From IMG/VR virus record IMGVR_UViG_2740892219_000010, positions 1 through 64,000 of that record: a stretch of 64,000 bases of DNA; one strand, written 5' to 3'. Positions 1 to 64,000 of the stretch are shown piece by piece. The position numbers were made by a program, and so were the translations under genes. The first letter of the stretch is position 1; every line of letters begins with the position of its first letter. The notes beneath the pieces were generated by a model that worked only from the letters and a program-made list of their open reading frames with translations, was not told the origin of the DNA and searched no databases. The stretch is from a virus. Lineage: Duplodnaviria > Heunggongvirae > Uroviricota > Caudoviricetes.

Positions 1-1044
1 TTACTCCAGAGACAACCGAACCGAAAAACCGTTTTCAGCGAGCGTCAGGCTCAGTGTGTTGATAGTCCAGTCCCGGTCCTCCTCGGTCCCGAATCCTTGT
101 GTCGTAACTTTACATTCTGCAGTCAGCGATACTAAATCAAGCGTCGCTGGCGTCGTGTATGTCATGGAAAATTCTTTTTTAGCTGCACCGCCCTGCAGTC
201 CCGGAGCGGCTTCTTTCGCTGCATCGAGCGACGGCTCCACTGCCGGCCACTCAATTACGGGATCGCCGCCACTGCCTGTCCGCAATTCTTTGATTTGCCC
301 CGTTGCGGTATCATGATATTTGATCAGATACGTCGGCTCCGAATTTTCGCCACCGCCGCCACTATCACCGCTTTGTCCATTTCTCGAATAGCCCCAGCTG
401 GAGTTATCACGACGAGTTAGCGTGTAGTGCTGGAGCGGAGCACCGCTAACTGATTCGCCCGCGCCGCGCGGCAGGAATATCCAGTACCCTCCTGCGGGTT
501 TGCTCACCGCATCGAATCGTGTTGCTAGTCTCGACATCAGGTGCATATCTGACTCACCGACTTGATCGAGCTGCGTGATAATGTTGTCTGCAAACCGCTT
601 TGATACGCGAGGTTTAAGCCCGTTATCGCTCGCTATTGTCGCAACGATATCGCTGACAGTGACGTCGCTCCAGGAGCGAGTCTTTTTGCTCTGAACTGTC
701 GGAGCGCCTTTTGACGCGTTCATCGGAGCCGCTTTTGCTGTGAAATCAACTACCCGGGGTTCCCCGCCACTGCTCGCACCATCAACGATGTATATACCTT
801 TATCAATTATCTGATTACCGAAACCGAGCCCAAGACTGATTTTCACACCACGGGCCGGAATTTTCAGTGTTTCAGAAACGATAGCTACGCGTAATTCGTC
901 TGTCTGTTTACTCGAACCGCCATAATCTGTGAGCGTGATATTGATCAAACCTTTTCTTATTTTTTCCGTGATGTTTTCATTATCAGCAGATATATAAAAA
1001 TTGGGCTTCCATGCTTCCACGCCAGTATTTACGTAATCACTCAT
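1..1044 (-). CDS. phage tail protein D (P2 gpD / late control D family)
   Basis: Complete 347-aa ORF (stop at 1-3). Overall similarity pattern to P2 gpD as recalled; last gene of a P2-ordered tail operon. Confidence 0.7.
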   Translation of the reverse strand: MSDYVNTGVEAWKPNFYISADNENITEKIRKGLINITLTDYGGSSKQTDELRVAIVSETLKIPARGVKISLGLGFGNQIIDKGIYIVDGASSGGEPRVVDFTAKAAPMNASKGAPTVQSKKTRSWSDVTVSDIVATIASDNGLKPRVSKRFADNIITQLDQVGESDMHLMSRLATRFDAVSKPAGGYWIFLPRGAGESVSGAPLQHYTLTRRDNSSWGYSRNGQSGDSGGGGENSEPTYLIKYHDTATGQIKELRTGSGGDPVIEWPAVEPSLDAAKEAAPGLQGGAAKKEFSMTYTTPATLDLVSLTAECKVTTQGFGTEEDRDWTINTLSLTLAENGFSVRLSLE

Positions 1045-1047
1045 TCA

Positions 1048-1272
1048 TCAATCCCATAATTGCGTTTCTTTTTTAACCGGCTCTGGTTCGATATCTGGTA
1101 AAACAATTTTTTCTCCAGCACGAAACACGGCACACATATCCGTTACGCCGTAATTCGAAACCTGATATAAAACAGTCTCTGTCGTTTTTGACGCTCTCCC
1201 GTAGACCGCAAGGCAGATCTGATCGAGACGGTCACCGTCCCGTGTAGTGTATGTAATCATTTGGGGCCCCAT
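1048..1272 (-). CDS. tail protein X (gpX-like, small LysM-like)
   Basis: 74 aa; resembles the gpX homolog of the second prophage (60922-61122) and P2 gpX as recalled; sits between U-like and D-like genes. Confidence 0.55.
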   Translation of the reverse strand: MGPQMITYTTRDGDRLDQICLAVYGRASKTTETVLYQVSNYGVTDMCAVFRAGEKIVLPDIEPEPVKKETQLWD

Positions 1273-1433
1273 TAATTAAAAGGATTTCATAATGAGAATT
1301 AATTTTAGTAGTCGGAGAGGTATTAGTATTTCGGCGTCAAAAAAAATACCATCAGGTTGTTTTACATTTATGTTCGTAGTTTTTTTTATTATTTTTATAC
1401 TTGTTAAGTGCTCTGGTAGCGCTTGATTTTGTA

Positions 1434-1862
1434 TTAATCCAGCGAAGCTCCATAATATTCGAGCGTGAGTGAAAAGTCCTGCGATTTAGGTGTTCCGCCC
1501 ATCAAAAAGCTGTTTTGCGTTTCAGTTAGTTCTCGCAGCACCCAGTACCCTTTCACCTCCCCGGTCCCCAGCACTAGCTGCTGGGGTTCTCCCGTGTTCC
1601 CGAGCGCTCGCAAATCTGTCAACAGGCCGACGCCGCACCCGTCAAGAAATAAAGCGTTTATCTTTCCATCGATAGTAATTGTGGGGTTCGGTCGTCCGGT
1701 TATCTGCAACGCGTCGTTTTTCCCGAATCGTGTTTGCTGAGCCCAGCGCCAGGCGTCACTACGTTGCAGTTTGTTGTACGCTACTGTTGATATAGCAAAA
1801 ATGAAATCACCCAGGCCGAGCATGATATCCTCAGCACCGTTTATTGCATCACTCATTGTCAC
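1434..1862 (-). CDS. tail protein U-like
   Basis: 142 aa, directly downstream of the tape measure in P2 gene order (T-U-D); assignment is positional. Confidence 0.5.
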   Translation of the reverse strand: MTMSDAINGAEDIMLGLGDFIFAISTVAYNKLQRSDAWRWAQQTRFGKNDALQITGRPNPTITIDGKINALFLDGCGVGLLTDLRALGNTGEPQQLVLGTGEVKGYWVLRELTETQNSFLMGGTPKSQDFSLTLEYYGASLD

Positions 1863-3499
1863 CCCGCCGCAGCTGGTTTATCAAACATCGCGCCACGATT
1901 GTACGAACTCGCAGCCTGTCTCAGTCCATCGAGCACCTCCGACGCTGCAGATTGTTGTATTGACTGCGGATCTGTCGCACCGACAATATTGATTTCGATT
2001 TTATTGTTTTGCTCCGGCGCAGGTGTCGAGACTGCCTGCTTCAACGTATCAATATTTAACGTCGACGAATCCAGTGCTGCAGGCGCGGTATTTTTATTTA
2101 CCATCCCGGATAATGGATTAACAAACGCGAGCATTGATTCTGCCTGAGATTTTGCCTGTTCTTGCCGTTCTGGATGCCGCATATTTTCGACAGCCTCTTC
2201 GGCTTTTGCCTTCGCAATATTATCAGCAGTCAATCCAGCGTTCGGTGAATATTTACCTCCCGAATCCATAAACTCTTGATATGCCCGATTATATTCGTCA
2301 TTATAAGTTTTCTGTTCTTCATCTGATTTTTCATCCGGAATAAGCCACTCCAGTTTCTTTACGACAGCCCATATAATCTTCCCGAATTTGACGCAACCTT
2401 CTCCAAAATTGACGATGCCATCCCACATTTTTTTCATACTTTCTGGTTTTACCCACTCAGTAATTGTGCTGACAAAACCACCCTGATTATCCTTAAACCA
2501 GGATGTAAATGTTTCACGTACTGAGTCAAACGTCGGCGCGAGTTCCCCCCCGATTTTACCGAGTGTATCTGCAAGTCCCGACGTAATAGAGCCCCACAGA
2601 TTTGTCACTGATACATGCGCACGCGCCGCCCCTTCCGCACCCTCTTTTGTTAACAAATTCGACTTTTGCGCGTCAGACATTGTCTGTTCCCAGCTTTTAC
2701 CCGTCGCCTTCATATACGTCATGATCTTATTAGCCTCGCCCCCCATGAGCTGGTCAGCGAGGCTCGCCGCTTGCTTCTCATCTTTCATTTCAGAGATGCG
2801 ACGCATAACCTCATTAAACTGTTTTTCCCGATCCCAGCCAGCCATTCGTTTTTTCGTCAGGCCAATTTGAAATAACATGGGATTCAGGCTTTTTTCGTTT
2901 CCGATTTCGCCGATTTTATTTGTAAGTTCTTCAGACAAATCCCCGATATTTTCGCCGTTCAGGCCCGCGGCTTTACCAATATTTTCCCACGCAGCATATT
3001 TTTCGACGCCAACGCCGTAGGACTTCGCCAGACCGAGTTTTTCTGACGTCTCTGCATTCATTGCCAGCGCACCAGCTGCAGCACCGCCAATGAGCCCTGC
3101 CGCGCCAAGTGTCCCCCATTTGATACCCCGCCCCGTAGCCCTCACCGCACCTGCGGCGGCTCGTCCGCCCCATTTTGCAGCTCCTTTTGCGCGACCCGTC
3201 CACTTCTCCAGCCGCTGTTTTTTAGCAAGTTGAGTATTCAGCGCCTCCTGGTCCTGCGTTGTCGCTTTTATTCGACGGTCCAGCTTTTGATACTGAGCAG
3301 ATAAATCAGAAACGTCTTTACCTGCCAGTTTCATTGCTGCGATTTTGTCTTTTAATTTATCCTGACTTTTCGTTAATTTCCCGACAGTAGACGACGTCTG
3401 CCGAATCGCATCATTGAGTTCTGTTGTACCGCGACGAAACGACGGGTCTATTCGCCCACCGAATACAACCTGCGTTTTAAAGTTTTGAGAAATAGCCAT
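1859..3499 (-). CDS. tail tape measure protein
   Basis: 546 aa, coiled-coil rich, with a Gly/Ala-rich hydrophobic segment (GAAKWGGRAAAGAVRATGRGIKWGTLGAAGLIGGAAAGA); located between the E-like chaperone and U-like gene. Confidence 0.75.
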   Translation of the reverse strand: MAISQNFKTQVVFGGRIDPSFRRGTTELNDAIRQTSSTVGKLTKSQDKLKDKIAAMKLAGKDVSDLSAQYQKLDRRIKATTQDQEALNTQLAKKQRLEKWTGRAKGAAKWGGRAAAGAVRATGRGIKWGTLGAAGLIGGAAAGALAMNAETSEKLGLAKSYGVGVEKYAAWENIGKAAGLNGENIGDLSEELTNKIGEIGNEKSLNPMLFQIGLTKKRMAGWDREKQFNEVMRRISEMKDEKQAASLADQLMGGEANKIMTYMKATGKSWEQTMSDAQKSNLLTKEGAEGAARAHVSVTNLWGSITSGLADTLGKIGGELAPTFDSVRETFTSWFKDNQGGFVSTITEWVKPESMKKMWDGIVNFGEGCVKFGKIIWAVVKKLEWLIPDEKSDEEQKTYNDEYNRAYQEFMDSGGKYSPNAGLTADNIAKAKAEEAVENMRHPERQEQAKSQAESMLAFVNPLSGMVNKNTAPAALDSSTLNIDTLKQAVSTPAPEQNNKIEINIVGATDPQSIQQSAASEVLDGLRQAASSYNRGAMFDKPAAAG

Positions 3500-3607
3500 C
3501 GATTTTCATGACCTCGTTTACATAGAAATTAAAAACCCGGTACGGCAGGTCCATTTGCGTATCGGGCGGGATGGCAAGTTTTTTCGCAATAAACGGAATC
3601 AGAATAA

Positions 3608-3889
3608 CTATATCTGATGTCGGTCTTTCGGGGGCTTTACCAGTTCGTTAAACGCGGCCTCCATTTGATCGTAATCGCACGCAGGCAGTGCATATAAATC
3701 CTCACGCTCCAGATTTGCCAGGCGCGCCAGCATTGTCGCTGTCCGCTCTTCAAGACCACTTTTATCGTTACTGAACATAATGCGGTCGCGTAATTTTGGT
3801 TCGCGAATAGTAATTGTATCGCGGCTCTCACCCTTAATAATAAACGGGCGAGAGAGCGTAATAGTCATACTGTCTAATAATGATTCCAT
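3608..3889 (-). CDS. tail assembly chaperone (gpE-like)
   Basis: 93-aa ORF between tube and tape measure; the -1 frame stays open from its 3' end across the start of the tape-measure gene, as expected for an E/E+E' arrangement. Confidence 0.5.
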   Translation of the reverse strand: MESLLDSMTITLSRPFIIKGESRDTITIREPKLRDRIMFSNDKSGLEERTATMLARLANLEREDLYALPACDYDQMEAAFNELVKPPKDRHQI

Positions 3890-3901
3890 TTTATTTGCCT
3901 T

Positions 3902-4414
3902 TTAATATACATGGAGAATACGAGCAACGCCCGCAAGAACGTCAACACCATTAATTACTCGTTTCATTTTTGCAGGATGAATCTCGTAAATAACTTTTCC
4001 ATTTTGAACTCGTTTATAATAGCTCGGCGCAATCGTTACTGATTGCCCAACTGCTGATTTTGAATCAGTCCCCTGCGCGTCATCAGTAATCGCCGTAATA
4101 AGCCCCTCATATGTATCAATACGTTCAAAATTGACACCGTAATTGTCAGTATATGCACTTCGAATTTCGAACCTTGTTTTAGCACCTGGTATTAATCCAA
4201 AATACCCCATCACACCAGAATCGGAGCCAGAGACTTTAAAACTGGCTGACATTTTCTCCATTCCCCCGTCCAGAGTGATAGCTGTATCCATAGCGCCCGT
4301 CTTAGAATCATCTTCGATTATTTTCATATCGACGGGAGTGTATTCAGTGCAATTTAAAACTCGTTCTCCCTGGACGAACAACGCAAATGCACGATAGGTG
4401 TTACTATCTGCCAT
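3902..4414 (-). CDS. contractile tail tube protein (FII-like)
   Basis: 170 aa, same size as P2 FII (172 aa), immediately downstream of the sheath gene. Confidence 0.7.
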   Translation of the reverse strand: MADSNTYRAFALFVQGERVLNCTEYTPVDMKIIEDDSKTGAMDTAITLDGGMEKMSASFKVSGSDSGVMGYFGLIPGAKTRFEIRSAYTDNYGVNFERIDTYEGLITAITDDAQGTDSKSAVGQSVTIAPSYYKRVQNGKVIYEIHPAKMKRVINGVDVLAGVARILHVY

Positions 4415-4431
4415 ATCAATTCTCCAGATTA

Positions 4432-5934
4432 TTAGACTGTTTCTTTAAAAAGAGGGGCCAGAGCTTCAACTGTGTAATCATTATTAATGCGGTACATTAG
4501 CGTAATTGTTTGTGACGGGGATTTTGGTCCAAAGTCAACATTAATATAAAGATTACCAGCGGCCAGACTTTCTTTTGTATTTAACTCTTCATCTAACCAC
4601 GCCCGTCCTCCGTTAATCGCACCCTGCTCCTCTAATTTATGCAGATACGCGTTTATCGACTCTACAACGTCTGTTCCGAGGTGCAGGTCTATCGGGCGAT
4701 CAATAAAATCGGTCATCATTGCCCGGGCTATTGAATCCTCAATTACGTCAGCTGTCCGACGAACGCACTCGAAAGACCATTGAGGGCTGAGGCTGCACAG
4801 ATAGTTACCCCAGTGCCTAAACCCGTCATAGCGAATAATTGTGCTGACCTGGCTGGCGTTCAACAGGTTCGCTGTGCAGTTTGTCTCACCAATAATAAAA
4901 TCGTCGACTTGTTCAAGCCCTGTAACTCCGTAGATATTCTGATTCGATTTGCTCCACCAAAACCCTTTTTCGTTATCAATTCTGGCTCGTAAACCAGCAG
5001 CGATAGCTGAATACGGGCGAGATAACCCACTAACGTCGCTCGTAGAATAAACGCGAGGACGTAAAATTTCCATCCTGCCGCCATATCTCTGACGACGATT
5101 AACAACGTCTGTGGGTGTAGCGCCTCGCGGTGAATCTATATACCCAACCCCACGTAATTTATTTGTCACGACTTCAAGTTGTTCGGCAATATAATCGTTG
5201 GCGCTATAATCTGGAGCGATTAAAATTCTCGGCGTTACTTGATTTATTTGCGCAGACGTCAATAATGCGTTAATTCCGGTAACGACATTTTTCCTCATTT
5301 TTGTTTCGTCACTGTCTTCTTCAACGCGAACCACAACAATAATGGCGTCTTCCTGATTTAGTATTTCAGATACAGCAGGCGGGAGGGTACCGTACCACCC
5401 GAGCAACTCAGATTTTTTTTTGCTTCCTGCGATTACCGTCGGAATATTGCATGGGAAAGACTCATCTTTACCACCTGATAAATTTGTTGGAGGAAGGGCG
5501 AATACAGTCCCCGTTCCTGCGTGATCACCACCGAATGTGACGTTAATATATTCTCCAATCTGGAGTCCTTCTGTATACTGCTGGTTCTGATCGTACATTT
5601 TTGACGGAGCCATTGCTCCGTCAGTGTACATTGTTAATTTTCGAGACCCGTCGGGTAACGTGCTATATCCGGGAGAACACTCATTCCCGTTAATACCCAA
5701 ATCAACAATTTCGACAATCCAGTTGTTTCCGTCGGCCCCTGGCGTCACTGTTGAAAACTCAACGAGATTATCTGCGAGTTCTGAACCCCATAATAGAAAC
5801 GATCTGGCGGCGATGCTGGCGTCGGGCGCTGTGCCAACAACACCGATTACTGACACGTCGACGGTGGAAATTTCTTTTGTGCCGTCGTCGTATTCAAGCG
5901 TGCGCGGACCGTGCAAAAAATTAGTTGTGCTCAT
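4432..5934 (-). CDS. contractile tail sheath protein (FI-like) with an N-proximal insertion domain
   Basis: 500 aa. N-terminal ~40 aa and C-terminal ~330 aa align with P2 FI as recalled (e.g. RYDGFRHWGNYLCS vs RRDGFRFWGNRTCS; RILIAPDYS vs RILGVPGLD); ~140 extra residues inserted after residue ~40. Confidence 0.85.
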   Translation of the reverse strand: MSTTNFLHGPRTLEYDDGTKEISTVDVSVIGVVGTAPDASIAARSFLLWGSELADNLVEFSTVTPGADGNNWIVEIVDLGINGNECSPGYSTLPDGSRKLTMYTDGAMAPSKMYDQNQQYTEGLQIGEYINVTFGGDHAGTGTVFALPPTNLSGGKDESFPCNIPTVIAGSKKKSELLGWYGTLPPAVSEILNQEDAIIVVVRVEEDSDETKMRKNVVTGINALLTSAQINQVTPRILIAPDYSANDYIAEQLEVVTNKLRGVGYIDSPRGATPTDVVNRRQRYGGRMEILRPRVYSTSDVSGLSRPYSAIAAGLRARIDNEKGFWWSKSNQNIYGVTGLEQVDDFIIGETNCTANLLNASQVSTIIRYDGFRHWGNYLCSLSPQWSFECVRRTADVIEDSIARAMMTDFIDRPIDLHLGTDVVESINAYLHKLEEQGAINGGRAWLDEELNTKESLAAGNLYINVDFGPKSPSQTITLMYRINNDYTVEALAPLFKETV

Positions 5935-5945
5935 TTATTATCCTA

Positions 5946-7115
5946 TTAATTAACAATGCGGCCTTCTGTTACAGTGCCGTACATGCCATTTTTTGCGTTC
6001 TGAAAAACCTGAACCCCGTATTCTTCAACATCGGCAAGACAGGATGTGAATATAACCTCTTCATCAATTCCATCGATATCACAGACGACGCAGATATAGC
6101 TGTGATTAGATAAGCTCTCCCCTAATTTTTTTGGATAAAAAGGCTCTCTTATATTCCGCATTTTTGATATATCTCCAACTGGAATTCGCTGCACCATCAC
6201 GGGATAATCCCTCATTGTTGGAGCAAGAGTGCGCCATGAACCACACAATTCCCCCGTTGCCGCAACAGGAGTTGGACCTGTTACAACTGGTGTAGGAGAT
6301 AAATTGAATCCGGTTACTAATTTCATCGCGGGGAAAATAGTTAATAACTGCCCTTCATAAATCATTACGAGGTTAAACGCCCCATCACCATTTACTTTTG
6401 CAAGCCCCGAGCTGGTATTTACGTTTCCGTTTTCATCAGGAGAAATACCATTTACTGTAAGTACAGGTTTTATATTTCCTATTTCGGTATCAATTTCAGA
6501 AAATTTATCATCAATTTCTGTTTTTTTATAGTAACTGTCTAAATCAATATCAAGATTTTCCCGACCTTCTTTTTGCGCCGCCGCGCCTTTATTTTTAATT
6601 TCAGATAAATTTTTGTTTATCTGCAAATAACGCTTATCGGCATCTGCCTGGCTCATTCCACTACTGTTATCAATAACGACATTAACCGTAGACGTGCTGG
6701 ACACCGCGAGAGTGTATTTATACGTGATTGATATCAGTGCGCCGTTGCTGTTCGTCGGTTTTAAAATATCCGGCGAACGCGCAACTGAATATAATTCGCC
6801 TTTATCGGTTAATATCCCTACCTCGCGGATAGTATAACCGCCGGTTTCCGGCGGTACGTACAGTGTAAAAATGACCTGGTTACCGCTATTTTCTGCGGAT
6901 TTAATATCCCCACGATATGTCTCGTGAATTAATGCTGTTCGTGCCGGGTCTGGCGTCACATCGTCGTTTCCGTTCGCGTCGCCAATAACGAATTTATTCA
7001 GCACCACGGGTACACCCGATGCCAGCGCAGCGGCTTCAAGTTGCGCCCCCCGGTCTGTCAGTACCGCATAAACCTGGCTCGCGCTCGCTTTCAGATTTGA
7101 TTTTAATTTAGCCAT
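5946..7115 (-). CDS. tail fibre protein (P2 gpH-like N-terminal domain, divergent C-terminal domain)
   Basis: 389 aa. N-terminus matches the conserved gpH baseplate-attachment region (LIHETYRGD...YVPPETGGYTIREVGILTDKGELYSVA). The C-terminal half is AT-rich, Cys-containing and unrelated to P2 H; no fibre-assembly gene follows. Confidence 0.7.
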   Translation of the reverse strand: MAKLKSNLKASASQVYAVLTDRGAQLEAAALASGVPVVLNKFVIGDANGNDDVTPDPARTALIHETYRGDIKSAENSGNQVIFTLYVPPETGGYTIREVGILTDKGELYSVARSPDILKPTNSNGALISITYKYTLAVSSTSTVNVVIDNSSGMSQADADKRYLQINKNLSEIKNKGAAAQKEGRENLDIDLDSYYKKTEIDDKFSEIDTEIGNIKPVLTVNGISPDENGNVNTSSGLAKVNGDGAFNLVMIYEGQLLTIFPAMKLVTGFNLSPTPVVTGPTPVAATGELCGSWRTLAPTMRDYPVMVQRIPVGDISKMRNIREPFYPKKLGESLSNHSYICVVCDIDGIDEEVIFTSCLADVEEYGVQVFQNAKNGMYGTVTEGRIVN

Positions 7116-7734
7116 TAGGTCCTATCTCCACTAACAAACTCACAATTGGCGAGCCTGATATATATAGCCCGCCGTTAATTTTTACACCGCCGTCGCCGTC
7201 TGCTGGGATATTTACGCCTATTTTTGCGTAAGCTGCACCAGCGATATAGAATTCACCGTCAACACTTGTTTCGAAATTTATTTCTTTTAATAAGGAACGA
7301 CAGTTTTTTGCATCAAATATTTGTGCAATAAACGTGTTCAATAGTTCTAAATCTAATCCCATGTTTTTTAGCAAGTATATTTTAATTGCGAACGTATACG
7401 GGTCATCCCTGGGCGTGGCCTCAAACCACTCCCGCATTTTGCTCTCAAACCCTACCGTTAATAACGCTCGTTCGACGGCACCACGCGTTCCACGGTGTTT
7501 GTTTTGCCACGCCGCTGCTTTGATAATTTCGCGTTTTTGCTGCTCGCTCCAGTCTGGATTCCAGTACGTTACCGCGTATTCCCACGCCAGCCACGGCAGC
7601 AGATTTGCAGGGCACAAATCGGGATTCTTAATAATTCGAATATCGCCAGGCAGATCGCCGGCGTGAGATAAAACAACTTCCAGCGCTCTCTCGGGGGTTA
7701 TTGCGTTCGGAGGCAGTACGCTTTGACTTGTCAT
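7108..7734 (-). CDS. baseplate/tail protein I-like
   Basis: 208 aa, between the J-like and H-like genes as in P2 (V-W-J-I-H). Confidence 0.6.
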   Translation of the reverse strand: MTSQSVLPPNAITPERALEVVLSHAGDLPGDIRIIKNPDLCPANLLPWLAWEYAVTYWNPDWSEQQKREIIKAAAWQNKHRGTRGAVERALLTVGFESKMREWFEATPRDDPYTFAIKIYLLKNMGLDLELLNTFIAQIFDAKNCRSLLKEINFETSVDGEFYIAGAAYAKIGVNIPADGDGGVKINGGLYISGSPIVSLLVEIGPNG

Positions 7735-7736
7735 GG

Positions 7737-8657
7737 CTACCCCATTTGCACGCTGAGTTTGATTCCTGTGCAGTGCGGAGCCTGTCCAACGCCAGCAATC
7801 ACGTCCTCTGTTGGCGATATCAGAATCACACGCTCAGTGCCGTCACGGTGTATCGCGTCGTAAATTCCTGACAGAGCTGCTGTTGCTCCGATTTTATGCT
7901 GCGTAGCCACGTATATAGCTAAATCGCTCTGAGCACCGTTAAGCAAAACGTTCTGGTCGGGTCCAAGCCCAGCTACGATAACGGCCTCAACCCGGTAATT
8001 CAGGTTCGACGCGGGTTTTACAGTCACGAAATCAGTCAGCGGTCGAGTATCGTCAGGAGACAGGGCCGCATTCACTGTATTCAGTAGTGATTGCGGAGGT
8101 GCACCGTCGCCTGTTCGGGACAAAACGTACATATCGACGTACCCTGGTTGTGTCACCGGCGGTCCGTATGCCTGAGCTGACAGAACGTCGGGATCACTCG
8201 ATAGCGCGAAATAGTTATACGCGTTTGTACTGCCAGCAGTATTCCGCGCGTACCACGATAGCTGTATGCGATGACGATACTCATCGTCACTCTCGTAAAC
8301 CGCCTCAGTCGGGGGAATCGCATCACGATTAGCTGGCGTTATCAACAGCCGCAGGCAGTCAAAATTAGCGCCAATCTGGTCGAGGTCCCCCTCTTTTGCA
8401 AACGCGAGTAATACCGCGAGCATCCCCTGATTTACCCGCGCTGTAATGATAATTTCTCTGTATGCAACTATTTCCAGCAGTTTAACGGCCGGGTCTGACT
8501 CCAGGAGTGCGTTAAATTGTGGATATAATATCTGCAGCTCTGACAGTAGATTAGATTTAACATCTGAAAATAGCGGAGTTTTAACAAACGCGGGCGGCGG
8601 CAGCAGACTCATATCAATAGTTTTCACTATCGAATTCTGAACTGTTGATGTTATCAA
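7737..8657 (-). CDS. baseplate assembly protein J
   Basis: 306 aa, collinear similarity to P2 gpJ as recalled (LITPANRDAIPPTEAVYESDDEYRHRIQ... vs P2 J TITPADDSTIPPTPAVMESDTDYRLRIQ). Confidence 0.85.
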   Translation of the reverse strand: MITSTVQNSIVKTIDMSLLPPPAFVKTPLFSDVKSNLLSELQILYPQFNALLESDPAVKLLEIVAYREIIITARVNQGMLAVLLAFAKEGDLDQIGANFDCLRLLITPANRDAIPPTEAVYESDDEYRHRIQLSWYARNTAGSTNAYNYFALSSDPDVLSAQAYGPPVTQPGYVDMYVLSRTGDGAPPQSLLNTVNAALSPDDTRPLTDFVTVKPASNLNYRVEAVIVAGLGPDQNVLLNGAQSDLAIYVATQHKIGATAALSGIYDAIHRDGTERVILISPTEDVIAGVGQAPHCTGIKLSVQMG

Positions 8658-8995
8658 AATATCAGCTCCATATTATTAAACTCTAATCGCTGTTGTGTTT
8701 CGATATCTGTTGCGATAATTAATATTGTTATTTTCCCGACATCCACTGCTAACACATTTATTCTGTCAATTCTGACGCGTGGTTCCCAGCGAGCTATTGC
8801 GCCAGCGCTTTCCATGATTATTCGCATAGCAAGCGACGGATCTGTGGGATTATCAACAAGATCAAATAATTTGCTGCCATATTCTGGCAACATTACACGC
8901 GTCCCCAGCGGGGTCGTTAAAATATCAACGATAGACTGACGAATGTGATCAGTCCCCGATAAAGGCTTACCGGTGTTACGGTCCATTCCAAGCAT
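8654..8995 (-). CDS. baseplate assembly protein W (gp25-like)
   Basis: 113 aa; typical size and position between V and J. Confidence 0.75.
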   Translation of the reverse strand: MLGMDRNTGKPLSGTDHIRQSIVDILTTPLGTRVMLPEYGSKLFDLVDNPTDPSLAMRIIMESAGAIARWEPRVRIDRINVLAVDVGKITILIIATDIETQQRLEFNNMELIF

Positions 8996-8997
8996 AT

Positions 8998-9900
8998 TTA
9001 CGCCATTGGTTGGTTCGGTTGTTGTGTTTCCCCATCAGGACATGTGTGAGTGTGTCCGTTGTACGTTGTGCGGACCTCAGTTATTGTGCCTTGTCGGTCC
9101 TGCACCTCTTGCCCTGCTAACACACTACCGCGAGTTGTGATATTACCTGTTCCACCGTTATCTCCAGTGACAGAAATATCGTTGCGGAATGTCGCCAGTT
9201 TATCAACAACCAGCGTTTCTGTTATATGCGTTGGACCTGCTAGCGTTATCCCGCCGGGCGCTAATGCTCTTATTGTTTCTGCCGTCAGCGATATACTATT
9301 CGCGGCGGTAACATTTACTGAACTTGTTGCTATTACGTTCACTAAATCAGCGTGCGCGTTAATTGTATCTGTCGCTGTCACGTTAATAACGTCAGCGTCT
9401 GCGTTAATTAATTTTCCGCCGTGAATATTGACAACGTTTTCACTTGTGACCGTAACGTCTGCGCGACCCAAAATTTCTATTTTGGATTCGCCGAGAATTT
9501 TTACAATTCCTTCTGGTACTCCTTGCCAGATGAGAGTGTGGTTTTCTGTGTTATAGGTTAGCGTTGCGCCGTCACAATATGCGGTGACGTGGTCGTGAGG
9601 GTCAGTACTGGGCGGTGCTTTGTTGTCAATATGTAATCCGAGCATGACGACGCCATTTCGCGTATCTCCCCCCTCAGAAACAACAGTGACTGGGTCGCCA
9701 ACAGATGGGGCGCTCCAGTCCACGCGCTCCGATGTCGCGTGCGTGAACCATTGTAGCCAGCCCGATTGGTGTTCTCCACCAAACGACACGCGACATCTTG
9801 GAGGATTCATCTGAACTGCAGCTATGGTGCCGCGTTTAACTGAGTCACGCAGCCGGCGAGCGTTCTCCGCGGAGGCGTATTCATCGTCCGATTGGGCCAT
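8998..9900 (-). CDS. baseplate assembly protein V (central spike/hub)
   Basis: 300 aa. N-terminal domain resembles the V N-terminus of the second prophage (63668-64000); C-terminal region has spike-like repeats (VINVTATDTINAHADLVNVIATSSVNVTAANSISLTAE). Confidence 0.8.
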   Translation of the reverse strand: MAQSDDEYASAENARRLRDSVKRGTIAAVQMNPPRCRVSFGGEHQSGWLQWFTHATSERVDWSAPSVGDPVTVVSEGGDTRNGVVMLGLHIDNKAPPSTDPHDHVTAYCDGATLTYNTENHTLIWQGVPEGIVKILGESKIEILGRADVTVTSENVVNIHGGKLINADADVINVTATDTINAHADLVNVIATSSVNVTAANSISLTAETIRALAPGGITLAGPTHITETLVVDKLATFRNDISVTGDNGGTGNITTRGSVLAGQEVQDRQGTITEVRTTYNGHTHTCPDGETQQPNQPMA

Positions 9901-10417
9901 AGTAGTCGCTCTCGTGTTCTGCGCCGATATCTGGCGCTATTCCGACGTATATATTTTTCAGGGTTCCCTGTGAGGGATAATCGAAAATATCGGGACCAAC
10001 GCCGATAACTTGCGTGAACGACACGCACTGAACTGAATGCGAACCGACTGACTGCCCGTTTTTAATCCAGTCACACGGTTCCGCGTCGCTGAATTTTGCC
10101 GGTTTAGTTCCGGGACCGAACATTCGCCCATTAATCCAGCTCGTCATATAGAGCGCTGCATTTTGCGATTTCAGTCCGTACTGATCAGCTGCAAACTCTC
10201 GCAACAAATACAAATTACACGACAGCTCGACTGACTGAATTGAGCTTGCAACCGCTTCGTCACTCTGTGACCAGTTGCTGATTTCCAGGAACAGAGCTGG
10301 CGTTTCAAATCCAGCCGGAATTTCTGGATAAATACCGAATGTTTTGATGAACGGTATTTGTAAAACCGCGCCTTTAACGCGATCGAGGTATTCATCAAAT
10401 GCATCCAGTCCGCTCAT
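9881..10417 (-). CDS. tail completion protein (positional; R/S-like)
   Basis: 178-aa ORF between the head-tail joining genes and baseplate V; overlaps V start by 20 nt. Confidence 0.4.
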   Translation of the reverse strand: MSGLDAFDEYLDRVKGAVLQIPFIKTFGIYPEIPAGFETPALFLEISNWSQSDEAVASSIQSVELSCNLYLLREFAADQYGLKSQNAALYMTSWINGRMFGPGTKPAKFSDAEPCDWIKNGQSVGSHSVQCVSFTQVIGVGPDIFDYPSQGTLKNIYVGIAPDIGAEHESDYYGPIGR

Positions 10418-11094
10418 AATCGTTTACCTGTTTTTGAGTCTACGTGGACATTACCTTTCACGCGACCGCGCAAGTCCTGTTCAAAAAAACCCATGAACAC
10501 GGTGCCAATGTTTTCAAAAATATAATCATCGATAGCATCCTCCAGCGCTTCGTGCACCGGTACGCGAGCCTCTTCGATTCCTCCGCGAGCCAGTCGAATC
10601 CAGACACTTTTCGCACCGTAGCGTTTCGCTACGAATGAATCGGGCCAACTCATCATCGCCAGCCCTGCGCTTCTGGGTGTAAACGTTGCGCCGCGAGCGC
10701 CTTTTTTTGTTTTCAAAAATTGACCGGTCTCTGGATTGCGAGGCTGCTTTTGCTTCCCGGGATTTTGTAATCGCCCCTTTAGCTCAGATACCCGAAAATC
10801 GTTCAGGCCGTACCATAGCTTTACGCTGCTCAGATCTCCTGCCCCTTCTTTTGTAAAATTACGGCGCTTAATGAACGGCTTGATTCGTTTATCTACGGCC
10901 TTATGATTTTTAGCTGCCAGTGCAGTCAAAATTATTCCTGCTGAAATTCGGTGCATATGTTTTGCAGTTCGGTTCAGCGCCCGGTTGTATGCCATCAACA
11001 TCTGATGTTGCGTCGCGCTGATTTCGACTCTGAGCTGCTCCAGCGCCGAAACATCGATATCGAACATCTGCGCGTTACTACGTAAATCGGCCAC
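10414..11094 (-). CDS. tail completion / virion morphogenesis protein (positional)
   Basis: 226-aa ORF translationally coupled to its neighbours, between the FII-like gene and the tail genes. Confidence 0.4.
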   Translation of the reverse strand: MADLRSNAQMFDIDVSALEQLRVEISATQHQMLMAYNRALNRTAKHMHRISAGIILTALAAKNHKAVDKRIKPFIKRRNFTKEGAGDLSSVKLWYGLNDFRVSELKGRLQNPGKQKQPRNPETGQFLKTKKGARGATFTPRSAGLAMMSWPDSFVAKRYGAKSVWIRLARGGIEEARVPVHEALEDAIDDYIFENIGTVFMGFFEQDLRGRVKGNVHVDSKTGKRL

Positions 11095-11124
11095 GGTTCC
11101 CCCTTAGTAGGACCGCGGTCCCAC

Positions 11125-11505
11125 TTAGTATTTTGAATACTCGCTGTTTTCGCTGGACGTATGAGGCTCTAAAAAAATATTCGTGAGCCCGACACCGTCT
11201 GGCTGAGACTCTTTAACCACGTAATCGGTCCAGCCAGACCAGGTAACAGAGCCGTCAGGTTCGATGCTGCGCTGCTTTGAAACCCGGACGACGTCACGTG
11301 CAACAATGCCGGCGACGTCGTCTGAGAGCGCTGTCAGACTCGTTACTGTACCGGTAATAAAACCAGCGTGAGGAACGTCAACGCGCGCGTAAGGCTCGTT
11401 GAAAATAGCGATAATGGGGTCGGTTTTACCGCGTAATTTAACGGGCCGTCCCCACTCCAGAATCATCTCCTCATCGCCGGCCCGGAGGTCATCGTAGTAG
11501 CTCAT
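11125..11505 (-). CDS. head-tail joining protein (lambda FII-like)
   Basis: 126 aa, follows the FI-like gene as in lambda. Confidence 0.5.
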   Translation of the reverse strand: MSYYDDLRAGDEEMILEWGRPVKLRGKTDPIIAIFNEPYARVDVPHAGFITGTVTSLTALSDDVAGIVARDVVRVSKQRSIEPDGSVTWSGWTDYVVKESQPDGVGLTNIFLEPHTSSENSEYSKY

Positions 11506-11915
11506 AGAGCGTAAACGTGATCAGCTGCGATGAGGTCTGCAACCTCTGGTGAATCAACAACAATTTCACGGCCAGCGGCAACAATCTCGCGAACGCGACG
11601 CCCGTTCACGTAGTGATATACATCCAGCGTGTTACGCAGCTTAACGCGGCGCGTAGCGGGAGACAGTTCTGGTTGTGACGTCGTGCTCGCGATTGACGGT
11701 TGTTCTGCGCTGTCATCATCAGTTTCATCTGATGCGTTCGCATTAATGTTGGCATCACTCGCATCACCGGATTGCTCGTTCAGAATATCGAGTTCTGACT
11801 CAGCGCCGGCGGCGATTGATTCCAGCTCAGCAATAGTCCCGCTGCGCGGTAATTCGCGACCGAGCTGGGCGCTCAGATCGTCAATGCGCGCCAGCAATTC
11901 TGTTTTTGTGCTCAT
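11502..11915 (-). CDS. DNA packaging protein (lambda FI-like)
   Basis: 137 aa with acidic Asp/Ser-rich middle; N-terminus MSTKTELLARIDDLSAQLGRE resembles lambda FI; directly after the major capsid gene. Confidence 0.5.
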   Translation of the reverse strand: MSTKTELLARIDDLSAQLGRELPRSGTIAELESIAAGAESELDILNEQSGDASDANINANASDETDDDSAEQPSIASTTSQPELSPATRRVKLRNTLDVYHYVNGRRVREIVAAGREIVVDSPEVADLIAADHVYAL

Positions 11916-11947
11916 GCTAATTCCCTAAAAAAAGAGCCTTTCGGCTC

Positions 11948-12982
11948 TTACGCGATTTTTACGACGACAAACGCGTCGGCGTCGGTGAGGACCATCGCTG
12001 GCGCGGATTGAGTCATTGTCTGCGTCACTGCCGGATCGCCGGTCGTGGTCCAGACTTTTGGATAACGCGTGGCCTCGCAGATACCCTCTTTCAGCGCGTC
12101 CTCGTCCTGAATTGCGCCATAGGTGCGGAGTCCGCGGTTCTTTGTGTTGCCCAGAATCATCGTGTTATCCGGCATATAACGCGTTTCAGCGCCTGTTACC
12201 GGGTCGATGTATTGCCCCTTGTAGACAAACAGCGCCGTATCGCCGTAATAACCCTTAAAGCTGACAACGTCGCCCAGATTTTTCAGCGCGACTTCGAGCT
12301 GGCTGTTTGAGCCGCGTCGCGTATCCAGTGCCGTCCAGAATTTTTTAAAACGCTTCAACTGCTTCCAGGCTTTACCGTCCATGATGATGACGTTAACCGC
12401 ACCGGAGGCGAGGTCCGCATAGGATTCGATATCGTCGCTCGGGTCATATGTTTCCGCGTCCTGCGTAGACCAGGCCGTCGAACCAGACTGAGTGACGTTA
12501 TTCGTCGCGCTGCGGCTCATGTCTATCTCATAGGTCTCGATATTGCTGCCGGAGACAGTGTATTTACCGTACAGAACAGCCTGTACCGCCTGATATTCCT
12601 CGAGTTGGCTGATGCTCAGTTCCTCATCGAGCAAGTTCTGCATGATGATTTTTGCACGACGTTCGACCGGCGTTTCCGGCTGGCCAATCTGCTCACCGGC
12701 TGCGCGCTTGATGCTCATATTCGGATTGATCGTGTGCTTCGGCTTCGTGTAACCCGGCTTGAAATGGTTAGTTGAATAGCCGCGGGTGCGATCTACTTTG
12801 CCGGTGATCATCGGCGCGCAATACACCGCCATATTGACCTTACCCGGGATTTTATCCAGAAAAACTTCTTCGCTCGTAAACGTGTAAGTTTCACGGAAAA
12901 ACAATCTTAAAAACAACGGATTGAACTTAAATACCTGCTGCGTTGCGGTAATCAGTTCTGACGTAGTAAACGAATCGCTCAT
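11948..12982 (-). CDS. major capsid protein (lambda gpE-like)
   Basis: 344 aa with strong collinear similarity to lambda E as recalled (QQVFKFNPLFLRLFFRETYTF; NTMILGNTKNRGLRTYGAIQD; RYPKVWTTTGDPA). Confidence 0.85.
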   Translation of the reverse strand: MSDSFTTSELITATQQVFKFNPLFLRLFFRETYTFTSEEVFLDKIPGKVNMAVYCAPMITGKVDRTRGYSTNHFKPGYTKPKHTINPNMSIKRAAGEQIGQPETPVERRAKIIMQNLLDEELSISQLEEYQAVQAVLYGKYTVSGSNIETYEIDMSRSATNNVTQSGSTAWSTQDAETYDPSDDIESYADLASGAVNVIIMDGKAWKQLKRFKKFWTALDTRRGSNSQLEVALKNLGDVVSFKGYYGDTALFVYKGQYIDPVTGAETRYMPDNTMILGNTKNRGLRTYGAIQDEDALKEGICEATRYPKVWTTTGDPAVTQTMTQSAPAMVLTDADAFVVVKIA

Positions 12983-13040
12983 TTATATATCCTGTTATAA
13001 AAAAACCGCCCGGAGGCGGCTTGTTTTGAGTTTTTTGCTA

Positions 13041-13370
13041 TCAGCCGACGCTGATCGGCGTACCCGCAAATGCTGATTTGCGTTTAGCTACGTCGGTAAC
13101 CGTACCCCAGTTAATCGCCGTGTAACGGAACGAGCCTGATTTATAGTACGAGCAGTCTGCAGAACTGGAGCCAGTATTAACTGCGGTGGCAGTGAGGCCA
13201 ATAGCTTTACCGACTGAGCCGTCCCAAACCTTAAACGTCCCGACAGTAGCGTCGAGCATAATCGGTGTCAGCCGGGGTACGTTGATCCCGCCCTGAAAAT
13301 GACCGACGGTCGTAACAACAAGATCGGGGCCCAGAATAAAATCATCCGGGCTATACGTTTCTGTGGTCAT
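13041..13370 (-). CDS. head decoration protein (lambda gpD-like)
   Basis: 109 aa, size and motifs like lambda D (YYKSGSFRY...KRKSAFAGTPISVG). Confidence 0.7.
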   Translation of the reverse strand: MTTETYSPDDFILGPDLVVTTVGHFQGGINVPRLTPIMLDATVGTFKVWDGSVGKAIGLTATAVNTGSSSADCSYYKSGSFRYTAINWGTVTDVAKRKSAFAGTPISVG

Positions 13371-14677
13371 TATTCATCCCCTAAAATTGAACGCCCTGCA
13401 GCAACCAGCATCGAGACGTTTGCGGCTGTTCCTGTTGCCGTGGTGCTGCCGGCATCCTGAATAGTCGCCGGTGATTCAGTGCTCATGAGTGTATCGAGCG
13501 CCGTTTCTGTCCGCGCCTGCGCCGTTTGCGGTGCTGCCGCGAGGACCACCTGCGCCTGCTCGATCGTCATCCCGGGGACGCCGGCGAGCGCTTTTGCCTG
13601 CGCCTCGCGCCCGACCGCTTCGGGACAATTGATGATGGCCATCACGCGTGCCAGTTCGCTCGATGCGGCGTCCGCGCGAATCTGCTCCGTGTTGAACTCA
13701 ACCGGCGCGTCCGTAGTCGTGGTCGCGGTTTGTTCTGTGGTCGTGGTCTCCGCCGTGGTTTCTGTACCTGGCATAAATCGCTCCATTTTTGGTTTCAGTG
13801 CGTCGGCCATCACTGCAATAGCGTCCGCGTAATTAACGAGTTGATCAGCGAGACCCGATTTAATCGCGTCCGCGCCGATAAATACTGCGGCCTCCGTGGC
13901 CAATACCCTGGATTTTTTCAGCCCGGTATAATCCGAGACTTTTTGCGCGAACTGCTCGCGCGTGCTGTTGATACTCAACTGGAATTCGTCGCGAACGTCG
14001 TCGGGCAGCTGTGAGTAGGGATTTCCGTCAACTTTGTGCGCGCCGGCGTAAATCAGCGTCACGTCAACGCCGGCAATCTCCAGCGCCTTTTCGACGCAGC
14101 GGTGAGCCATCAGGACACCGATTGAACCGACCGTGCCAGTCTGCGTTATCAGCCGGCGCGAACACGCTGACGCCAGCAAATAGGCAGCGCTGCAGGCCGT
14201 ATCGCTGGCCAGCGCCCACACCGGTTTTTGCTCTCGCGCCCGGGCGATTAAATCAGCGGTATCAAACGCGCCGGCGACCTCACCGCCAGGGGAATCAATA
14301 TCCAGCAGGATCCCCTTAACATCGGGATCAGAAATCGCCTGCTGCAGGCGTTTTGCGATTCCGTCGTAACCACTCATACCGCTGACCGGATTGATATAAC
14401 CCAATTTATGAACCAGCGTCCCGGTAACCGGCAGAACGGCTATACCACGCTCCACGCGATACGATTTCTGGCGTGTTCGCTCGCTGCTGTCCCACCCCAT
14501 CGTGAGCGCGTTCATTTCGTCGCTGTTCATTACCTCTCCGGACGCTGTATCAATCAGTCGCCCGGTTCCGAACCGGTCGCTCAGCGCAGAAAAAAATACC
14601 CGCGCGTAGGCGGGCTCCAGCAAAAGCGGTTGATTGAACGCCCTGGCGGCGAGGTGCGGAAAATTGTTCCACGGCAT
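13370..14677 (-). CDS. head maturation protease / scaffold (lambda gpC-like, S49 peptidase family)
   Basis: 435 aa. N-terminal S49/ClpP-like region; Thr-rich C-terminal tail (ETTAETTTTEQTATTTTD) typical of a nested Nu3-like scaffold region; between portal and decoration genes. Confidence 0.75.
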   Translation of the reverse strand: MPWNNFPHLAARAFNQPLLLEPAYARVFFSALSDRFGTGRLIDTASGEVMNSDEMNALTMGWDSSERTRQKSYRVERGIAVLPVTGTLVHKLGYINPVSGMSGYDGIAKRLQQAISDPDVKGILLDIDSPGGEVAGAFDTADLIARAREQKPVWALASDTACSAAYLLASACSRRLITQTGTVGSIGVLMAHRCVEKALEIAGVDVTLIYAGAHKVDGNPYSQLPDDVRDEFQLSINSTREQFAQKVSDYTGLKKSRVLATEAAVFIGADAIKSGLADQLVNYADAIAVMADALKPKMERFMPGTETTAETTTTEQTATTTTDAPVEFNTEQIRADAASSELARVMAIINCPEAVGREAQAKALAGVPGMTIEQAQVVLAAAPQTAQARTETALDTLMSTESPATIQDAGSTTATGTAANVSMLVAAGRSILGDE

Positions 14678-16248
14678 CAGTTACCTCCCCAGCCGTTATC
14701 GTTGGTATTTGAGGGGTGAGATACAGACCATGACGGTTCGCTCAGCCCCATTTCACGCCGGCGCTGAATTTCGTATTCCTGTTGCTCCATAACCTCCTCG
14801 TAATCCTGTCCCTGCAGCGCCAGTTCGTTCTGATACGTGCTGAGGCCAGTTGTGATGCGCATGGCGCTCTCCTGAACCTCTTTCAGCCCATCAATCGCCA
14901 TGCGACCAGCGCCGATCCAGAGCGCGTTCGTCCAGGAGTTCCGCGCCTCATAAAACGACCGGACCGCTGAGCGTGGCAGGGTGATAACTCCGCGCGCCAG
15001 AGCTTCCTCAAACCAGCAGCAGAACATCAGTGACGCCTGTCGTGCGGCGATAAAACGTCGACGGCCCATGAAAAAACGCCAGCTCACGTTTGCGCTGGCC
15101 CGCGCGCTGGAGTAACTGACCTGGCTGTAGTCCCGACTCAGTTCCTCATATGACGCGCCGACGCCAGCGGCAACGTAACGCAGGAGTGATTTTTCCAGTG
15201 AACTAAAACCAGCATCAGCATTCTGAGCGGTCTGTAAACTGAGTTTGTCGCCGGGATGCAGGTGGGGAACTTTCACACCACCGAGCTTGATATTTGCGCC
15301 GTTGTAGTACGTCACGTAACTCTGAATAAACGAATTCAGCGGGTTCGAGTCGATATCAGTACCCGCGCCGGCGATATATTCAAACGCCTGCTGGCTATCG
15401 AGCTCTGATTCGATTGTCGCGGCGTACATCGCCTTCACGATGGCGCTCTGCAGTTGTGTTTGCTGCAACGTATCGAGCATTTTCAGCCGCTCCATTACGC
15501 TGTAAAAAATGTTATCTCCGCGGGTTTGTCCGTCCTCGAGCGGCTCGAATATGTGAATGAATGCGTGTCTGCCGCTGCTGAGCTGCGCCGGGATGCGCCG
15601 GCATTTACCAACTCCACCGAGGGGGTAGGTGTCCTCGGCTATCCAGTACCCAACCGCGGCCCCGTTTTTATCAATATCAACACCGGCACGGCGAAATTGA
15701 GTGTCAGCTGTGTAACCGGGGTTTCTAATTCGTTTCGGTGAGACCATTTTGAATCGCGTCCGAAAAACGCTGCCGGCGCTGCTCTCCCACACCGGTTGTA
15801 CGCAGGTTTCACCGTTGAACGCGTGAGTGGCCACGCCTTCGCGGATCATCATTGTGAACGTCCGTTTCCGCTCGATATCAATCGTGCAGTGAGGGTCCTC
15901 GGCGTATTCAGTCCACGCGACCTCAACGTCACGCGCCAGCGCCCTGGCGTCCTCGCGAGATATCCCGATGTAACGCCAGTTAGGGCGATAACTCAACTTA
16001 AACAGATTGCCGACGATATGATCCTGATGCAGCTGCACGGCGTTCGACGCGACGCCGTTATTACGAACGAGATCGTCTGCTCGCGCGTTACCGCGATAAA
16101 AATTAGGCAGCAGTGCCGCATCGGCGCTTTGCTGTGGTGCATTCCAGTCAATCAACTGGCCACCGAAGCCGGGACCGCCGCCGTTATACCCCGCGTAACG
16201 GCGTAGTGGCGTTTTACCGTCAGGCCCGAGCAGCTGCTGAGCAGTCAT
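14677..16248 (-). CDS. portal protein (lambda gpB-like)
   Basis: 523 aa (lambda B is 533 aa), between W-like and C-like genes. Confidence 0.8.
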   Translation of the reverse strand: MTAQQLLGPDGKTPLRRYAGYNGGGPGFGGQLIDWNAPQQSADAALLPNFYRGNARADDLVRNNGVASNAVQLHQDHIVGNLFKLSYRPNWRYIGISREDARALARDVEVAWTEYAEDPHCTIDIERKRTFTMMIREGVATHAFNGETCVQPVWESSAGSVFRTRFKMVSPKRIRNPGYTADTQFRRAGVDIDKNGAAVGYWIAEDTYPLGGVGKCRRIPAQLSSGRHAFIHIFEPLEDGQTRGDNIFYSVMERLKMLDTLQQTQLQSAIVKAMYAATIESELDSQQAFEYIAGAGTDIDSNPLNSFIQSYVTYYNGANIKLGGVKVPHLHPGDKLSLQTAQNADAGFSSLEKSLLRYVAAGVGASYEELSRDYSQVSYSSARASANVSWRFFMGRRRFIAARQASLMFCCWFEEALARGVITLPRSAVRSFYEARNSWTNALWIGAGRMAIDGLKEVQESAMRITTGLSTYQNELALQGQDYEEVMEQQEYEIQRRREMGLSEPSWSVSHPSNTNDNGWGGN

Positions 16249-16478
16249 AATCGAACTCCCACGGGACGGCGGCGTCCCGTACTCAGACCGAGCTGTGATT
16301 TCAGCTCGATAATGTACGTTCGGAGCTGTTCAATACTAGCCTGGGAGTACTGATAGCTCCGGTTATTTCCCGCTGAATCGCCGTGAGACAGCGATACAGT
16401 CGATCTACCCGTTAATAATTTGTGCAGGGCAATTTCAGCTTCCAGTAGCCGTTCTGTTAAAACCTCGCGCGACGTCAT
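16245..16478 (-). CDS. head-tail joining protein (lambda gpW-like)
   Basis: 77 aa; MTSREVLTERLLEAEIALHKLLTGRSTVSL resembles the lambda W N-terminus; between terminase and portal. Confidence 0.65.
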   Translation of the reverse strand: MTSREVLTERLLEAEIALHKLLTGRSTVSLSHGDSAGNNRSYQYSQASIEQLRTYIIELKSQLGLSTGRRRPVGVRL

Positions 16479-18439
16479 GAGCTCCCTCCGAGCATTCTGG
16501 CCATCTCCTCGAGAGACAGTTTGTTTTGTGATTTTTTCCGTTGCTCAGCGAGCGTCTCGAGATTGAGCTGGAAACGAATTTTACTGATACGTAGCGCCGC
16601 CAGCGCGTATACCCAGCAGTCGAGCGCTTCATTTCGCCGGCCCTGGTTGTCCCAGCGATAAACGACGCGACCGTTAATCAGTTTCGGAATCAAAACTTCA
16701 GAGACGAGCTGTTTTGCCTCTGTCGTGCCGAATATTTCGTCGTCGTTGGGAAAATGAATCGCACCTGGTGTCGCCGATTTAGAATCGGGTTCCAGCGGCA
16801 GGCGCATTGCGAGCAAATCTTTTGCCGTATCAGTACCGATTAACGACAAATAGACTTTATTCGCGTTACGTGTACGCGGCATATTTACGACTGGCTGACC
16901 GTATGAGCTCGCACCTTTAATTGGAATAACCCACAGCGGACCGAGTTTCAGCGAGCGGTTATAAACGACCTGCGCATCTATACCACCGGTATCCCACGCC
17001 CAGCGACTGACGCCGATTGTGGTTCCGTCGCTGCGTCGGTATTGTTTGCGAATCACACCGTCGACGCGCTGCAGCGTGTCCTCCTCGTCGTAGCGACCGA
17101 GAACGATGGTTTTATCAATCAACCAGCACTCTTCCTCGGCTCCCCAGCCCCATACGTAACACTCGTAGCGCCCGGACGTCTGAGAGTCGATGCCACCGGT
17201 CAGATAGACAACACCGTCAGGAACCTGGCTGGCGTATTTTTCCCGGCGATTAACGAGAATATCGTGCTCCAGCTGCTCGCTGGCTACGTCGCTCCAGAGT
17301 TCGCCGAGCGTCGTGTTATGAAACGTCTTCTCCTTGAGCGGGTCGCCTTTCGCTTTCAGCCACTCGCTGACAATCTCGCCCCAGCCGTCGAGATTCAGTG
17401 AATACAGGGCGTTTATCACGATCGCAGCGTGTTTCGGTGCGCGAACGACGCCTCCGTCATGATCAAAAAAATGAATGCCGTCCCGGGTCCAGGTGCAGTC
17501 CTCGGCTATCCAGCGCCCTCCGAGCTCCATTTTTTCGAGGTCGCGATAGTAAAAATGCTCCGGGCAGTGGCAGCACTGGTAATACGCGGACGACGATTTC
17601 GCCTCATTGGTCTGTAAGCTGTTATCCCATTTGAGGCCGTATTCGATACCGTCGAGACCAAATACCAGGGTCTGCTCCTCGCTACAATGCGGACACTTCA
17701 GGTAAAAACGAAATGTCAGATCAGCAGCGTCTTCCAACATTTCTATATGGCTTTTGCCGGTAACGGTCGGCGTCGAACCGAAAATTGCTTTTGGGTACGC
17801 TGCACCTTTAATTCGAACGAGCGCCAGCTCGATGGGCGAGCCCTCGCCCTTGCCTTTTTTTGCAACCTCCAGCGGCCAGCCGTCGACTTCGTCACCCTCG
17901 ACAACCTGTTTCGTCAGTCGCCGGAAATTTCCTGGTGTACTCGCGCCACGAAAATCGATAATCGCCCCGTTCATCTCTTTACGCTGGAGATTGTTACGCT
18001 CGTTGCTTTTATCCCAGTCGGGGAAAATTTTCTGAATCACCGGCATTTCGGCGATAGCGGGGTCAACCTCGTCGGCGACAAATCCATCCGATTCGTCATC
18101 GATAGGCTGATAGACCACGGCACTACGTTTTTTGTGCTCAGCGAAATAGAGCAGCGCCGCGACGAGTATTTTTGTATAACCGAGACGAGCTGATTTGCGA
18201 ACAGACACTATTTTTATCGCGTCGTTTGTCATCATATTCAACATCACAATCTGGACCGGCTGAGTCGTCCAGTGACCCGCAATATGGCTGGAGCCTTCGG
18301 GGAGGTAAAAATATTTATCAGCCCACTCAACCCCCGTCATCGGTATCGTCACGCGCAAGGGATTCAACCCTGTCGAGATCGCGTTCGATATCGCTGACAT
18401 CGTAATCGCTGAAGTCGACTCGTATGTCTGCCAGTTCAT
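16475..18439 (-). CDS. terminase large subunit (lambda gpA-like)
   Basis: 654 aa with extensive similarity to lambda A as recalled (GVEWADKYFYLP; KGASSYGQPVVNMPRTRNANKVYL; ALDCWVYALAALRISK). Overlaps the upstream small-subunit ORF by ~113 nt, so the true start may be an internal Met. Confidence 0.9.
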   Translation of the reverse strand: MNWQTYESTSAITMSAISNAISTGLNPLRVTIPMTGVEWADKYFYLPEGSSHIAGHWTTQPVQIVMLNMMTNDAIKIVSVRKSARLGYTKILVAALLYFAEHKKRSAVVYQPIDDESDGFVADEVDPAIAEMPVIQKIFPDWDKSNERNNLQRKEMNGAIIDFRGASTPGNFRRLTKQVVEGDEVDGWPLEVAKKGKGEGSPIELALVRIKGAAYPKAIFGSTPTVTGKSHIEMLEDAADLTFRFYLKCPHCSEEQTLVFGLDGIEYGLKWDNSLQTNEAKSSSAYYQCCHCPEHFYYRDLEKMELGGRWIAEDCTWTRDGIHFFDHDGGVVRAPKHAAIVINALYSLNLDGWGEIVSEWLKAKGDPLKEKTFHNTTLGELWSDVASEQLEHDILVNRREKYASQVPDGVVYLTGGIDSQTSGRYECYVWGWGAEEECWLIDKTIVLGRYDEEDTLQRVDGVIRKQYRRSDGTTIGVSRWAWDTGGIDAQVVYNRSLKLGPLWVIPIKGASSYGQPVVNMPRTRNANKVYLSLIGTDTAKDLLAMRLPLEPDSKSATPGAIHFPNDDEIFGTTEAKQLVSEVLIPKLINGRVVYRWDNQGRRNEALDCWVYALAALRISKIRFQLNLETLAEQRKKSQNKLSLEEMARMLGGSS

Positions 18440-18893
18440 TCAGGGCTATCGCCAGCTCCTCTCGTAATACACTGCTCGCCTCCTGCGGCATTTCAGGCCA
18501 CACCTTTTTCAATCGTGGTGGCCACGACTCGACGCGGGTACGTAATTCAACGGCGACGCGAGATACAGCTACGCTGATTAATTCAATTGGCGCGTAGCGT
18601 TTAGCAAGAATGCGACGTTTTACTCGTGCCATCAGGATTCGCTCCTGTCGTTCCTCATTTTTCAGCCACTGCTCGCGATTTTTTTCGGGAGAATTGTCCC
18701 CCACTTCCGGTTCGTCAGTACCAATTGTGTCGCGTCTATTACTCCGGAGATAATGAATATAAAAATGGCGCCAGGCATCAAGGTCCCAATCGCCACGTCC
18801 CTGTGGGACTGGAGCTCCCGGAAGTTTTGCAAGATCGCGCAGACGACGATCAGATAGCAGTAAATGTGCTGCGACCTCAGCCTGACTTGCCAT
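18327..18893 (-). CDS. terminase small subunit (Nu1-like, positional)
   Basis: 188-aa ORF immediately upstream of and overlapping the large terminase; a cos/packaging region is expected just upstream (18894-19240). Confidence 0.5.
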   Translation of the reverse strand: MASQAEVAAHLLLSDRRLRDLAKLPGAPVPQGRGDWDLDAWRHFYIHYLRSNRRDTIGTDEPEVGDNSPEKNREQWLKNEERQERILMARVKRRILAKRYAPIELISVAVSRVAVELRTRVESWPPRLKKVWPEMPQEASSVLREELAIALNELADIRVDFSDYDVSDIERDLDRVESLARDDTDDGG

Positions 18894-19245
18894 TAAAAAT
18901 CCTCACCGGAACCGGAAATACCCAAAATGAAAAAATACTAAAAATGAGTGAGTTTTTGCGCGTCTACCGACCCTCGGTGTTTTGGATTTCGGAAAGGACC
19001 CGCGACCAGGGGGCTATCTCCCTTTCAGGACAGGAATCGGGGGCTCGCATCAGGTTCATCAAACTCGACTGTAGCCTCGCGACGTACTTATTTGCATACC
19101 TCAGCTTTGTGTATCTGATTATCAGCATAAACTTTCACTTTGGCAGCGAGCCATCCTTTTGCGCTGTATCGATAGGCTACCGAACAAGTTTTCGATATAT
19201 GTATATATCTTGAACTTATTGATATCCTTACAGAAAAAAACAGCC

Positions 19246-19506
19246 ATGAGCACACAAAAAATGAACAGAGAAAAAACTGAAGCCTTAATGAGCGTAATAT
19301 TAAAAGAAGCTGACCCAAAAAAGTTTCCTGAGAAGTTATCAGAGGACGCCATCGTATCTTTTTATCGTGCGAACTCCTCTTATCTAAATTGTTCAACTTT
19401 ACGAGAATGGTTAAGCGGCGAAGCAGAGCCTTCAGATGAGATACTTCAGGAGATTATGGTTCAGAACAACTGGCGCGCAACTAAATGGTCAAATCGGTTA
19501 CCTTAA
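19246..19506 (+). CDS. hypothetical protein (moron, antisense to the late operon)
   Basis: 86 aa from an internal ATG of ORF 19159-19506; A-rich leader; no recognised family. Confidence 0.4.
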   Translation: MSTQKMNREKTEALMSVILKEADPKKFPEKLSEDAIVSFYRANSSYLNCSTLREWLSGEAEPSDEILQEIMVQNNWRATKWSNRLP

Positions 19507-19791
19507 CCTGTTGAATGTGTGCCGCCTTAAAACTAAAAGGCGGCCTCTCGTTTAAGTAAAGCGTCTCTTTCATCAGCCACCAGCTCTTTGGCACATTGCG
19601 CAGTTGTTTTTTATACGTCGGCGAGCTGTTGCGAAGCTCAGTCCCTGCGCGTCACACCATTCTTTCGGTGATACACATGATTTGACGTACTCGGACAGGA
19701 ACCGCTTCTGAAGCTCAAGCCCAGTCCCGGTTTGCCATTTGGAATTTTTCATTAACTTGTTATTCTTAAATCAATTCTCTGGAGGCTAAAA

Positions 19792-20262
19792 ATGAATGAA
19801 CTGGTTTTGACAATACTCAAACTCGCAGCAACAACTGCTACCTCGAATATCATTGGTTTTGACGTTAGAGATATTAGTGTTCGCGATACCAGAAATCCTA
19901 CATTCCCAGTAGAGAGCGAAGAGATTACAGCTGAGGCTCTACATTCCTATTCAAAAATCGAGCAAGAACTTGCCATCGCCAGACGCACTTTAATCTCTGA
20001 AACTGTCGAAATAGAAGAATATTACGGCAACTCGCTGAAGGGCGACGTAGGCGCGAAAGTTAGCGCTACCGATGTCGGTCTGGCAGCAAGCGCTGAAAAA
20101 GGAAAAGTTACGAAACGCATTATCAAATTCACTGGATTTAACTCTGAAACCGAATCAATACTTAATGCAATGGAAGCATCTCTCCTTTCGAAGTTGAAAG
20201 CTGAGCTTTCTGCCAAGAAAGATAGCGAAGCAGCAGAGTCGAGCATTATCGTCAAAGAATAA
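19792..20262 (+). CDS. hypothetical protein (moron)
   Basis: 156-aa soluble ORF with a strong RBS (GGAGG 8 nt upstream), followed by a hairpin terminator at 20305-20333. Confidence 0.55.
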   Translation: MNELVLTILKLAATTATSNIIGFDVRDISVRDTRNPTFPVESEEITAEALHSYSKIEQELAIARRTLISETVEIEEYYGNSLKGDVGAKVSATDVGLAASAEKGKVTKRIIKFTGFNSETESILNAMEASLLSKLKAELSAKKDSEAAESSIIVKE

Positions 20263-20304
20263 TGATAAATGCCATTACTATATGTCTTCCCATGGTGATG
20301 GCAA

Positions 20305-20333
20305 TAAAAACCGCCCATAGGCGGTTTGATTTC
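20305..20333. terminator. bidirectional rho-independent terminator
   Basis: AAAAACCGCCCATAGGCGGTTTGATTT: 7-bp GC-rich stem flanked by an A-run upstream and T-rich tail downstream; lies between convergent genes. Confidence 0.5.
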
Positions 20334-20335
20334 AC

Positions 20336-20584
20336 TTAGCAATCGACCAGATAGTCGTCTATATTTGATACACTTGCATAATTGCGGTCATCTGGTAATG
20401 GAAACAATGGATCATAAATAACCCATTGCGCCTCAGACATTCCATCCTGGCCTTGCTCGTTCTTACAAGAGCGCAGTTTATAGTGAATAATTTTTTCTAC
20501 GTTGCTATATTCATTTCTTGCATAAATCTCATACTTATTATTACCTGGCAATAGCAATGTCTTAACAAGTTTTAACTTAGGCAT
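20336..20584 (-). CDS. hypothetical protein (moron)
   Basis: 82-aa AT-rich ORF ending just before the terminator; weak RBS. Confidence 0.35.
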   Translation of the reverse strand: MPKLKLVKTLLLPGNNKYEIYARNEYSNVEKIIHYKLRSCKNEQGQDGMSEAQWVIYDPLFPLPDDRNYASVSNIDDYLVDC

Positions 20585-20685
20585 AATATTTCATTATGTC
20601 ACATTAGTGAACCATATAGTTTTTCTATAATGCCAACTCGTAAACCTAATTCAAGGTACTTAATACCGAAAACAGCAAGTTACAA

Positions 20686-20877
20686 TCACTTTGCCTGGCA
20701 AGCCGTTACGACACCGGTTGAATCAATACAACCACCGTTCGCAGTAGTAATCTTCGTACCCGGCGCGATCATCACGTGTTTAATGCTGCTGCCGTCAGCG
20801 CGAGTCGCTTCGGTGTATGTCGAATGTGTACATCCTGCCAGCGTGAAGAACGCGACAGCTAAGAGAAGTTTTTTCAC
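20686..20877 (-). CDS. small lipoprotein (possible outer-membrane spanin component or Bor-like cargo)
   Basis: 63 aa; signal peptide with lipobox LAGC (MKKLLLAVAFFTLAGC); starts 8 nt after the endolysin gene. No separate i-spanin ORF was found. Confidence 0.55.
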   Translation of the reverse strand: MKKLLLAVAFFTLAGCTHSTYTEATRADGSSIKHVMIAPGTKITTANGGCIDSTGVVTACQAK

Positions 20878-20884
20878 GTTTTAC

Positions 20885-21364
20885 CTACGCTTCTGAGATA
20901 GATTTCTCAGCATTCACGAATGGAAGTGATTGTGGAACATCCGTTTGACCTGCTGGCCAGCGATAGCCGGTAACGCGTGAGCTCGGAAAAGCTTTGATAT
21001 TTACTTCATCTGCCTGGTTACCCCCCAAAATCATTAAATCCCCGGCGGCATTTTTCCCGACAACAAAGCCAACGTGGCCACCGCCAGACCGGGACAGAAT
21101 AGCAATGCATCCATAGGCGGGTTCCTTCAGTTCATTACCCCAATCGAGATAAGAATTCGCAGACTCAAAACGCGTTGAGCGAATACCCGCACGTTCCAGC
21201 ATTGCCCCGGTGAAAGCAGCGCACCACGGGGTTTCATCATCCTTAATGCCGCCGCGTTTGATATCTTTCCAGTACTGCACAATTTCTGCAGCATGTTGCT
21301 TCCCTTTCATTTCCCGAATGCCGAGATTTTTTCGTGCCTCAATTAGCCATTTAGGATCGGTCAT
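20885..21364 (-). CDS. endolysin, predicted Cys/His peptidoglycan hydrolase (CHAP/NlpC-P60-like)
   Basis: 159 aa with candidate catalytic Cys (WCAAFTG) and His (GGHVGFVVG); immediately downstream of two membrane-protein genes and the Q-like gene. Confidence 0.6.
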   Translation of the reverse strand: MTDPKWLIEARKNLGIREMKGKQHAAEIVQYWKDIKRGGIKDDETPWCAAFTGAMLERAGIRSTRFESANSYLDWGNELKEPAYGCIAILSRSGGGHVGFVVGKNAAGDLMILGGNQADEVNIKAFPSSRVTGYRWPAGQTDVPQSLPFVNAEKSISEA

Positions 21365-21636
21365 TACCTGTCTCCTGTTATTTTTGAAATATTCCCTCGT
21401 GCCCGCCAGACAGCAATACAGATGGTGAGATTGAGAAAGAACTCTGCGGGATCAACCTGCGTATATTTTCCGTATAAAATTCGTAGGGCTATCCAAGCAG
21501 CAGACAGAATCGCCAGGTAAGCAGTTAGTGAGATAAAAAAACGATAGCGGCCTGTTTTTTGAAAAAACATCAACCGTAGTGCCAACATCAGACAGATAAT
21601 TGCATTGGCATTGATGAGGACAGAGTGCAGGGTCAT
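21364..21636 (-). CDS. lysis-cassette membrane protein (holin/antiholin candidate)
   Basis: 90 aa with 2-3 hydrophobic helices; translationally coupled between the holin-like and endolysin genes. Confidence 0.45.
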   Translation of the reverse strand: MTLHSVLINANAIICLMLALRLMFFQKTGRYRFFISLTAYLAILSAAWIALRILYGKYTQVDPAEFFLNLTICIAVWRARGNISKITGDR

Positions 21637-22019
21637 TATTTCATCCCCTTATCTGATTTCCATAAACGAGCTTGTGACATGATCCGCAACAGTGATGTAA
21701 CGCTGATTACTGATGCAACCAGTGCACCAATGGCGGGAGATACTTTTACTGTTATGGGTGGGTTCAGGTGACTCAGCGCCGCATTCAGAATACCGGTAAT
21801 GATGGCTGATGCTGTTTCAGCGCAATACACACCACCAACAAACGAAATGAGTGCGAAAATAACCTGCTTCCAGAATCGATGCTGCCCGGACGACAACACA
21901 TAGAGAGCTGCGCCTGCCAGCGCACAGATCATCACTGCAGGTGTTGCCTCAGGAAATAACGCAGCAAACGTCACCCCCGCCGAGCCAGCAGCAACGCCAG
22001 CGGTTAGAGGTTCAGACAT
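21636..22019 (-). CDS. holin-like membrane protein
   Basis: 127 aa with multiple TM segments; first gene after the pR'/tR' region. Confidence 0.5.
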   Translation of the reverse strand: MSEPLTAGVAAGSAGVTFAALFPEATPAVMICALAGAALYVLSSGQHRFWKQVIFALISFVGGVYCAETASAIITGILNAALSHLNPPITVKVSPAIGALVASVISVTSLLRIMSQARLWKSDKGMK

Positions 22020-22039
22020 GATTTTTCCTGATTCAGAAA

Positions 22040-22064
22040 CGACAAAACCCCGCCGTGGCGAGGT
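22040..22064 (-). terminator. candidate tR' (late terminator downstream of pR')
   Basis: On the minus strand: CCTCGCC-ACG-GCGGGG hairpin followed by TTTTGTCGTTTC. Confidence 0.45.
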
Positions 22065-22124
22065 TCTTAGGGATTTGGCAACATACCAAATTAGCGTTAA
22101 ATATGGCCTATTTTGTTCGGTTTT

Positions 22125-22160
22125 GCAAGTATTATACGCAAACGTCGTCTAAATGGTTCT
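22125..22160 (-). promoter_or_regulatory. candidate late promoter pR'
   Basis: Perfect TATAAT on the minus strand (plus-strand ATTATA at 22131-22136) overlapping the Q stop, ~70 nt upstream of the tR' hairpin; -35 element weak. Confidence 0.35.
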
Positions 22161-22803
22161 GATAATGATGCAAAGTTGCAAGAAGTGCCATTTCATCAAG
22201 TGCTCTCACCGCCTCTTTCATTCCTGCCCAGTGCGGGGAGTATGTTTCGCACCAGGTGGAACGAGAAACAGAAAGCATTACAGCTAGCGCAGATCCGGCC
22301 ATCTCCTTAAAATCCTCGCGTTTATTTGCTGCTGCAACCGCCTGCACGGACAACCACACCAACGAAAGCAGGCGCTTAACTACTTTTCTCTGAGTTGACG
22401 CGGGGATGTGTCCTTTATAGCGACTCCAGACAGCCTCACAAATAGCTGTTTGGTGTTTGAACGCCAGGTTACCACCGTAGCAATAACGCAACCACGCTTG
22501 CTGACTTGCATCCAGCGAGTTCACAGAACGCCGCCAGGATGAATCAGCAAATTCAAAATCATTCATCGGCGGCGCGGGGCGACGTCTGCTGAAACTTTCC
22601 AGAGCGTAAACTGGCGTAACCAGAGCATCAACGGTCCGGTCCTCCAGTTGCACACGGTGAATATGTTTGCGTGGGTATGCGTTTTTGTCTGCCGGTGGGT
22701 GCTCACACAATGCTTCCAGCTGCCCCTTAGAACCACCAGACAAATCCCGCAATGCAGCGCGCAGTTTTATGCGGGTATATTCCAATAAATACTCGTTACT
22801 CAT
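22132..22803 (-). CDS. late antiterminator Q-like protein
   Basis: 223-aa ORF immediately upstream of pR'/tR' and the lysis genes; assignment mainly positional. Confidence 0.5.
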   Translation of the reverse strand: MSNEYLLEYTRIKLRAALRDLSGGSKGQLEALCEHPPADKNAYPRKHIHRVQLEDRTVDALVTPVYALESFSRRRPAPPMNDFEFADSSWRRSVNSLDASQQAWLRYCYGGNLAFKHQTAICEAVWSRYKGHIPASTQRKVVKRLLSLVWLSVQAVAAANKREDFKEMAGSALAVMLSVSRSTWCETYSPHWAGMKEAVRALDEMALLATLHHYQNHLDDVCV

Positions 22804-23096
22804 CAGATAAACTCCTCATCGCGCCAGATAGCCAGTGTTCTGAAAACTCCCTCAGCGTGCATCAACAACAATGAGTCGTACTCGTAATCCGTTTTTGTAC
22901 GTCCGTCGATGGCATCGTGACACGCACTGCAGGCGATAGCGCCCTGCATATCGTGAGGTTTGATGGCTGTGCCGCACGTTCCGGCGAGACGATAATGAGC
23001 CAGTACGCTGGTTTCAGGATTGTGATTGCACACACCGGGGATACGCACAGTACAAGCGCGACTGCGTGCAGCTTTTCTCAGGTCGATTTTTTTCAT
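22803..23096 (-). CDS. Cys-rich nin-region protein (DUF1364/YbcO-like)
   Basis: 97 aa with several Cys/His (CTVRIPGVCNHNP...CSACHDAIDGR); overlaps the Q start by 1 nt. Confidence 0.45.
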   Translation of the reverse strand: MKKIDLRKAARSRACTVRIPGVCNHNPETSVLAHYRLAGTCGTAIKPHDMQGAIACSACHDAIDGRTKTDYEYDSLLLMHAEGVFRTLAIWRDEEFI

Positions 23097-23689
23097 GATG
23101 TGTAATCCAGCAGCTGCGCGGCGGCATTTTCAGCGGCCTCCTGAGAGGCAAATGTGCGGAACAAAATATAATTCCACAGCACATCTAAAACGGCTGAATA
23201 CAGTTGACCGAACTCAAGATCGTCCATCGCTGCAAACGAGATTGAACGAGGTACGCGCATCAAACTGCCGTCTGGCATCTGATGAACGTCATAAAACCCA
23301 GCTTCCATAATCGCCCATGCGCGAAACGCCTCGAACGACTTCACCGCACTGATACTCCCCGCGCGCTTTTCCGACTCATCGAGAAGATACTGATCAGCCA
23401 GCTCTGCCATGACATCACCGTGTCCACCGTAATACGCCAGTAACTTAACGTAGCCGTGAACCAGTTCGCGCTCCGCAGGAGAAATAGCCCCTCCGGACGG
23501 ATGCCAGTAATCAAAGCCCAGGTTGAGAAGTGAGAAAAATTTACGATGAAACGCGGGATTACGCGCCTGTTTGAAATCTGCATACACAACAGCACCTGGT
23601 TTGACTCGTTCAGTCAACCAGCGTTGCGTGTCTGGTGTCGCGGGTATTAGCGAACCGCCGGATACCCTGATAAATGAATGCTGCGCCAT
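23093..23689 (-). CDS. nin-region protein of unknown function
   Basis: 198-aa ORF translationally coupled to the downstream gene; no recognised catalytic motif. Confidence 0.45.
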   Translation of the reverse strand: MAQHSFIRVSGGSLIPATPDTQRWLTERVKPGAVVYADFKQARNPAFHRKFFSLLNLGFDYWHPSGGAISPAERELVHGYVKLLAYYGGHGDVMAELADQYLLDESEKRAGSISAVKSFEAFRAWAIMEAGFYDVHQMPDGSLMRVPRSISFAAMDDLEFGQLYSAVLDVLWNYILFRTFASQEAAENAAAQLLDYTS

Positions 23690-23773
23690 GGTTAACTCCA
23701 GGTGGCGCGGCAGTGTTCAGAAAATGGTGCCGGGTGTTCAATCCAGCACCGATATTATACCGTGTTTTACGCG

Positions 23774-23968
23774 TCAGGGGGGTGTAATAGTATATCCAGC
23801 TATTTCTGCCAACTCGAGAAACGCCATCAGGCTGGCAATCCGCTCATCATCGGTCAGAACACGCACACCAACGATGTGTCCGTCCTTACGCTTGATAACA
23901 GCCCGGCATGTTTCCGGTAGTTCGCCTATAGATTCTTGAATATTCATGTCTTCCCCCCAATGCCACAA
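23774..23968 (-). CDS. hypothetical small protein
   Basis: 64-aa ORF (possible internal start MNIQ); no recognised family. Confidence 0.3.
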   Translation of the reverse strand: MWHWGEDMNIQESIGELPETCRAVIKRKDGHIVGVRVLTDDERIASLMAFLELAEIAGYTITPP

Positions 23969-24098
23969 CCTGTATATTTATACAGTATTTTATGGCATTT
24001 GTCATAACGCCAAATACAATGAGGGAATAATGAACAATTATATTCACGTCGTGAATTTTATTAAACGGTTTTATAGGGGATTAAACCGTTTATGGTCA

Positions 24099-24740
24099 TT
24101 ATTTATCACTCCTGTAAATTGGAATTAACCATTTTCTAATCGTCGACGCTGCAGGTGGGTCAGAGTATTTCGCCACAAAAATACCGGATATGTATTGCAC
24201 GCCACGCGATAATGGCGCTGTCGGGTTTTCAGTAAAAAAACGATCAGCCAGTTCAATGGCTTCGCTTTTTAATCTGTGCTGTGGTCGTCCTCCGCCCTTT
24301 GTTCCCAAGTATCGCGCCAGTTGTTTGAAACGGTAGGCGATGATTAACGGTCGCATCATCATATTGAAAAAATCGCGGGCATCGTTGTCAGCGCCTTGCG
24401 CTATCAACAGTGCAAAAAACAGATACGGGATTATGTACACTTCAGGAGATATACGAACCCGTTCACAAGTTGGTGGAGCCAACTCAATAAGTAAGTCAGC
24501 CAGCGGATTCCCCTTTTCTCCACGTTTGTAATAGCGATACAGCGGCCCGATATCAAGTTCACTCACGTCGATTTCAGGATGCCCGGCAACGACTGTACGT
24601 ATCTCTTCTGCCAGAGCGTCAAATATTGCCCCGGTCCGTTCAAGATAGAGCCTCCGGGTCGAACCGCGATCATCCAACGCCCGTAACATATCTAACCGGC
24701 TAACGAAAGTTTCAGGCCAGTCCTCATAGAAGGTTTTCAT
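24099..24740 (-). CDS. hypothetical protein
   Basis: 213 aa from ATG 24740 with RBS GAGGTAATT; single hydrophobic segment (IIPYLFFALLIAQG). Confidence 0.5.
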   Translation of the reverse strand: MKTFYEDWPETFVSRLDMLRALDDRGSTRRLYLERTGAIFDALAEEIRTVVAGHPEIDVSELDIGPLYRYYKRGEKGNPLADLLIELAPPTCERVRISPEVYIIPYLFFALLIAQGADNDARDFFNMMMRPLIIAYRFKQLARYLGTKGGGRPQHRLKSEAIELADRFFTENPTAPLSRGVQYISGIFVAKYSDPPAASTIRKWLIPIYRSDK

Positions 24741-24983
24741 AATTACCTCGAATAATAAAAACTGCACTATTTGCACAATTTATTATTCGTTTTCACGCCG
24801 CTGAGTTCTATAAAAAAGAAAAAACCTCCGAGGCAGGGTTTTGTTATGGCTCGTTAAATCATCATCCAACTTTTTAGACTGAACGGTGATACTTGCAAAT
24901 ATTTGAAAATATGGGCTGGAACCCTATCTTATGATGTGCCTGGTAATTTATATTGTTGGGTCTTTATATCATGAGGAATCACT

Positions 24984-25217
24984 ATGGGTACGTTAGGCAA
25001 CCAGCCGTGCAGAAGTCGTTATGAGTTCGATGATTTTAATTTAGCCAATCGAGCTGCGGCTCTTACTAAGTTAGCAAAAGAAACTGGTGTATCGGTGGAT
25101 ACCTTAATCAAACTTGAAATTGCTATGCAACTGAATCGGCTCAACTCCATCCTTATCGAAAACGGTGACAAGATGGACGAGAATCTGGCAGGTATTGGCG
25201 AGATACTGCAGAAGTGA
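24984..25217 (+). CDS. small protein, possible helix-turn-helix regulator
   Basis: 77 aa; RBS GAGGAA; segment LTKLAKETGVSVDTLIKLEIA is HTH-like; followed by hairpin CCCCTC-TTCT-GAGGGG at 25222-25240. Confidence 0.4.
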   Translation: MGTLGNQPCRSRYEFDDFNLANRAAALTKLAKETGVSVDTLIKLEIAMQLNRLNSILIENGDKMDENLAGIGEILQK

Positions 25218-25615
25218 GAGTAGCCCCTCTTCTGAGGGGTTGCACATTTAAAATATTAAGGGCGGTCTTCTTCACGTACACAGTCACCTGGTCGAATCGT
25301 TCACGCATACTGAGTACAAAAAATCTCAACGATAAGATCAGGTTAGACCTGTATTTTTCAGAAACATATGGACGCCTAAAAAAACACTAAACTCATGATT
25401 ATCATGTATGTTTTTACTGGAAACATTGAACCATCCACAATACAGCGTAAAAAGCAAGCAATTCACAAGATTTTAAAGTGATTTATCTGGAAGACTTTAC
25501 TACTAACAGTTAATATCGTACCAGAAGTGCAGAATTTGCACTTTTACAGGAATGTGGTACGGAACATGCTGTCTATATTTCAACCAATAATCGTAATGCA
25601 GTAACTGGAGGAGCT

Positions 25616-26104
25616 ATGGCTACCAACCCAAGAGAGCACGCCCGGCGAGTGCTGGACACGTTCTGGTGCGGGCGTGGTTTCCCTGTTGATCCAGCGAAAA
25701 TTGCTCACGACATGGGATTAGATGTTTTTATTACCGATCTTCCTGGGAAAGTTTCTGGCGCACTGATTAAACAAAAAGATCAAGATCCAGCGATCTTTCT
25801 AAACAGTGATGACAACAAAGTTCGTCAACGTTTTTCATGTGGGCATGAGTTGGGGCATTACATCGCCCGGCAAGCATCGCATAGCGATGAATATGAGTAC
25901 GTTGATTTACGTGGCGAAACCGCAAGCGCCGGAACGCATCCTGATGAAATTTTTGCGAACAAGTTCGCAGCAGAACTTCTGATGCCGGTTGATGAGGTCA
26001 GAAAACTGCACGCTGACGGTCAACCAAGTTATATAATGGCGCATTATTTTGGCGTATCTGACGATGCGATGACTTATCGTTTAAAGAACTTGAGGTTGGG
26101 GTAA
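25616..26104 (+). CDS. ImmA/IrrE-family zinc metallopeptidase
   Basis: 162 aa with HEXXH motif (CGHELGHY) and downstream E in the ImmA/IrrE arrangement; strong RBS (GGAGGAG). Confidence 0.75.
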   Translation: MATNPREHARRVLDTFWCGRGFPVDPAKIAHDMGLDVFITDLPGKVSGALIKQKDQDPAIFLNSDDNKVRQRFSCGHELGHYIARQASHSDEYEYVDLRGETASAGTHPDEIFANKFAAELLMPVDEVRKLHADGQPSYIMAHYFGVSDDAMTYRLKNLRLG

Positions 26105-26113
26105 CGCTTTAAA

Positions 26114-26719
26114 ATGCCATCGGATGATGATTTTAACAGCCGTTTCAAACAGGAAGTTGCACGCCGACTGAAGGATTCCCTCAACCTACACCGCCAGTTA
26201 GCAGAAGAGGTTGAGCCGGAGGACGATGAAACTCCGGTTCAGTCTCCTGACGAAGCTTCACCTCAGCCAAAGGTTTCGCACGCCCCCAAAAAAACGGCTG
26301 TCCGTATTCGCGGAATAGCCAGAAAACGAGCTGCCGAAGCTCGCAAAATGGCTGTAGCTGCATCTAGCAAAAGAATTCCAACTGTTACACCCTCTCAACA
26401 AGTCACCCGTACTGAGAGTAAAATCTTGACCGAGTTCACATCTGTGAAACAGGTGAATTCACTTGATACCGAGCATGAGCGCAAACAACTCAACAACAAA
26501 GATTTTGAAGCAGAAATCGCTCTAAAAAAACGATACGGGAAATGGTTCCTGATTATCCTTGCTTTCCAACTTCTGATAATGAATGGTGTATTTATTGCCG
26601 ACGGCGCAGGTAAGCTGGAATTTGAGGATTTAACACTACAGTTGTACATGGGCGGTACTTTGACAGAGGTATTCGGCCTCGTGCTGGTCGTGACAAAATA
26701 CCTTTTTAAACGCAAGTAA
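26114..26719 (+). CDS. membrane protein with acidic/Pro-rich N-terminal region and two C-terminal TM helices
   Basis: 201 aa; starts 10 nt after the peptidase gene; C-terminal TM helices (WFLIILAFQLLIMNGVFIA and LTEVFGLVLVVTKYLF). Its last ~72 nt are duplicated at 31245-31316. Confidence 0.6.
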   Translation: MPSDDDFNSRFKQEVARRLKDSLNLHRQLAEEVEPEDDETPVQSPDEASPQPKVSHAPKKTAVRIRGIARKRAAEARKMAVAASSKRIPTVTPSQQVTRTESKILTEFTSVKQVNSLDTEHERKQLNNKDFEAEIALKKRYGKWFLIILAFQLLIMNGVFIADGAGKLEFEDLTLQLYMGGTLTEVFGLVLVVTKYLFKRK

Positions 26720-26968
26720 CTCTCTCAGTCCAACAGTCTTTCGAAGGCCTTGATCAAAGGGCCTTGATAAATTAGCAGTGCGTTGAAAACAGATAGTTAT
26801 TCCCATCAGTTCCAACGTAATACACATCAAAAAAATCACCATTCTTTTGCTCTAACGTCAACACCTACTCTTAAAAAAATAATTCTCCAAGAATGAGAAA
26901 GTTATTGTGTGTATTAGATAAGATATGAGCTGACACATCTATGGCGTGGAGCCAAATTTAATATGACA

Positions 26969-26992
26969 GTCCGCTCTGTGCCAGGAGCGGAC
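26969..26992 (+). repeat. structured repeat family, partial copy R0
   Basis: GTCCGCTC-TGTGCCAG-GAGCGGAC hairpin matching the 3' hairpin of R1-R3. Confidence 0.6.
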
Positions 26993-27306
26993 GTTGTAAA
27001 GTTTATTTGGAGAATAATGGTTAGAAGAACTATGTAGATCATAGCCCTCTAAAGTCAGTAGTTTTACACCATATAAATGGTCATTTAGAGATAGTACACC
27101 ACCTACAAAAAACGAGATAAAGCGTGCAAGCGGCATGAAGATACATAAAATACTCCATTCTGCACTTGATGTTAGGATGAATACTGACACTCGCTTTGTA
27201 AAGATAAAGATGATCTTGAGGATGATTAGTTTATTAATTATCTCCAATGTTTGTTATTTTGTGATGATAAAGATTCTCTGGATTAATAGGATGGTAATTC
27301 AATTAA

Positions 27307-27335
27307 AAGAGACCTTATAGAAGGCCTCTTTTAAG
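27307..27335. terminator. hairpin terminator downstream of the 27357-27734 gene
   Basis: AAAAGAGACCTT-ATAG-AAGGCCTCTTTT, near-perfect inverted repeat flanked by A/T runs. Confidence 0.45.
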
Positions 27336-27356
27336 TTATGAGAGCTGATTTTATAT

Positions 27357-27734
27357 TCAATAGAGTATTCTCATCGAAGAAATAACCTCATAAAATGTAA
27401 AGACAGCCAGCAAAAAAATACAGATAAAGATAAGGGAAATAGCACACTTAACTAAGGACTGAATCCCCCGAGGTGTTCCCCATGGTTTAGACATTTGGGT
27501 TATAACCCAAATAAATAAGGCCATAAAACAGCAAACACCAGCCAATCCGAGCAGAGATATTATGACAACTCCAAATAGATTTCCAACATCTAGTTTATCT
27601 GTTTTTGCAACTAGGGTTAACAAACCAGCAATAATAGTTGCTATCGATATTCCCGCAATGGTTGTGAGATCAGCGATAACAGCCAGTTTTTCTTTAGTAT
27701 TTCCTTGAGTAAAAACCTCTAAAATTGATTTCAT
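27357..27734 (-). CDS. small integral membrane protein (cargo cassette 1)
   Basis: 125 aa, 3 predicted TM helices, RBS AGGTGG; AT-rich codon usage unlike the phage backbone. Confidence 0.6.
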   Translation of the reverse strand: MKSILEVFTQGNTKEKLAVIADLTTIAGISIATIIAGLLTLVAKTDKLDVGNLFGVVIISLLGLAGVCCFMALFIWVITQMSKPWGTPRGIQSLVKCAISLIFICIFLLAVFTFYEVISSMRILY

Positions 27735-27847
27735 GGAAAATAACCACCTACTATCGATTATATTCAGGAACTTTTTATCATAACGATATCAGATAGATAA
27801 GGATATTGTAATATTTTGGATGATTTAAACTTACTTTTGTAACTCTA

Positions 27848-27915
27848 ATGTCCACTTTTCGCTCACAGCGGACCTTTAGCTCAGTTACCTCGTCCGCTTT
27901 GTGCCAGGAGCGGCC
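27848..27915 (+). repeat. structured repeat unit R1
   Basis: ATGTCCACT...CGCTCACAGCGGAC...GTCCGCTTTGTGCCAGGAGCGGCC; two tandem hairpins sharing stem GTCCGCT/AGCGGAC; in a divergent intergenic region. Confidence 0.7.
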
Positions 27916-28176
27916 GCTAACCTGATTGACGGGAAATCATATTAAGTCGGCATAAAAAATTAGAATATCTTTAGTGACTATTACTAATGTGTGTGTATAA
28001 CTTATGCCTAATTTATCGCTCCGGCTGAGGGAATCTTGCCTCCGCTGTCACTTTTAGGTATGTTAACAACTATTTTTACAGTGGTTCCGAGTTATGCTAT
28101 CTAACAGATTACTTGAACCGAGTCCGTTTATCAGTATGGCGTTTTATATGCTCAGAGTCCATCCAAGGAGTGACTT

Positions 28177-28653
28177 TTGAAATTTGAACAAATCTATAAA
28201 AATATTACTGGCCTTAGCTGTCCCATATTCGGGATTCAGTGGAATGCTCCAATAATAGAAACTGACGAAGCGAAGAAGTTCGTCATTTTTCTTGAGGACA
28301 AGCGCGTTCTTTTCAATCCTGTCGACATGGAGGGTGCTAGTCATTGCACTTCGAGTGTTATCAACATTAGATCTGAATTGACTAAAGTCCTACAAGGTTT
28401 GCCGAGCGATTCACATTTAGCAAAACAATTAAGGAAAATGAGAAAAGCATGCCAAGAATTCTGTGACAGCGTTGGCTCCCCTCACTTTATCCAACTTGAT
28501 CATCCTGTTCAAATATCCATACTTGAGCGAGCCCTTTTTAAACTGCGACAAAAGTGTGGTAACTCTCTGGCAGAAATAGCGGTTACCTATGGTCTTGATG
28601 TTGATGACGGATTGGCCAGTATTATCCCTTTTAATAATCCCAGTAACATATAG
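28177..28653 (+). CDS. hypothetical soluble protein (cargo cassette 2)
   Basis: 158 aa, TTG start with RBS AAGGAG 6 nt upstream; no recognised family. Confidence 0.5.
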   Translation: MKFEQIYKNITGLSCPIFGIQWNAPIIETDEAKKFVIFLEDKRVLFNPVDMEGASHCTSSVINIRSELTKVLQGLPSDSHLAKQLRKMRKACQEFCDSVGSPHFIQLDHPVQISILERALFKLRQKCGNSLAEIAVTYGLDVDDGLASIIPFNNPSNI

Positions 28654-28746
28654 CAATGACTATGAATTTGCTTGCTGGATTAATTATCATGCAACCGACA
28701 GTTTTGGGTCGGAAGCGGTTAGCAAATTAGTCATTAGTGAGTCGTT

Positions 28747-28816
28747 ATGTCCGTTCATCGCTCACAGCGGACCTTCAGCTCAGGTAACTTGTCCGCTTCG
28801 TGCCAAAAGCGGACAT
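28747..28816 (+). repeat. structured repeat unit R2
   Basis: ATGTCCG...CGCTCACAGCGGACC...GTCCGCTTCGTGCCAAAAGCGGACAT; outer 7-bp inverted repeat ATGTCCG/CGGACAT; in a convergent intergenic region. Confidence 0.7.
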
Positions 28817-28933
28817 GTCAAAGCGCAGAGTGAATGGCTAAGTCTAGCTCATTAAAAATGTTCACTTCATGAAAATGGCTGCAGCAAGAATCTATCTCAC
28901 TGCGGCCTCTTTACAATAACGAAATTTTGCAAG

Positions 28934-29689
28934 CTATTCCTTGGCCTCTTTATTCTTCTCGCCATCGCCAATATAAATAAGATAGTCGTTTAAGGATATC
29001 CTTCCGGAGGGACCGGTCCATGTTATCAATCCGTTTTCACGAAGATTAAATAATGCTTCCATGAACTCATTATCGTTAAAAGAATGATCTTCTGAGAACA
29101 GAATGTTCATTTTTCTCAATAGTTCTTCCACTTTAATCTTTTCATATCGCCTTATCAGACTTAGTGCTCTACGACGCATTAAGACTGTAGGTACTGCTTG
29201 TGAACGAATGGTTTTTTGTATTCCACTATCAAGAACTTTCTTAATCTTACTCTCTAATTCTTTGATTTTAGTTTCATTATCTCCATTGGACTTAAGCTTT
29301 TCATCAACGATACAAATAATCTCCTGACTAATGCGGTTCTTGAGTTTGTTTATTTTTTCTTCATTGTTGAGGATCTCATCAGAGCTTCCTGCATGGGGTT
29401 TTTTCCATATGTGCTGACGCATATCCGTTACCGTATCTCTCATCATAGAGAATGTATCTGAATATAACTTGTCAAATATTTTTTCCAGTCGTTCGACACT
29501 TGCCTGGATGTCTTTTGCTGCTTTAGTTGTCTCTTTAGAAGCCTCATTCGACATTTTATAAAAAACAAAAGAAAGCCAAATAGCCCCAATGGCGAGTACT
29601 AATGAGGCTATTGTGGCAATAAAACCTATTATTGTTATTGCTGTATCTAATGTACCTGCTGCATCTGTGACTACTGTTTCTGCTGCCAT
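28934..29689 (-). CDS. membrane-anchored coiled-coil protein (cargo cassette 3)
   Basis: 251 aa; RBS GAGGA; N-terminal hydrophobic segment (IIGFIATIASLVLAIGAIWLSFVFY), Lys/Glu-rich coiled coil, C-terminal globular region. Confidence 0.6.
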   Translation of the reverse strand: MAAETVVTDAAGTLDTAITIIGFIATIASLVLAIGAIWLSFVFYKMSNEASKETTKAAKDIQASVERLEKIFDKLYSDTFSMMRDTVTDMRQHIWKKPHAGSSDEILNNEEKINKLKNRISQEIICIVDEKLKSNGDNETKIKELESKIKKVLDSGIQKTIRSQAVPTVLMRRRALSLIRRYEKIKVEELLRKMNILFSEDHSFNDNEFMEALFNLRENGLITWTGPSGRISLNDYLIYIGDGEKNKEAKE

Positions 29690-29972
29690 ATATCCTCAAT
29701 ATTTAACCATACAGGGTAGCGTGTTTTAACCGCGGGGAAGTCGGGGTGGTGACACCCTGGCCTTACCCCAATTCCAGAGTATTTGTTTATCATACCATTG
29801 AAACTATTTAATTTTATCGAAAATTTTGTCAGAGCGTGACTGAAAAGTCTTCAGCACGTCAAGCAGATCGTCGCCGTTCAATTAGCACTGAACTTTTTCT
29901 TAGTGGGGGGCTGTGCAGTTGCGAAGTTATGCCCCAGTTCCTCACTACATTCTAATTAAGCCGGCCAACTAA

Positions 29973-30036
29973 ATGTCCGCTCCTCGCTCACAGCGGGTCT
30001 TCAGTTGTTCGTCCACTCTGTGCCAGGAGCGGACAT
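29973..30036 (+). repeat. structured repeat unit R3
   Basis: ATGTCCGCTCCT...AGGAGCGGACAT: perfect 12-bp outer inverted repeat enclosing CGCTCACAGCGGG and GTCCACTCTGTGCCAG; in a divergent intergenic region. Confidence 0.75.
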
Positions 30037-30125
30037 TGATTATTCCTCACTGTAAAAATCTTAATGCTAACTAGTGGGAACTATAAGTTGTCAATTGACA
30101 TAATTGTGTATATTTTGCGATTTAA

Positions 30126-30953
<828 letters not shown>

Positions 30954-31170
30954 CCAATATATGGCAGTAATGAATATTTCGGGGATCGTGTTTGCTGCGG
31001 TCATGGTTACCATTAGCAGAATAAAACTTGTGAAGGGACGTATCAAACTAAGGATGCTATGTGCGGTAAAGTTTCAATGCAGGGAACAGATGCTGAAGTC
31101 AAGAAAATGGTCGATTGCCAGACGCAAATGACCCTTTCAAGAATCGCTTTCCTCAGAAACCAATAACTGA

Positions 31171-31205
31171 AGTTTCCTTCAAGCTGGCGCCAGGTGTTAA
31201 CCTGG
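31171..31205. terminator. hairpin (candidate terminator/insulator) at the right edge of the cargo array
   Basis: AAGCTGGCGCCAGG-TGTTAA-CCTGGTGCCAGCTT, 14-bp inverted repeat with one mismatch, followed by T-rich sequence. Confidence 0.4.
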
Positions 31206-31244
31206 TGCCAGCTTAGTCATCAAGTGCATATTTAACTGTTTTAT

Positions 31245-31316
31245 ATGGGCGGTACTTTGACAGAGGTATTCGGTCTCGTGCTGGTCGTGGTCAAATACCT
31301 TTTTAAACGCAAATAG
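31245..31316 (+). pseudogene. 3' gene remnant: diverged copy of the last ~24 codons of the 26114-26719 membrane-protein gene
   Basis: Translates MGGTLTEVFGLVLVVVKYLFKRK*, ~92% nt identity to 26648-26719; upstream in-frame stop at 31233-31235, so no full ORF. Confidence 0.6.
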
Positions 31317-31340
31317 AGTATTTCCGCCCCAAACAACCTG

Positions 31341-32177
31341 TCAAAATGCTGAATTAGCAACGGATATAGCCGACTTTTTCCCCATTACCATCAATTTATC
31401 CAGTGTCATACTTCGCAGGTTGTCGCTGTGGATCACCAGATACCCTGCCCGCTCAGCGATCTCTTTGAAAGCGTCAAAAGTCATCAGATGTTCGCCTTTG
31501 GCAACATGGCGCATCCTGGTCACTTTTCCATTTTTGATAGTGGTGATAAAAGAAAAATCCGGAATGGTTGGCTGATTTTCATCGAGTAGCAGGCAGTGGA
31601 TGTATTCAATCGCCTCTAACATTTGCGTCTGTGACAGTTGTTCTATGTGAGAGACGGCGAAGCGTTGATGAATCATGGTGTAGGCATCGGGATACATCAT
31701 GCCTTTCTTACCGACCAGCATATTAACGGCATCACGTAAGGGAGTACGGTCATCGGTAGTTGTACTCCGCCTCTCTGGACGCTGGCTAAAATAACAATCT
31801 TCCAGCTTTTCGAAAACTTCCCAGGCCTGTTCTGTTTCCAGCATTTTGGCATGGCGAGCTGCGCCGCGTTCTGTCCAGAGAATGAGGGATCGGGTATGTT
31901 TAGCAACTGACTGACTATCTGTCAGTCTGTTTTTGAAGTCGCGTAATTCATTACCTTCCAGCTTAAAAAAATGCTTTCCTACGACAAATCTGGCGATGTT
32001 GCGCTTGAAGTTTTGCTGGATACCATTTACTTCCGTGCCATACAAACTGGCAAGCAATTCAGTAGTGATGACGGGAAGTTGGTTATGATGTAGCGGAGAA
32101 AGGGATTCCGCAGATATTTGGATTGTCATCGCAGTGGCCTCACTTAGTGTTTTTTTCATCACCACCAGCGACGCCAA
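31341..32177 (-). CDS. phage antirepressor (N-terminal Ant/ORF6N-type and C-terminal KilAC-type region)
   Basis: 278 aa; N-terminus MTIQISAESLSPLHHNQLPVITTELLASLYGTEVNGIQQNFKRNIARFVVGKHFFKLEG resembles antirepressor N-terminal domains as recalled; own upstream region with a minus-strand terminator at ~32290-32310. Confidence 0.65.
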   Translation of the reverse strand: MASLVVMKKTLSEATAMTIQISAESLSPLHHNQLPVITTELLASLYGTEVNGIQQNFKRNIARFVVGKHFFKLEGNELRDFKNRLTDSQSVAKHTRSLILWTERGAARHAKMLETEQAWEVFEKLEDCYFSQRPERRSTTTDDRTPLRDAVNMLVGKKGMMYPDAYTMIHQRFAVSHIEQLSQTQMLEAIEYIHCLLLDENQPTIPDFSFITTIKNGKVTRMRHVAKGEHLMTFDAFKEIAERAGYLVIHSDNLRSMTLDKLMVMGKKSAISVANSAF

Positions 32178-32401
32178 TCATCTGGTGGTGAACTGTGCAG
32201 GGTTGGCGTAACCGGCTAAGTGAACCCGGCGCTTCCACAGAAGCCCCCACACAGCCCACCATAATGCGAATGTGGCCGTGCCTAACACATAAAAAAACCG
32301 CTAACGCGGCTATGCGTCACTTAGATATCCGGGACGCCAATCCCGGCAACCGATTTTGCGGCTGCGCGGAAACTATAGCCCCGGACTTTTTCTAAGTCAA
32401 T

Positions 32402-32623
32402 TCAATCAACTTCAAACCTCCGGTGTTCACATTCCATACACTCAACGGGAACATCATCGCGATGCAAGTCCACATATCCGACCCGCTTATACAACTCAAT
32501 AATGTCCGGTAACGTGACCAGATGTTTTTCCGGTTCCAACACCTCAGCCCTGGTTACTTTGTAATCTGAAATATAGAGCACTATCCGCCCGTTCCGTGGT
32601 AACTCCAGTTTATCGCCAAACAT
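32402..32623 (-). CDS. hypothetical protein (nin-like region)
   Basis: 73-aa ORF in the early-right operon. Confidence 0.4.
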   Translation of the reverse strand: MFGDKLELPRNGRIVLYISDYKVTRAEVLEPEKHLVTLPDIIELYKRVGYVDLHRDDVPVECMECEHRRFEVD

Positions 32624-32810
32624 GTCCTTTCCCTCCGGGAAACCAATGATATTGACGATATTACACCCACAAAGATTCGTTTTACGTCACTCCGCAATCA
32701 CCATACATACGTACCAATCCGTACATTCCCACCACAAAAATGGCATTCGGCGGGCACTGGTAATGGATTTTTAACGCGTGCTATTGCCTTGCGACGTATT
32801 TTCAATTCAC

Positions 32811-33035
32811 TCAAACAGCCTCCCTGCCCTCAAACGGGCGAATATTGGTTGGTTCTCCACACGGAATAGCCCAACCCAGCCAGGTAAATATTTTCAGGTC
32901 ACACATCGCGTCATACCGTTCGCCAGGATTCACATCCACCATGCTGCAGGCAATTTCATATTGTTCACCATTATCAGTCAGTGCGATCTGGTCATTAATA
33001 AACCGGGGCACAAATGCAAGAAAAAGTTCTTTCAT
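32811..33035 (-). CDS. hypothetical protein (nin-like region)
   Basis: 74-aa ORF, translationally coupled to the upstream gene. Confidence 0.4.
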   Translation of the reverse strand: MKELFLAFVPRFINDQIALTDNGEQYEIACSMVDVNPGERYDAMCDLKIFTWLGWAIPCGEPTNIRPFEGREAV

Positions 33036-33343
33036 GAAATTCTCCGCTCAAAATAAACAAACTGATTCACCGCTCCGATAGGCATTTCGAGTTTTTCTGC
33101 GATATCCTGGCGATTAATACCCGACTGATGTAATTCCCTTGCCAGCTCGATATCCTCCTGGCAGTATTTCGCTGACTGGTGATAATTACCCCGCAGATAC
33201 ATACAGATTTTCAGCTCGCGCGCTTTTGTGCGTACCGCTGCACCGGTTCTGCCAATAAGCTGCCCTATACGTTCAACTGTCATGCTGCCCGCACATTGTT
33301 TGATGATTACGACTTCCGCACGCACCCACCGTTTGTATTTCAT
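33032..33343 (-). CDS. hypothetical protein with HTH-like segments
   Basis: 103 aa; two HTH-like stretches (VERIGQLIGRTGAAVRTKAREL; INRQDIAEKLEMPIGAVNQF). Confidence 0.4.
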   Translation of the reverse strand: MKYKRWVRAEVVIIKQCAGSMTVERIGQLIGRTGAAVRTKARELKICMYLRGNYHQSAKYCQEDIELARELHQSGINRQDIAEKLEMPIGAVNQFVYFERRIS

Positions 33344-33576
33344 TGTTCCATCACCCCTCTCCAGTAGTTCAGACGCTCTCTGAAAAATTCCCGGTACGTA
33401 TCCGGCGTCATTCCGATTTGCTCAATCACGCTTCCCCTCGGAATACGTTTCTCAAAGAGTTGGCGGATCAGCGCCGCCGCTCGCATGTCGTAGTGCTCTT
33501 TAAGCTGGTATTCCTGGGGCCATTTGGCGCGGTTGTGTGGTAAGCCGGGCGGCAGGTAATCTGATTGCCCGGCCAT
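33340..33576 (-). CDS. hypothetical protein
   Basis: 78-aa ORF coupled within the early-right operon. Confidence 0.4.
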   Translation of the reverse strand: MAGQSDYLPPGLPHNRAKWPQEYQLKEHYDMRAAALIRQLFEKRIPRGSVIEQIGMTPDTYREFFRERLNYWRGVMEQ

Positions 33577-33577
33577 A

Positions 33578-33988
33578 TCACGCCCCTTTCTTTGCTATCG
33601 GAGTGATGGAACTCAGCAGCAGGCGGCAGCGACCAGGCGCGCCAATGCGCTGCCCGGTTATCTTGTCGTAAGTTTCATGCGGTGAGGCACACCAGGTTGT
33701 CGCTGTTTCGTGGAGTTTCACTTGCCGCTCACCATTTCTGCGAATCGCGATCCCGGTGTGCGTTTTGCCCTTACGTTTCACTGCTGGCGCTGCGGCTACG
33801 GATGCCTGACGGGCAGGCTTAGCAGGGGTTGAAAAATTGCCTGCTTTAGGTCTTGGCACAAAAACCGCGCGAGTGCGCGCACGTGGCCCGACGTTCATAT
33901 TCCACAAAATGACGTCGAGATAGTTTTTACCGTCGTCTATGTGTCCTTTGTCCGACGGGTACTCTAATTTGCCTGGAGTGGTGGTCAT
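33578..33988 (-). CDS. hypothetical protein
   Basis: 136-aa ORF downstream of the helicase gene. Confidence 0.4.
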   Translation of the reverse strand: MTTTPGKLEYPSDKGHIDDGKNYLDVILWNMNVGPRARTRAVFVPRPKAGNFSTPAKPARQASVAAAPAVKRKGKTHTGIAIRRNGERQVKLHETATTWCASPHETYDKITGQRIGAPGRCRLLLSSITPIAKKGA

Positions 33989-34026
33989 TGGTCTTTCCTC
34001 GGTTATTTCACGCTGGTCAGGCGTGG

Positions 34027-35442
34027 TTAAAATTCATTTGTGCGAGAATTATCGCTACGGGAATAACGTTTATTTTTTTCTGAGCGGTCGTTGGTACGGC
34101 GATAAACCTCCTCATCGCTGATATCAATAACTGAGCCATTTTTCATCAGGGCGTAGGCTGTTCCCGATGGTCCTTCGCGGTTCAGACGTAGCAACATTTC
34201 CATGAGATTTGGGTCGGCATTTTCGTTATAAACAGCATCACGATAGAGGCCAATCCAGACATCGCAATCTTGTTCGATCTGCCCGGTATCTTTACTGTCG
34301 CTCGGGTTAGGCCGCTTATCGGCACGTTCTTCAAGCTTTCGGTTGAGTTGCGTCAGCAGGACCACAACACAATCCAGCTCTTTTGCCAGGTTCTTCAAAC
34401 CGGTTGTGATATCGCCATACGCAATATCCCTACGCTCTGCCGATTCGGTCTTCATCAGCGTCAAATAGTCAATTGCCACCAGGCCAACCGAGCCACGCAT
34501 CCGTTTAACTTTTCGACATTCAGCGACAATATGCGCAAGGGTTACACCTGCCGTGCTGTCAATCATCATGTTGGATTCGGCAATCTCCCCCGCCTTTGCT
34601 ATTGCGAGACTCAATTCAGATTCATCGTTAGGGCCAAGATAAAAAATCTCCGAATTGACCTTTGCTTCCTGCGCAACCATGCGTTCAATGAGACTTCTGT
34701 CAGTCATTTCCAGGCTAAATACCAGCGTCGGCAAACGATGATTCAGAGCAAAATGCACCGCAATTTTATTAAACGCGGCTGTCTTGCCCATTTTTGGCCG
34801 GGCACCAATAACGACCAATGAACCTCTTAACGCCTGCTTTGGTGCCATTAAGCGATCAAGGCTTTCGATTCCGAGCGTTAGTCCGGCTGCATGTGCTGGA
34901 TCATTGAAACGGCGCTCAAGGTCATCTATCCAGTCATCGACGACTTCACTTGCCGGACGCAAACCGCCCTTATGCCCGGTACGGGAATGTTCGGCCACCT
35001 GCCCAATCACTTGCTGAACGGCGGTGATCCTGTCAGTAGCAGTCATATCTGCAGGCTGGATCATAATCTCCAGACAAGAATTCAACTTTTCCACGGCATA
35101 ACGAAGAATGGCTTTTTCACGTACAATTTTCGCGTAGTTGACCATTGAGGCCGGAATCGCCGCCTTACTCATTTCAGCCAGGTATGCGAATCCCCCCACG
35201 CGCTCATACAGCCCCTTCGATTCCATCAGTTCGGTCAGTGTTATCAGGTCAGTTGGTTTATCAGCTTGAAATAATCCTTTGATCTCCCGGTAGATAACCT
35301 GATGCGCATTGATATAAAACGTTTCCGGTTTCAGTAACGCAAATACCGCATTGGTTCTGTCGTGGTCGGTATTCAGCATCAGACAGCCCAGAACAGCCTG
35401 TTCTGCGTCAACGCTGTACAGTGCAATCGCGTTATTTATCAT
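34027..35442 (-). CDS. replicative DNA helicase (DnaB family, P22 gene 12-like)
   Basis: 471 aa with DnaB N-terminal region and Walker A (GARPKMGKTAF) plus RecA-like core motifs. Confidence 0.9.
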   Translation of the reverse strand: MINNAIALYSVDAEQAVLGCLMLNTDHDRTNAVFALLKPETFYINAHQVIYREIKGLFQADKPTDLITLTELMESKGLYERVGGFAYLAEMSKAAIPASMVNYAKIVREKAILRYAVEKLNSCLEIMIQPADMTATDRITAVQQVIGQVAEHSRTGHKGGLRPASEVVDDWIDDLERRFNDPAHAAGLTLGIESLDRLMAPKQALRGSLVVIGARPKMGKTAAFNKIAVHFALNHRLPTLVFSLEMTDRSLIERMVAQEAKVNSEIFYLGPNDESELSLAIAKAGEIAESNMMIDSTAGVTLAHIVAECRKVKRMRGSVGLVAIDYLTLMKTESAERRDIAYGDITTGLKNLAKELDCVVVLLTQLNRKLEERADKRPNPSDSKDTGQIEQDCDVWIGLYRDAVYNENADPNLMEMLLRLNREGPSGTAYALMKNGSVIDISDEEVYRRTNDRSEKNKRYSRSDNSRTNEF

Positions 35443-36187
35443 TTGCGCGTTCTTCCTTGACCGAAACGTAGCAGCGTTCGGTAATCAGATAATCAAGATT
35501 TTTACGCCGCCAGAATCCTCCCCTGCCATTTGGCCTGTCCTCCAGCATCCAGCGACAATTGCCACCGATAAATTCCAGATAGGCCCGCCAACGGGACTCA
35601 TTGAAATTGAATTTTTTCCAGAAAGTGCGAAGGTGTTTTTTTCTGCCGTCAGTGAGGATTTTCACTGGTGGCATCTCTGGCAAAATCTCGTGATAGGTAT
35701 CGAGTATCACCTGATAATTTATTCTCTGGTCGGCAGGTTGTTGGGTGTCGGCGTCAACCGATTCACCATCAGTAATAATCTCTGTAGTATTCTCTGTAAG
35801 AATGTTTGTTGGTTTTCCACGTACAGGCCTGGTGGTTTTCCCCTCACCTGTATGTGGTTTTTCCGCATCCTTGTATGCGGACGTAAGTAGCTGGCACAAC
35901 ACATCATTATCGATTTTGTAGTACAGCCTGGCAGGCAAGCCCTGTTTACGTTCCAGCAAGATGCCGAGACCACGTAGTTTTTTGCGCGCGCCCTCCTGCT
36001 CGTATCGTGAAAGCCCTGTTTCCTCTTCCCACTCATCCTGGGTTTTATATACCCAGCCGTCGTCAGTTGTTCTGTTTGTCCAGTACGTCAACTGCGACAG
36101 AAACAATGCGGCAGTCACGCCCATTTCAAGACGGATAAAACTTCTCTGGAAGGCTATGGGTCTATCAAGTAACGGGAGGATGTTCAT
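35432..36187 (-). CDS. replication initiation protein (lambda O / P22 gene 18-like)
   Basis: 251 aa immediately upstream of the helicase with 11-nt overlap. Confidence 0.6.
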   Translation of the reverse strand: MNILPLLDRPIAFQRSFIRLEMGVTAALFLSQLTYWTNRTTDDGWVYKTQDEWEEETGLSRYEQEGARKKLRGLGILLERKQGLPARLYYKIDNDVLCQLLTSAYKDAEKPHTGEGKTTRPVRGKPTNILTENTTEIITDGESVDADTQQPADQRINYQVILDTYHEILPEMPPVKILTDGRKKHLRTFWKKFNFNESRWRAYLEFIGGNCRWMLEDRPNGRGGFWRRKNLDYLITERCYVSVKEERANDK

Positions 36188-36408
36188 ATGCCCAAAGCCT
36201 CTGAGAGAACGCGACAGCCAGCCTCATAGGCAGCGCCAGAGAGATTTTGCTCACGCAGTTTCGCTTTTTCTTCTTCGTACTTTTCCCATACAGAACGTGC
36301 AGCTGCGACGCGGCCATCGAATATGGGGCGGATCTCTGCAACATGTGCCGGGCGTCCATTCAGGTGCCAGCCGTTACGCCAGGTAATGCGGTCAATATGT
36401 CTTAACAT
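36184..36408 (-). CDS. hypothetical protein
   Basis: 74-aa ORF coupled to the replication gene. Confidence 0.35.
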   Translation of the reverse strand: MLRHIDRITWRNGWHLNGRPAHVAEIRPIFDGRVAAARSVWEKYEEEKAKLREQNLSGAAYEAGCRVLSEALGI

Positions 36409-36447
36409 CGGTCTTTCCTCGGTATAAGTTAAACGCTGGTCAGGCGC

Positions 36448-36924
36448 TCATGCATGGTGGTCTTGCGCAGTGCGTATCACTGCTCCTCGCGTCGCTACCA
36501 GCGCCGCTATTGCTTCGTCAATTTCCTGAATAGTTAACTCTGGCGCGAAGTGGAGATGTACAGCGTTAATCGCTTCCACCCCTTCTTTTGCCGCCAGCGT
36601 TGCCAGCAAAACGGGATCGCCCGGCGACTCCAGACGTGCCCGCCGTTCTGCGGGTAGCACGGCTTTCATCACACTGGCCAGCACCTGAGTTTTTCGGCGC
36701 GCCGCCGTTGTCTCGCCACGTAACCAGCGAAAGATTTTCTGCCGATTGTTGTTGATGGCTCTCCAGTCCACGTTGCCGTCCGCGTCCTCAAATTCATGTA
36801 GTCTCAACTCATCATTGCGTCCCTGACTGAACCAGGCCCGGCAGATTTCAATCGTGACGAGTTCCTGCCCTGCCCTTGCCGCCCAGGTCAAAATCTCTTT
36901 TTGTAATTCCTCTTGGTTTTCCAT
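36448..36924 (-). CDS. early regulatory protein in the cII position (YdaT-like?)
   Basis: 158-aa ORF directly downstream of the cro-like gene; assignment positional. Confidence 0.35.
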   Translation of the reverse strand: MENQEELQKEILTWAARAGQELVTIEICRAWFSQGRNDELRLHEFEDADGNVDWRAINNNRQKIFRWLRGETTAARRKTQVLASVMKAVLPAERRARLESPGDPVLLATLAAKEGVEAINAVHLHFAPELTIQEIDEAIAALVATRGAVIRTAQDHHA

Positions 36925-36982
36925 AGCGTCTCCTGTCGCTAAAAATTGATTACGCTTAATCAGATTTGGGGCTCACCAACAG

Positions 36983-37213
36983 TTAAGCTGCTTCCGTTTT
37001 AGGCAAGCTGTCATCTGGGTTTGGGTAAAGATCCGGTCTAAGATCATGAGGGGTCACGCGCCATTCAAGAGCTTCAGATGTGCGCAAAACCTCTTCACCG
37101 GGAACCCGTCCTTTGAACCAGAGGCTTACCGTTTGTGGTTTTTTCCCTAATCGCCGCCCTAACTCGGATTGACTCATTACGGAAAGAATTTTGTCTTGCA
37201 GTTGTTTATCCAT
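36983..37213 (-). CDS. Cro-like HTH regulator
   Basis: 76 aa from ATG 37213 with RBS AAGGAG; HTH segment (SQSELGRRLGKKPQTVSLWFKGR); divergent from the repressor gene. Confidence 0.55.
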   Translation of the reverse strand: MDKQLQDKILSVMSQSELGRRLGKKPQTVSLWFKGRVPGEEVLRTSEALEWRVTPHDLRPDLYPNPDDSLPKTEAA

Positions 37214-37311
37214 ATGGACTCCTTGTGTCCGCGTCATCATTACAAACAATAACTGTAATTACAAATTATATTTGCAATGCTCCCTACAATTAAACCTTGT
37301 ATCCTTACGGT
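37214..37311. promoter_or_regulatory. oR-like divergent promoter/operator region
   Basis: Repeated half-sites ATTACAAAC, CTGTAATT, TTACAAATT, TTTGCAAT; minus-strand TATAAT (plus 37265-37270) suitable for a pR driving cro. Confidence 0.5.
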
Positions 37312-37725
37312 ATGAACACAAAAACGAAAAACATGGCTTTTGCTAGCCGACTACAACGGATTCTAAAAGACTTAGGCTGGTCTCAATCTGAGTTAGCTCG
37401 CCATATTGGGGTTACGGCTCAATCAGTTCAGGCATGGTGTAATGGGGTAACTCCAAGAAAAGATAAATTAGACAAGCTAGCAAAAGTGACCGGATACCCT
37501 GTTCATTTTTTCTTCATGAATGAAGGGGAATATTTGGATGAATCCACACTACACCCGGGTAATTACAATCAAGAACTAACCCCGCAAGAACAGGCTCTAC
37601 TGCAACTATTCAGAGGACTGCCTGAGAGCGAAAAAAATAAATTAATCAATGAGCTAAAAGAAAAAAGAGAGCACTTCGATCTACTGCTAAAAGAACTACT
37701 TGAAGCCAAAAACCAGACAAAATAG
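37312..37725 (+). CDS. CI-like repressor (XRE-family HTH, no S24 peptidase domain)
   Basis: ~138 aa; HTH segment (SQSELARHIGVTAQSVQAWCNG); no Ser/Lys autopeptidase domain; start uncertain (37297, 37312 or 37333) with no SD, so possibly leaderless. Confidence 0.7.
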   Translation: MNTKTKNMAFASRLQRILKDLGWSQSELARHIGVTAQSVQAWCNGVTPRKDKLDKLAKVTGYPVHFFFMNEGEYLDESTLHPGNYNQELTPQEQALLQLFRGLPESEKNKLINELKEKREHFDLLLKELLEAKNQTK

Positions 37726-37844
37726 TTCAGTTCAAATTTCCAGGCCAGCCGCTGCTGGCATGCAACTTTCCCCTAACACAAAAACACCTTTACACAGTGA
37801 ATATTTTTTTTGCCCCTCACTACAAATTATTTTTTAAAAACACA

Positions 37845-37873
37845 TTGACCATTACAAATACAAATTGTAAAGT
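37845..37873 (+). promoter_or_regulatory. pL-like promoter with overlapping operator palindrome
   Basis: TTGACC (37845-37850), 17 nt, TAAAGT (37868-37873); overlapped by TTACAAATACAAATTGTAA, the same TTACAA half-site as in the oR region. Confidence 0.5.
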
Positions 37874-38628
37874 CACTTTCATCAACAACGCTTACCCAGC
37901 GGCAGTTGTTCAGAAACAAGTTCTGACAGCCGGAAAGACGGCACCAAATTTTGCGCGTCGGCGCCAACACGGTGACAGAGGGAAAGACTTCACCGGCATA
38001 TGGCACATGTGTCGAAGCGGTCTGGATGGAAGCGGAGCCTTAACGCGTTGTCTCCATAGCAGGTAGCCGGAATGTGCAAGCCACAGCCAGGTATGAGCGA
38101 TTGATTCACCATCAAGGCGATACGGTGTGACCACCAGGGAAGAGTCCTGGCTACAACACGAGAGCGCACTTCATCGACTCAACTTTGAGCTTTGTCGTTA
38201 AATTTTGAAATGGCGGAGTGCGCTCCCGGTTGTGGTGAACAGGTGTTTAACGGGAACTCCCTGCCCGTTACCCGGTTCGATTCCGGGCGCCCATCATCAA
38301 TTTGCTGTGTTTAGTCTTTGCCCAGTCCGCACGATGGGCCATTTTTTCACACAGCCAGGTTTTATCGCTGTGCCTGAGTCCCCAACAGGAGAGGCCAAAC
38401 CCGCAGCGTGACACCAGGGAAAGACCGGAGGAAGTACCACGCCTGACCAGCGTTGACCATGAGCCTGACCAGCTCAAAACAGGAAAGACCAGCCCGGGCC
38501 TGACCAGCCCTGTACGGTCGTAATGGAAACATAACGACGCCGGAAACGTAACCGGCACCCTTTAGATAGCAAAAGACCCGCACAAGGCGGGCCAGTTACC
38601 CCGAACGGCGACCAAACCATTCGGATTT

Positions 38629-38652
38629 ATCACAAGTGACCAAACTTGTGAT
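38629..38652. promoter_or_regulatory. perfect inverted repeat ATCACAAGT-N6-ACTTGTGAT
   Basis: 9-bp arms, 6-bp spacer, upstream of the first early-left gene and overlapping the first copy of the ATGAGGAAAGACCA motif. Confidence 0.5.
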
Positions 38653-38736
38653 GAGGAAAGACCAACGACACTGACGCTATGGAAGCTGATCAATATTCGC
38701 TGATCGGCTCTGAGTATACATTACCAAGGAGTCGCT

Positions 38737-39057
38737 ATGGAAGCGCGCACCATCCCAGTAACACTCTTTATTCATTATGCAACTTCAACTTTCAGCCACG
38801 AAAAGCTGCTTGTTGCGACTGTTGATATGTCAAAAAATTTTCCAGACAGGTACATCCTTCTGGAAAGCCGCGAAATTGAAATTACCGTTAACCAGCCCGA
38901 GCCAATCGACATCATCGGTTTACAGGTCGAGCAACTGCGTGAACAAAAACAGAAAACAGTCGCCGACGCCCAACAGCGTATTGCTGCTATCGATGACAAA
39001 ATCCAGCAGTTACTTTGCATCGAATACACGCCAGATACCGATGAGCTCCCCTACTAA
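38737..39057 (+). CDS. hypothetical early-left protein
   Basis: 106 aa, RBS AAGGAG; first gene of the plus-strand early-left operon. Confidence 0.45.
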   Translation: MEARTIPVTLFIHYATSTFSHEKLLVATVDMSKNFPDRYILLESREIEITVNQPEPIDIIGLQVEQLREQKQKTVADAQQRIAAIDDKIQQLLCIEYTPDTDELPY

Positions 39058-39087
39058 AAACCACTGACCTGTAATGAGGAAAGACCA

Positions 39088-41307
39088 ATGACCATTTTTA
39101 ACGGCTTGTTAGAAGCGAAAAAAGGCGCGCTCAAAAACGGCGCGATCCCGGCGCTGGCCATCGCCATCGCCGCCCCTAACAAAAAAGTTGCCGAGAACAT
39201 CATCATCGGCAAATTGTGGGAAGCCTACCCTGACCACGGCGACAACTATTTCAAACCTAAAATCTGGGAAGATGCCCCGGGCCAACCGCGCCCAGGCGTC
39301 GGTGAGTTTGATGAGACGTTTGCCACAGAACACAGTTTTGATGGCGAAAAATGGGTAGTTAACACTCCTGTTGATTCAGATTGCAGTTCAGCAGATATCT
39401 CACAGGTTAGCGACCTGATGAAACTGCCGGCTCGTGAACGATTCGCCGCCGTTCTGCTGTTCAGCCACGACGCCAACGAAGTCGACAGTGAATTGCTTGC
39501 GCAGACGCGTGAATACCTGGAGATGCTCGATAACAGTGATACTGACAGTGAGGATGAGGTTGACGCGTTTAACCGCATCGTTCTTGATGCCATGGTGGCG
39601 TGTAAGCCCATCGAGTACATGCATATTGCTGGATTGAATAATCTGGTACATGCAATTTTGGCAAGTTGCGATACCCAGGAACAAAACCCGACCAGTTGGA
39701 CTATCTCCAAATTTATAAAAAAATGGGTAGAGAATCCCGGTAAACGCGATGAAATGCTGCCGGAGATAAAACCAGAAACAGCATCCGCACGTCCTTACAA
39801 ACAGACTCACGCCACTCTGGATCGTGAAATTGCCTGCGCCCTGTTACCTGTTGCCCCGGAAAAAATCACCCCCAGCATCCTGAAAGCGGCAGACGAAATA
39901 ATCAGTCAGGACAGGGAAGATTTTAAACGCTGGTCAATGGCCTTGCGCACAACGGATCAGATCCTTGCCTATGACCGCGCATCAGTATTCGGTGTTATTC
40001 AGAGCGCCCCCGCAAAAGACACGTACCACTTCCCGCAATCCCTGCGCAATCACATCGATAACTGGCTGCAAGCTAACGGGCAGCGTGATGCAAATGCTGT
40101 TGAAGAGAAGCCAAAGGAAGCAGCACCAAAGGATGATGTAAAAGTCATCAACCACGGCGGCGGACGATTCTCAATTGATGGGATGATGTCAGAAACACCC
40201 TCAAATCAGGGCGAAAAAAGCGAAACAGCAAATGCTGGAGAACGTAGTTTGCAGCAGTTGCGTGAGCAGTTTGTCACGCCTCGCCATGTGTATGACGTAC
40301 CTGAAAATAACGCCGTATCACAGAGGGAACCTGCAGCTATTACTACCCCGGCAGAAGAGACTCCTCCACAAGAACAACTTAGCGAGCAGGTAAAGGATCT
40401 GGTGCAGAACGTTGACGCGCTGGTTGAGCGGATCCATACCGAAGAGCACAAGCGGCAGAATGCAATCTCAGCTATCGAAACGGAGTTAAAGGACTCCGGC
40501 GACACGGATAACCTGGCATTGTGGAAGAACGTATTCAAAACCGATGAGCGCTTCACCAGTGCTTTCTCTCAGAACGGCGGCGGCACATCCATCAACGGCA
40601 CTTATATAGCGATGAAAGCGACTCGCGAATTTGGGCCGTTTGGTATTGGCTGGGGTGTAGAGGTGCTGGAGGAGCGCTTTGATAAAGGCGCACCGATAGT
40701 TCGTAAAAAACAGGTTGGTGAAAAAATAGAATGGGATCTGATTCAAGACGGTGTTGGCGGGTACCTATGTGAAATGCACCACACCATGAAAGTGAGAGTC
40801 TGGTACATATTGAATGGGGTACGCGGTGAGTCCGAGGCTTACGGATGCACACCTTATATCTACGACACTAAATACGGACCAACAAGCGACGGCGAAGCGC
40901 CGAAGAAATCCTGGACGGATGCTGTTAAGAAAGCGCTATCCCCTCTCGGATTCAGCGCCGATATTTTCATGGGCCTGTACGACAATCCGGAATACCGCCA
41001 GAGGAATAAAGCTGAGTTTGATATCAAGAATGCCAGCGAGAATGCGGAAGATGCTACCCGTCTGCGTAAGGAACTGGATGAGGAGCTTATCAACGTTGCC
41101 AATACGCTGGCCGCCGCGGTAACCACCAACGAAGTAAACAAGGTATTTGGCCTCATCGCCCGCGAAGTGGATGTACACAGGAAAGCAGCGGAAGCCAAAG
41201 GCGATAAAGAATATTCATCGTATCTGGGATCGCGCCTGCGCCGTATCACCGACATTAAAACTGAACGCCTCGCCGCCCTTACCGCTGCACAGGAGCAAAC
41301 CGCATGA
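39088..41307 (+). CDS. large early protein, possible recombination function (C-terminal region SSAP-like?)
   Basis: 739 aa; start preceded by the conserved ATGAGGAAAGACCA motif; C-terminal region carries a motif reminiscent of Erf/Rad52-type annealing proteins (KKALSPLGFSADIFMGLYD); followed by a Gp157-like gene. Confidence 0.55.
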   Translation: MTIFNGLLEAKKGALKNGAIPALAIAIAAPNKKVAENIIIGKLWEAYPDHGDNYFKPKIWEDAPGQPRPGVGEFDETFATEHSFDGEKWVVNTPVDSDCSSADISQVSDLMKLPARERFAAVLLFSHDANEVDSELLAQTREYLEMLDNSDTDSEDEVDAFNRIVLDAMVACKPIEYMHIAGLNNLVHAILASCDTQEQNPTSWTISKFIKKWVENPGKRDEMLPEIKPETASARPYKQTHATLDREIACALLPVAPEKITPSILKAADEIISQDREDFKRWSMALRTTDQILAYDRASVFGVIQSAPAKDTYHFPQSLRNHIDNWLQANGQRDANAVEEKPKEAAPKDDVKVINHGGGRFSIDGMMSETPSNQGEKSETANAGERSLQQLREQFVTPRHVYDVPENNAVSQREPAAITTPAEETPPQEQLSEQVKDLVQNVDALVERIHTEEHKRQNAISAIETELKDSGDTDNLALWKNVFKTDERFTSAFSQNGGGTSINGTYIAMKATREFGPFGIGWGVEVLEERFDKGAPIVRKKQVGEKIEWDLIQDGVGGYLCEMHHTMKVRVWYILNGVRGESEAYGCTPYIYDTKYGPTSDGEAPKKSWTDAVKKALSPLGFSADIFMGLYDNPEYRQRNKAEFDIKNASENAEDATRLRKELDEELINVANTLAAAVTTNEVNKVFGLIAREVDVHRKAAEAKGDKEYSSYLGSRLRRITDIKTERLAALTAAQEQTA

Positions 41308-41873
41308 GCACTGCTATCGCTATTGCAAAAGAATATGCCAGTCTGATTGACCTGTTAGAAACCTCCGACGAACTGACGCCAGAGATGATCGCCGACACGC
41401 TTGAAGGTATGGAAGGAGAACTGGGAGACAAACTGGACGCCATGATGGTCATCTGCCGCAATTTACAGGGCAATGCCAATACCTGCGCTGAAGAAATGTC
41501 TCGCCTGGCTACCCGTAAGACGTCCTTTGAAGGCAAGGAAAAAGCAATTCGAAAGCATATGCTCGCCTGCCTGCAAGCTGCTGGCCTGGATAAACTGAAA
41601 ACCGCAAAAAACACATTTACTGATGCACAGGGGGCTATCCGGGTAATTATTGATAACAAAGATAAGATCCCGGACGAGTATGAGGGTGTGTCACTTGTTG
41701 ATGTAGAAACGGTTATTACACCAAACAAGCGAGCCATTAAAGAAGTGATTGAATCTGCGGAGGCGGTTGCCGCCGAAATACTGGCGCGTGGAGAAACACC
41801 ACCAGCCGAGTTATTAAACCCGGTACCAGGCGCACATCTGGAACGCGGCGAACGGTCACTGAGGATACGCTAA
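41304..41873 (+). CDS. Gp157-like protein (Sipho_Gp157 family, recombination-module associated)
   Basis: 189 aa, overlaps the upstream stop (ATGA); overall resemblance to Gp157-family proteins as recalled. Confidence 0.45.
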   Translation: MSTAIAIAKEYASLIDLLETSDELTPEMIADTLEGMEGELGDKLDAMMVICRNLQGNANTCAEEMSRLATRKTSFEGKEKAIRKHMLACLQAAGLDKLKTAKNTFTDAQGAIRVIIDNKDKIPDEYEGVSLVDVETVITPNKRAIKEVIESAEAVAAEILARGETPPAELLNPVPGAHLERGERSLRIR

Positions 41874-42055
41874 TGCTTAAACTCACATTAAAGCGTGGTG
41901 ACGCGGTTCACCTGGTACTTGCCGATGGTACCAATGGCATTATTGAAGCACGGAGCCGCTGCGAACTTGGGCTACACCTGCCAGAAAACATTAAGGTCAC
42001 TCGGGAGAAATCGGCATTCCCCCCACCAGAACTGATTACGCCTAATCAGAAATAA
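41873..42055 (+). CDS. small protein with CsrA-like pattern
   Basis: 60 aa; MLKLTLKRGDAVHLVL...IKVTREK loosely matches the CsrA pattern MLILTRRVGETLMI...VSVHREE. Confidence 0.3.
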   Translation: MLKLTLKRGDAVHLVLADGTNGIIEARSRCELGLHLPENIKVTREKSAFPPPELITPNQK

Positions 42056-42264
42056 AAACTCACCATCGCTAGCATTGCGATTCACCAGTAACCGGAGGAT
42101 CACAATGCTGCGATGGCAACCGGGAGCAACTCTGCTCTCCGCATTTGATATCAAAATTGGCCGACTGTCGGCCAGCGTCAGGAAACAGACTTTGACCGAG
42201 TCTGATATTGCCCGTGCCTGCCATGTGGCAGATGACGCAATAAGCTACATAATGAGGAAAGACC

Positions 42265-42528
42265 ATGAAAAGCGATCACGACATAATCACCAGAGAAGAA
42301 ATGGTCGAGCTGACGGGAAGCCCACTTAAATCAAAGCAATGTGAGGCTCTTCGCCGGGCTGGAATTTTCTTCATGGAAAGGGCTGACGGACACCCAAAAA
42401 CAACCTGGGGCCATTTCATGAACCCAATAAAATTTCGCAATTTACAGGAGGTGACGACGCGAAAAGATGATGAACCTGATTTTGGAGCAATATTTAATGG
42501 CCGGAAAGAGAAAGAACCCAGCAGATAA
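42265..42528 (+). CDS. excisionase-like protein (positional)
   Basis: 87 aa immediately upstream of and overlapping int; start preceded by ATGAGGAAAGACC. Confidence 0.4.
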   Translation: MKSDHDIITREEMVELTGSPLKSKQCEALRRAGIFFMERADGHPKTTWGHFMNPIKFRNLQEVTTRKDDEPDFGAIFNGRKEKEPSR

Positions 42529-43513
42529 CTGGATGCCGCCTCGTGTTTACCAGGGCAAAGCGGCCTACGAATTCAGGAATAAAGATAACAAAGCGATACG
42601 CCTGTGCGCATTGGATGCACCACGATCAGCCGTATGGCTGGCATATGAAAAAGCGGTCGGTGACGAAAAAGAAAGAAATACTTTTCAGGCGCTCGCGGAA
42701 CAATTCATGACCTCCCCTGATTTTATGGATTTGGCAGTCGAAACCAGGAAAGACTACACAAAATATTCCGGAAAAGTTCTGCCTGTCTTCGGGAAGATCG
42801 ACCCGGATAAAATCAAACCTGAACATATTCGGCGCTATATGGATCAACGCGGTTTATCAAGCCGAACTCAGGCAAACAGGGAAAAAAGCTTTATGTCCCG
42901 GGTATTCCGTTGGGGTTATGAACGAGGTTATGTTCAGAGGAATCCTTGTCAGGGAGTTAAACAGTTTAAAGAGACAGCTCGCGAACGTTATATTACGGAT
43001 GAAGAATATCAGGCCGTTTATGAAGTGTCTCCTGACGTCGTTCGCGTGGCAATGGAGATTGCCTACTTATGCGTGGCCAGACAGAGTGATGTACTTTCAT
43101 TGCAGAAAGACCAACTGTTCGATTCCGGGATCTACATTCGTCAGGGAAAAACCGGCGTTAAGCAAATCAAAGCCTGGTCGCCTCGTCTGCAGAAAGCGAT
43201 AGCTCTGGCTCGTTCTCTGCCATTAAAAACGGGAATCAGTAGTCTGTTTGTGATTCATCAAACTACCGGTGGCAAGTACACCCGTGATGGTTTTAACTCT
43301 CGTTGGCGTGATGTCAAAGCTGCGGCACAGGAAAAATATCCTCATCTGCAAATAGACTTCACATTTCATGATCTGAAAGCAAAAGGTATCTCTGATCTGG
43401 AAGGCAGCCTGGAAGAGAAGCAAGCAATTTCCGGGCATAAGAACCCACGACAGACAGCAGCATATGACCGAAAAGTTAAAGTAGTGCCCGTAGTTGGTGG
43501 CCAGAGAAAATGA
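42467..43513 (+). CDS. int: tyrosine integrase (lambda Int family)
   Basis: 348 aa; C-terminal catalytic region (FHDLKAKGISDLEG...GHKNPRQTAAYDRK); transcribed toward the tRNA-Leu core. Confidence 0.85.
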   Translation: MMNLILEQYLMAGKRKNPADNWMPPRVYQGKAAYEFRNKDNKAIRLCALDAPRSAVWLAYEKAVGDEKERNTFQALAEQFMTSPDFMDLAVETRKDYTKYSGKVLPVFGKIDPDKIKPEHIRRYMDQRGLSSRTQANREKSFMSRVFRWGYERGYVQRNPCQGVKQFKETARERYITDEEYQAVYEVSPDVVRVAMEIAYLCVARQSDVLSLQKDQLFDSGIYIRQGKTGVKQIKAWSPRLQKAIALARSLPLKTGISSLFVIHQTTGGKYTRDGFNSRWRDVKAAAQEKYPHLQIDFTFHDLKAKGISDLEGSLEEKQAISGHKNPRQTAAYDRKVKVVPVVGGQRK

Positions 43514-43516
43514 ATG

Positions 43517-43551
43517 ATGATGCGTCCAGAGAAAAATCATCTTCGGACGCA
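43517..43551. repeat. inverted repeat GATGCGTCC-N17-GGACGCATC immediately after int
   Basis: 9-bp perfect arms; adjacent direct repeats CATCTTCGGA x2; possible att arm or Int-binding elements. Confidence 0.4.
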
Positions 43552-43575
43552 TCTTCGGAAATGAGAAAGAAGATA

Positions 43576-43601
43576 CAAAAAAACCACCCGAAGGTGGTTT
43601 C
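43576..43601 (-). terminator. rho-independent terminator (minus strand)
   Basis: ACCACC-CGAA-GGTGGT hairpin followed on the minus strand by a 7-T run; downstream of the tRNA-Leu 3' core. Confidence 0.55.
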
Positions 43602-43643
43602 ACGACACTGCTTATTGCTTTGATTTTATTCTTATCTTTCCCA

Positions 43644-43698
43644 TGGTACCCGGAGCGGGACTTGAACCCGCACAGCGCGAACGCCGAGGGATTTTAAA
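43644..43698 (-). other. 55-nt 3' segment of tRNA-Leu(UAA) (anticodon loop to CCA): attachment-site core
   Basis: Minus strand reads TTTAAAATCCCTCGGCGTTCGCGCTGTGCGGGTTCAAGTCCCGCTCCGGGTACCA, matching the 3' part of enterobacterial tRNA-Leu(UAA) as recalled; upstream sequence cannot form the D-arm or acceptor stem. Confidence 0.7.
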
Positions 43699-43777
43699 AA
43701 CTATCAACCACCATTTATAAATCATAACCTTATGATTTTATTAACTTTGCAAATAGCTCTATACGATGCCATTTGAA

Positions 43778-43820
43778 TCTATTGTCACTTTTTATCGCCA
43801 CTTTTTACCCTCTATTGTCA
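43778..43820. repeat. direct repeats TCTATTGTCA (x2) in the AT-rich arm next to the P2-like int
   Basis: Copies at 43778-43787 and 43811-43820 with CACTTTTTA x2 between them; typical of Int arm-type binding sites. Confidence 0.4.
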
Positions 43821-44806
43821 AAAGGGTTCAATTCAACTGCAGCCTCTAAATGACCTGGAGCAAAATGCGCATAACGCATAGTCATTTTTATATCGCTATG
43901 CCCCAGTATTTTTTGCAACACAAGAATATTTCCTCCCCGCATCATAAAATGACTGGCAAACGTGTGACGTAGCACATGAGTTAATTGCCCATCAGGAAGC
44001 TCGATCTTCGCTCTCTTAATTGCAGCGTCAAAAGCCTCATAACATGGTGAAAATAACGCTCCTCGTTTTTTAGGAAGCATAGCCTGCAATTGAGGTGAAA
44101 TCGGTACAGTGCGGTTCTTCTTTCCTTTAGTTTTAACAAATGTGATTCGACCGGGCAGCACTTGAGATTGCTTTAATCCTTCAGCTTCACTCCACCGAGC
44201 ACCAGTCGCAAGCCCAATACGGACAACAACCCCCAAATCTTTATTCCGTGACTCATCACACGCAATCAGAAGGCGTTCAATCTCATCTACATACAGAAAC
44301 GCCAATTCCTTTTCTTCCTCACGAAACTTGCGAATGCCAGTCAGGGGGTTTTCACCAGACCACTCCCCAAGGCGCTTCAGTTCGGCAAAAACAGCATGTA
44401 GATATGACTGCTCGCGATTAACGGTTGCTTCACTAAGTTTTTTCTTCCCCTTGGGATTCCATTCTCCTGATAACCTCCTTTCCCGATAAGTAGCAAACAT
44501 ATTTTTGTCAAACTGAGAAGCAAATGGATCTCCCAGCCTAGAACAAATAGACTCAAGTTTGACTTTGCGCTCTGCACCAGAGGACAAGGTTTTACCGTAC
44601 ATCTCAAACCAACGAGCAACCAACTCAGAAAGACGAGGACCAGAACCATCTTGAAACTCGTCTCCAACTCTACTATTCATTAAACGGCGCTCATAAGAGA
44701 GCGCCTCACTTTTTGTCGCAAACTGTTTACGAATACGTTTTCCCGATGCCCCGTAAGGATAACATTCGCAAAGCCATTTACCTGATGGAATCTTACGAAC
44801 CGACAT
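43805..44806 (-). CDS. int: tyrosine integrase (P2/186 Int family)
   Basis: 333 aa; catalytic box HVLRHTFASHFMMRGGNILVLQKILGHSDIKMTMRYAHF; transcribed toward the tRNA-Leu core. Confidence 0.85.
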   Translation of the reverse strand: MSVRKIPSGKWLCECYPYGASGKRIRKQFATKSEALSYERRLMNSRVGDEFQDGSGPRLSELVARWFEMYGKTLSSGAERKVKLESICSRLGDPFASQFDKNMFATYRERRLSGEWNPKGKKKLSEATVNREQSYLHAVFAELKRLGEWSGENPLTGIRKFREEEKELAFLYVDEIERLLIACDESRNKDLGVVVRIGLATGARWSEAEGLKQSQVLPGRITFVKTKGKKNRTVPISPQLQAMLPKKRGALFSPCYEAFDAAIKRAKIELPDGQLTHVLRHTFASHFMMRGGNILVLQKILGHSDIKMTMRYAHFAPGHLEAAVELNPFDNRG

Positions 44807-44811
44807 TTTAG

Positions 44812-45159
44812 TTACTTATCACATAAATCAAATGCAGCCTTAGTGACATCTCCCAGATTCTTTTTTAACCCTGGGGCGGCATCATTATCCAGCCAAAATG
44901 GATTATTGTTATCTAACGGTAACGCACCAAATGTTTTACCTTTTATTCGAGCCAAACCTGTAAGCGCATATAACTTATTATCGTCAAAATTCATCACATA
45001 AGGATTACCATCTAGACACTGTAACTGAACCTCATCAGTATTAAATGGCCATACCCCATTGAAACTCTCACGTTCAATATTTTTAAAAGGCATTGCGACG
45101 GCAGAAAAAGAAAACATAGATAAAAAAGTAACTAATAGTTGAACCTTTTTTACTTTCAT
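44812..45159 (-). CDS. secreted/periplasmic cargo protein
   Basis: 115 aa with N-terminal signal peptide (MKVKKVQLLVTFLSMFSFSAVA); RBS GAGGT; between repressor and int. Confidence 0.5.
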   Translation of the reverse strand: MKVKKVQLLVTFLSMFSFSAVAMPFKNIERESFNGVWPFNTDEVQLQCLDGNPYVMNFDDNKLYALTGLARIKGKTFGALPLDNNNPFWLDNDAAPGLKKNLGDVTKAAFDLCDK

Positions 45160-45188
45160 ACCATTACCTCAATTTAGCTCAAGTAAGA

Positions 45189-45839
45189 TTACAAATTAAA
45201 AAACATCCTAGAAATGGCACCACCTACCAAACCCCCTACGCAGATAAAGAATATTATTTCTTTTGGATAAAGTCGGATTAATTCTGAAGCACGAAGTCGG
45301 ACTTCTGGTAAGGTCGAATTCTCTGTGTTGCTTGATACCGATTGTTGCTCTAACCACGACAATGCAGACTGCAACTGAGAACGAGTAAGATCGTTTAAAC
45401 GTCCTGTACCGAAATTGATATGGCAATACCGCAGAAGTTTTTGTCGAAGTCCACAGTCTTCACTGTTACGTAGTAATAAACTTACAAGAGCCTTACAGGC
45501 ATCATGATCTTTACATCGCTCAAGCATTGCATGCAGAAAACTCTCCGCTGTTTTATATTGATTTACTGTCATATCATCAATACCAGCTACACCAATCTCC
45601 GCATGTACTTTTTGCCAAATAATAAACGCTTCAGTATTGCTAGCTTCTGCAATAGCAGCAACCAAGCTATTTAGCTCCTTACGCTGAGCCTTAAGCAAAG
45701 GGCGATCGTCATCATCATTATTCGAAGGGATTGCGATATTGACGGTATGAGAACCATCATATCGCCCTATCTGAATATTCTTTTCGTGAAAATCACGCCC
45801 AGCAACGCGATTGTTTGAACCGTTTGAGTTGACGGCCAT
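45189..45839 (-). CDS. C-tail-anchored membrane cargo protein
   Basis: 216 aa; RBS GGGAGG; single C-terminal TM (IIFFICVGGLVGGAISRMFF); N-terminus NNRVAGRDF repeats the repressor C-terminus NNRIAGRDY. Confidence 0.55.
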   Translation of the reverse strand: MAVNSNGSNNRVAGRDFHEKNIQIGRYDGSHTVNIAIPSNNDDDDRPLLKAQRKELNSLVAAIAEASNTEAFIIWQKVHAEIGVAGIDDMTVNQYKTAESFLHAMLERCKDHDACKALVSLLLRNSEDCGLRQKLLRYCHINFGTGRLNDLTRSQLQSALSWLEQQSVSSNTENSTLPEVRLRASELIRLYPKEIIFFICVGGLVGGAISRMFFNL

Positions 45840-45854
45840 GTCACCTCCCTACTA

Positions 45855-46259
45855 TCACCTACCCTTAGTTTCGTTATAGTCACGCCCAGCGATACGGTTA
45901 TTACCGCCAGAAATATTTAACTCACGTCCTGATGGCTGAGTTTCCTTTTCACTGGCCGCACCTTTTAAAGCCCCGATCACCGCGTTTTTCACATCTAACG
46001 AAGCTGCTCGAAAGCGAGTAATCAACTCCTGCTCATCATCGTTATAAGTTTCAGGTGAGTGAATTCCCAACACAACATACTGAACATCAAGGCCAAAACG
46101 AGACAGCGCTGCCAAATACGCAGCATCAGGAAAGCTATCTCCTTTCTCATATCTAAGCTGAGTTAGCTTTTTGACTCCACCAATGTCGCTCATAGCAACT
46201 TGACTAAGTCCCAATCTTTCCCTTTCCTCACGCAACCTCTGACCAATATCATTTTTCAT
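45855..46259 (-). CDS. immunity repressor (P2 C / 186 CI-like XRE HTH)
   Basis: 134 aa with N-terminal HTH (LGLSQVAMSDIGGVKKLTQLRYEKG); divergent from the cox-like early operon. Confidence 0.7.
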   Translation of the reverse strand: MKNDIGQRLREERERLGLSQVAMSDIGGVKKLTQLRYEKGDSFPDAAYLAALSRFGLDVQYVVLGIHSPETYNDDEQELITRFRAASLDVKNAVIGALKGAASEKETQPSGRELNISGGNNRIAGRDYNETKGR

Positions 46260-46334
46260 ACAAAAACCTTGACAGGTATCTTTTTTGATACCAAAATGAT
46301 TTCACGAGCTATTAGATGATCACAATATATCACT

Positions 46335-46541
46335 ATGAAACAAGTTCTTCACGATACCAGATCACGCATTCCGCGTAACACCGCCACAGGTCCAAGACTG
46401 GCACTTCGGATGTCCCTCGAGGAGCGAGCCGTCATTGATGAAATGGCAGCTAAAGAACAACGCTCATCCTCTAACATGGCGCGCATGATCTTCCTTCGCG
46501 GCCTAGAGCTAACCCAGAAAGAACAAAACAAATCTTCCTGA
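46335..46541 (+). CDS. ribbon-helix-helix DNA-binding protein
   Basis: 68 aa; segment PRLALRMSLEERAVIDEMAAKEQRSSSNMARMIF is RHH-like; first gene of the early operon. Confidence 0.45.
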   Translation: MKQVLHDTRSRIPRNTATGPRLALRMSLEERAVIDEMAAKEQRSSSNMARMIFLRGLELTQKEQNKSS

Positions 46542-46557
46542 TCAGGAGGCTAATGGG

Positions 46558-46761
46558 ATGTCAGGTATAACCATCAATATCAATGTGAATGCCCCCTATG
46601 TATCCCTGCAGAAATATGCAGAGATAACAGGTATCCCTCTTAATACATGCAAAAAGATGTTGGCTGACGGTCGAATTATTATCCGACCCAAACGCGCCAA
46701 AATGGAAAAGCCTGAAGTAAACCTTGTGGCGATGTTAAAAGACGCTTTGGCTAACAGCTAA
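46558..46761 (+). CDS. Cox-like HTH protein
   Basis: 67 aa; YVSLQKYAEITGIPLNTCKKMLADGRI resembles the P2 Cox HTH region as recalled. Confidence 0.45.
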   Translation: MSGITININVNAPYVSLQKYAEITGIPLNTCKKMLADGRIIIRPKRAKMEKPEVNLVAMLKDALANS

Positions 46762-46782
46762 AACAATGAACAGAGCATCATC

Positions 46783-47133
46783 ATGAAAAAAAACACTAAT
46801 ATTCCATACTCCAAATTTCGTAATGGCGTAGAACGCCACGCTAACCGTTTCGCTATCAGAACATCACGTAGCAACACTCGCTACAGCCTGAGCGAAACAC
46901 ACGCTACACCTGATGGCCATCCCGTAAAACAAATTGGTGAACACACCTGGCTGATTGAGAAAGCTGGAATCGTGGTTCACAGATGCCAACGCAACCCATT
47001 TACCGGAAACCGCATTTTTGCTCTGAGCAACGGCGACAATCAGTTTGGACAGGATTTCACGTTGTACGAAGCTCTGCGCACGGTTGATCGTCTGCTACGC
47101 GGACAGAATTTCATTAAACAGGCTGATTTATAA
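46783..47133 (+). CDS. hypothetical early protein
   Basis: 116-aa ORF in the early operon. Confidence 0.4.
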   Translation: MKKNTNIPYSKFRNGVERHANRFAIRTSRSNTRYSLSETHATPDGHPVKQIGEHTWLIEKAGIVVHRCQRNPFTGNRIFALSNGDNQFGQDFTLYEALRTVDRLLRGQNFIKQADL

Positions 47134-47143
47134 CAGGTGCTTT

Positions 47144-47422
47144 ATGACCAAAGACCATGCTCAGGGTGTATTTATCCGCTTTATTGATTTTCGCGGTGAG
47201 CTGTTGTTGCGCGCATCAGCTATTGATGGAGTGGTTCCGGTAGATAAAAGCACGGCCACTTACATTTATCTGAACGGCACACGCCTGACCGTAGAGATTC
47301 CATATCAACCCGTATGCGAAATTATTAGCGAAGCTGAAAAAGCACGTCAGGTTAATGGCGATAAACCCTATCTCGAAATTATCTGCATGGATTCAGAAGC
47401 TGAAATTCAGAAGGCAGATTAA
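47144..47422 (+). CDS. hypothetical early protein
   Basis: 92 aa from an internal ATG of ORF 47045-47422. Confidence 0.35.
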   Translation: MTKDHAQGVFIRFIDFRGELLLRASAIDGVVPVDKSTATYIYLNGTRLTVEIPYQPVCEIISEAEKARQVNGDKPYLEIICMDSEAEIQKAD

Positions 47423-47433
47423 AGGGCGTTGCG

Positions 47434-47676
47434 ATGGATAAAGAATATAAAACTCTCGTCAATAAAGCACTTGAGCGCTTTCATTTTCGCTTAAACGCAT
47501 CAGGCGCTCATGCTGAACGCGCAGCCCGAGAGTCATTGACCAGAGCTATCAAGAGTATATACGACACGGCTTTTTACGTTGACGACCCGGACGCGCTCGA
47601 CGAGCTTTCCGTACTCGTCTGCGCCGCAGAAAACGGGGACCATATTGAGCCATATAAACTGGGAAATATTGCATGA
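47434..47676 (+). CDS. hypothetical early protein
   Basis: 80-aa ORF. Confidence 0.35.
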   Translation: MDKEYKTLVNKALERFHFRLNASGAHAERAARESLTRAIKSIYDTAFYVDDPDALDELSVLVCAAENGDHIEPYKLGNIA

Positions 47677-47872
47677 GTATATTTATCTCATGGCTTGTTC
47701 TGATTATTTCGGTGGCCTGCGCTATTGGGATTATGCGAATTATTAATTCAGTAAAAAAGATTGAACGCTTTTTCACTGAAGAATAACCGCGCAAATAAGA
47801 CTCCAGGTTAAATAAGAAAATGTGAAAACAATCCGCATTCGCGGAGGTATTCGCACACGCCAAGGAGGCGTA

Positions 47873-48076
47873 ATGGCAATTAAGCATTTTCCTGTCGTTC
47901 GTTTCACCTCCAGAGGACGTGAATACGAAGTTGACGAACGCCTGATTACCACAATCGACAAACACCGTTCAGAAAAGGATGCACATCACATCTATCTCAC
48001 TGACGGTACTTACTTCTGCGCCACCAACGTGGTGCAGGTGAATCTTATCAGACAGGTACAGGAGTCACGCAGATGA
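47873..48076 (+). CDS. hypothetical early protein
   Basis: 68 aa from an internal ATG of ORF 47822-48076. Confidence 0.3.
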   Translation: MAIKHFPVVRFTSRGREYEVDERLITTIDKHRSEKDAHHIYLTDGTYFCATNVVQVNLIRQVQESRR

Positions 48077-48318
48077 CCATTCTGGACTACATCGCTGCCA
48101 ATCCGGGTTGTAGCGGTGGAGAAATCGCCGCAGCACTGAATACACCAACCACAACCATTAATGCGGAGCTACGCCGTCTCTGGCGCAGCGGTTCAGTCAT
48201 AAGAAAAGAGCGCAAAACAGGCGGTCGCTTTTCTTATCAGGTAAACCCGATGCCGTTTGGGTGTAGCAACCCACTAACCCAGATGTTCAACCAGCTACTG
48301 AGGGAAATCAGAGCATGA
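48073..48318 (+). CDS. hypothetical protein, winged-helix-like
   Basis: 81 aa; segment GCSGGEIAAALNTPTTTINAELRRLWRSGSV. Confidence 0.35.
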   Translation: MTILDYIAANPGCSGGEIAAALNTPTTTINAELRRLWRSGSVIRKERKTGGRFSYQVNPMPFGCSNPLTQMFNQLLREIRA

Positions 48319-48459
48319 GCACCTCCTGCTGCCGGAAACCACGTCGGGCTTCAGCAGCTCATCCGGCAGCAAAACAAACTCCGTTAATTCCTGTTCCGGG
48401 CCTTTCCTGCACCTTGCGGCGGGAGGCCTTCGCACATCTGCAACAAGAGGATTGCCGCA

Positions 48460-48825
48460 ATGATTCTCGCCGAAGACTTTTTTGATTACCTGCTGAAAAC
48501 CGAGCGCGATTTTGGTATTCGCGTTCTCGACCGCTATGCAATGTATCTGAAATCACTGCCGGAACAGCAGCTCCCGGACGGCCAGATTGTTATTGACGGG
48601 CGCTACATGGTTGGTAGCTGCCAGGATGATTACACACTTTCCCGCATCGAAAGCGGCACGCCTTCCGTACTGGGTATTTACCAGCGAACTTCATTTCTGA
48701 TTGCTGATGTAATTGCTGACAGCATTCGCATAACACACCGTTATGCCAGCACAGAGAGCACCATGCAGGAAATCCAGCGGCTGGCTACCGTCTGCCACAA
48801 TGCACTGAGCGGCAAGGCGGAGTAG
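48460..48825 (+). CDS. hypothetical early protein
   Basis: 121-aa ORF immediately upstream of the A gene. Confidence 0.35.
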   Translation: MILAEDFFDYLLKTERDFGIRVLDRYAMYLKSLPEQQLPDGQIVIDGRYMVGSCQDDYTLSRIESGTPSVLGIYQRTSFLIADVIADSIRITHRYASTESTMQEIQRLATVCHNALSGKAE

Positions 48826-48830
48826 TCAGC

Positions 48831-51653
48831 GTGGCAACGGAGTACATCAGAAACTGGCAACAACCACGCCATGCAGTCGGTCGCGAGGGAACGGGGGAGC
48901 CTGTCCGCCCCTCCCTTCTTTCTTCCTGGCTGGATGCCTACCGGGCAGAGAACGAGCGCCGCCAGGAAATGGCTGATGCGGCGTTCTCCGCCACGCCGCT
49001 GGGCAATTTGATTAATAAAAACCTGGACGCACAGGAAAAACAGGACAAAGCCATCACACTGGCAAGAGAAGCCAGAAAACAGGCGTGTGGCGCGGTGGAT
49101 GAAGCAATTGCCGCACTGCGCCTGCTGCCGTCCTATCTGCGAGATCCGCTTATCCGCCATCTCTCTTTCCTGCGCAAAAAACAGGAATCCGATCGTCAGA
49201 AAGGCAAAAAGAGCTGGCAGGCTGAACGCTACGCGCGCGGAACCCTGCGCAAAATATTCGAACGTCTGGAGCGCACCGACAGACGCTGGCTGACACCGGG
49301 TTATCGCTCCCTTGCCGGGCGTGAACGCCTGGATGATTTACTTTACCTGCCGCAGCTCAACAAACACCAGATACAGACGCTGGCCGTCATGACAGCGGCG
49401 ATGTTCAGCAGCACCTTCGAAAAACTCTGCGATGACTTTGGCGCGACCGATGGCGAGCTGACCATGGATATAACGCTGAAGGCGTATCAGATGCTGGCCC
49501 GCATGGCGTTACATCTGCACACAGTGCCGCCGCATTATGACGCACTGACAACAGACAAAGACCGGAAGAACGAACCGGACACGGAGCTGCTGCCGGGTGC
49601 AATCCTCCGCCTGACCTGTGCGGACTGGTGGAAACGCAAATTGTGGCTTTTACGTTGCGAATGGAGAGAGGAACAACTCCGCGCTGCCTGTCTGGTTTCC
49701 AGAAAAACATCCCCCTATCTGAGTCAGGACGCATTAAGTGAATTTCGCGCACAGCGCGAGAAAACACGCGATTTCCTGAAAAGTTTCATGCTGGAAAATG
49801 AAGACGGGTTCACGATTGATCTTGAGACGGTGTATTACGCGGGAGTAAGTAACCCGGTCCACCGTAAGGCAGAAATGATGGCCACCATGAAGGGGCTGGA
49901 ACTTCTGGCCGAAGCCCGTGGCGACAAAGCGGTATTTCTGACCGTTACCTGCCCGTCAAAATATCACGCAACAACGGAGAACGGTCATCCGAATCCCAAA
50001 TGGAACGGCGCCACCATGCGCGATTCCAGCGATTACCTGGTTAACACTTTTTTTAAGGCAGTCCGCAAAAAACTGAACCGCGACGACCTGCGCTGGTATG
50101 GTATCCGCACGGTGGAGCCACACCATGACGGCACCGTGCACTGGCACATGATGGTCTTTGCACATCCTGAAGAAATCGACAGCATCGTGGACATCACCCG
50201 TGATATTGCCATTCGCGAAGACCGCCACGAGCTGGGCAATGACATAACTCCGCGCTTTAAGGCAGAGTACGTCGACGGTTCGAAAGGTACGCCGACCAGC
50301 TACATCGCCACCTACATCGGAAAGAACCTGGACAGCCGCGCCGTGGATGGCATTGACCCGAAAACAGGCAAGCCACGCGTTGATCACGAAACCGGAAAAT
50401 CAATGACCGAGAGCGTGGAACGCGCCATCGGCTGGGCGCGCCTTCACCGCGTCCGCCAGTTCCAGTTCTTTGGTATCCCCTCCCGTCAGGTATGGCGTGA
50501 ACTCCGCCGCCTTGCCAGTCAGATGGCCCGCAACCCGGAAGGTCCACAACGTCTGGAAAATGACGCAATGGATGCGGTACTCGCTGCCGCTGATGCCGGG
50601 TGTTTTGCCACCTACATTGAGAAACAGGGGGGCGTACTTGTTCCACGCAAGGATTACCTGATTCGCACCGCCTACGACCTCGCAGAAGAGCTGAACGATT
50701 ACGGCGAGCAAAGCGTACAGATTTACGGGATCTGGTCGCCACAAATCGGGGAATCTTCCCGCGTGTGCACGCACCCGGATAACTGGAAGCTGGTAAGACG
50801 TAAACCGGAAGCGGAAGACAGCGCCCGCGAAAATGGTTTTGACCTTCAGGGCGGCCCTGCCGCCCCTTGGACTCGTGGCAATAACTGTCCCCGTGTACAG
50901 GAAACGGACAACAACGGGACAGAACAGCCGGAAGAACGGCCAGCACCGTGGCCGCAGCTTCCTGACGGCGTTGAAGTGAATGAATGGATGCGCTCACTGA
51001 AACGGCACGAACGCCGGGCGCTGATGCGTTCGCTGCGTGACAAACAGGCAAAAAACAGCAGTGATGAAATGCAGAACTGGACACAGAGCCGCAAACAGCC
51101 GCGGCCTTTGCCTGATAACCACGAGTTACTCGCTAAAGAATGGCGGGAGTCTGCCGAATCTCTCGGCCTGCATATCGGTAAACAACAGATGCTGCACCTG
51201 TTACGGGGCGGCAGTCTGTACGTTGACGGCAGCATCATTGCGCCGCAGGGATATGAAATTGTACGTAAACCGGATACCCGACCGGACAGCCGAATCACGC
51301 AGCTCTGGCAGCGCCTGAGCCGTAATCACAGCGTAAGCAGCACGGAGATCCGCCATAACCCGGTTTCCAGCTATCTGAAACAGCTCGGTGCATCAGACCC
51401 AGAAGCCGCCGCACGCCTGGCATCCACACTTCAGCAGGACCAGAACACCATGAAAACCCCCGTTACCGTGCTTTCTGACATGCTGCGCGCCATCCGTGAC
51501 GCAGAGCACGCACAGAGAATCAGTGAAACCACTGAACGCGCCCACCGCAAAGCAGACCTGCTGCGGGGTGGCCTGACCCGTGGGAACAAAAAACAGACAG
51601 AAACGGGATTCACAAATCCCGTAAATGAGCAAAAAACGCGCCGCGAAATATGA
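48831..51653 (+). CDS. replication initiation endonuclease (P2 gpA-like rolling-circle Rep) with long C-terminal extension
   Basis: 940 aa; HUH-type motif (TVHWHMMVFAH) and Tyr motif (SYIATYIGKNLD); P2 A is ~760 aa, so ~180 extra C-terminal residues. Confidence 0.8.
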   Translation: MATEYIRNWQQPRHAVGREGTGEPVRPSLLSSWLDAYRAENERRQEMADAAFSATPLGNLINKNLDAQEKQDKAITLAREARKQACGAVDEAIAALRLLPSYLRDPLIRHLSFLRKKQESDRQKGKKSWQAERYARGTLRKIFERLERTDRRWLTPGYRSLAGRERLDDLLYLPQLNKHQIQTLAVMTAAMFSSTFEKLCDDFGATDGELTMDITLKAYQMLARMALHLHTVPPHYDALTTDKDRKNEPDTELLPGAILRLTCADWWKRKLWLLRCEWREEQLRAACLVSRKTSPYLSQDALSEFRAQREKTRDFLKSFMLENEDGFTIDLETVYYAGVSNPVHRKAEMMATMKGLELLAEARGDKAVFLTVTCPSKYHATTENGHPNPKWNGATMRDSSDYLVNTFFKAVRKKLNRDDLRWYGIRTVEPHHDGTVHWHMMVFAHPEEIDSIVDITRDIAIREDRHELGNDITPRFKAEYVDGSKGTPTSYIATYIGKNLDSRAVDGIDPKTGKPRVDHETGKSMTESVERAIGWARLHRVRQFQFFGIPSRQVWRELRRLASQMARNPEGPQRLENDAMDAVLAAADAGCFATYIEKQGGVLVPRKDYLIRTAYDLAEELNDYGEQSVQIYGIWSPQIGESSRVCTHPDNWKLVRRKPEAEDSARENGFDLQGGPAAPWTRGNNCPRVQETDNNGTEQPEERPAPWPQLPDGVEVNEWMRSLKRHERRALMRSLRDKQAKNSSDEMQNWTQSRKQPRPLPDNHELLAKEWRESAESLGLHIGKQQMLHLLRGGSLYVDGSIIAPQGYEIVRKPDTRPDSRITQLWQRLSRNHSVSSTEIRHNPVSSYLKQLGASDPEAAARLASTLQQDQNTMKTPVTVLSDMLRAIRDAEHAQRISETTERAHRKADLLRGGLTRGNKKQTETGFTNPVNEQKTRREI
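51604..51621. promoter_or_regulatory. palindrome CGGGATT-CACA-AATCCCG (copy 1)
   Basis: 7-bp inverted arms; inside the 3' end of the A gene; second copy 73 bp downstream. Confidence 0.45.
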
Positions 51654-51676
51654 AGCGCGCACAAAACAGGCAAAAG

Positions 51677-51694
51677 CGGGATTTCAGAATCCCG
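51677..51694. promoter_or_regulatory. palindrome CGGGATT-TCAG-AATCCCG (copy 2), upstream of parM
   Basis: Same arms as copy 1; 36 bp upstream of the parM start; candidate centromere or operator element. Confidence 0.45.
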
Positions 51695-51729
51695 TAAACG
51701 ATTAATTAATCAACATAAGGAAAATCGAC

Positions 51730-52689
51730 ATGAAAATTTGCATCGACGACGGCTCCACCAACATCAAGCTGGCATGGACTGAGAACGGCGAACGCCGCAA
51801 CGCCATCAGCCCGAACAGCTTCAAGTCGGAATGGTCTGCGCCGTTCGGTGGCTCGCAGCCTGCGAACTACCTGCTTGATGGCGTGCGCTATGGTTTTGAT
51901 CCGGTCAGCGATCGCTTTGTCCAGACGACCGACACGCAATACCAGTACAGCGATGTGAATGTAATCGCCATTCACCACGCACTGGTCAAATCAGGCATCA
52001 CACCACAGGAAGTGGATGTGGTTGTCACCCTGCCACTGAGCGAATATTTCGACACAAACGCACAGCCGGACATGGCCAACATCAACCGCAAAAAAGCGAA
52101 CGTCATGCGCCCGGTGGAGTACCAGAACGGTGAGGCATTCACTATCCGTAACGTGCGGGTTATGCCTGAATCCATTCCGGCTGGCTTTAAGGCACTGGCT
52201 GACATGAGTCCGTTTGAATCCCTGCTGATTGTGGATTTGGGCGGAACCACGCTGGATGTGGCAAAGGTTCAGGGGCAACTGGCAGGCATCAGCCAGGTGT
52301 TTTGCGATCCACACGTAGGCGTTTCCCTGATGGCTGATGCCGTGCTGTCGGTGATGGCCACTAACGGTATGCGTACCAGTCACCACATCGCCAATACCAT
52401 TATTGAGCACCGTCACGATGAAGCCTGGCTACGCCAGCACATTCACAATGACGCGCATTACAACAGCCTGATGGCGGTTATTCGTGAAAAGGAGGAGACA
52501 CTGAAACAACGCGTGATCCGCGCACTCGCGGGCTTTTCGGGTTACGGGCGGGTGCTGGTTGTCGGTGGAGGAGCGGAGATTGTGGCACCCGCAGTCCGTG
52601 AAGTCTATGGAGTCAATGCGAATTTCATCACAGACGGGGTGCCACAGTTTGCTCTGGTTAACGGTCTGTACGCTATGGATAAGGAGTAA
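51730..52689 (+). CDS. parM: ParM/StbA-family actin-like segregation ATPase
   Basis: 319 aa with strong collinear similarity to plasmid R1 ParM as recalled (ICIDDGSTNIKLAW; QYSDVNVIAIHHAL; LIVDLGGTTLDVAKV; VVGGGAEIV). Confidence 0.8.
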   Translation: MKICIDDGSTNIKLAWTENGERRNAISPNSFKSEWSAPFGGSQPANYLLDGVRYGFDPVSDRFVQTTDTQYQYSDVNVIAIHHALVKSGITPQEVDVVVTLPLSEYFDTNAQPDMANINRKKANVMRPVEYQNGEAFTIRNVRVMPESIPAGFKALADMSPFESLLIVDLGGTTLDVAKVQGQLAGISQVFCDPHVGVSLMADAVLSVMATNGMRTSHHIANTIIEHRHDEAWLRQHIHNDAHYNSLMAVIREKEETLKQRVIRALAGFSGYGRVLVVGGGAEIVAPAVREVYGVNANFITDGVPQFALVNGLYAMDKE

Positions 52690-52695
52690 CCCTCC

Positions 52696-53007
52696 ATGGC
52701 GACATTAACCAGAAGAATAAGTTTCTATCTGAAGCCAGCCGCCGTCAAGAACGAAGGCGAAGCATGCGCCTAGCTGGACAGCCTTACACCAGAAGCCCGC
52801 AAAAGCGGCCAGCGCGTGGCTTTTCTGGCCGGGCTGGCACTTCTGAAGATGAATCCGGCAGAGGCTTACCGACTGGCTGCATGGGCTGATGATGAAGCGT
52901 TATCAGTGACACAAACCAGGACAGAATCCCCCGCGTCACAGCCAGTATCAACCGCACAGATAACCAGTCAGATAGCAGGGAATATCCGGGCATTATTTCC
53001 TGAATGA
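52696..53007 (+). pseudogene. parR: parR-like gene interrupted by an in-frame amber codon
   Basis: ATG 52696 with RBS AAGGAG; 25 codons (MATLTRRISFYLKPAAVKNEGEACA) then TAG at 52771-52773; same frame continues open to 53007 with a ParR-like segment (AFLAGLALLKMNPAEA...NIRALFPE). A GTG at 52816 could restart translation without the N-terminal domain. Confidence 0.45.
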
Positions 53008-53067
53008 CGAATTTGACGGCTTTTAATTTTATCGGGGTGCACTGTCGCCCCGCACGAGGAAAACACG

Positions 53068-53592
53068 ATGAAAAAATACGAATACATGCTAATGAAAGAA
53101 GCACTGCGGGCTGGTCTGGCTCCCTGTCCTGTATCCGTAGAAGCTGTTGTTGGGAACACGATTTTCCGAACGCTGCGAAATCGCGTATCCGTGAAGATGA
53201 TTCACCAACCACCCAAATCTACCAGCATGATCTATCTGCCGCTGCCCGAGGCTATCAAACTTATGCGTTCGCTGAAATTTGCGATTTGGATGCAGACACA
53301 ACTCAACAAAGCGGTGCAAAACACCTTCGTCAAGAAACTGATGCCGGAGCTTGCTGCCAGACGTGCAAAATGTACCAGACCCGCACTTCAATTTGATCTG
53401 TCATTGATTCAACAAGCTACGGAGGCAGAACTGTACCGCCTGTCACCTCTCCGCGATGCTCACACGGAAGCCTCAGAAATGTTCCGGCTCATGTTTCAAT
53501 TTAATTTTGCCGTTCGACGCACACGCGTTCAGGTCAATCGCATGATGCAGGCGCAGGAAGAGCTGGCGCAACACAAAGGAGACAACCAGTGA
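53068..53592 (+). CDS. hypothetical protein (P2 A-to-cos hotspot cargo)
   Basis: 174 aa, RBS GAGGAAAA; no recognised family. Confidence 0.45.
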   Translation: MKKYEYMLMKEALRAGLAPCPVSVEAVVGNTIFRTLRNRVSVKMIHQPPKSTSMIYLPLPEAIKLMRSLKFAIWMQTQLNKAVQNTFVKKLMPELAARRAKCTRPALQFDLSLIQQATEAELYRLSPLRDAHTEASEMFRLMFQFNFAVRRTRVQVNRMMQAQEELAQHKGDNQ

Positions 53593-54128
53593 GCAAGATT
53601 GACTATCAGGCACTACAAATGGCAGCAGAACGGGCAATTCCGGCAATGGAACGCCTGTTAATATTGCCAGTTGATGATGATTTGTTAAGCGAACAGGAAC
53701 TTAAAGATTGCGGTGTGGATATTGACGCGATCAACACCTTCAGACTTCTGGCTGGACCGGAAGACATGCTGGCACTGCTGGATGAACTGGAAACAGCAAA
53801 AAAGCGCATCGCTGAACTGGAAAAAATCGCAACTGACCATGCACTTAAATTCCAGAAAGCACAGGACGCATTAAAGTATGCCGCTTTGCTGCATAGCCGA
53901 ACGGCGCAACAAACCAATAATTTTGCAGTATTGCTTTCGGACATAAGCGAATATTTCATTAATAACGTATTTCAGCCCTTGCGATACGAGCGAGACGTTG
54001 AAAGAGCCATCATAAAGGCTGGCGGAAAAGCATTGTGGCAGGAGAAGCACGAGGAAAGAACGCATCAGCTAAGTGATGTAAATAGTGGATGGTTATGCCC
54101 ACTGACAGAAGGTAAAAAGAACACCTAA
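53589..54128 (+). CDS. hypothetical protein (possibly Ead/Ea22-like; hotspot cargo)
   Basis: 179 aa, overlaps the upstream stop; N-terminus MSKIDYQALQMAAERA resembles the start of Ead/Ea22-like phage proteins as recalled. Confidence 0.4.
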   Translation: MSKIDYQALQMAAERAIPAMERLLILPVDDDLLSEQELKDCGVDIDAINTFRLLAGPEDMLALLDELETAKKRIAELEKIATDHALKFQKAQDALKYAALLHSRTAQQTNNFAVLLSDISEYFINNVFQPLRYERDVERAIIKAGGKALWQEKHEERTHQLSDVNSGWLCPLTEGKKNT

Positions 54129-54129
54129 T

Positions 54130-54618
54130 TTCCTCTCAAACCAGGGCGATAATCGCGCATCGCCCTGCTGCACAATAGTGCACAAATTTGCACAATTTTT
54201 TTGAACGACTTTTTGCCCTTCCGGCCCGCGTGGCGGCTGGATCCGTCAAGGATCCGTGCGTGCACAAAAAAACGCGTTTTTTCTGCGCGCAGGTGACGGG
54301 GGAACAGCCCGCGTTTCAGGGGGTAAATAGCATCCCCTGAACGATGTCGCAGAGACACAACAGAATGGCCGTATTTCTCACGCTGAGCGTGAAAAATACG
54401 TGAGGGATTCTGATTTGATGGGGTGAAAGGTAAGGCCGTCAAAATCGCACTGAGGCGGCGAGAACATGCAGTCAACGCGGTGGGATTGAGTAAGAGTCTG
54501 ACCGTCGATGGTGGCGATAAACTGGAAGGCGTCGTGAAATTATCTGACTGATACAGGAGCTGGAGAGTCGGGGCATAAATTTTTATGCCCCGGCGAAGCA
54601 GCAGACAAGCGAAGCGCG
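54130..54618. other. non-coding region in the position of P2 cos / packaging site
   Basis: ~490 bp without convincing ORFs between the cargo genes and portal Q; contains three tandem 10-bp repeats TGCACAAWWK (54171-54200) and palindromes; cosN not identifiable by eye. Confidence 0.4.
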
Positions 54619-55665
54619 TCAGGATGTGGGCTGGGTGTCTAACAGTGCGTAAGGGTTAAAGCGGATCACCTCTTCGCCAAGCCAGTCATTGATGTGCTTC
54701 ATGGCCTCCATGACGGGCATCAGCTCGTTAATTGCGTAAACCCGCGCGGCCTTCTCCACATCACCAAACGCACTTTTTTCACCCGGCATCGCCCCCATCA
54801 GTTGCGGCGGAACGCGGTGCGCAGCCAGCACATCATCACGGGATGCCGCCTTAACATTCATGAACTCATCCTTTGCGGTGATCTGCTGGAACGGCAAAAT
54901 TTGCACCCCCTCTTTGCCCCCGTTGGGCGCATGAATGAGCACGTTTTTAAACGCACCACCACCACGCGCACCCTGTAGCGTTTCTTTCAGGGAGTCCATG
55001 CTTTCGCGGTTTACCTGCGCTGCACCGATGTAGATGATGCACCCGGCGTGGGATCCATTGTCGTAATACAGTTTTCTGAACATGTCCGCCGAATGAGACA
55101 GGCTGGCCGAGAGTAATGCGCCGAGATATTCCGGCATGCCGTAGATTTCCTGGTTAATGTCAGGATTCATCAGGTGGCACACTTTGCCAGGGCGAAACTG
55201 AAACGCGTCCTTACCATCCTGCACATACCACCATGATTCAAGATCGCTTCCGCGTCGCATGTATTTCGCCAGGGCGTGCCGTAATTTAAGCGGTTCGCCG
55301 AGCATATTGCTTCGAAGCTCAAGAAATGCGTTACCGAACACAAACCAGTCCAGCGCCAGCGCCGAGAAATCCTGCCGGGAAAGCAGCGGGTGCGGAATAT
55401 AGCAACCGAGCAATACATTGCGCTTAAAGTAAAGCGCAGACTGATGCCAGGACGTTTGCCGGGCGGATCTTGCCAGACCGTACCAGTCCACCGGGGTTTC
55501 ATACCACCGCCCGTTATCAGCACAGTACATATTGTCCAGCAGGTCATGCCCGGTCAGGCGATAAGGACCATCAAATGTGAATGCACTGAGCGATGATTCT
55601 TTCCTGAGCGCATCAGCGAGATCAATGCGTGAACTCATGCGCACTTTTTTATTTTTTCTGCTCAT
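54619..55665 (-). CDS. portal protein (P2 gpQ-like)
   Basis: 348 aa (P2 Q is ~344 aa), divergent from the O-N-M-L operon, adjacent to terminase P. Confidence 0.85.
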   Translation of the reverse strand: MSRKNKKVRMSSRIDLADALRKESSLSAFTFDGPYRLTGHDLLDNMYCADNGRWYETPVDWYGLARSARQTSWHQSALYFKRNVLLGCYIPHPLLSRQDFSALALDWFVFGNAFLELRSNMLGEPLKLRHALAKYMRRGSDLESWWYVQDGKDAFQFRPGKVCHLMNPDINQEIYGMPEYLGALLSASLSHSADMFRKLYYDNGSHAGCIIYIGAAQVNRESMDSLKETLQGARGGGAFKNVLIHAPNGGKEGVQILPFQQITAKDEFMNVKAASRDDVLAAHRVPPQLMGAMPGEKSAFGDVEKAARVYAINELMPVMEAMKHINDWLGEEVIRFNPYALLDTQPTS

Positions 55666-57416
55666 CAGAACTCCATAACCGTGAAACGCTCGTTTTCTCC
55701 TTCGCCGCCAATCGGTTCGTTAATGACAGCAAGCATGGTTGCCCACGCAAGGTCGCCGTGGCTGATCCCCCTCGCGCGGTCCGTTTCGTAAGTGATAAAG
55801 CCGCCCGGTGTTTTCACCTTACGCACGGCGTTAAAGGCCGCGACCAGCTCGCGTTCGGCGCGATCGTATTCCCACCGGCCGGCACGCATTATTTGCAGCA
55901 TTTTCAGTACCAGCGACCGTTTTGATGACAGCGTGAAGGTGTACGGAATAGCTGCAGGGAAAAACCGTTTCACTATCTGATAAACAGCCTCCCCATTCCC
56001 GCCCGTCACATCAATGCCGATGTGTTCCACGTTGTAGCGACACGTGAACTCTTCAATGACTCTGGCCTGTTCTTCAAACTCCAGCCCCTGAACGCGTCGC
56101 GTCTCCACCGTTCGAAAACGGCCACCAGGAACAGCCGGAGGAACCACCACGGACACAGCGCCGCTGTCGCCGTTGCCACTGCTGCCGTTTGCGTCATACC
56201 CAATCCATACCGGACGATTCCCCATCGGGCGGGGAGCAAAAGGTTTCCAGTCTTTCCAGTCGTCGTATCCGTCAACACCGCAGCCAATCAGGATATTCAG
56301 GTTAAATGCCGATTCCCCTTCGCGGACAAACTCACACATATAGAGATTGAGGAACTCGTCTTCGGTGTTTTCATCACGAATTTCGTCGATATCGGTGTGT
56401 TTCCAGCCGTGATTGACCACATCTTCCAGCGTGACAATTTGCCGCCACGTCCGGTCAGGGCAGATAAGCCCGTTATGCAGCGTTTTCCAGTCCACAGAAA
56501 AACGCTGGCGTTTATGCGAGGCCTTTTTCTCGTTCCAGCGGTCGCCGTTCCAGTAGGCGTATGCCTCGTGCGTTTCGGTGGATGGCGTGGAGAAGTAGGT
56601 GCGCCGCAGTCCGCTGAGGGTTGCCATAGCGCCAGCCACCTTACGCAGTTCAGCAAAGCGACTGACCCAGAAAAATTCATCAAAATAAAAATTGCCCGTA
56701 TAGGACTGTGCCGACGCAGCAGAAGTGCCGAGAAAATGCAGCTCTGCGCCGTTGGAGAGGATGATTTTATCGCCCCCTTTCAGCTCCACATCAACTTCAG
56801 CCGCGGCCTTCTGAATAATGCTTTTAAACTGGAACGCCTGACGACGCGACGCAGACAAAAAAATCTGGTTACGCTGGTAAGGTTGCGCCACATCGTCACG
56901 CAGCGCCATCAGCAGAGCTTCCTGTGCAAAATACCAGGTCGCCCCAATCTGTCGGGATTTCAGGATCATCCTGTTACGTATCCCGGCTTCCCTGCAAAGG
57001 GTCAGGGAGTCAAACCAGCCCCGCTGATGCCACTCCAGCCTGCTGATGATTTTTTCCCGCAGTGCGGCAATCTGTTCCGGCGTGAAATGATTTTTGAGTT
57101 TTTTCGCCCGGCCTTTCTTTCCTGCGGCCATCACATCCGGCTGGCCATCATGCAGCTTTTTAAGCTGCCGGGTCAGCAGGTCTATTTCCTTAAAGTCACC
57201 GCCTGTTTTATTCTGTTTTTCAGTAAGCTGGATGAGGCGCGCATCGATGGACTGCGTGACACGCTGCACGGGTGGCGTTTCATCCCACTGGTCACGTTTT
57301 TTCCACGCATAAATCGTGTTCGGGTTTATTCCCATCAGACGTGATATTTCTGCGGGCGGATAACCCTGCCAGTAAAGTTGCCGCGCACGCTGGCGCACAA
57401 AAGCGTCCTGAATCAT
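55665..57416 (-). CDS. terminase ATPase/large subunit (P2 gpP-like)
   Basis: 583 aa (P2 P is ~590 aa), overlaps the portal start by 1 nt; the long plus-strand ORF 56022-57344 on the opposite strand is judged spurious. Confidence 0.85.
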   Translation of the reverse strand: MIQDAFVRQRARQLYWQGYPPAEISRLMGINPNTIYAWKKRDQWDETPPVQRVTQSIDARLIQLTEKQNKTGGDFKEIDLLTRQLKKLHDGQPDVMAAGKKGRAKKLKNHFTPEQIAALREKIISRLEWHQRGWFDSLTLCREAGIRNRMILKSRQIGATWYFAQEALLMALRDDVAQPYQRNQIFLSASRRQAFQFKSIIQKAAAEVDVELKGGDKIILSNGAELHFLGTSAASAQSYTGNFYFDEFFWVSRFAELRKVAGAMATLSGLRRTYFSTPSTETHEAYAYWNGDRWNEKKASHKRQRFSVDWKTLHNGLICPDRTWRQIVTLEDVVNHGWKHTDIDEIRDENTEDEFLNLYMCEFVREGESAFNLNILIGCGVDGYDDWKDWKPFAPRPMGNRPVWIGYDANGSSGNGDSGAVSVVVPPAVPGGRFRTVETRRVQGLEFEEQARVIEEFTCRYNVEHIGIDVTGGNGEAVYQIVKRFFPAAIPYTFTLSSKRSLVLKMLQIMRAGRWEYDRAERELVAAFNAVRKVKTPGGFITYETDRARGISHGDLAWATMLAVINEPIGGEGENERFTVMEF

Positions 57417-57570
57417 TGCTCCCCCTGAGTAATTACAGGAAGATTACCCGCGCGCGAAACTGTTCTCCTTAACCCCCTGTTCTGGCCGTTTTCTTACAAC
57501 AAAAGCCCTTTGTATCAGCCTGTTACGCTTTGCCATCATGACTGAAGAACCAGTCAGAGGGGCAAAAACT

Positions 57571-58407
57571 ATGGCTAATGAAAAAAAGACATCCCGCAAA
57601 AAGTTTCGCGTGGCTGTCTCCGGATCAACTGTTGATGGCCGTGAAATCAGTCCGGTGCATCTGCGTGAAGCCGCCGAGAACTTCAACCCGGATGTTTACG
57701 CTGCCCGCGTGAACGTTGAGCACTATCTCTCGCCATGCCCGTCAAGCGAATTTTCCGCAATGGGCGATGTCACCGCACTGAGTACGGAAGACATTACGGA
57801 AGGTCCGCTGGCCGGACGTACTGCGCTGTATGCAGAAATCGAACCGACCGAGCGCATGAAGCAGCTTGTCGCGGACGGCAAGAAAATCTATTCCAGTATC
57901 GAACTGCACCCGCAGTTCTCCGTTAACGGGCGCGCCTATCTGGTCGGGCTGGCGATGACCGACACCCCGGCAAGCCTGGGCACTGAGCGCCTGAAATTCA
58001 CGGCACAGCAACGTCAGGCGGTGATGACGTTCAACAGTGTCCAGGGTGAAGCGCCGCTTATCTCCGAAGCCATCGAGTCTGAAATCATCGAAATGGCAGA
58101 ACAACGCCAGGAAGCAGGCACCCAGTGGTTTAACCGCGTAATGGGGATTATTGGCCGTGGCCGCAAAGCGGATGACGCCAGTTTTTCCCGTATTCAGGAA
58201 GCGGTGGAAGGCGTCGCAACGTCACAGGCCGACATTATCGACCGTTTTAATGTGCTGGAAACCCGCCATCAGCAGGACCGCCAGAAAATCACGTCACTGA
58301 CCACAGAGCTGGCAGCACTGAAGGAAAAACTGCGCACGCAGGACGGCGATCCGCAGAACCGGTTCACCGCAACGGGCGCAGCCTCCGACCAGCTGGCTGA
58401 CTTCTGA
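57571..58407 (+). CDS. capsid scaffolding protein (P2 gpO-like)
   Basis: ~278 aa from ATG 57571; collinear with P2 O as recalled (FRVAVSGSTVDGREIS; YLVGLAMTDTPASLGTERLKF). Confidence 0.8.
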   Translation: MANEKKTSRKKFRVAVSGSTVDGREISPVHLREAAENFNPDVYAARVNVEHYLSPCPSSEFSAMGDVTALSTEDITEGPLAGRTALYAEIEPTERMKQLVADGKKIYSSIELHPQFSVNGRAYLVGLAMTDTPASLGTERLKFTAQQRQAVMTFNSVQGEAPLISEAIESEIIEMAEQRQEAGTQWFNRVMGIIGRGRKADDASFSRIQEAVEGVATSQADIIDRFNVLETRHQQDRQKITSLTTELAALKEKLRTQDGDPQNRFTATGAASDQLADF

Positions 58408-58430
58408 TAAGACAAAGGAGCAAATTTTTT

Positions 58431-59483
58431 ATGAATCTGGTGATGTCAGATATTACCCGCAACAAGCTGGGCTGCTATATGGCGCAGCAGGCGTCGCTTA
58501 ACAATATCCCGGTTTCCGCACTGGTATCGCGATTTACCGTGGAACCCTCGGTACAGCAGCGTTTTGAAAACGCCTCAAAGGAAAGCACCGAATTTACAAA
58601 AAGAATTAACGTGATCGGCGTGACCGACCAGAAAGGCGAAAAAATCCTCCTGGATACCACCGGGCCGATTGCGCGCACGAATACCAGTTATGACGGCACA
58701 AAACGCCGTAACCCGAATAACGTGGTTGATCTGAAAAACCGCAAATACCAGTGCGAACAGGTGAACTACGACACGTTTATTTCATATCCGCAGCTTGATG
58801 CCTGGGCGGCACACCCTGATTTTCAGTCCCGCATCAGCGCACAGATTGCCCGACAGGTGGCACTTGACCGCATCATGATCGGTTTCAACGGCACGTCTCA
58901 CGCGGATGAGTCCAACTTCAGCACCAACAAGTTGCTTCAGGACGTTAACGTGGGGTGGCTGGAGCACATCAGAACCGACGCCAGCGAACGCGTTATGAAT
59001 GACGTGACGCTGACCTCCCGTAACATGGACAACACCGTGGCGCACGCGGGTAAGTATGCGAACGCTGATGCACTGGTACAGGACGCGCGCTCATCCCTGC
59101 TGGATGAATGGCACAAGGAAGCTGACGACCTCGTGGTGATTATGGGGCGCAACCTGTTTAACTCGCTGCGTCTGCCCGTGCTGAACAGCATCAGCGGCCA
59201 GAATCCCAATGCGGAATTACTCGCCGGGCAGCTCATTCTGTCATCGCGCACCATTGGCGGGCTGGGCGTGTTCCTTGCGCCGTTCTTCCCGGATTCAACG
59301 ATGCTGATCACCTCGTTCAACAACCTGTCGATTTACTGGCAGAAAGGTTCAATGCGTCGTCTGATGAAAGACGAACCGGAATACAACCGCATCGCCACCT
59401 ACCAGTCCATCAATGACGCTTATGTCGTTGAAGACTATGGCAAGTGCGCGATGGTCACTGGCCTGAAGTTCGCCGACAGCTAA
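58431..59483 (+). CDS. major capsid protein (P2 gpN-like)
   Basis: 350 aa with extensive similarity to P2 N as recalled (FTVEPSV; MIGFNGTS; LLQDVNVGWL; LVVIMGRNL; MLITSFNNLSIYW; YVVEDYG). Confidence 0.9.
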   Translation: MNLVMSDITRNKLGCYMAQQASLNNIPVSALVSRFTVEPSVQQRFENASKESTEFTKRINVIGVTDQKGEKILLDTTGPIARTNTSYDGTKRRNPNNVVDLKNRKYQCEQVNYDTFISYPQLDAWAAHPDFQSRISAQIARQVALDRIMIGFNGTSHADESNFSTNKLLQDVNVGWLEHIRTDASERVMNDVTLTSRNMDNTVAHAGKYANADALVQDARSSLLDEWHKEADDLVVIMGRNLFNSLRLPVLNSISGQNPNAELLAGQLILSSRTIGGLGVFLAPFFPDSTMLITSFNNLSIYWQKGSMRRLMKDEPEYNRIATYQSINDAYVVEDYGKCAMVTGLKFADS

Positions 59484-59528
59484 TCAACTCACGGCGGGCA
59501 TCATGCCCGCCTGTAACGGAGAGAAAAA

Positions 59529-60326
59529 ATGATTACTCCTGCACAGCAACACTGGCAGAACGTGATGGCACAGCGCGCGGGCCGGGCGAATGAAGGCGTG
59601 GACCACGCTGCGCGTACCGCGCATGAAGAGGTGCTGTATCGTCTGCGTCTGGCACAGGCCCGGCTTAAGGGCGTACAGGCCAGAAGCGCGAAAGCCGCCA
59701 TCAAAAAAGAGTTATTGCCGGATTTTTCCGGCTGGATTGAGGGAACGCTGGAGGCTGACGGCGGGCAGCAGGATGAAGTGATTGCCACGCTGATGGTGTG
59801 GGCGATTGACTGTGGCGATCTTCCGCTGGCGTTGCGTATTGGTGCGTATGTGGTCCGTCATAACCTCATTATGCCGGATAACTTTGGCCGTACTGCTGCC
59901 ACGGTACTGACCGAAGAAATCTGCAACCCGGTACTGACGCAGGCCGGGGCGGATGCCGACGCGGATTTGTCCGCCTTTATCGAACCACTGGACACCCTCC
60001 AGAAGATTGTCACCGACCAGGACATGCCGGACGAAGTGCGCGCCAAATTATGCAAGGCGTGCGCCTTTGCCCGTCGTGGTCTGAGTGATGCGGACAGCAT
60101 GGCCCTGTCACTGAAGCTGCTGCGCGAAGCAATGCACCTGAACCCGAACGCAGGTGTGAAACGCGAGATTGCAACCCTTTCCCGCGCCCTGAAAAAAGCC
60201 GATTCCGCAGCCGCACCAGTTGCCAGCGCACAGCAGGCGCAGGACGAAAGCAGCAAAAGTAAAAAGACAACGCGGAAGCCTGCAACACGAAAAACCACCG
60301 CGACGCAGAAGGCGAAGCGCGGTTAA
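59529..60326 (+). CDS. terminase endonuclease/small subunit (P2 gpM-like)
   Basis: 265 aa; similarity to P2 M as recalled (KKELLPDFSGWIEGTLE; DMPDEVRAKL; AGVKREI). Confidence 0.8.
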   Translation: MITPAQQHWQNVMAQRAGRANEGVDHAARTAHEEVLYRLRLAQARLKGVQARSAKAAIKKELLPDFSGWIEGTLEADGGQQDEVIATLMVWAIDCGDLPLALRIGAYVVRHNLIMPDNFGRTAATVLTEEICNPVLTQAGADADADLSAFIEPLDTLQKIVTDQDMPDEVRAKLCKACAFARRGLSDADSMALSLKLLREAMHLNPNAGVKREIATLSRALKKADSAAAPVASAQQAQDESSKSKKTTRKPATRKTTATQKAKRG

Positions 60327-60418
60327 CGACTGACCCCGTCAGCGGGCGGCGTGCGCGGTGTTCCGGTTTGACTCCGTGACCGTTTACACCACGCACCCAC
60401 CGCCCGATTTTTTCAGGA

Positions 60419-60922
60419 GTGAACCCCATGAGTATGGTTGCCAGAACCGAAACCCGCCCCGCAGAGGATGACATCACTGATACCGATGATGGCGATACCC
60501 GTATTTCTGCGGGGGCATTCTGGCCGGATATTGTGCTGCGTGAGCTGCGTCTGGCGGTACGACTGCCGGGCCGCGTGACCACCTCCCGCCTGCTGCATAC
60601 CGCCACCGGGGCGGTGGCCCACGTTACCCGTGAGCTGGAAGCGTGGCAGCAGGAACAGCAGGCAGCCGGACACGAAACACTGGCCGATGTCCCGGCGCCA
60701 TTAATTAACGGAGAAAGCGTCAATCTCTGGCACTGGCGCAATGCGGTTTACACCGCCACCCGTGCCCTGATTCTGGAGCGTTACCGCGATGCGGACACAA
60801 CGGATAAGGGCGAGCGCCGGGCAGATGCACTGGACGCACAGGCTGCGGACCTGTGGCGCGATGTGAGCTGGGCCATCTCTGACATTCTGGGAAGACCACG
60901 AATGTTTGCGGAGCTGTGCTGA
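60419..60922 (+). CDS. head completion/stabilisation protein (P2 gpL-like)
   Basis: 167 aa following M in P2 order. Confidence 0.75.
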   Translation: MNPMSMVARTETRPAEDDITDTDDGDTRISAGAFWPDIVLRELRLAVRLPGRVTTSRLLHTATGAVAHVTRELEAWQQEQQAAGHETLADVPAPLINGESVNLWHWRNAVYTATRALILERYRDADTTDKGERRADALDAQAADLWRDVSWAISDILGRPRMFAELC

Positions 60923-61122
60923 TGAAAGTGAAGGCACTAGCAGGCGACACCGTGGATTCGCTCTGTTTCCGGTACTACGGCACGACGCAGGGCGTCACCG
61001 AAAAGGTGATGGATGCCAACCCCGGACTCTGTCAGCAGGTATTTCTGAACGCCGGGCAGGAAGTGGAGATGCCGGAGCCGGAGAAGAAGAAACGAGAAAT
61101 GATTCAGTTGTGGGGAGAGTAG
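60922..61122 (+). CDS. tail protein X (P2 gpX-like)
   Basis: 66 aa from ATG 60922 (overlaps L stop, TGATG); MKVKALAGDTVDSLCFRYYG...ANPGL matches P2 gpX pattern. Confidence 0.7.
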   Translation: MKVKALAGDTVDSLCFRYYGTTQGVTEKVMDANPGLCQQVFLNAGQEVEMPEPEKKKREMIQLWGE

Positions 61123-61124
61123 CG

Positions 61125-61448
61125 GTGAGCACCATTCAAACAGGGATCACAGAGCAGGTTATTGCGTGGCTCCTTGACCACCTGCCAACGGTGTATGCAG
61201 TAGGCGCGGCGGTCAGCATTTCCGCGCTGATGAGTCTTTATGACGGACGAACACTGGTTCAGACCGTAACGGGATCGCTGGCGTGCGGCGTTCTTGCCAT
61301 GGCCGTGGCCGGGTCGTTGCGCTTCTTCGGTTTTCCTGAAGATGCCGTGACGTTTATCGGCGCATCAATCGGTTTTATGGGCGCAGAGAAAGCACGCGAC
61401 AAGGTTATTGCGGCCTTTAATCGCAGAACCAAAAGCGAGGATGAATAA
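61125..61448 (+). CDS. holin (P2 gpY position)
   Basis: ~107 aa from GTG 61125 with RBS GGGGAGAG; TM segments (VYAVGAAVSISALMSL; LACGVLAMAVAGSL). Confidence 0.5.
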   Translation: MSTIQTGITEQVIAWLLDHLPTVYAVGAAVSISALMSLYDGRTLVQTVTGSLACGVLAMAVAGSLRFFGFPEDAVTFIGASIGFMGAEKARDKVIAAFNRRTKSEDE

Positions 61449-61488
61449 GCCGCAGACTTAACTAAAAATTGTTCACAGGGGTGACGAA

Positions 61489-62034
61489 ATGAAATCGAAA
61501 GACGAAATTTTTGATGCCGTTCTGGGCAAAGAAGGCGGCTACGTCAATCACCCGGATGACAAAGGCGGCCCGACAAAATGGGGCATCACTGAAAAGGTGG
61601 CACGGGCGCACGGATACCGTGGCGATATGCGTGATTTAACGCGCGGACAGGCACTGGAAATCCTTGAAGCTGATTACTGGTACGGACCGCGTTTTGATCA
61701 GATAGCGAAGCTGTCCCCGGATATTGCCGCAGAACTATGTGACACCGGAGTAAATATGGGGCCGTCTGTGGCAACCAGAATGCTGCAGCGCTGGCTGAAC
61801 GCATTCAATCAGGGCGGGAAACTGTATCCCGATATGGACACGGACGGACGCACTGGCCCACGCACGATTAACGCATTGCGTGCATATCTGGACAAACGCG
61901 GTCGGGACGGCGAGATGGTGATGTTAGCAGCACTGAACTGTACACAGGGTGAACGCTATCTGGAGCTGGCGGAAAAACGCGAAGCCAACGAGTCGTTTGT
62001 CTACGGCTGGATAAAGGAACGCGTGGCGGCATGA
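61489..62034 (+). CDS. endolysin, GH108-type muramidase with peptidoglycan-binding region
   Basis: 181 aa; N-terminus (FDAVLGKEGGYVNHPDDKGGPTKWGIT) typical of GH108-family lytic enzymes; in the P2 K position. Confidence 0.65.
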   Translation: MKSKDEIFDAVLGKEGGYVNHPDDKGGPTKWGITEKVARAHGYRGDMRDLTRGQALEILEADYWYGPRFDQIAKLSPDIAAELCDTGVNMGPSVATRMLQRWLNAFNQGGKLYPDMDTDGRTGPRTINALRAYLDKRGRDGEMVMLAALNCTQGERYLELAEKREANESFVYGWIKERVAA

Positions 62035-62438
62035 GGTTATGGACTTCTCTGGGCGTCGCTTTTCTTCTGATTGCCGCATGGGGAGCATCCATGCGTCTGT
62101 CGTGGTCGCTGGGCCGGGAGAACGCCAGAAACGAAGCGCAGGCCAGCGCCCTGAAAAGTACCGTCGACACCCTGAATATCATCAGCACCGGGGTACAGGA
62201 TATGCAGCAGGTGCTGGCGCAACTCCGCGTGGAAAATCAGCAACGCAATCAGGATGGAGAGGCCAGACGTGAACAACTACGCAACGATATTGCAAAAGAT
62301 GAATGCGCCCACGCTTTGCCTGACGCTCGTTTTACTGACAGGTTGCGCAGGCACGCAGAACGCGCCACTGCCAGCGCCGTCGGCCCGGCTTATACCGCAG
62401 ACGCTGACCATACCGGTAACGCCTCCCCCCTTCCCTGA
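62031..62438 (+). CDS. inner-membrane spanin (LysB/Rz-like)
   Basis: 135 aa with N-terminal TM (LWTSLGVAFLLIAAWGA) and coiled-coil periplasmic part; overlaps endolysin stop. Confidence 0.55.
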   Translation: MRLWTSLGVAFLLIAAWGASMRLSWSLGRENARNEAQASALKSTVDTLNIISTGVQDMQQVLAQLRVENQQRNQDGEARREQLRNDIAKDECAHALPDARFTDRLRRHAERATASAVGPAYTADADHTGNASPLP

Positions 62439-62589
62439 TACTCCCACCTGGGGAAACCTCGGTATATGGGGCGACCGCCTTCTGGATGCACTGGAAACCT
62501 GTAACGCGGATAAACGGGCCATTGAATTACTGGAGCAGCGCAGACTACAACGACTGAACAACGAGGACAACAGCCATGCTGAAAACTGA
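62299..62589 (+). CDS. outer-membrane lipoprotein spanin (LysC/Rz1-like), overlapping the i-spanin gene
   Basis: 96 aa from ATG 62299; lipobox LLTGC; Pro-rich mature region; starts inside the i-spanin gene in a different frame. Confidence 0.6.
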   Translation: MNAPTLCLTLVLLTGCAGTQNAPLPAPSARLIPQTLTIPVTPPPFPDTPTWGNLGIWGDRLLDALETCNADKRAIELLEQRRLQRLNNEDNSHAEN

Positions 62590-63043
62590 TTCCCTGCGTG
62601 AAGCCATGACCCGTTCATGCCGATGGTGTCAGGCCAACCCGGAAAAATTCACCATTTTCGTGGAGAGCGGCAACATTGAAACGACAGGAGAAACCCCATC
62701 GTTTGTTTACCGCTATCAGATGGTGATGTTTGTCATGGATTACGCCGGGGAGCTGGACGACCTCACGCTGCCGCTGCTGGCGTGGTTATCCGAAAATCAG
62801 CCGCAGTTGTTGCTCAACCCTGAGCGTAATCAGGACATCAAATTTTCTGCCGTTATTAATGACGATGACAGCGCCGACATCCTGTTTACACTGCCCCTGC
62901 GGGAGCGCGTTCGCGTCACGCGCAACAGTCAGGGCACACCACAGGCAGAACACCTGCCGGAGCCAAAACCCCGCCTGCCATCTTCCGAAGGCGACTGGTC
63001 ACATGTATTCCAGGATGTGACGTGGGGCGAAAGCGATGGATAA
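62576..63043 (+). CDS. tail completion protein R (P2 gpR-like)
   Basis: 155 aa (P2 R is 155 aa); LPLLAWLSENQP vs P2 VPVLAWLRENQP as recalled. Confidence 0.75.
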   Translation: MLKTDSLREAMTRSCRWCQANPEKFTIFVESGNIETTGETPSFVYRYQMVMFVMDYAGELDDLTLPLLAWLSENQPQLLLNPERNQDIKFSAVINDDDSADILFTLPLRERVRVTRNSQGTPQAEHLPEPKPRLPSSEGDWSHVFQDVTWGESDG

Positions 63044-63671
63044 GGCATTCACCCGCGCGGATGAAACCTTCGAGGCTATCCGCGACAGCCTGAATCAGCA
63101 GGCCATCAATAACATCGCCAGAAAGCTGGCACAGGATTTACGCCGCGCCCAGCAGGCACGTATCCGGTCACAGAAAGCGCCGGACGGGACCGCATGGACA
63201 CCACGCAGACGCCGCGTAACCCGGATACAGGAGCGCATTCGCTTTATCTGGAATAACGAAACACGCACGCTGAAAAACTGGCATCACGACACAGGGAAAT
63301 ACGGGCGAACCATTACCGGGTGGGATGAGGATAAAAACAATATCCGCACGTTTTACCGGGATGACATCGACCGTTTTCTGGAAATACGCACCCGGCGTAT
63401 CAACCAGGACAGCACAAAGCACGTCCCCATGTTCATAAAGCTGCGCACCGTCCGTTACCTGAAAGCCCGCGCGGATACCTCCGGTGTGACAGTGGGTTAC
63501 AGCGGCGTGGCCGCACGTATTGCACGCGTTCATCAGTTCGGTGAACGCGATCAGGTTGCGCCGGGTATTTTCACCAATTACCCGGTACGTGAGCTGCTGG
63601 GTATCAGTCAGGCGGATGAGCGCCTGATTTATAACACGGTGCTGGGCCGGATTGCGGAGGCAGTACAGTGA
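63036..63671 (+). CDS. tail completion / virion morphogenesis protein S (P2 gpS-like)
   Basis: 211 aa following R in P2 order. Confidence 0.7.
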   Translation: MDKAFTRADETFEAIRDSLNQQAINNIARKLAQDLRRAQQARIRSQKAPDGTAWTPRRRRVTRIQERIRFIWNNETRTLKNWHHDTGKYGRTITGWDEDKNNIRTFYRDDIDRFLEIRTRRINQDSTKHVPMFIKLRTVRYLKARADTSGVTVGYSGVAARIARVHQFGERDQVAPGIFTNYPVRELLGISQADERLIYNTVLGRIAEAVQ

Positions 63672-64000
63672 ACGCAGAACTTATGAGACTGCTGAGCAAT
63701 ATCATCCGCACCGGGATCATCTCTGAAGTTGATGAGAAATCCTGGTGCGTGCGGGTCCTCAGCGGCGGACTGGAAACAGGCTGGCTGCGCTGGAACACCA
63801 CGCGCGCGGGAGCCTTCAACGTGTGGCTGCCGCCATCAGTGGGCGAACAGGTGGCAATTGCCTGCATCGGCGGCAACCCGGAAACAGCCATGATAATTGG
63901 CAGCCTGTGGAGCGATGACATTCCGGCCCCCGGAAAAAGCCTGAAAGAAATCGTGGTCAGCGCGCCGGATGGCGCGGTGTTCTGCTACGACGCGGACGCA
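63668..64000 (+). CDS. baseplate assembly protein V, N-terminal part (runs off the window)
   Basis: GTG 63668; translation VNAELMRLLSNIIRTGIISEV...WLPPSVGEQVAIACIGGNPETAMIIGS matches the P2 gpV N-terminus as recalled; no stop before the window end. Confidence 0.7.
   Translation, partial: MNAELMRLLSNIIRTGIISEVDEKSWCVRVLSGGLETGWLRWNTTRAGAFNVWLPPSVGEQVAIACIGGNPETAMIIGSLWSDDIPAPGKSLKEIVVSAPDGAVFCYDADA

What the first reader, a model, noticed from the sequence alone, without database searches (positions are those of the whole stretch)
43514..43804. Two integrase genes converge on a single 55-bp tRNA-Leu 3' core: head-to-head prophage junction
The lambda-type int (plus strand, ends 43513) and the P2-type int (minus strand, ends 43805) both point at the 55-nt tRNA-Leu(UAA) 3' fragment at 43644-43698, which is not a complete tRNA. 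The core is followed on the minus strand by a strong terminator (43576-43601). It is flanked by arm-like repeats on both sides: GATGCGTCC-N17-GGACGCATC and CATCTTCGGA x2 on the lambdoid side, TCTATTGTCA x2 on the P2-like side. Simple tandem integration at one attB would place the prophages in the same orientation, so this geometry suggests two different target sites, an inversion between the prophages, or one partner integrating into the other's att.
Basis: partly seen in the sequence, partly recalled or inferred. Interest (0 to 1): 0.5.

Follow-up and report, generated by a model that had tools for sequence, protein, structure and literature searches.

The report
Two prophages stacked at tRNA leuZ
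Two unrelated E. coli prophages sit side by side in the same tRNA-Leu (leuZ) attachment site; their integrase genes face each other only because each phage family places its integrase on a different side of its attachment site, so this is an ordinary, already known arrangement.

Summary
Window 43644-43698 (-) is exactly the last 55 nt of E. coli leuZ tRNA-Leu(UAA). No complete tRNA is present, and two integrase genes converge on the fragment.

The repeated unit is not 55 bp but 124 bp (43575-43698). It comprises the leuZ 3' half, the 67-nt 3'ETS-leuZ small RNA and its terminator. It is 100% identical to native K-12 sequence.

In the collinear strain 1439 this block occurs three times in direct orientation: yecA | block | left prophage ... 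int | block | int ... right prophage | block fused to the leuZ 5' half (intact leuZ), then cysT, glyW, pgsA. Each prophage also occurs alone at leuZ (JJ1887; strain H3).

Free phages related to the left integrase (mEp390, Fostie, ZF40) carry xis-int, about 60 bp, then the block. The right integrase is 59% identical to HP1 integrase, and HP1 attP has the mirror geometry.

So this is plain tandem ("piggy-back") integration at one attB. Two of its alternatives are refuted: separate target sites and an inversion. The third holds only in the trivial sense of sequential integration.

Low interest. The only mildly new point is that both attP sites carry a full 3'ETS-leuZ sponge copy.

The parts
1..43574 (.). 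Left prophage, most of it. It has a lambda-like early region and head genes and a P2-like contractile tail. Its far end lies about 0.8 kb beyond window position 1.
   Evidence: Collinear at 93-99% identity with the prophage of strain 1439 lying between yecA and the int-int junction.
42467..43513 (+). Tyrosine integrase of the left prophage, lambda type and mEp390/ZF40-like.
   Evidence: Pfam Phage_integrase plus Phage_int_M. The best solved relatives are lambda Int structures at E about 1e-8. It is 63-67% identical at DNA level to the int genes of mEp390, Fostie and ZF40. It is present in 440 of 5426 E. coli genomes.
43519..43553 (+). Inverted repeat GATGCGTCC-N17-GGACGCATC, a hairpin directly after the left int stop codon. 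Its role is unknown.
   Evidence: the 111-nt fold has z = -4.4. No equivalent is evident in mEp390, Fostie or ZF40.
43538..43559 (+). Tandem direct repeat CATCTTCGGA x2 with a 12-nt period. It is the candidate arm-type Int-binding site pair of the left phage attP.
   Evidence: The related phages have their own period-12-13 repeats at the same position: ZF40 ATATTAGGAA x2, Fostie TATTATGAA x2, mEp390 ATGGCGAA x3. Each also has an inverted copy about 41 nt beyond the block in the other arm. In strain 1439, TCCGGACAT lies at the matching position.
43575..43698 (-). 124-bp att identity block shared by the host attB and both phage attP sites. This is the middle copy of the tandem array.
   Evidence: 100% identical to native K-12 sequence, to strains H3, JJ1887 and CEA601S, and to all three copies in strain 1439.
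43577..43643 (-). Complete copy of the 3'ETS-leuZ small RNA (a RyhB/RybB sponge), including the leuZ operon terminator at 43601-43580.
   Evidence: K-12 annotates this sequence as b4759, and the sequences are identical. The terminator scan is. Its function is described in PMC6191717.
43644..43698 (-). The 3' 55 nt of leuZ tRNA-Leu(UAA), from the anticodon loop to CCA. It is the displaced or duplicated tRNA half.
43692..43698 (-). Anticodon-loop bases TTTAAAA at the end of the identity block. This is the inferred strand-exchange region.
   Evidence: Identity with leuZ stops at 43698 for the right phage and one base further for the left phage. The HP1 attP identity stops at the same GAGGGATTTTAAA. 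The exchange points themselves are inferred, not shown.
43699..43804 (.). Int-proximal arm of the right (HP1/P2-type) phage attP. It holds ATCGCCA at 43794-43800, flanked by TCTATTGTCA at 43778-87; the second TCTATTGTCA copy (43811-20) lies just beyond this arm, inside the int coding sequence.
   Evidence: The motif [AT][TC]CGCCA occurs 4 times in the reconstructed attP arms against 0.17 expected, and 5 times in HP1 attP against 0.14 expected. In both it occurs at about +93 to +104 from the core end. TCTATTGTCA is a real repeat but has no clear counterpart in HP1.
43805..44806 (-). Tyrosine integrase of the right prophage. It is HP1-type within the P2-like phages.
   Evidence: 59% identical to the integrases of HP1, HP2 and S2. 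PDB 1AIH (HP1 integrase) matches at E = 4.6e-75, and 5c6k/5dor ('Integrase' in the table; recalled, not checked, to be the P2 integrase entries) at about 1e-54 and 1e-41. Pfam Int_N plus Phage_integrase. The int region matches in 599 of 5426 E. coli genomes (525 cover at least 80% of it), including O157:H7 EDL933.
43699..64000 (.). Right prophage, P2-like (Peduoviridae). The window holds its first 20 kb or so. The intact leuZ is expected about 15 kb beyond position 64000.
   Evidence: Collinear with strain 1439. In strain 1439 the prophage ends at an intact leuZ followed by cysT, glyW and pgsA.

Best explanation
Two unrelated temperate phages have integrated one after the other into the same attB, the 3' half of leuZ. 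This forms a tandem ('piggy-back') array: yecA | block | left prophage | block | right prophage | intact leuZ-cysT-glyW-pgsA. The window shows the middle junction. Each phage attP carries its own copy of a 124-bp host-identical block made of the leuZ 3' half, the 3'ETS-leuZ spacer and the terminator. Integration therefore regenerates a complete tRNA, spacer RNA and terminator, and leaves a displaced partial copy. The integrases face each other because int lies on the terminator side of the core in the mEp390/ZF40-type phage and on the anticodon side in the HP1-type phage. No inversion or second target site is needed. The most likely order is inferred, not shown: the left phage came first, and the HP1-type phage then entered the regenerated intact leuZ. 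Strand exchange is inferred to occur in the anticodon loop, by analogy with what I recall of HP1.
For: Shown:
- The block is 124 bp and 100% identical to native K-12 leuZ plus 3'ETS-leuZ.
- Strain 1439 is collinear with the window and has three direct copies of the block, with yecA on one flank and an intact leuZ on the other.
- In JJ1887 the left prophage is alone, with its int arm fused to the block and an intact leuZ.
- In strain H3 the right prophage is alone, as yecA-block-int.
- The free phages mEp390 (attP annotated), Fostie and ZF40 have xis-int, about 60 bp, then a homologous block. Compensatory changes preserve the tRNA T-stem and the terminator stem, and arm repeats are conserved in position.
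- The right Int is 59% identical to HP1 Int. HP1 attP ends its tRNA-Leu identity at the same GAGGGATTTTAAA, with int on the same side and strand.
- leuZ is a recognised prophage site in STEC, and piggy-back prophages are described in the literature.
- In CEA601S the left element is a decayed remnant beside an intact right integrase. This fits the idea that the left element is the older one.
Against: - The far ends of both prophages lie outside the window. The three-copy picture rests on strain 1439, which is 93-99% identical but not the same genome.
- All block copies are identical, so no polymorphism marks the crossover point or the order of integration.
- The reverse order of the two prophages was not found in 5426 genomes, and the observed order was found only twice. 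The numbers are too small to tell which hybrid site is used.
- The arm-site assignments are comparative only.
Confidence: 0.87

Rival explanations
1. The array is the same, but the order is opposite. The HP1-type phage integrated first into leuZ. The left phage then integrated into the displaced partial copy next to yecA, which is the hybrid att site of the first prophage.
For: It yields exactly the observed structure. The displaced copy keeps the whole 124-bp identity block. Strains with only the HP1-type prophage at leuZ are common.
Against: The displaced copy lacks the tRNA 5' half on the far side of the anticodon loop, so one half of a normal attB core is replaced by phage arm DNA. In CEA601S the left element is the decayed, presumably older one. 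The two orders cannot be separated by sequence.
Confidence: 0.2
2. There are two different target sites. The right phage uses the leuZ core, and the left phage uses a separate site just downstream of the leuZ terminator.
For: In the window, the left phage-specific sequence ends at 43574, which is 70 bp from the tRNA fragment.
Against: In strain 1439 the far junction of the left prophage carries the whole block, including the tRNA half up to the anticodon loop. In JJ1887 its int arm is joined to the block and an intact leuZ. mEp390, Fostie and ZF40 carry the tRNA half in their attP.
Confidence: 0.02
3. An inversion between two prophages that were first integrated in the same orientation created the head-to-head geometry.
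For: Inversions between prophages are common in E. coli (text).
Against: The block copies are direct repeats, not inverted. The flanks yecA and cysT-glyW-pgsA are in native order and orientation. Each prophage has the same orientation relative to those flanks as in the single lysogens. The free phage genomes already have the respective int-to-core geometry.
Confidence: 0.01
4. RecA-dependent homologous recombination across the 124-bp identity, rather than Int-mediated exchange, inserted the second phage genome.
For: 124 bp of perfect identity is enough for homologous recombination.
Against: Both phages encode intact integrases beside their att sites. Both occur at this site in hundreds of genomes. 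The product would be indistinguishable by sequence.
Confidence: 0.05

Closest known systems
Haemophilus phage HP1 integration system (HP1 Int; attP in tRNA-Leu)
   Same: The right Int is 59% identical to HP1 Int, and PDB 1AIH matches at E = 4.6e-75. The attP identity block runs from the anticodon loop of tRNA-Leu(UAA) through the tRNA 3' end and beyond, ending at the same GAGGGATTTTAAA. Int is on the anticodon side, on the same strand as the tRNA. ATCGCCA/ACCGCCA motifs occur in both arms.
   Different: The host is E. coli. Downstream of the tRNA half, the block holds 3'ETS-leuZ and a terminator, whereas HP1 holds a complete tRNA-Lys. The strand-exchange positions were not determined here.
attP of phages mEp390, Fostie and Pectobacterium phage ZF40 (lambda-type Int targeting leuZ)
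   Same: The order is xis-int, about 60 bp of arm with a tandem direct repeat, then the leuZ 3' half with spacer and terminator block. mEp390 has this region annotated as attP.
   Different: The int genes are only 63-67% identical at DNA level. The arm repeats differ in sequence. The blocks in those phages are 80-88% identical to E. coli sequence, whereas here the block is 100% identical.
Piggy-back (tandem) prophages at one attachment site
   Same: More than one prophage lies in the same att site, with one repeat pair for each element and an outer pair for the array. Fouts 2006 reports about 3% of a curated set.
   Different: Nothing essential. Here the two elements are unrelated, so their int genes happen to converge.
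[quoted passage not shown]
   Same: The sequence is identical over all 67 nt, including the terminator.
   Different: The window copy follows only the last 55 nt of leuZ. It is not behind the glyW-cysT-leuZ promoter; it lies downstream of the HP1-type int operon on the same strand. Its expression and processing are unknown.

Membership tests
Tandem (piggy-back) prophages at a single tRNA attB | Each element is bounded by direct copies of the same core, giving n+1 copies for n elements. | tested here: met
   The collinear strain 1439 has three identical direct copies. Only the middle copy lies inside the window.
Tandem (piggy-back) prophages at a single tRNA attB | Each element is found alone at the same attB in other genomes. 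| tested here: met
   JJ1887 has the left prophage alone. Strain H3 has the right prophage alone.
Tandem (piggy-back) prophages at a single tRNA attB | An intact target gene is regenerated at one end of the array. | tested here: met
   Strain 1439 has an intact leuZ at the far end of the right prophage. This could not be read for the window's own genome.
HP1-type tyrosine integrase and attP | The integrase is homologous to HP1 Int over its full length. | tested here: met
   59% identity over 331 aa. PDB 1AIH matches at E = 4.6e-75.
HP1-type tyrosine integrase and attP | The attP/attB identity ends in the anticodon loop of tRNA-Leu(UAA) and extends past the tRNA 3' end. | tested here: met
HP1-type tyrosine integrase and attP | Staggered strand exchange occurs within the anticodon loop. 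| not testable with these tools
   The HP1 exchange points are recalled from the literature, not re-read here. No polymorphism in the block is available to map exchange.
HP1-type tyrosine integrase and attP | Arm-type Int-binding repeats are present in both attP arms. | tested here: inconclusive
   [AT][TC]CGCCA is enriched in the arms of both HP1 and this element, but binding was not tested. The Yersinia relative has only one copy.
Lambda-type integrase with arm-type sites | The catalytic domain is homologous to lambda Int. | tested here: met
   Lambda Int structures match at E about 1e-8. Pfam Phage_integrase and Phage_int_M are both above their cut-offs.
Lambda-type integrase with arm-type sites | An N-terminal arm-binding domain is present. 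| tested here: inconclusive
   No Pfam N-terminal domain was reported for residues 1-72.
Lambda-type integrase with arm-type sites | Repeated arm sites lie in both attP arms and co-vary with the integrase. | tested here: met
   Four phages have a tandem repeat at the same place, plus an inverted copy about 41 nt past the block, each with its own sequence.
3'ETS-leuZ sponge RNA | The sequence matches the annotated K-12 sRNA b4759. | tested here: met
   100% identity.
3'ETS-leuZ sponge RNA | It is transcribed as the 3' trailer of a complete leuZ and released by RNase E. | tested here: not met
   Only 55 nt of leuZ precede the window copy, and glyW and cysT are absent. Whether it is expressed from phage promoters is not testable here.

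The most novel reading that the evidence does not exclude
Both phage attP sites carry a complete, host-identical 3'ETS-leuZ sponge RNA. A double lysogen therefore has three copies. The window copy lies as the 3' end of the HP1-type repressor-int operon: it is on the same strand, and no predicted terminator lies between the int stop at 43805 and the leuZ terminator. If that transcript is made in lysogens and processed, leuZ-integrating prophages would raise the sponge dose. That would shift the RyhB/RybB thresholds, meaning the iron and envelope-stress responses. It would be a lysogenic-conversion effect encoded in an att site.
Probability: 0.12. Interest if true: 0.5.

Novelty: already known. 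Interest (0 to 1): 0.14.

Why it matters
It matters mainly as a correction. Converging integrases at a partial tRNA do not signal rearrangement or an unusual target. Prophage orientation should be judged from the att core, not from the int gene. For annotation, it gives exact boundaries: the left prophage ends at 43574, the shared 124-bp block is 43575-43698, and the right prophage starts at 43699. The att duplication also includes a known regulatory RNA, 3'ETS-leuZ. The full-text search made here found no paper that links 3'ETS-leuZ to prophage att sites.

Tried and rejected
- Rfam scan of 42000-45500 at E up to 1 gave only a chance snoRNA match and no tRNA or sRNA family.
- I looked for polymorphisms between block copies to map the crossover and the order of integration. 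All copies are identical.
- I searched 5426 E. coli genomes for the reverse tandem order, using a chimeric junction of the right-phage far arm, the block and the left-phage far arm. None was found.
None was found. The left-arm repeat gained support only from positional conservation in related phages.
- TCTATTGTCA has no clear HP1 counterpart. The ATCGCCA motif is a better-supported arm-site candidate for the right phage.
- Literature searches for HP1 attP and for the Williams tRNA-sublocation paper found nothing readable in the library. Statements about HP1 strand-exchange points rest on memory.
- The record 'Escherichia phage 520873' is a prophage excerpt that includes yecA. It is not a true attP and was not used as one.

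Full report
**1. What is in the sequence**

The window is E. coli DNA. An ORF of 348 aa ends at 43513 on the + strand, and an ORF of 333 aa ends at 43805 on the - strand. Both are tyrosine recombinases.

- The left integrase is most similar to lambda Int among solved structures, at E about 1e-8.
- The right integrase matches HP1 integrase (1AIH) at E = 4.6e-75, and 5c6k/5dor at about 1e-54 and 1e-41; that table names those two only 'Integrase', and my recollection that they are the P2 integrase entries was not checked. It is 59% identical to HP1, HP2 and S2 Int over its whole length.

Between them, 43644-43698 on the - strand is exactly the last 55 nt of leuZ, tRNA-Leu(UAA). It starts at the first base of the anticodon loop. 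ARAGORN finds no tRNA in the whole window. A terminator hairpin with a T-run lies at 43601-43580 on the - strand.

**2. The repeated unit is 124 bp and includes a known small RNA**

Comparison with strain H3, which has only the right prophage, shows that host-identical sequence begins at 43575. In K-12, the 67 nt immediately downstream of leuZ are annotated as the small regulatory RNA 3'ETS-leuZ, b4759.

The window segment 43575-43698 has three parts: 2 nt, the complete 3'ETS-leuZ with its terminator (43577-43643), and the leuZ 3' half (43644-43698). It is 100% identical to K-12, H3, JJ1887, CEA601S and each of the three copies in strain 1439.

3'ETS-leuZ is excised from the glyW-cysT-leuZ precursor by RNase E. 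It pairs with RyhB, and its level affects RyhB stability (PMC6191717).

**3. Distal ends, read in a collinear relative**

Only two of 5426 complete E. coli genomes carry the int-int junction: strain 1439 and CEA601S. The window is collinear with strain 1439 from end to end, apart from three cargo replacements. In the window's orientation, strain 1439 reads as follows.

- yecA and its native intergenic DNA, then the block ending ...GGGATTTTAAAT, then TTGGTCGC..., which is the far arm of the left prophage.
- About 43 kb of left prophage, its int, a 61-bp arm, then the block.
- AACTATCAACC..., the right int, about 37 kb of P2-like prophage, then ...ACAAAATACAAAT.
- The block continuing into the leuZ 5' half (intact leuZ), then cysT, glyW and pgsA.

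That makes three direct copies for two elements, with native flanks in native orientation. By this alignment, the left prophage's far junction lies about 0.8 kb left of window position 1. The intact leuZ lies about 15 kb right of position 64000. Both are inferences for this genome.

**4. Each phage uses leuZ on its own**

The left integrase occurs in 440 genomes, many of them ST131. In JJ1887 its 61-bp arm is joined to the block and an intact leuZ-cysT-glyW.

The right integrase region matches in 599 genomes, 525 of them over at least 80% of its length, including O157:H7 EDL933 and O121 strains. In strain H3 the order is yecA, block, int.

leuZ is listed as a shared prophage site in STEC O121:H19 (PMC8767318).

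**5. Free phage genomes already have the two geometries**

*Left type.* mEp390 (attP annotated in the record), Fostie and Pectobacterium phage ZF40 all have xis-int, about 60 bp, then a homologous block. The blocks are 80-88% identical to the E. coli block. The differences include compensatory changes:

- the tRNA T-stem pair C-G becomes U-A in mEp390 and Fostie;
- the terminator stem ACCACC/GGTGGT becomes ACCGCC/GGCGGT in ZF40.

The phage-borne tRNA half and terminator are therefore kept foldable.

*Right type.* HP1 attP (annotated at 251-694) holds a complete tRNA-Lys and the tRNA-Leu 3' half, ending at GAGGGATTTTAAA. An arm follows, then int on the - strand. This is the same layout as window 43575-44806. 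Yersinia phage vB_YenM_31.17 is similar.

The head-to-head int geometry therefore follows directly from placing a ZF40/mEp390-type attP and an HP1-type attP in the same core orientation.

**6. Arm sites**

On the left side, CATCTTCGGA x2 has a 12-nt period. It lies exactly where ZF40 has ATATTAGGAA x2, Fostie has TATTATGAA x2 and mEp390 has ATGGCGAA x3. Each of those phages also has an inverted copy about 41 nt beyond the block in the other arm. Strain 1439 has TCCGGACAT at the matching position, which agrees 7 of 9 with the inverted repeat.

The overlapping inverted repeat forms a stable hairpin but is not evidently conserved. Its role is unknown.

On the right side, the motif [AT][TC]CGCCA is enriched in the arms of this element (4 observed, 0.17 expected) and of HP1 (5 observed, 0.14 expected). 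In both it occurs about 95-105 bp from the core end. The TCTATTGTCA repeat is real, but I could not tie it to a conserved feature.

**7. Mechanism and order**

Shown: there is one attB, two attP sites carrying the same 124-bp block, and a tandem array.

Inferred: strand exchange occurs in the anticodon loop (43692-43698). The identity stops there for both phages, and I recall that HP1 exchanges there.

If the incoming phage uses the complete attB, the newest element is always the one next to the tRNA 5' half. The HP1-type prophage would then be the later arrival. The decayed state of the left element in CEA601S fits this. The opposite order cannot be excluded. In that case the left phage would have entered the displaced copy beside an existing HP1-type prophage. 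I give it about 0.2. The reverse physical order was not found in the collection.

**8. Comparison with what is known, and verdict**

Tandem occupancy of one att site ('piggy-back' prophages) is an established phenomenon (PMC1635311). tRNA-Leu targeting by HP1-type integrases and attP blocks that extend beyond the tRNA are seen in the HP1 record itself. This is therefore an ordinary, already known arrangement. It is rare for this particular pair of phages (2 of 5426 genomes).

The one aspect I did not find discussed is that leuZ-integrating phages duplicate the 3'ETS-leuZ sponge. The four papers that mention both terms appear to do so only in passing. In HP1-type lysogens, a copy sits at the 3' end of the int operon, with no predicted terminator in between. 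Whether that has any regulatory effect is untested and, in my estimate, unlikely to be large.

Noticed in passing
window 43577-43643 (-): A complete, 100% identical copy of the K-12 small RNA 3'ETS-leuZ (RyhB/RybB sponge) is part of the att duplication. Both phage attP sites carry it, so lysogens hold 2-3 copies.
   Followed up: partly
window 30126-30953 (+): A 275-aa GIY-YIG protein matches the PADLOC anti-phage defence model PD-T4-3 at E = 1.7e-137. It lies in a cargo segment (about 26993-31041) of the left prophage that is replaced by other genes in strain 1439.
   Followed up: partly
window 25616-26719 (+): An ImmA/IrrE-type M78 peptidase (capP-like in PADLOC) is followed by a 201-aa protein with no family match. 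Both lie in the left prophage.
   Followed up: no
window 51730-52689 (+) and 53006-54168: The P2-like prophage carries a ParM plasmid-segregation gene. Next to it is a variable segment with an Ead/Ea22-like protein. Strain 1439 instead has an AAA ATPase plus an S8 peptidase at that position. This looks like a cargo hotspot between the replication gene and the portal gene.
   Followed up: partly
window 1-22000: The left prophage is a mosaic. It has lambda-like head genes (terminase, gpW, portal, S49 protease, decoration and major capsid proteins) joined to a P2-like contractile tail (baseplate V/W/J/I, sheath, tube, gpU/X/D). It is 'lambdoid' only in part. This reading comes from the strain 1439 annotation and collinearity.
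   Followed up: partly
window 43515-43557 (+): A stable hairpin lies immediately after the left int stop codon and overlaps the arm repeats. No U-tract follows it, and it is not evidently conserved in mEp390, Fostie or ZF40.
   Followed up: partly
L008 (mEp390), L009 (Fostie), L010 (ZF40); alignment A1: The phage-borne leuZ halves and terminators differ from E. coli by compensatory substitutions that keep the T-stem and the terminator stem paired. This suggests selection for a functional regenerated tRNA and terminator, or origin from another host species.
   Followed up: partly
L007 (strain CEA601S) 1-1613: In the second genome with this junction, the left prophage is a decayed remnant. Its int is reduced to its last 111 bp, and RepO and Gp157 are partial. 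The neighbouring HP1-type int is intact.
   Followed up: no

What the first reader, a model, noticed from the sequence alone, without database searches (positions are those of the whole stretch)
44812..46259. Two cargo genes co-transcribed with the P2-like repressor and integrase; the membrane protein starts with a copy of the repressor C-terminal motif
A C-tail-anchored 216-aa membrane protein and a 115-aa signal-peptide protein lie between repressor C (45855-46259) and int, all on the minus strand with short gaps and good RBSs, so they should be expressed in the lysogen from the repressor promoter. The repressor ends ...NISGGNNRIAGRDYNETKGR and the next protein begins MAVNSNGSNNRVAGRDFHE. 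The DNA shares the core TCACGCCCAGC at 45881-45891 and 45794-45804. This could be a recombination scar marking cargo acquisition, or a shared peptide tag.
Basis: seen in the sequence. Interest (0 to 1): 0.55.

Follow-up and report, generated by a model that had tools for sequence, protein, structure and literature searches.

The report
Phage repressor and partner share peptide
The prophage's repressor ends with the same short peptide that begins the membrane protein encoded next to it, and across many unrelated phages the two copies change together, which suggests an undescribed physical link between a lysogeny repressor and a partner protein that is usually membrane-anchored.

Summary
The repressor (45855-46259, minus strand) ends ...LNISGGNNRIAGRDYNE and the next protein (45189-45839) begins ..VNSNGSNNRVAGRDFHE: 11 of 17 residues identical, p about 1e-4. 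The shared DNA 11-mer lies one base off the stated coordinates.

The 216-aa protein is not cargo. It is a Flk_N-domain, C-tail-anchored protein that follows this repressor family in P2-like prophages and in Mu-like transposable phages, including BcepMu gp17/gp18.

The peptide differs between lineages, but each repressor tail resembles its own partner's N-terminus more than other partners' (permutation z 4.1-10.9 in the larger sets, p 1e-4 or less). Synonymous codons differ, so this is protein-level co-evolution, not a recombination scar. Partners with unrelated architectures keep the peptide. Both copies lie in segments that AlphaFold2 leaves unstructured.

Only the third gene (DUF2511, 44812-45159, GC 0.35) behaves as exchangeable cargo.

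Best reading: the peptide is a homotypic docking motif that couples the repressor to a mostly membrane-bound regulator. The closest known logic is the amyloid signalling motifs shared by adjacent genes. Binding and its effect are inferred, not shown. I found no paper describing this.

The parts
45855..46259 (-). Immunity repressor, 134 aa. It has an XRE-type HTH (aa 5-64), two further helices (aa 74-105) and a disordered tail (aa 105-134).
   Evidence: Pfam HTH_31/HTH_3 give weak hits. PHROG families for transcriptional repressors match. AlphaFold2 gives high pLDDT for aa 1-104 and below 50 for aa 105-134. It sits divergent from the Arc-like and Cox-like genes. The homologue BcepMu gp17 is treated as the lysogenic repressor in PMC2628397.
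45870..45920 (-). Repressor C-terminal motif, LNISGGNNRIAGRDYNE (aa 114-130). It is followed by the basic end TKGR and three in-frame stops.
   Evidence: Alignment and shuffle test. The motif is conserved as [IV]N[IV]SG.G[NHQ]R[IV]AGRD[YF][NH]E in Enterobacterales homologues and is replaced by other motif types in distant ones.
45189..45839 (-). Partner protein, 216 aa. It has an N-terminal motif, an Flk_N helical domain (aa 45-171) and a C-terminal transmembrane anchor (aa 191-214).
   Evidence: Precomputed Pfam PF27202 Flk_N on homologues. NCBIfam Flk, E 4e-16 over aa 36-169. 28% identity to E. coli K-12 Flk over 124 aa, E 2e-10. AlphaFold2 model.
45783..45833 (-). Partner N-terminal motif, VNSNGSNNRVAGRDFHE (aa 3-19).
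   Evidence: Present in nearly all full-length sequences among the 120 listed homologues. It lies in a low-confidence segment (aa 1-44) of the AlphaFold2 model. It co-varies with the repressor tail across lineages.
44812..45159 (-). DUF2511 (YebY-like) secreted protein, 115 aa. This is the exchangeable cargo slot.
   Evidence: Pfam DUF2511, 25.7 bits against a cutoff of 21. Weak match to YebY structure 7n0j. GC is 0.351, against 0.41-0.45 for the neighbouring genes. The slot holds other genes in related prophages.
43805..44806 (-). P2-type tyrosine integrase, the last gene of the block.
   Evidence: Pfam Int_N plus Phage_integrase. 38% identity to P2 Int over the full length, E 1e-74.
46260..46334 (.). 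Switch region between the repressor and the early operon. A promoter-like site for the early (+) operon lies at 46269-46297.
   Evidence: Promoter scan found TTGACA-17-CAAAAT on the + strand. No consensus match was found for the leftward promoter.
46335..46761 (+). Early-operon regulators: an Arc-like repressor (46335-46541) and a Cox-like excisionase/repressor (46558-46761).
   Evidence: PHROG 3431 and PHROG 575. Annotation of phage 520873.

Best explanation
The repressor and the 216-aa protein form a conserved two-gene immunity module.

Anatomy. The repressor is an HTH domain plus a short helical domain. A flexible Ser/Ala/Gly linker leads to a peptide of roughly 17-25 residues and a short basic end. 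The next gene encodes a protein that starts with the same kind of peptide on its cytoplasmic N-terminus. In this window that peptide is followed by an Flk_N helical domain and a C-terminal membrane anchor.

Inferred mechanism. The two peptide copies are homotypic docking elements that pair with each other, probably as beta strands. Pairing couples the repressor to its own partner at the inner membrane. Because the peptide differs between heteroimmune phages and each pair matches, the partner would act only on its cognate repressor. Tail-less relatives of the repressor occur in similar prophages without such a partner. The module therefore looks like a regulatory add-on rather than part of repression itself. 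The most likely role is capture or sequestration of the repressor, an induction or anti-repression switch set by the state of the partner. Stabilisation or localisation of the repressor is the alternative direction.

Shown here: conservation of the pair, position of the motif, co-variation, protein-level selection, disorder of both segments, portability of the motif onto different partner architectures, and variability of the third gene.

Inferred only: physical binding, and the direction of its effect on repression.

The DUF2511 gene is a separate lysogenic-conversion-type cargo riding in the same operon.
For: (1) Universality. The motif heads nearly all full-length sequences among the 120 listed homologues of the partner. 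It ends most Enterobacterales repressor homologues.

(2) The pair travels together. It is found in Klebsiella and E. coli P2-like prophages. It is also found in Mu-like phages of Pectobacterium, Gilliamella and Pseudomonas and in BcepMu as gp17/gp18.

(3) Co-variation. Examples: IFNGDISGQFAGNQIIN with EFNGTAQGQFSSRDIIN; VHGGVAAGDIVN with VHGGVAGRDIYN; GGVQIGSVAG with AGVQVGKVGG; NSSGGQVAGRNIIN with NRNDGQVAGRDINN.
- 26 clusters: cognate score 42.5 against 27.2 for non-cognates, p<1e-5.
- Within motif classes: z 4.1-4.6, and z 1.8 for the NR class.
- 42 clusters: z 10.9, with the cognate ranked first in 12.
- 11 pairs chosen using non-cognate scores only: z 4.8, p 2.5e-5.

(4) Not gene conversion. 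The same codon is used at 45% of identical residues, against 36% in non-cognate pairs.

(5) Portability. Partners without a detectable Flk_N domain still start with the cognate motif. They include 2-TM proteins, a Zn-ribbon protein with a tail anchor, and some apparently soluble proteins.

(6) Both motif copies sit in low-pLDDT segments next to confident domains.

(7) The tail-less repressor homologue P0224 lacks a motif-bearing partner. So do chromosomal tail-less homologues.

(8) A Salmonella locus has three repressor paralogues with different HTH domains and the same tail, upstream of one partner.

(9) Only these two ORFs in the 64-kb window carry the motif.
Against: There is no experimental or structural evidence of binding. 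I could not run a complex prediction.

Co-variation could also arise if a third, phage-encoded factor recognises both peptides.

Within the Enterobacterales NR-AGRD class the cognate excess is weak (z 1.8, p 0.036).

One lineage (L119/L120) has a tailed repressor followed by a signal-peptide protein without the motif.

A few partners seem to lack a membrane segment (L191, L213, L222), so membrane tethering is not universal.

Start codons of partners in metagenomic loci were assigned by rule, not verified.

Cluster representatives are not fully independent phylogenetically, so the permutation p-values overstate independence.
Confidence: 0.55

Rival explanations
1. Both peptides are handles for a third component, not for each other. 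That component could be a phage-encoded anti-repressor, an adaptor or a protease. It would recognise the same motif on the repressor and on the membrane protein, and would co-evolve with both.
Against: No third ORF with the motif, and no conserved third gene, accompanies the pair across P2-like and Mu-like backbones. The neighbouring genes differ completely. A host factor is unlikely. Pectobacterium carries both the NR-AGRD type (P0157, P0172) and the FNG type (P0171) of tail. Only the FNG tail was shown next to its matching partner.
Confidence: 0.17
2. The peptide drives self-assembly of each protein separately: cooperative oligomerisation of the repressor on DNA, and clustering of the membrane protein. 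The 216-aa protein would then be an independent lysogenic-conversion factor, for example an Flk mimic acting on the flagellar export gate or a superinfection-exclusion protein.
For: The protein shares the Flk_N domain and tail anchor with host Flk, which holds the flagellar type III export gate in early mode (PMC13344023). It is expressed from the lysogenic operon, as many exclusion genes are.
Against: Independent self-assembly does not explain why each tail tracks its own partner's head through many sequence changes without gene conversion. It also does not explain why unrelated partner architectures keep the cognate motif. No PADLOC defence family matches. The phage-type family occurs in hosts such as Pseudomonas, Burkholderia and Gilliamella. 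The Flk-like long proteins form a separate motif-less group.
Confidence: 0.1
3. The similarity is a recombination or duplication scar left when cargo was inserted behind the repressor.
For: An exact 11-nt word is shared 87 nt apart, with a chance expectation of 0.05.
Against: Apart from the Ala-Gly-Arg-Asp codons, the two DNA copies differ at most synonymous positions. The motif is conserved at the protein level in homologues spanning Enterobacterales to Burkholderia. Cognate similarity exceeds non-cognate similarity, and a single old scar cannot give that. The real cargo junction is downstream of the 216-aa gene.
Confidence: 0.02

Closest known systems
Amyloid signalling motifs shared by adjacent genes: bacterial BASS motifs of Bell/NLR pairs, E. 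coli Bab/Agp BASS11, and fungal HET-S/NWD2.
   Same: A motif of roughly 20 residues sits at the C-terminus of one protein and the N-terminus of the product of the adjacent gene. It lies outside the folded domains. Within-pair similarity is higher than between-pair similarity (bioRxiv 10.1101/2024.11.07.622273; 10.1101/2020.01.06.895854). The orientation matches: the C-terminal copy is on the protein acted upon and the N-terminal copy is on the presumed sensor. In the L191 and L222 pairs both copies carry a hydrophobic-Gln-hydrophobic-Gly tetrad. Only L222 fits the full G-phi-Q-phi-G signature noted for RHIM/PP/BASS3.
   Different: The C-terminal copy is on a DNA-binding repressor, not on a pore-forming Bell/HeLo domain. 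The N-terminal copy is on a small, mostly membrane-anchored protein, not on an NLR/STAND or TPR-nuclease sensor. The Enterobacterales motif (NNR[IV]AGRD[YF].E) is charged and does not fit the G-phi-Q-phi-G signature. Fibril formation is untested.
Flk (Fluke/RflH), the tail-anchored regulator of flagellar type III secretion specificity in Salmonella and E. coli.
   Same: Flk_N helical domain (28% identity over 124 aa, E 2e-10). Cytoplasmic orientation with a single C-terminal membrane anchor (PMC13344023).
   Different: Host Flk is about 330 aa, starts MIQPISGPPPG..., and lacks the N-terminal motif. The window protein scores 59 bits against an equivalog cutoff of 353. It is encoded in a prophage immunity operon next to a repressor that carries its motif.
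The P2 immunity operon (C-int, transcribed from Pc, divergent from cox).
   Same: A repressor gene first and int last on one strand, divergent from a Cox-like early operon. The integrase is 38% identical to P2 Int.
   Different: P2 has no genes between C and int, and its 99-aa C protein has no tail. The repressor here shares only HTH-level similarity with P2 C. Its closest named phage relative is BcepMu gp17.
Repressor-plus-adjacent-regulator modules of other mobile elements, for example ImmR/ImmA of ICEBs1 and the CTX-phi RstR repressor inactivated by RstC-driven aggregation (recalled from my own knowledge, not tested here).
   Same: An XRE-type repressor is co-encoded with, or controlled by, a dedicated protein that inactivates it post-translationally.
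   Different: Those partners are a metalloprotease or a small soluble aggregator. Neither shares a peptide motif with the repressor, and neither is membrane-anchored.

Membership tests
Flk (NCBIfam NF007987 equivalog, flagella biosynthesis regulator) | Full-length match above the curated cutoff (353 bits). | tested here: not met
   59.2 bits, covering only profile positions 19-152 of 339.
Flk (NCBIfam NF007987 equivalog, flagella biosynthesis regulator) | Flk_N domain. | tested here: met
   PF27202 Flk_N is precomputed on nearly all homologues. BLASTP against E. coli K-12 Flk gives E 2e-10.
Flk (NCBIfam NF007987 equivalog, flagella biosynthesis regulator) | A single C-terminal membrane anchor with a cytoplasmic body. 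| tested here: met
   AlphaFold2 helix at aa 191-214, with a hydrophobic C-terminus. Topology is inferred.
Flk (NCBIfam NF007987 equivalog, flagella biosynthesis regulator) | Controls the flagellar export specificity switch. | not testable with these tools
   Requires genetics, such as FlgM secretion in ring mutants (PMC13344023).
Amyloid signalling motif pairs (BASS/ASM) | The same short motif at the C-terminus of one protein and the N-terminus of the adjacent gene's product. | tested here: met
Amyloid signalling motif pairs (BASS/ASM) | Within-pair similarity exceeds between-pair similarity. | tested here: met
   Permutation tests give z 4.1-10.9; the NR-AGRD class alone gives z 1.8.
Amyloid signalling motif pairs (BASS/ASM) | The motif lies outside the globular domains, in a segment that is unstructured in the monomer. 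| tested here: met
   pLDDT is below 50-60 for partner aa 1-44 and repressor aa 105-134.
Amyloid signalling motif pairs (BASS/ASM) | Gly/Asn/Gln-punctuated beta-arch sequence, for example G-phi-Q-phi-G. | tested here: inconclusive
   Both copies carry a phi-Q-phi-G tetrad in lineages L191 and L222; only L222 fits the full G-phi-Q-phi-G signature. Glycine-punctuated FHG.VGQ.V.G.I.N types are common. The window's own motif is charged (R, D, E). No amyloid predictor was available.
Amyloid signalling motif pairs (BASS/ASM) | An NLR/STAND-type sensor and a Bell/HeLo-type membrane-disrupting effector. | tested here: not met
   The domains here are an HTH repressor and Flk_N or other small, mostly membrane-anchored proteins.
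Amyloid signalling motif pairs (BASS/ASM) | The peptides form fibrils and template each other. | not testable with these tools
   Needs ThT or Congo-red binding, electron microscopy, and foci assays as in bioRxiv 10.1101/2024.11.07.622273.
P2 C-type immunity repressor | First gene of the leftward operon ending in int, divergent from cox. | tested here: met
   Gene order.
P2 C-type immunity repressor | Sequence homology to P2 C beyond the HTH. | tested here: not met
   33% identity over 46 aa only. No PDB relative at E 0.01, so the solved P2 C structure was not matched.
DUF2511 / YebY family (third gene) | Pfam PF10709 above the gathering score. | tested here: met
   25.7 bits against 21. Weak phmmer hit to YebY 7n0j, E 0.009.
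Prophage cargo (moron) | Variable presence at a fixed slot among otherwise related prophages, with deviant base composition. | tested here: met
   This holds for the DUF2511 gene only. The slot holds DUF8087, a 288-aa protein, a 173-aa protein and others. GC is 0.351. It does not hold for the 216-aa gene, which is constant.

The most novel reading that the evidence does not exclude
The shared peptide is a bacterial amyloid-like signalling motif used as a lysogeny switch. When the partner is triggered or clustered, its N-terminal motif templates the repressor's C-terminal tail into an ordered beta assembly. That removes the repressor from DNA in an all-or-none, self-propagating way and induces the prophage. 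This would be a prion-like induction mechanism for P2-like and Mu-like phages, whose induction triggers are poorly understood. BcepMu, for example, is derepressed by H2O2 through an unknown mechanism (PMC2830190).
Probability: 0.18. Interest if true: 0.9.

Novelty: new variant of a known kind. Interest (0 to 1): 0.72.

Why it matters
If the peptide is a docking or templating element, a widespread class of temperate phages controls its master repressor through a dedicated partner, usually membrane-anchored. These phages include a P2-like prophage module found in about 9.5% of complete E. coli genomes and the Mu-like phages of the BcepMu type.

That would give a concrete, testable route to induction or immunity control in phages that have no known RecA-cleavable repressor. 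It would extend the 'shared motif between adjacent genes' signalling logic from cell-death systems to transcriptional switches. It would also suggest a function for the Flk_N domain.

Practically, it corrects annotation. The gene is labelled 'hypothetical', 'membrane protein' or 'flagella biosynthesis regulator', and in the RefSeq record of phage 520873 it is not annotated at all. It also separates the true cargo slot (DUF2511) from the regulatory module.

Tried and rejected
- PADLOC gave no defence-system match for either downstream gene.
- A single-protein scan of viral contigs with the Pseudomonas partner found nothing.
- The genome-contig scan returned only 10 loci, all close relatives.
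It showed a small family (137 clusters) and no HTH-Flk_N fusion protein, so there is no 'Rosetta stone' fusion.
- Read-through or deletion fusion of the two ORFs: they are in frame here, but three consecutive stops separate them. In other loci the spacing is -4 to +33 nt in various frames, so a fusion is not a conserved feature.
- Gene conversion was rejected on codon identity.
- The Fc02 phage exclusion genes (PMC9936078) lie upstream of a different repressor and are unrelated.
- Literature searches for Flk_N or PF27202, for membrane-anchored anti-repressors, and for prion-like repressor control found no description of this pair.
Full report
**1. What is in the window**

Four co-oriented genes lie on the minus strand:
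- an HTH repressor, 45855-46259, 134 aa
- a 216-aa protein, 45189-45839
- a 115-aa signal-peptide protein, 44812-45159
- an integrase, 43805-44806

The gaps are 15, 29 and 5 nt. The simple scan finds no terminator-like site on that strand inside the block. A promoter-like site for the divergent early operon (Arc-like and Cox-like genes) lies at 46269-46297.

The element is a Xuanwuvirus-type P2 relative. It is 99% identical to phage 520873. At least 80% of the 3.1-kb region is present in 516 of 5,426 complete E. coli genomes, next to yecA. The integrase is 38% identical to P2 Int. The repressor shares only HTH-level similarity with P2 C, and P2 has nothing between C and int.

**2.

Repressor aa 114-130 (LNISGGNNRIAGRDYNE) aligns with aa 3-19 of the next protein (VNSNGSNNRVAGRDFHE). 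The score is 62, against 29.1 ± 4.7 for shuffles, p about 1e-4. No other ORF in the 64-kb window has the motif.

The shared 11-mer TCACGCCCAGC occurs only at 45793-45803 and 45880-45890, one base off the coordinates given. Outside the Ala-Gly-Arg-Asp codons the two DNA copies differ at synonymous sites.

**3. The 216-aa protein is not cargo**

Its homologues carry Pfam Flk_N (PF27202). It matches the NCBIfam Flk model over aa 36-169 (E 4e-16, far below the equivalog cutoff). It is 28% identical to E. coli K-12 Flk over 124 aa.

AlphaFold2 gives three regions:
- a confident helical domain, aa 45-171
- a C-terminal membrane helix, aa 191-214
- an unstructured N-terminus, aa 1-44

Nearly all full-length sequences among the 120 listed homologues begin with the motif.

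Gene neighbourhoods show the same repressor-partner pair in several settings:
- Klebsiella and other E. coli P2-like prophages
- Mu-like transposable phages of Pectobacterium, Gilliamella and Pseudomonas
- the classical Burkholderia phage BcepMu, as gp17/gp18

The KS10 paper treats BcepMu gp17 as the lysogenic repressor (PMC2628397).

Only the gene after the partner varies. It is DUF2511 here, and DUF8087, a 288-aa protein, a 173-aa protein or others elsewhere. The DUF2511 gene also has the lowest GC of the block (0.351). It is the real cargo.

**4. The motif co-varies**

The repressor family has a conserved HTH and helical core and a variable tail. In each lineage the tail resembles the N-terminus of its own partner:

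| Repressor tail | Partner N-terminus |
|---|---|
| IFNGDISGQFAGNQIIN | EFNGTAQGQFSSRDIIN |
| KQTFHGSVGQSVAGNVTN | SQDFHGDVGQAAAGDINN |
| VHGGVAAGDIVN | VHGGVAGRDIYN |
| GGVQIGSVAG | AGVQVGKVGG |
| NSSGGQVAGRNIIN | NRNDGQVAGRDINN |
| KILIEGNIG | KILIKGDTG |

Permutation tests on cluster representatives:

| Set | Result |
|---|---|
| 26 clusters | cognate score 42.5, non-cognate 27.2, p<1e-5 |
| Within motif classes | z 4.1-4.6; z 1.8 for the Enterobacterales class |
| 42 clusters, tail-less controls included | z 10.9; cognate ranked first in 12 |
| 11 pairs chosen from non-cognate scores only | z 4.8, p 2.5e-5 |

An ancient duplication followed by independent divergence would not make cognates more alike than non-cognates. 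Recent gene conversion would make the codons identical. Instead, only 45% of identical residues share a codon, against a 36% baseline. The similarity is therefore maintained by selection on the proteins.

**5. The motif is portable**

Some partners lack a detectable Flk_N domain but still start with the cognate motif. They include two-TM proteins with a C-terminal amphipathic helix, a Zn-ribbon protein with a tail anchor, and multi-TM proteins. Longer forms retain a weak Flk_N match and add a coiled coil, one TM segment and a two-cysteine periplasmic domain. A few partners appear to be soluble.

Tail-less repressor homologues are not followed by a motif-bearing protein.

A Salmonella locus has four tandem repressor paralogues upstream of one partner. 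Three of them have different HTH domains but the same tail.

The repressor tail (aa 105-134) is unstructured in the AlphaFold2 model.

In 1.84 billion representative proteins, only 137 clusters match the family. The phage-type members start with a motif variant. The long Flk-type members (MQP.SG..., 320-430 aa) do not. No HTH-Flk_N fusion protein appears.

**6. Mechanism**

The simplest reading is that the peptide is a homotypic docking element. It couples each repressor to its own partner, which is usually at the membrane. Tail-less relatives occur in similar prophages without a partner, so the module looks like a regulatory layer. Capture or sequestration of the repressor, acting as an induction switch, is my preferred direction. 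Stabilisation or localisation is the alternative. Binding and direction are both inferred.

Rivals:
- a third factor that recognises both peptides: possible, but no conserved third gene travels with the pair
- independent self-assembly plus an unrelated conversion function: does not explain the co-variation
- a recombination scar: contradicted

**7. Comparison with known systems**

The closest logic is that of amyloid signalling motifs shared by adjacent genes. In E. coli Bab/Agp, the C-terminus of Bab and the N-terminus of Agp share BASS11, and phage infection triggers templating. Bell/NLR pairs were found by the same within-pair similarity criterion.

Here the positional, within-pair and disorder criteria are met. 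In the L191 and L222 pairs both copies carry a phi-Q-phi-G tetrad, and L222 fits the full G-phi-Q-phi-G signature noted for RHIM/PP/BASS3. The domains are different, however. The window's motif is charged, and fibril formation is untested. I therefore treat this as an analogy and a hypothesis (probability about 0.18), not as membership.

Relative to Flk, the protein shares the domain and the anchor. It fails the equivalog test and carries an extra N-terminal motif.

I found no paper describing the pair or the motif. A microarray study reports that the BcepMu early operon is derepressed 8-10-fold by H2O2, by an unexplained mechanism (PMC2830190). That is at least compatible with a non-canonical induction route.

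**8. Verdict**

The finding uncovers a conserved, apparently undescribed repressor-partner module with a co-evolving shared peptide. Interest is 0.72. I class it as a new variant of a known kind of adjacent-gene motif signalling.

Noticed in passing
window 42467-43804: A second tyrosine integrase (42467-43513, + strand) faces the P2-like int across about 290 bp. That stretch holds a tRNA-3'-end-like sequence. It also holds 99 bp (43600-43698) that match 5,425 of 5,426 E. coli genomes and resemble the attP region of phage mEp390. ARAGORN finds no intact tRNA. This looks like two prophages in tandem at one attachment site.
   Followed up: partly
window 32181-32378 (- strand): Rfam finds isrK, a C4 antisense RNA and its a1/b1 target in the neighbouring element. 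This is a P1/P7-style antisense immunity cassette.
   Followed up: no
window 45849-45857: The repressor ORF ends with three consecutive in-frame stop codons (TGA TAG TAG), just before the Shine-Dalgarno sequence of the partner gene. The two ORFs are in the same frame here.
   Followed up: partly
L188:1794-4185: A Salmonella prophage carries four tandem repressor paralogues, followed by a single Flk_N partner. Three have distinct HTH domains but nearly the same ...VNVSGNSNRVAGRDYNEK tail; the fourth has a decayed tail. This may be a stacked multi-immunity array served by one partner.
   Followed up: partly
L271:2501-3696 (BcepMu gp17-gp18): The well-known phage BcepMu has the same module: tail QEQVFHGSVGQAVKVEG and partner head KQEFNKPVGQAIQAGE. 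gp18 has a two-cysteine periplasmic domain after its TM segment. A published microarray study shows the BcepMu early operon derepressed by H2O2, with an unknown mechanism.
   Followed up: partly
P0286-P0360 and L189:1451-2443: Host Flk proteins are longer and motif-less, and they form a separate group within the Flk_N family. The motif-bearing phage type is found in a wider range of hosts, including Pseudomonas, Burkholderia, Ralstonia and Gilliamella. Flk could be a domesticated phage gene. This is speculative.
   Followed up: no
L001 (NC_049344.1) 2039-3081: The RefSeq record of phage 520873 leaves the Flk_N and DUF2511 genes unannotated and splits the integrase into two CDS. tblastn recovers the Flk_N gene in four pieces. 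The cause is probably sequencing frameshifts in that record.
   Followed up: partly
L002:11233-15101 (relative of window 48831 onward): In a 98%-identical prophage, the 940-aa replication endonuclease is followed by ParM and a plasmid partition protein. These are plasmid-like maintenance genes in a P2-like prophage. The window has the same 940-aa ORF at 48831-51653.
   Followed up: no
L119 and L120, 2501-3526: This lineage is an exception. The repressor keeps a full motif tail (SFHGPVGQAAQGDIKN), but the next gene encodes a signal-peptide protein without the motif. No motif-bearing ORF was seen among ORFs of at least 60 aa on the repressor strand in the 2 kb downstream.
   Followed up: partly

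What the first reader, a model, noticed from the sequence alone, without database searches (positions are those of the whole stretch)
51730..53007. ParM segregation locus in the P2-like A-to-cos hotspot, with parR interrupted by an in-frame amber codon
The ORF at 51730-52689 is a convincing ParM/StbA actin-like ATPase. The downstream ORF starts with a good RBS and a ParR-like N-terminus but hits TAG at codon 26 (52771-52773), and the same frame then continues open through a ParR-like C-terminal segment. Either parR is a recent nonsense pseudogene, or it is expressed as an N-terminally truncated product from GTG 52816, or by amber suppression. A plasmid-type partition system in an integrated P2-like prophage suggests a phage-plasmid ancestry or a repurposed filament system.
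Basis: partly seen in the sequence, partly recalled or inferred. Interest (0 to 1): 0.6.

Follow-up and report, generated by a model that had tools for sequence, protein, structure and literature searches.

The report
Broken parR in a phage ParMR cassette
A P2-family (P88-like) prophage carries its usual actin-like DNA-partition gene pair, and in this one bacterial lineage a single G-to-A change has turned tryptophan codon 26 of the adaptor gene parR into a stop, an ordinary recent gene knockout, not a new kind of system.

Summary
51730-52689 encodes an intact ParM, a close homologue of plasmid R1 ParM. 52696-53007 is a 103-codon parR homologue with TAG at codon 26 (52771-52773).

The stop is one G-to-A transition of TGG (Trp26). 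Two public contigs are identical to the window over 1,390 nt except for that base. No copy in 609 complete E. coli genomes with this stretch has TAG. Nor does any IMG/VR or metagenome contig, or any named phage. The TAG allele recurs, 100% identical over 6,960 nt, in Escherichia albertii E2675 and in a separate sequencing run. It is therefore real and lineage-private.

parMR is not hotspot cargo. It is a backbone module of P88-like (Xuanwuvirus) phages: parM is in 1,279 E. coli genomes against 1,321 with the P88-type A gene, and it is under purifying selection. Two conserved palindromes upstream of parM are a candidate centromere/operator.

The best reading is a recent nonsense pseudogene that uncouples ParM from DNA. 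The GTG 52816 restart has no ribosome-binding site. Programmed readthrough is excluded by the lack of conservation. Low interest; already known.

The parts
48831..51653 (+). P88-type replication gene A (940 aa), immediately upstream. It is the likely source of read-through transcription into parMR.
   Evidence: Pfam Phage_GPA E 1.2e-129. Annotated as replication endonuclease in relatives.
51587..51701 (.). Candidate parC/operator: two 42-nt direct repeats 73 bp apart, each an A-rich tract followed by a palindrome.
   Evidence: the repeat finder family D1, 79% identity. Present in 94 of 95 distinct related haplotypes. Conserved in a Hafnia relative. ParR binding is not tested.
51604..51621 (.). 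Palindrome 1, CGGGATT-CACA-AATCCCG, inside the 3' end of gene A.
   Evidence: Exact match to CGGGATTNNNNAATCCCG. Chance expectation is 0.31 per window even with 2 mismatches allowed. Arms are identical in the Hafnia relative while the centre differs.
51677..51694 (.). Palindrome 2, CGGGATT-TCAG-AATCCCG, in the A-parM intergenic region, 36 nt before the parM ATG.
   Evidence: Across both palindromes, 24 of 24 arm bases are conserved against 38% divergence at 4-fold sites of parM.
51730..52689 (+). parM, an intact actin-like ATPase of 319 aa.
   Evidence: Identical in nucleotide sequence to copies that have intact parR. Population pN/pS 0.07.
52696..53007 (+). parR, the ribbon-helix-helix adaptor gene of 103 codons, here a nonsense pseudogene.
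52771..52773 (+). TAG at codon 26. The ancestral codon is TGG (Trp26); the G-to-A change is at 52772.
   Evidence: L010 and L012 differ from the window only here over 51630-53019. TAG absent elsewhere. TGG present in at least 120 IMG/VR contigs.
52816..53007 (+). Hypothetical GTG-initiated 63-aa remnant ORF. Expression is not supported.
   Evidence: Anti-SD duplex -1.9 kcal/mol against -8.8 for the native start. This exact product is absent from the 15-billion-protein collection.
54178..54193 (+). Terminator-like hairpin with a T-run after the Ead/Ea22-like gene; probable end of the A-parM-parR-orf174-ead transcription unit.
   Evidence: Consensus scan. No + strand terminator-like site was found between A and parM. 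One weak 5-pair site lies inside parM at 52279-52296.

Best explanation
The locus is the standard type II (ParM/ParR) partition cassette of P88-like peduoviruses (genus Xuanwuvirus). It sits directly after replication gene A. In this prophage lineage, probably Escherichia albertii, one G-to-A transition at 52772 changed Trp26 (TGG) of ParR to amber.

Shown:
- Homology of both genes to ParM and ParR.
- The ancestral state of codon 26 is TGG.
- The mutation is private and recent.
- The cassette is under purifying selection in the phage population.
- Two palindromes upstream of parM are conserved.

Inferred, how the intact cassette works: ParR dimers bind the two GGGATT-N4-AATCCC sites, and the ParR C-terminal helix captures ParM-ATP filaments. 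The cassette appears to be co-transcribed with gene A in the early operon. The filaments would then move or separate extrachromosomal circular phage genomes after infection or induction.

Inferred, effect of the mutation: translation stops after 25 residues, inside helix 1 of the ribbon-helix-helix domain. No DNA-binding adaptor is made. ParM is uncoupled from phage DNA and any ParR autoregulation is lost. If the operon is silent in the lysogen, the knockout is invisible to selection there, which would explain how it persists.
For: - ParM.
- ParR family, fold and domain layout. The model has helix 18-29 containing residue 26, helices 32-52 and 54-61, a disordered linker 66-85 and a C-terminal helix 86-100. 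That helix aligns with the R1 ParR C-terminus.
- Single-base origin: L010 and L012 equal the window over 51630-53019 except at 52772.
- Allele is real: L011 (run ERR14096836) and L014 (GCA_001514865.1, E. albertii E2675) are 100% identical over 6,960 nt and carry TAG.
- Allele is private: best identity to the 61-mer is 98.4% in all 609 matching E. coli genomes. There are no exact TAG matches in IMG/VR or the metagenomes, against at least 120 TGG matches.
- Cassette is functional elsewhere: among 91 related loci, 87 have intact parR and all but one have intact parM. pN/pS is 0.07 for parM and 0.30 for parR. It is present in the active phages P88 and phiSM (PMC6456863).
- Backbone status: parM covers at least 80% in 1,279 genomes, against 1,321 for P88-type A.
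- Candidate centromere.
- No RBS for a restart. No tRNA gene in the window.
Against: - No expression or protein data exist. Low-level near-cognate readthrough of UAG cannot be excluded, and position 26 tolerates W, Y, F, L and T across the family.
- The TAG-bearing public records may come from the same strain or clone as the window. They exclude a one-off assembly error but say little about spread.
- ParR binding to the palindromes, co-transcription with A and any role in phage DNA movement are all inferred. The consensus scan found no promoter on the + strand, which is also why autoregulation is uncertain.
- No study of this cassette in P2-family phages turned up in the four literature searches aimed at it.
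Confidence: 0.85

Rival explanations
1. An N-terminally truncated ParR is made from GTG 52816 (63 aa) or ATG 52849. It keeps the C-terminal ParM-binding helix and acts as a DNA-free modulator or cap of ParM filaments.
For: The frame stays open to the normal stop, and the C-terminal motif NIRALFPE is intact. Ribosomes terminating at 52773 could in principle reinitiate 45 nt downstream.
Against: Shine-Dalgarno pairing is -1.9 kcal/mol at GTG 52816 and -4.3 at ATG 52849, against -8.8 at the native start. The product would lack the strand, helix 1 and part of helix 2 that form the dimeric fold. The allele differs from intact copies by the stop alone, with no accompanying adaptive change. No such product is on record.
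Confidence: 0.06
2. The amber codon is read through, either by a host suppressor tRNA or by near-cognate decoding. Enough full-length ParR is then made for the cassette to work, and the stop acts as a throttle.
For: Residue 26 is variable in the family: W, Y, F, L, and T in R1. A substituted product could therefore fold. From memory of the literature on fourth-base effects on termination (not checked here), a C after the stop, as in TAG-C, is the weakest termination context in E. coli.
Against: The stop is not conserved. Every other copy has a sense codon, so this is not a designed recoding site. No tRNA gene lies in the window. Basal readthrough is typically a small percentage, whereas a ParR-parC complex needs many dimers (general knowledge of R1 and pB171 ParR).
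Confidence: 0.05
3. The TAG is a sequencing or assembly error and the gene is intact.
For: It is a single-base difference from otherwise identical sequences.
Against: The same base is present in a draft assembly (GCA_001514865.1, contig seen in 2 samples) and in an independent read-set assembly (ERR14096836). Three further similar places were not shown. The change is a substitution, not a homopolymer indel.
Confidence: 0.03
4. Loss of ParR was selected, not neutral. One route is that a prophage centromere complex or an active partition system interferes with the host or with resident plasmids. Another is that derepressed ParM is useful to the host.
For: Inactivating mutations in this cassette recur sporadically: parM Q183stop in L085 and singleton frameshifted parR products.
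Against: Such events are rare, about 1-3 per 90 loci, and each is a singleton. That fits mutation and drift in prophages. Strong purifying selection acts across the population, and there are no parallel hits at the same site in E. coli.
Confidence: 0.05

Closest known systems
parMRC (stbAB) of plasmid R1 / IncFII, the type II partition system
   Same: Same gene order, parM then parR a few bases later. ParM is a close homologue of R1 ParM over its full length (phmmer E 1.9e-92; the plasmid ParMs that carry R1-type parR are 46.5-46.9% identical). ParR shares the N-terminal block R6, F10, P14, L27, R35, G46, A48, L49 and a C-terminal helix that aligns with the ParM-binding tail. Repeated DNA lies upstream of parM.
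   Different: ParR is only about 23% identical and shorter, 103 against 117 aa. The upstream DNA has two 18-bp palindromes 73 bp apart, whereas the IncFII locus has an array of short A/C-rich direct repeats. The carrier is an integrative phage, not a low-copy plasmid. In this window parR is a pseudogene.
parMR module of Escherichia phage P88 and Citrobacter phage phiSM (Xuanwuvirus, Peduoviridae)
   Same: Same position (A-parM-parR), 93-94% nucleotide identity, same palindromes. PHROG families 691 and 2515, both named 'partition protein'.
   Different: Those phages have TGG at codon 26 and an intact 103-aa ParR. They also carry different cargo genes after parR and a different integrase/immunity module.
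AlpC/AlpA of Corynebacterium glutamicum prophage CGP3
   Same: An integrated prophage encoding an actin-like protein plus a co-transcribed DNA-binding adaptor. The adaptor binds upstream of the operon. The system is induced early and is needed for efficient replication of the circular phage DNA (PMC4446434). It is the best functional analogue for what the intact cassette may do.
   Different: No detectable sequence relationship was sought or found here. The phage family and host phylum are different.
srpMRC of SXT/R391 integrative conjugative elements
   Same: A ParMRC-type system carried by an element that normally sits in the chromosome. It stabilises the transient excised circular form (PMC4489591).
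   Different: That element is conjugative, not a phage, and is only distantly related to R1 ParMR. The cassette here is much closer to R1 ParM.
StbA-type partition gene of phage-plasmid D6 (P1-like)
   Same: The only other phage record with a ParM relative, 46.9% identical.
   Different: D6 is a 91-kb plasmid prophage for which partition is expected. P88-like phages carry an integrase and are chromosomal in 1,449 of 1,451 E. coli places.

Membership tests
Type II (ParMRC) partition system | Actin-like ATPase ParM with both ParM domains | tested here: met
   Pfam StbA_N 1-157 and ParM C-terminal domain 159-316. R1 ParM E 1.9e-92. DDGSTNIK, DLGGTTLD and VVGGGAE motifs are visible in the alignment.
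Type II (ParMRC) partition system | Adaptor ParR: N-terminal ribbon-helix-helix DNA-binding domain, encoded just downstream of parM | tested here: met
Type II (ParMRC) partition system | The adaptor gene is an intact open reading frame in this copy | tested here: not met
   TAG at codon 26. The homologous position is TGG in otherwise identical copies.
Type II (ParMRC) partition system | ParR C-terminal peptide that binds ParM | tested here: inconclusive
   A conserved C-terminal motif (N96, NIxxLFP) aligns with the R1 ParR C-terminus and is predicted helical at 86-100. No interaction test is possible.
Type II (ParMRC) partition system | Centromere parC: repeated ParR-binding sites next to the operon, usually spanning its promoter | tested here: inconclusive
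   Two palindromes in 42-nt repeats 73 bp apart. Arms are 24 of 24 conserved against 38% neutral divergence. No iteron array, no promoter found by scan, no binding data.
Type II (ParMRC) partition system | Stabilises or moves a replicon in vivo | not testable with these tools
   Needs plasmid-stabilisation or imaging experiments.
P88-like peduovirus (Xuanwuvirus) prophage | Collinear P2-type genome with P88-type gene A, followed by parMR, cos region, portal and terminase | tested here: met
   93-94% identity to P88, P884B11 and phiSM. Collinear with a complete P88-like genome from 46816 to 64000. Pfam for integrase, portal and terminase.
Phage-plasmid (prophage maintained as an episome) | Extrachromosomal maintenance in lysogens and no reliance on integration | tested here: not met
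   Integrase at 43805-44806 and chromosomal context. 1,449 chromosomal against 2 plasmid places in E. coli. Only one 34.5-kb circular record equals a whole phage genome.
Programmed stop-codon readthrough / recoding site | The stop codon is conserved among homologues | tested here: not met
   Codon 26 is TGG, TAC/TAT or TTG in all other loci. TAG is absent from E. coli genomes, IMG/VR and the metagenomes.

The most novel reading that the evidence does not exclude
P88-like peduoviruses are found in about a quarter of complete E. coli genomes. They may use a dedicated ParMR cassette with an unusual two-palindrome centromere, expressed together with the rolling-circle initiator A. Its job would be to position or separate monomeric circular phage genomes during lytic growth or before integration. 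That would be a phage cytoskeleton in a small integrative phage, comparable to AlpAC of CGP3. The W26amber lineage would then be a ready-made natural knockout for testing it.
Probability: 0.4. Interest if true: 0.5.

Novelty: already known. Interest (0 to 1): 0.2.

Why it matters
For this window it matters little. It is a lineage-specific nonsense mutation in a well-annotated phage gene pair, and it should simply be annotated as a parR pseudogene.

The wider point is modest but real. An R1-type actin partition cassette is a conserved, selected backbone module of an integrative P2-family phage present in roughly 24% of complete E. coli genomes. I found no functional study of it. The intact TGG copies and this otherwise identical TAG copy form a natural isogenic pair for asking what ParMR does for such a phage.

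Tried and rejected
- tblastn of ParR against plasmids found only prophage-borne copies, so R1-type ParR had to be fetched through its parM neighbour.
- NCBIfam gave no usable hit for either protein.
- Rfam found no RNA family in 51300-54700. The RNA fold z-score of -4.5 for the leader merely reflects the repeated palindromes.
- PADLOC gave no defence-system hit for parM, parR or the two downstream genes.
- I looked for covariation between the two ParR allele types and palindrome variants and found none. Both types share the N-terminal strand.
- Within close relatives, per-site conservation of the leader was too uniform to be informative. The Hafnia relative was needed.
- P0058, a 77-aa database protein that starts at codon 27, hinted at a second hit at the same codon, but it could not be traced to a contig.
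- Three literature hits on 'ParM' were false matches to the author names Parma and Parmley.
- The genome-contig scan returned a single, probably mislabelled, contig.

Full report
**1. The observation**

- ATG 51730 to TAA 52689 is a 319-codon ORF preceded by AAGGAAAA.
- Six bases after its stop, ATG 52696 (preceded by AAGGAG) opens a frame that hits TAG at 52771-52773 (codon 26).
- The same frame then stays open to TGA 53005-53007. GTG 52816 is in that frame.

The first ORF is ParM. Pfam StbA_N covers residues 1-157 (E 3.8e-82) and the ParM C-terminal domain covers 159-316 (E 1e-66). phmmer against PDB sequences gives R1 ParM 1mwk at E 1.9e-92 over the full length, with the phosphate-binding and adenosine motifs in place.

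The second frame is parR.
- Intact relatives are 103 aa and match Pfam PF10784 (Plasmid_stab_B, that is StbB/ParR) over residues 6-76 at E 1.6e-24.
- The window's 77 post-stop residues still match profile positions 22-71 at E 4.2e-13.

**2. What the stop codon is**

Alignment with phage P88, Citrobacter phage phiSM and an E. coli prophage shows TGG (Trp26) where the window has TAG. The rest of the gene is collinear.

I looked up the window's exact ParM protein in public assemblies.
- Two contigs (L010, L012) are identical to the window at every base of 51630-53019 except 52772, where they have G. The event is therefore one G-to-A transition on a known ancestral sequence, with no further change since.
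- Two other records are 100% identical to the window over 6,960 nt and carry the same TAG. They are L014 (GCA_001514865.1, contig BBVT01000002) and L011 (Logan assembly of run ERR14096836, with three similar places not shown).
- BBVT01 is Escherichia albertii strain E2675, a raven isolate from Japan (PMC5797873). The window is therefore probably E. albertii.

The allele is thus not a one-off assembly error. The TAG-bearing records could still be one clone.

Elsewhere the allele is absent.
- All 609 complete E. coli genomes that match a 61-mer centred on the codon do so with exactly one mismatch.
- An exact 25-mer with TAG has no match in IMG/VR or the JGI metagenomes. The TGG version has at least 120 matches in IMG/VR.
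- In 91 related loci, codon 26 is TGG in 72 full-length copies (two more copies are cut short further on), TAC or TAT in 14, TTG in 1, and TAG only in the two records that equal the window.

**3. The element and the place of the cassette in it**

The surrounding DNA is a P88-like prophage (genus Xuanwuvirus, Peduoviridae).
- It is 93-94% identical to P88, P884B11 and phiSM over the cassette.
- It is collinear with a complete P88-like genome from 46816 to the end of the window.
- Its own integrase lies at 43805-44806, next to the integrase of a neighbouring lambdoid prophage.

The gene order is A (940 aa), parM, parR, a 174-aa ORF, an Ead/Ea22-like gene, a terminator-like hairpin at 54178, the cos region, portal, terminase.

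The position is right but the status is not.
- In complete E. coli genomes, parM is found at 80% coverage or more in 1,279 genomes. The P88-type A gene is found in 1,321. The pair therefore travels with the replication gene as backbone.
- The genes after parR differ from phage to phage: YafO toxin, ClpX zinc-finger protein, HTH/peptidase M78 plus DUF3368, or a membrane protein. The hotspot proper starts after parR.
- About 24% of complete E. coli genomes carry the cassette, in 1,449 chromosomal and 2 plasmid places.

**4. Is the cassette functional in the phage population?**

It is.
- Across 69 distinct parM and 49 distinct parR sequences, pN/pS is 0.07 for parM and 0.30 for parR. For parR it is 0.20 in the N-terminal domain and 0.39 in the tail.
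- Of 91 loci, 87 have a full-length parR and all but one have a full-length parM. The exception, L085, has a nonsense codon at Q183 of parM. A few singleton frameshifted parR products exist in the protein collection.
- P88 and phiSM, both active phages, carry intact copies (PMC6456863).

Sporadic knockouts against a background of strong constraint fit occasional prophage decay. The window's mutation fits that pattern. TGG is also among the most nonsense-prone codons, because two of its nine single-base changes give stops.

**5. ParR anatomy and what the stop removes**

An alignment of phage and plasmid ParRs shows three parts.
- A shared N-terminal block, with R6, F10, P14, L27, R35, G46, A48 and L49 invariant, including in R1-type ParR.
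- A variable linker.
- A conserved C-terminal motif (N96, NIxxLFP) that aligns with the C-terminus of R1 ParR. From prior knowledge of the R1 system, that is the ParM-binding peptide.

An AlphaFold model of a 93%-identical intact relative has these features:
- mean pLDDT 74, and above 90 for residues 20-60;
- an extended N-terminus, then helices 18-29, 32-52 and 54-61;
- a disordered linker at 66-85 and a C-terminal helix at 86-100.

Residue 26 lies in the first helix. The 25-residue product cannot form the ribbon-helix-helix dimer.

A restart at GTG 52816 would begin in the middle of helix 2. It has almost no Shine-Dalgarno pairing: -1.9 kcal/mol, against -8.8 for the native start and -6.2 for parM.

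There is no tRNA gene in the window.

**6. A candidate centromere**

The only conserved non-coding DNA next to the pair is upstream of parM. Two 42-nt direct repeats (51587-51628 and 51660-51701, 79% identical) each end in a palindrome. These are CGGGATT-CACA-AATCCCG at 51604-51621 and CGGGATT-TCAG-AATCCCG at 51677-51694. They lie 73 bp apart, about seven helical turns.

The pattern has two perfect matches in the window. The chance expectation is 0.31 even when two mismatches are allowed. Both sites are present in 94 of 95 distinct related haplotypes.

Close relatives are too similar overall for a footprint. A Hafnia relative (ParM 92% identical) has 38% differences at 4-fold degenerate sites of parM and is informative.
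- All 24 arm bases are conserved.
- The two 4-nt centres keep 4 of 8 bases.
- The 39 nt between the sites keep 21.

This is the signature of inverted-repeat protein-binding sites or of hairpin stems. That ParR binds them is an inference.

The two ParR allele types (56% identical overall) share the N-terminal strand and the same palindromes.

The architecture differs from the array of short A/C-rich direct repeats upstream of R1-type parM.

The consensus scan found no sigma-70 promoter on the + strand, and no terminator-like site between A and parM. I therefore infer that parMR is read through from the early operon with A. Only a weak -10-like element is visible by eye between the palindromes.

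**7. How it most likely works**

Shown: a complete, selected ParM/ParR pair plus conserved upstream palindromes in the phage family, and a private single-base knockout of ParR here.

Inferred for the intact cassette, by analogy with R1 and pB171 ParMRC: ParR dimers bind the palindromes and hold the ends of ParM-ATP filaments, which push the bound DNA molecules apart.

Because the phage integrates, the relevant DNA would be the extrachromosomal circles present after infection or induction. Two experimentally studied cases are analogous:
- AlpAC of the Corynebacterium prophage CGP3 (PMC4446434);
- srpMRC of the SXT/R391 elements (PMC4489591).

Inferred for this copy: no adaptor is made, so ParM, if expressed, is uncoupled from DNA. 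If the operon is repressed in the lysogen, the mutation carries no cost until induction. That would explain its persistence in a lineage.

**8. Rivals**

- A restart product: 0.06.
- Readthrough giving functional ParR: 0.05.
- Sequencing error: 0.03.
- Selected loss: 0.05.

Each is set out with evidence in its own section. The non-conservation of the stop excludes a programmed recoding site.

**9. Comparison and novelty**

ParM is closest to plasmid ParMs at no more than 52% identity, and the plasmid ParMs that carry R1-type parR are 46.5-46.9% identical. Only six plasmid records reach 95% or more, and the ones inspected are prophage copies.

In the phage collection, this ParM occurs only in P88-like phages and, at 46.9% identity, in the P1-like phage-plasmid D6. 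PHROGs already lists both proteins as 'partition protein' families.

One 34,461-bp circular 'plasmid' record is a whole P88-like genome. That is weak evidence for an episomal state and could equally be an excised, replicating phage.

I found no functional study of this cassette in P2-family phages. phiSM's copy is only listed as a putative fitness factor.

The feature in this window is therefore already known in kind and in sequence. The only local novelty is a pseudogenising point mutation.

**Verdict**

Interest is 0.2.

Noticed in passing
window 51587-51705: The 73-bp duplication upstream of parM puts similar peptides in two frames. Copy 1 encodes the end of protein A (...ETGFTNPVNE). Copy 2, in the +1 frame of small ORF 51625-51705, encodes ...KAGFQNPVND. 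An A6 run at 51631-51636 sits where the frames meet. This is probably a by-product of the DNA repeat.
   Followed up: no
window 53008-54618; L001, L002, L003, L015, L016: The stretch between parR and the portal gene carries different genes in each relative: 174-aa ORF plus Ead/Ea22 here, YafO toxin, ClpX zinc-finger protein, HTH/peptidase M78 plus DUF3368, or a membrane protein. This is the real cargo hotspot. The window's two genes gave no PADLOC hit.
   Followed up: partly
L005 (NZ_CP148288.1, 1-34461): A 34,461-bp circular record deposited as an E. coli plasmid is a complete P88-like phage genome with integrase, parMR and all virion genes. It is either an excised replicating phage or an episomal carrier state.
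   Followed up: partly
L085 5001-5957 (IMGVR_UViG_2531839180_000004): Another P88-like prophage has a nonsense codon in parM (Q183stop) with parR apparently intact. This is an independent knockout of the other partner.
   Followed up: partly
L009 (NZ_MK439959.1) and NZ_CP110658.1: P88-like prophages with A-parM-parR also sit inside large conjugative plasmids: IncC pC-Ec2-KPC and a 272-kb Salmonella plasmid. L009 carries a second ParR allele type (104 aa, Tyr26, 56% identical) that shares the N-terminal strand and the same palindromes.
   Followed up: partly
L004 (NZ_JBQPOM010000071.1): The only species-representative genome with the parR 25-mer is labelled Vagococcus sp. WN89Y (226-kb contig). 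An enterobacterial prophage in a Firmicute assembly looks like contamination or mislabelling.
   Followed up: no
window 42467-44806: Two prophages lie back to back. The integrase of a lambdoid prophage is at 42467-43513 (+) and the P2-type integrase is at 43805-44806 (-), about 290 bp apart.
   Followed up: partly
P0058 (77 aa, nr): A database protein annotated in E. coli starts exactly at ParR codon 27 on a different parR allele. This hints at an independent disruption at or before codon 26 in another genome. No contig was on record.
   Followed up: partly
window 52690-52695: The parM-parR spacer is 2 nt longer here, and in L010 and L012, than in P88-type copies (CCCTCC against ACCA). This moves the Shine-Dalgarno sequence from 8 to 10 nt before the parR ATG.
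   Followed up: no
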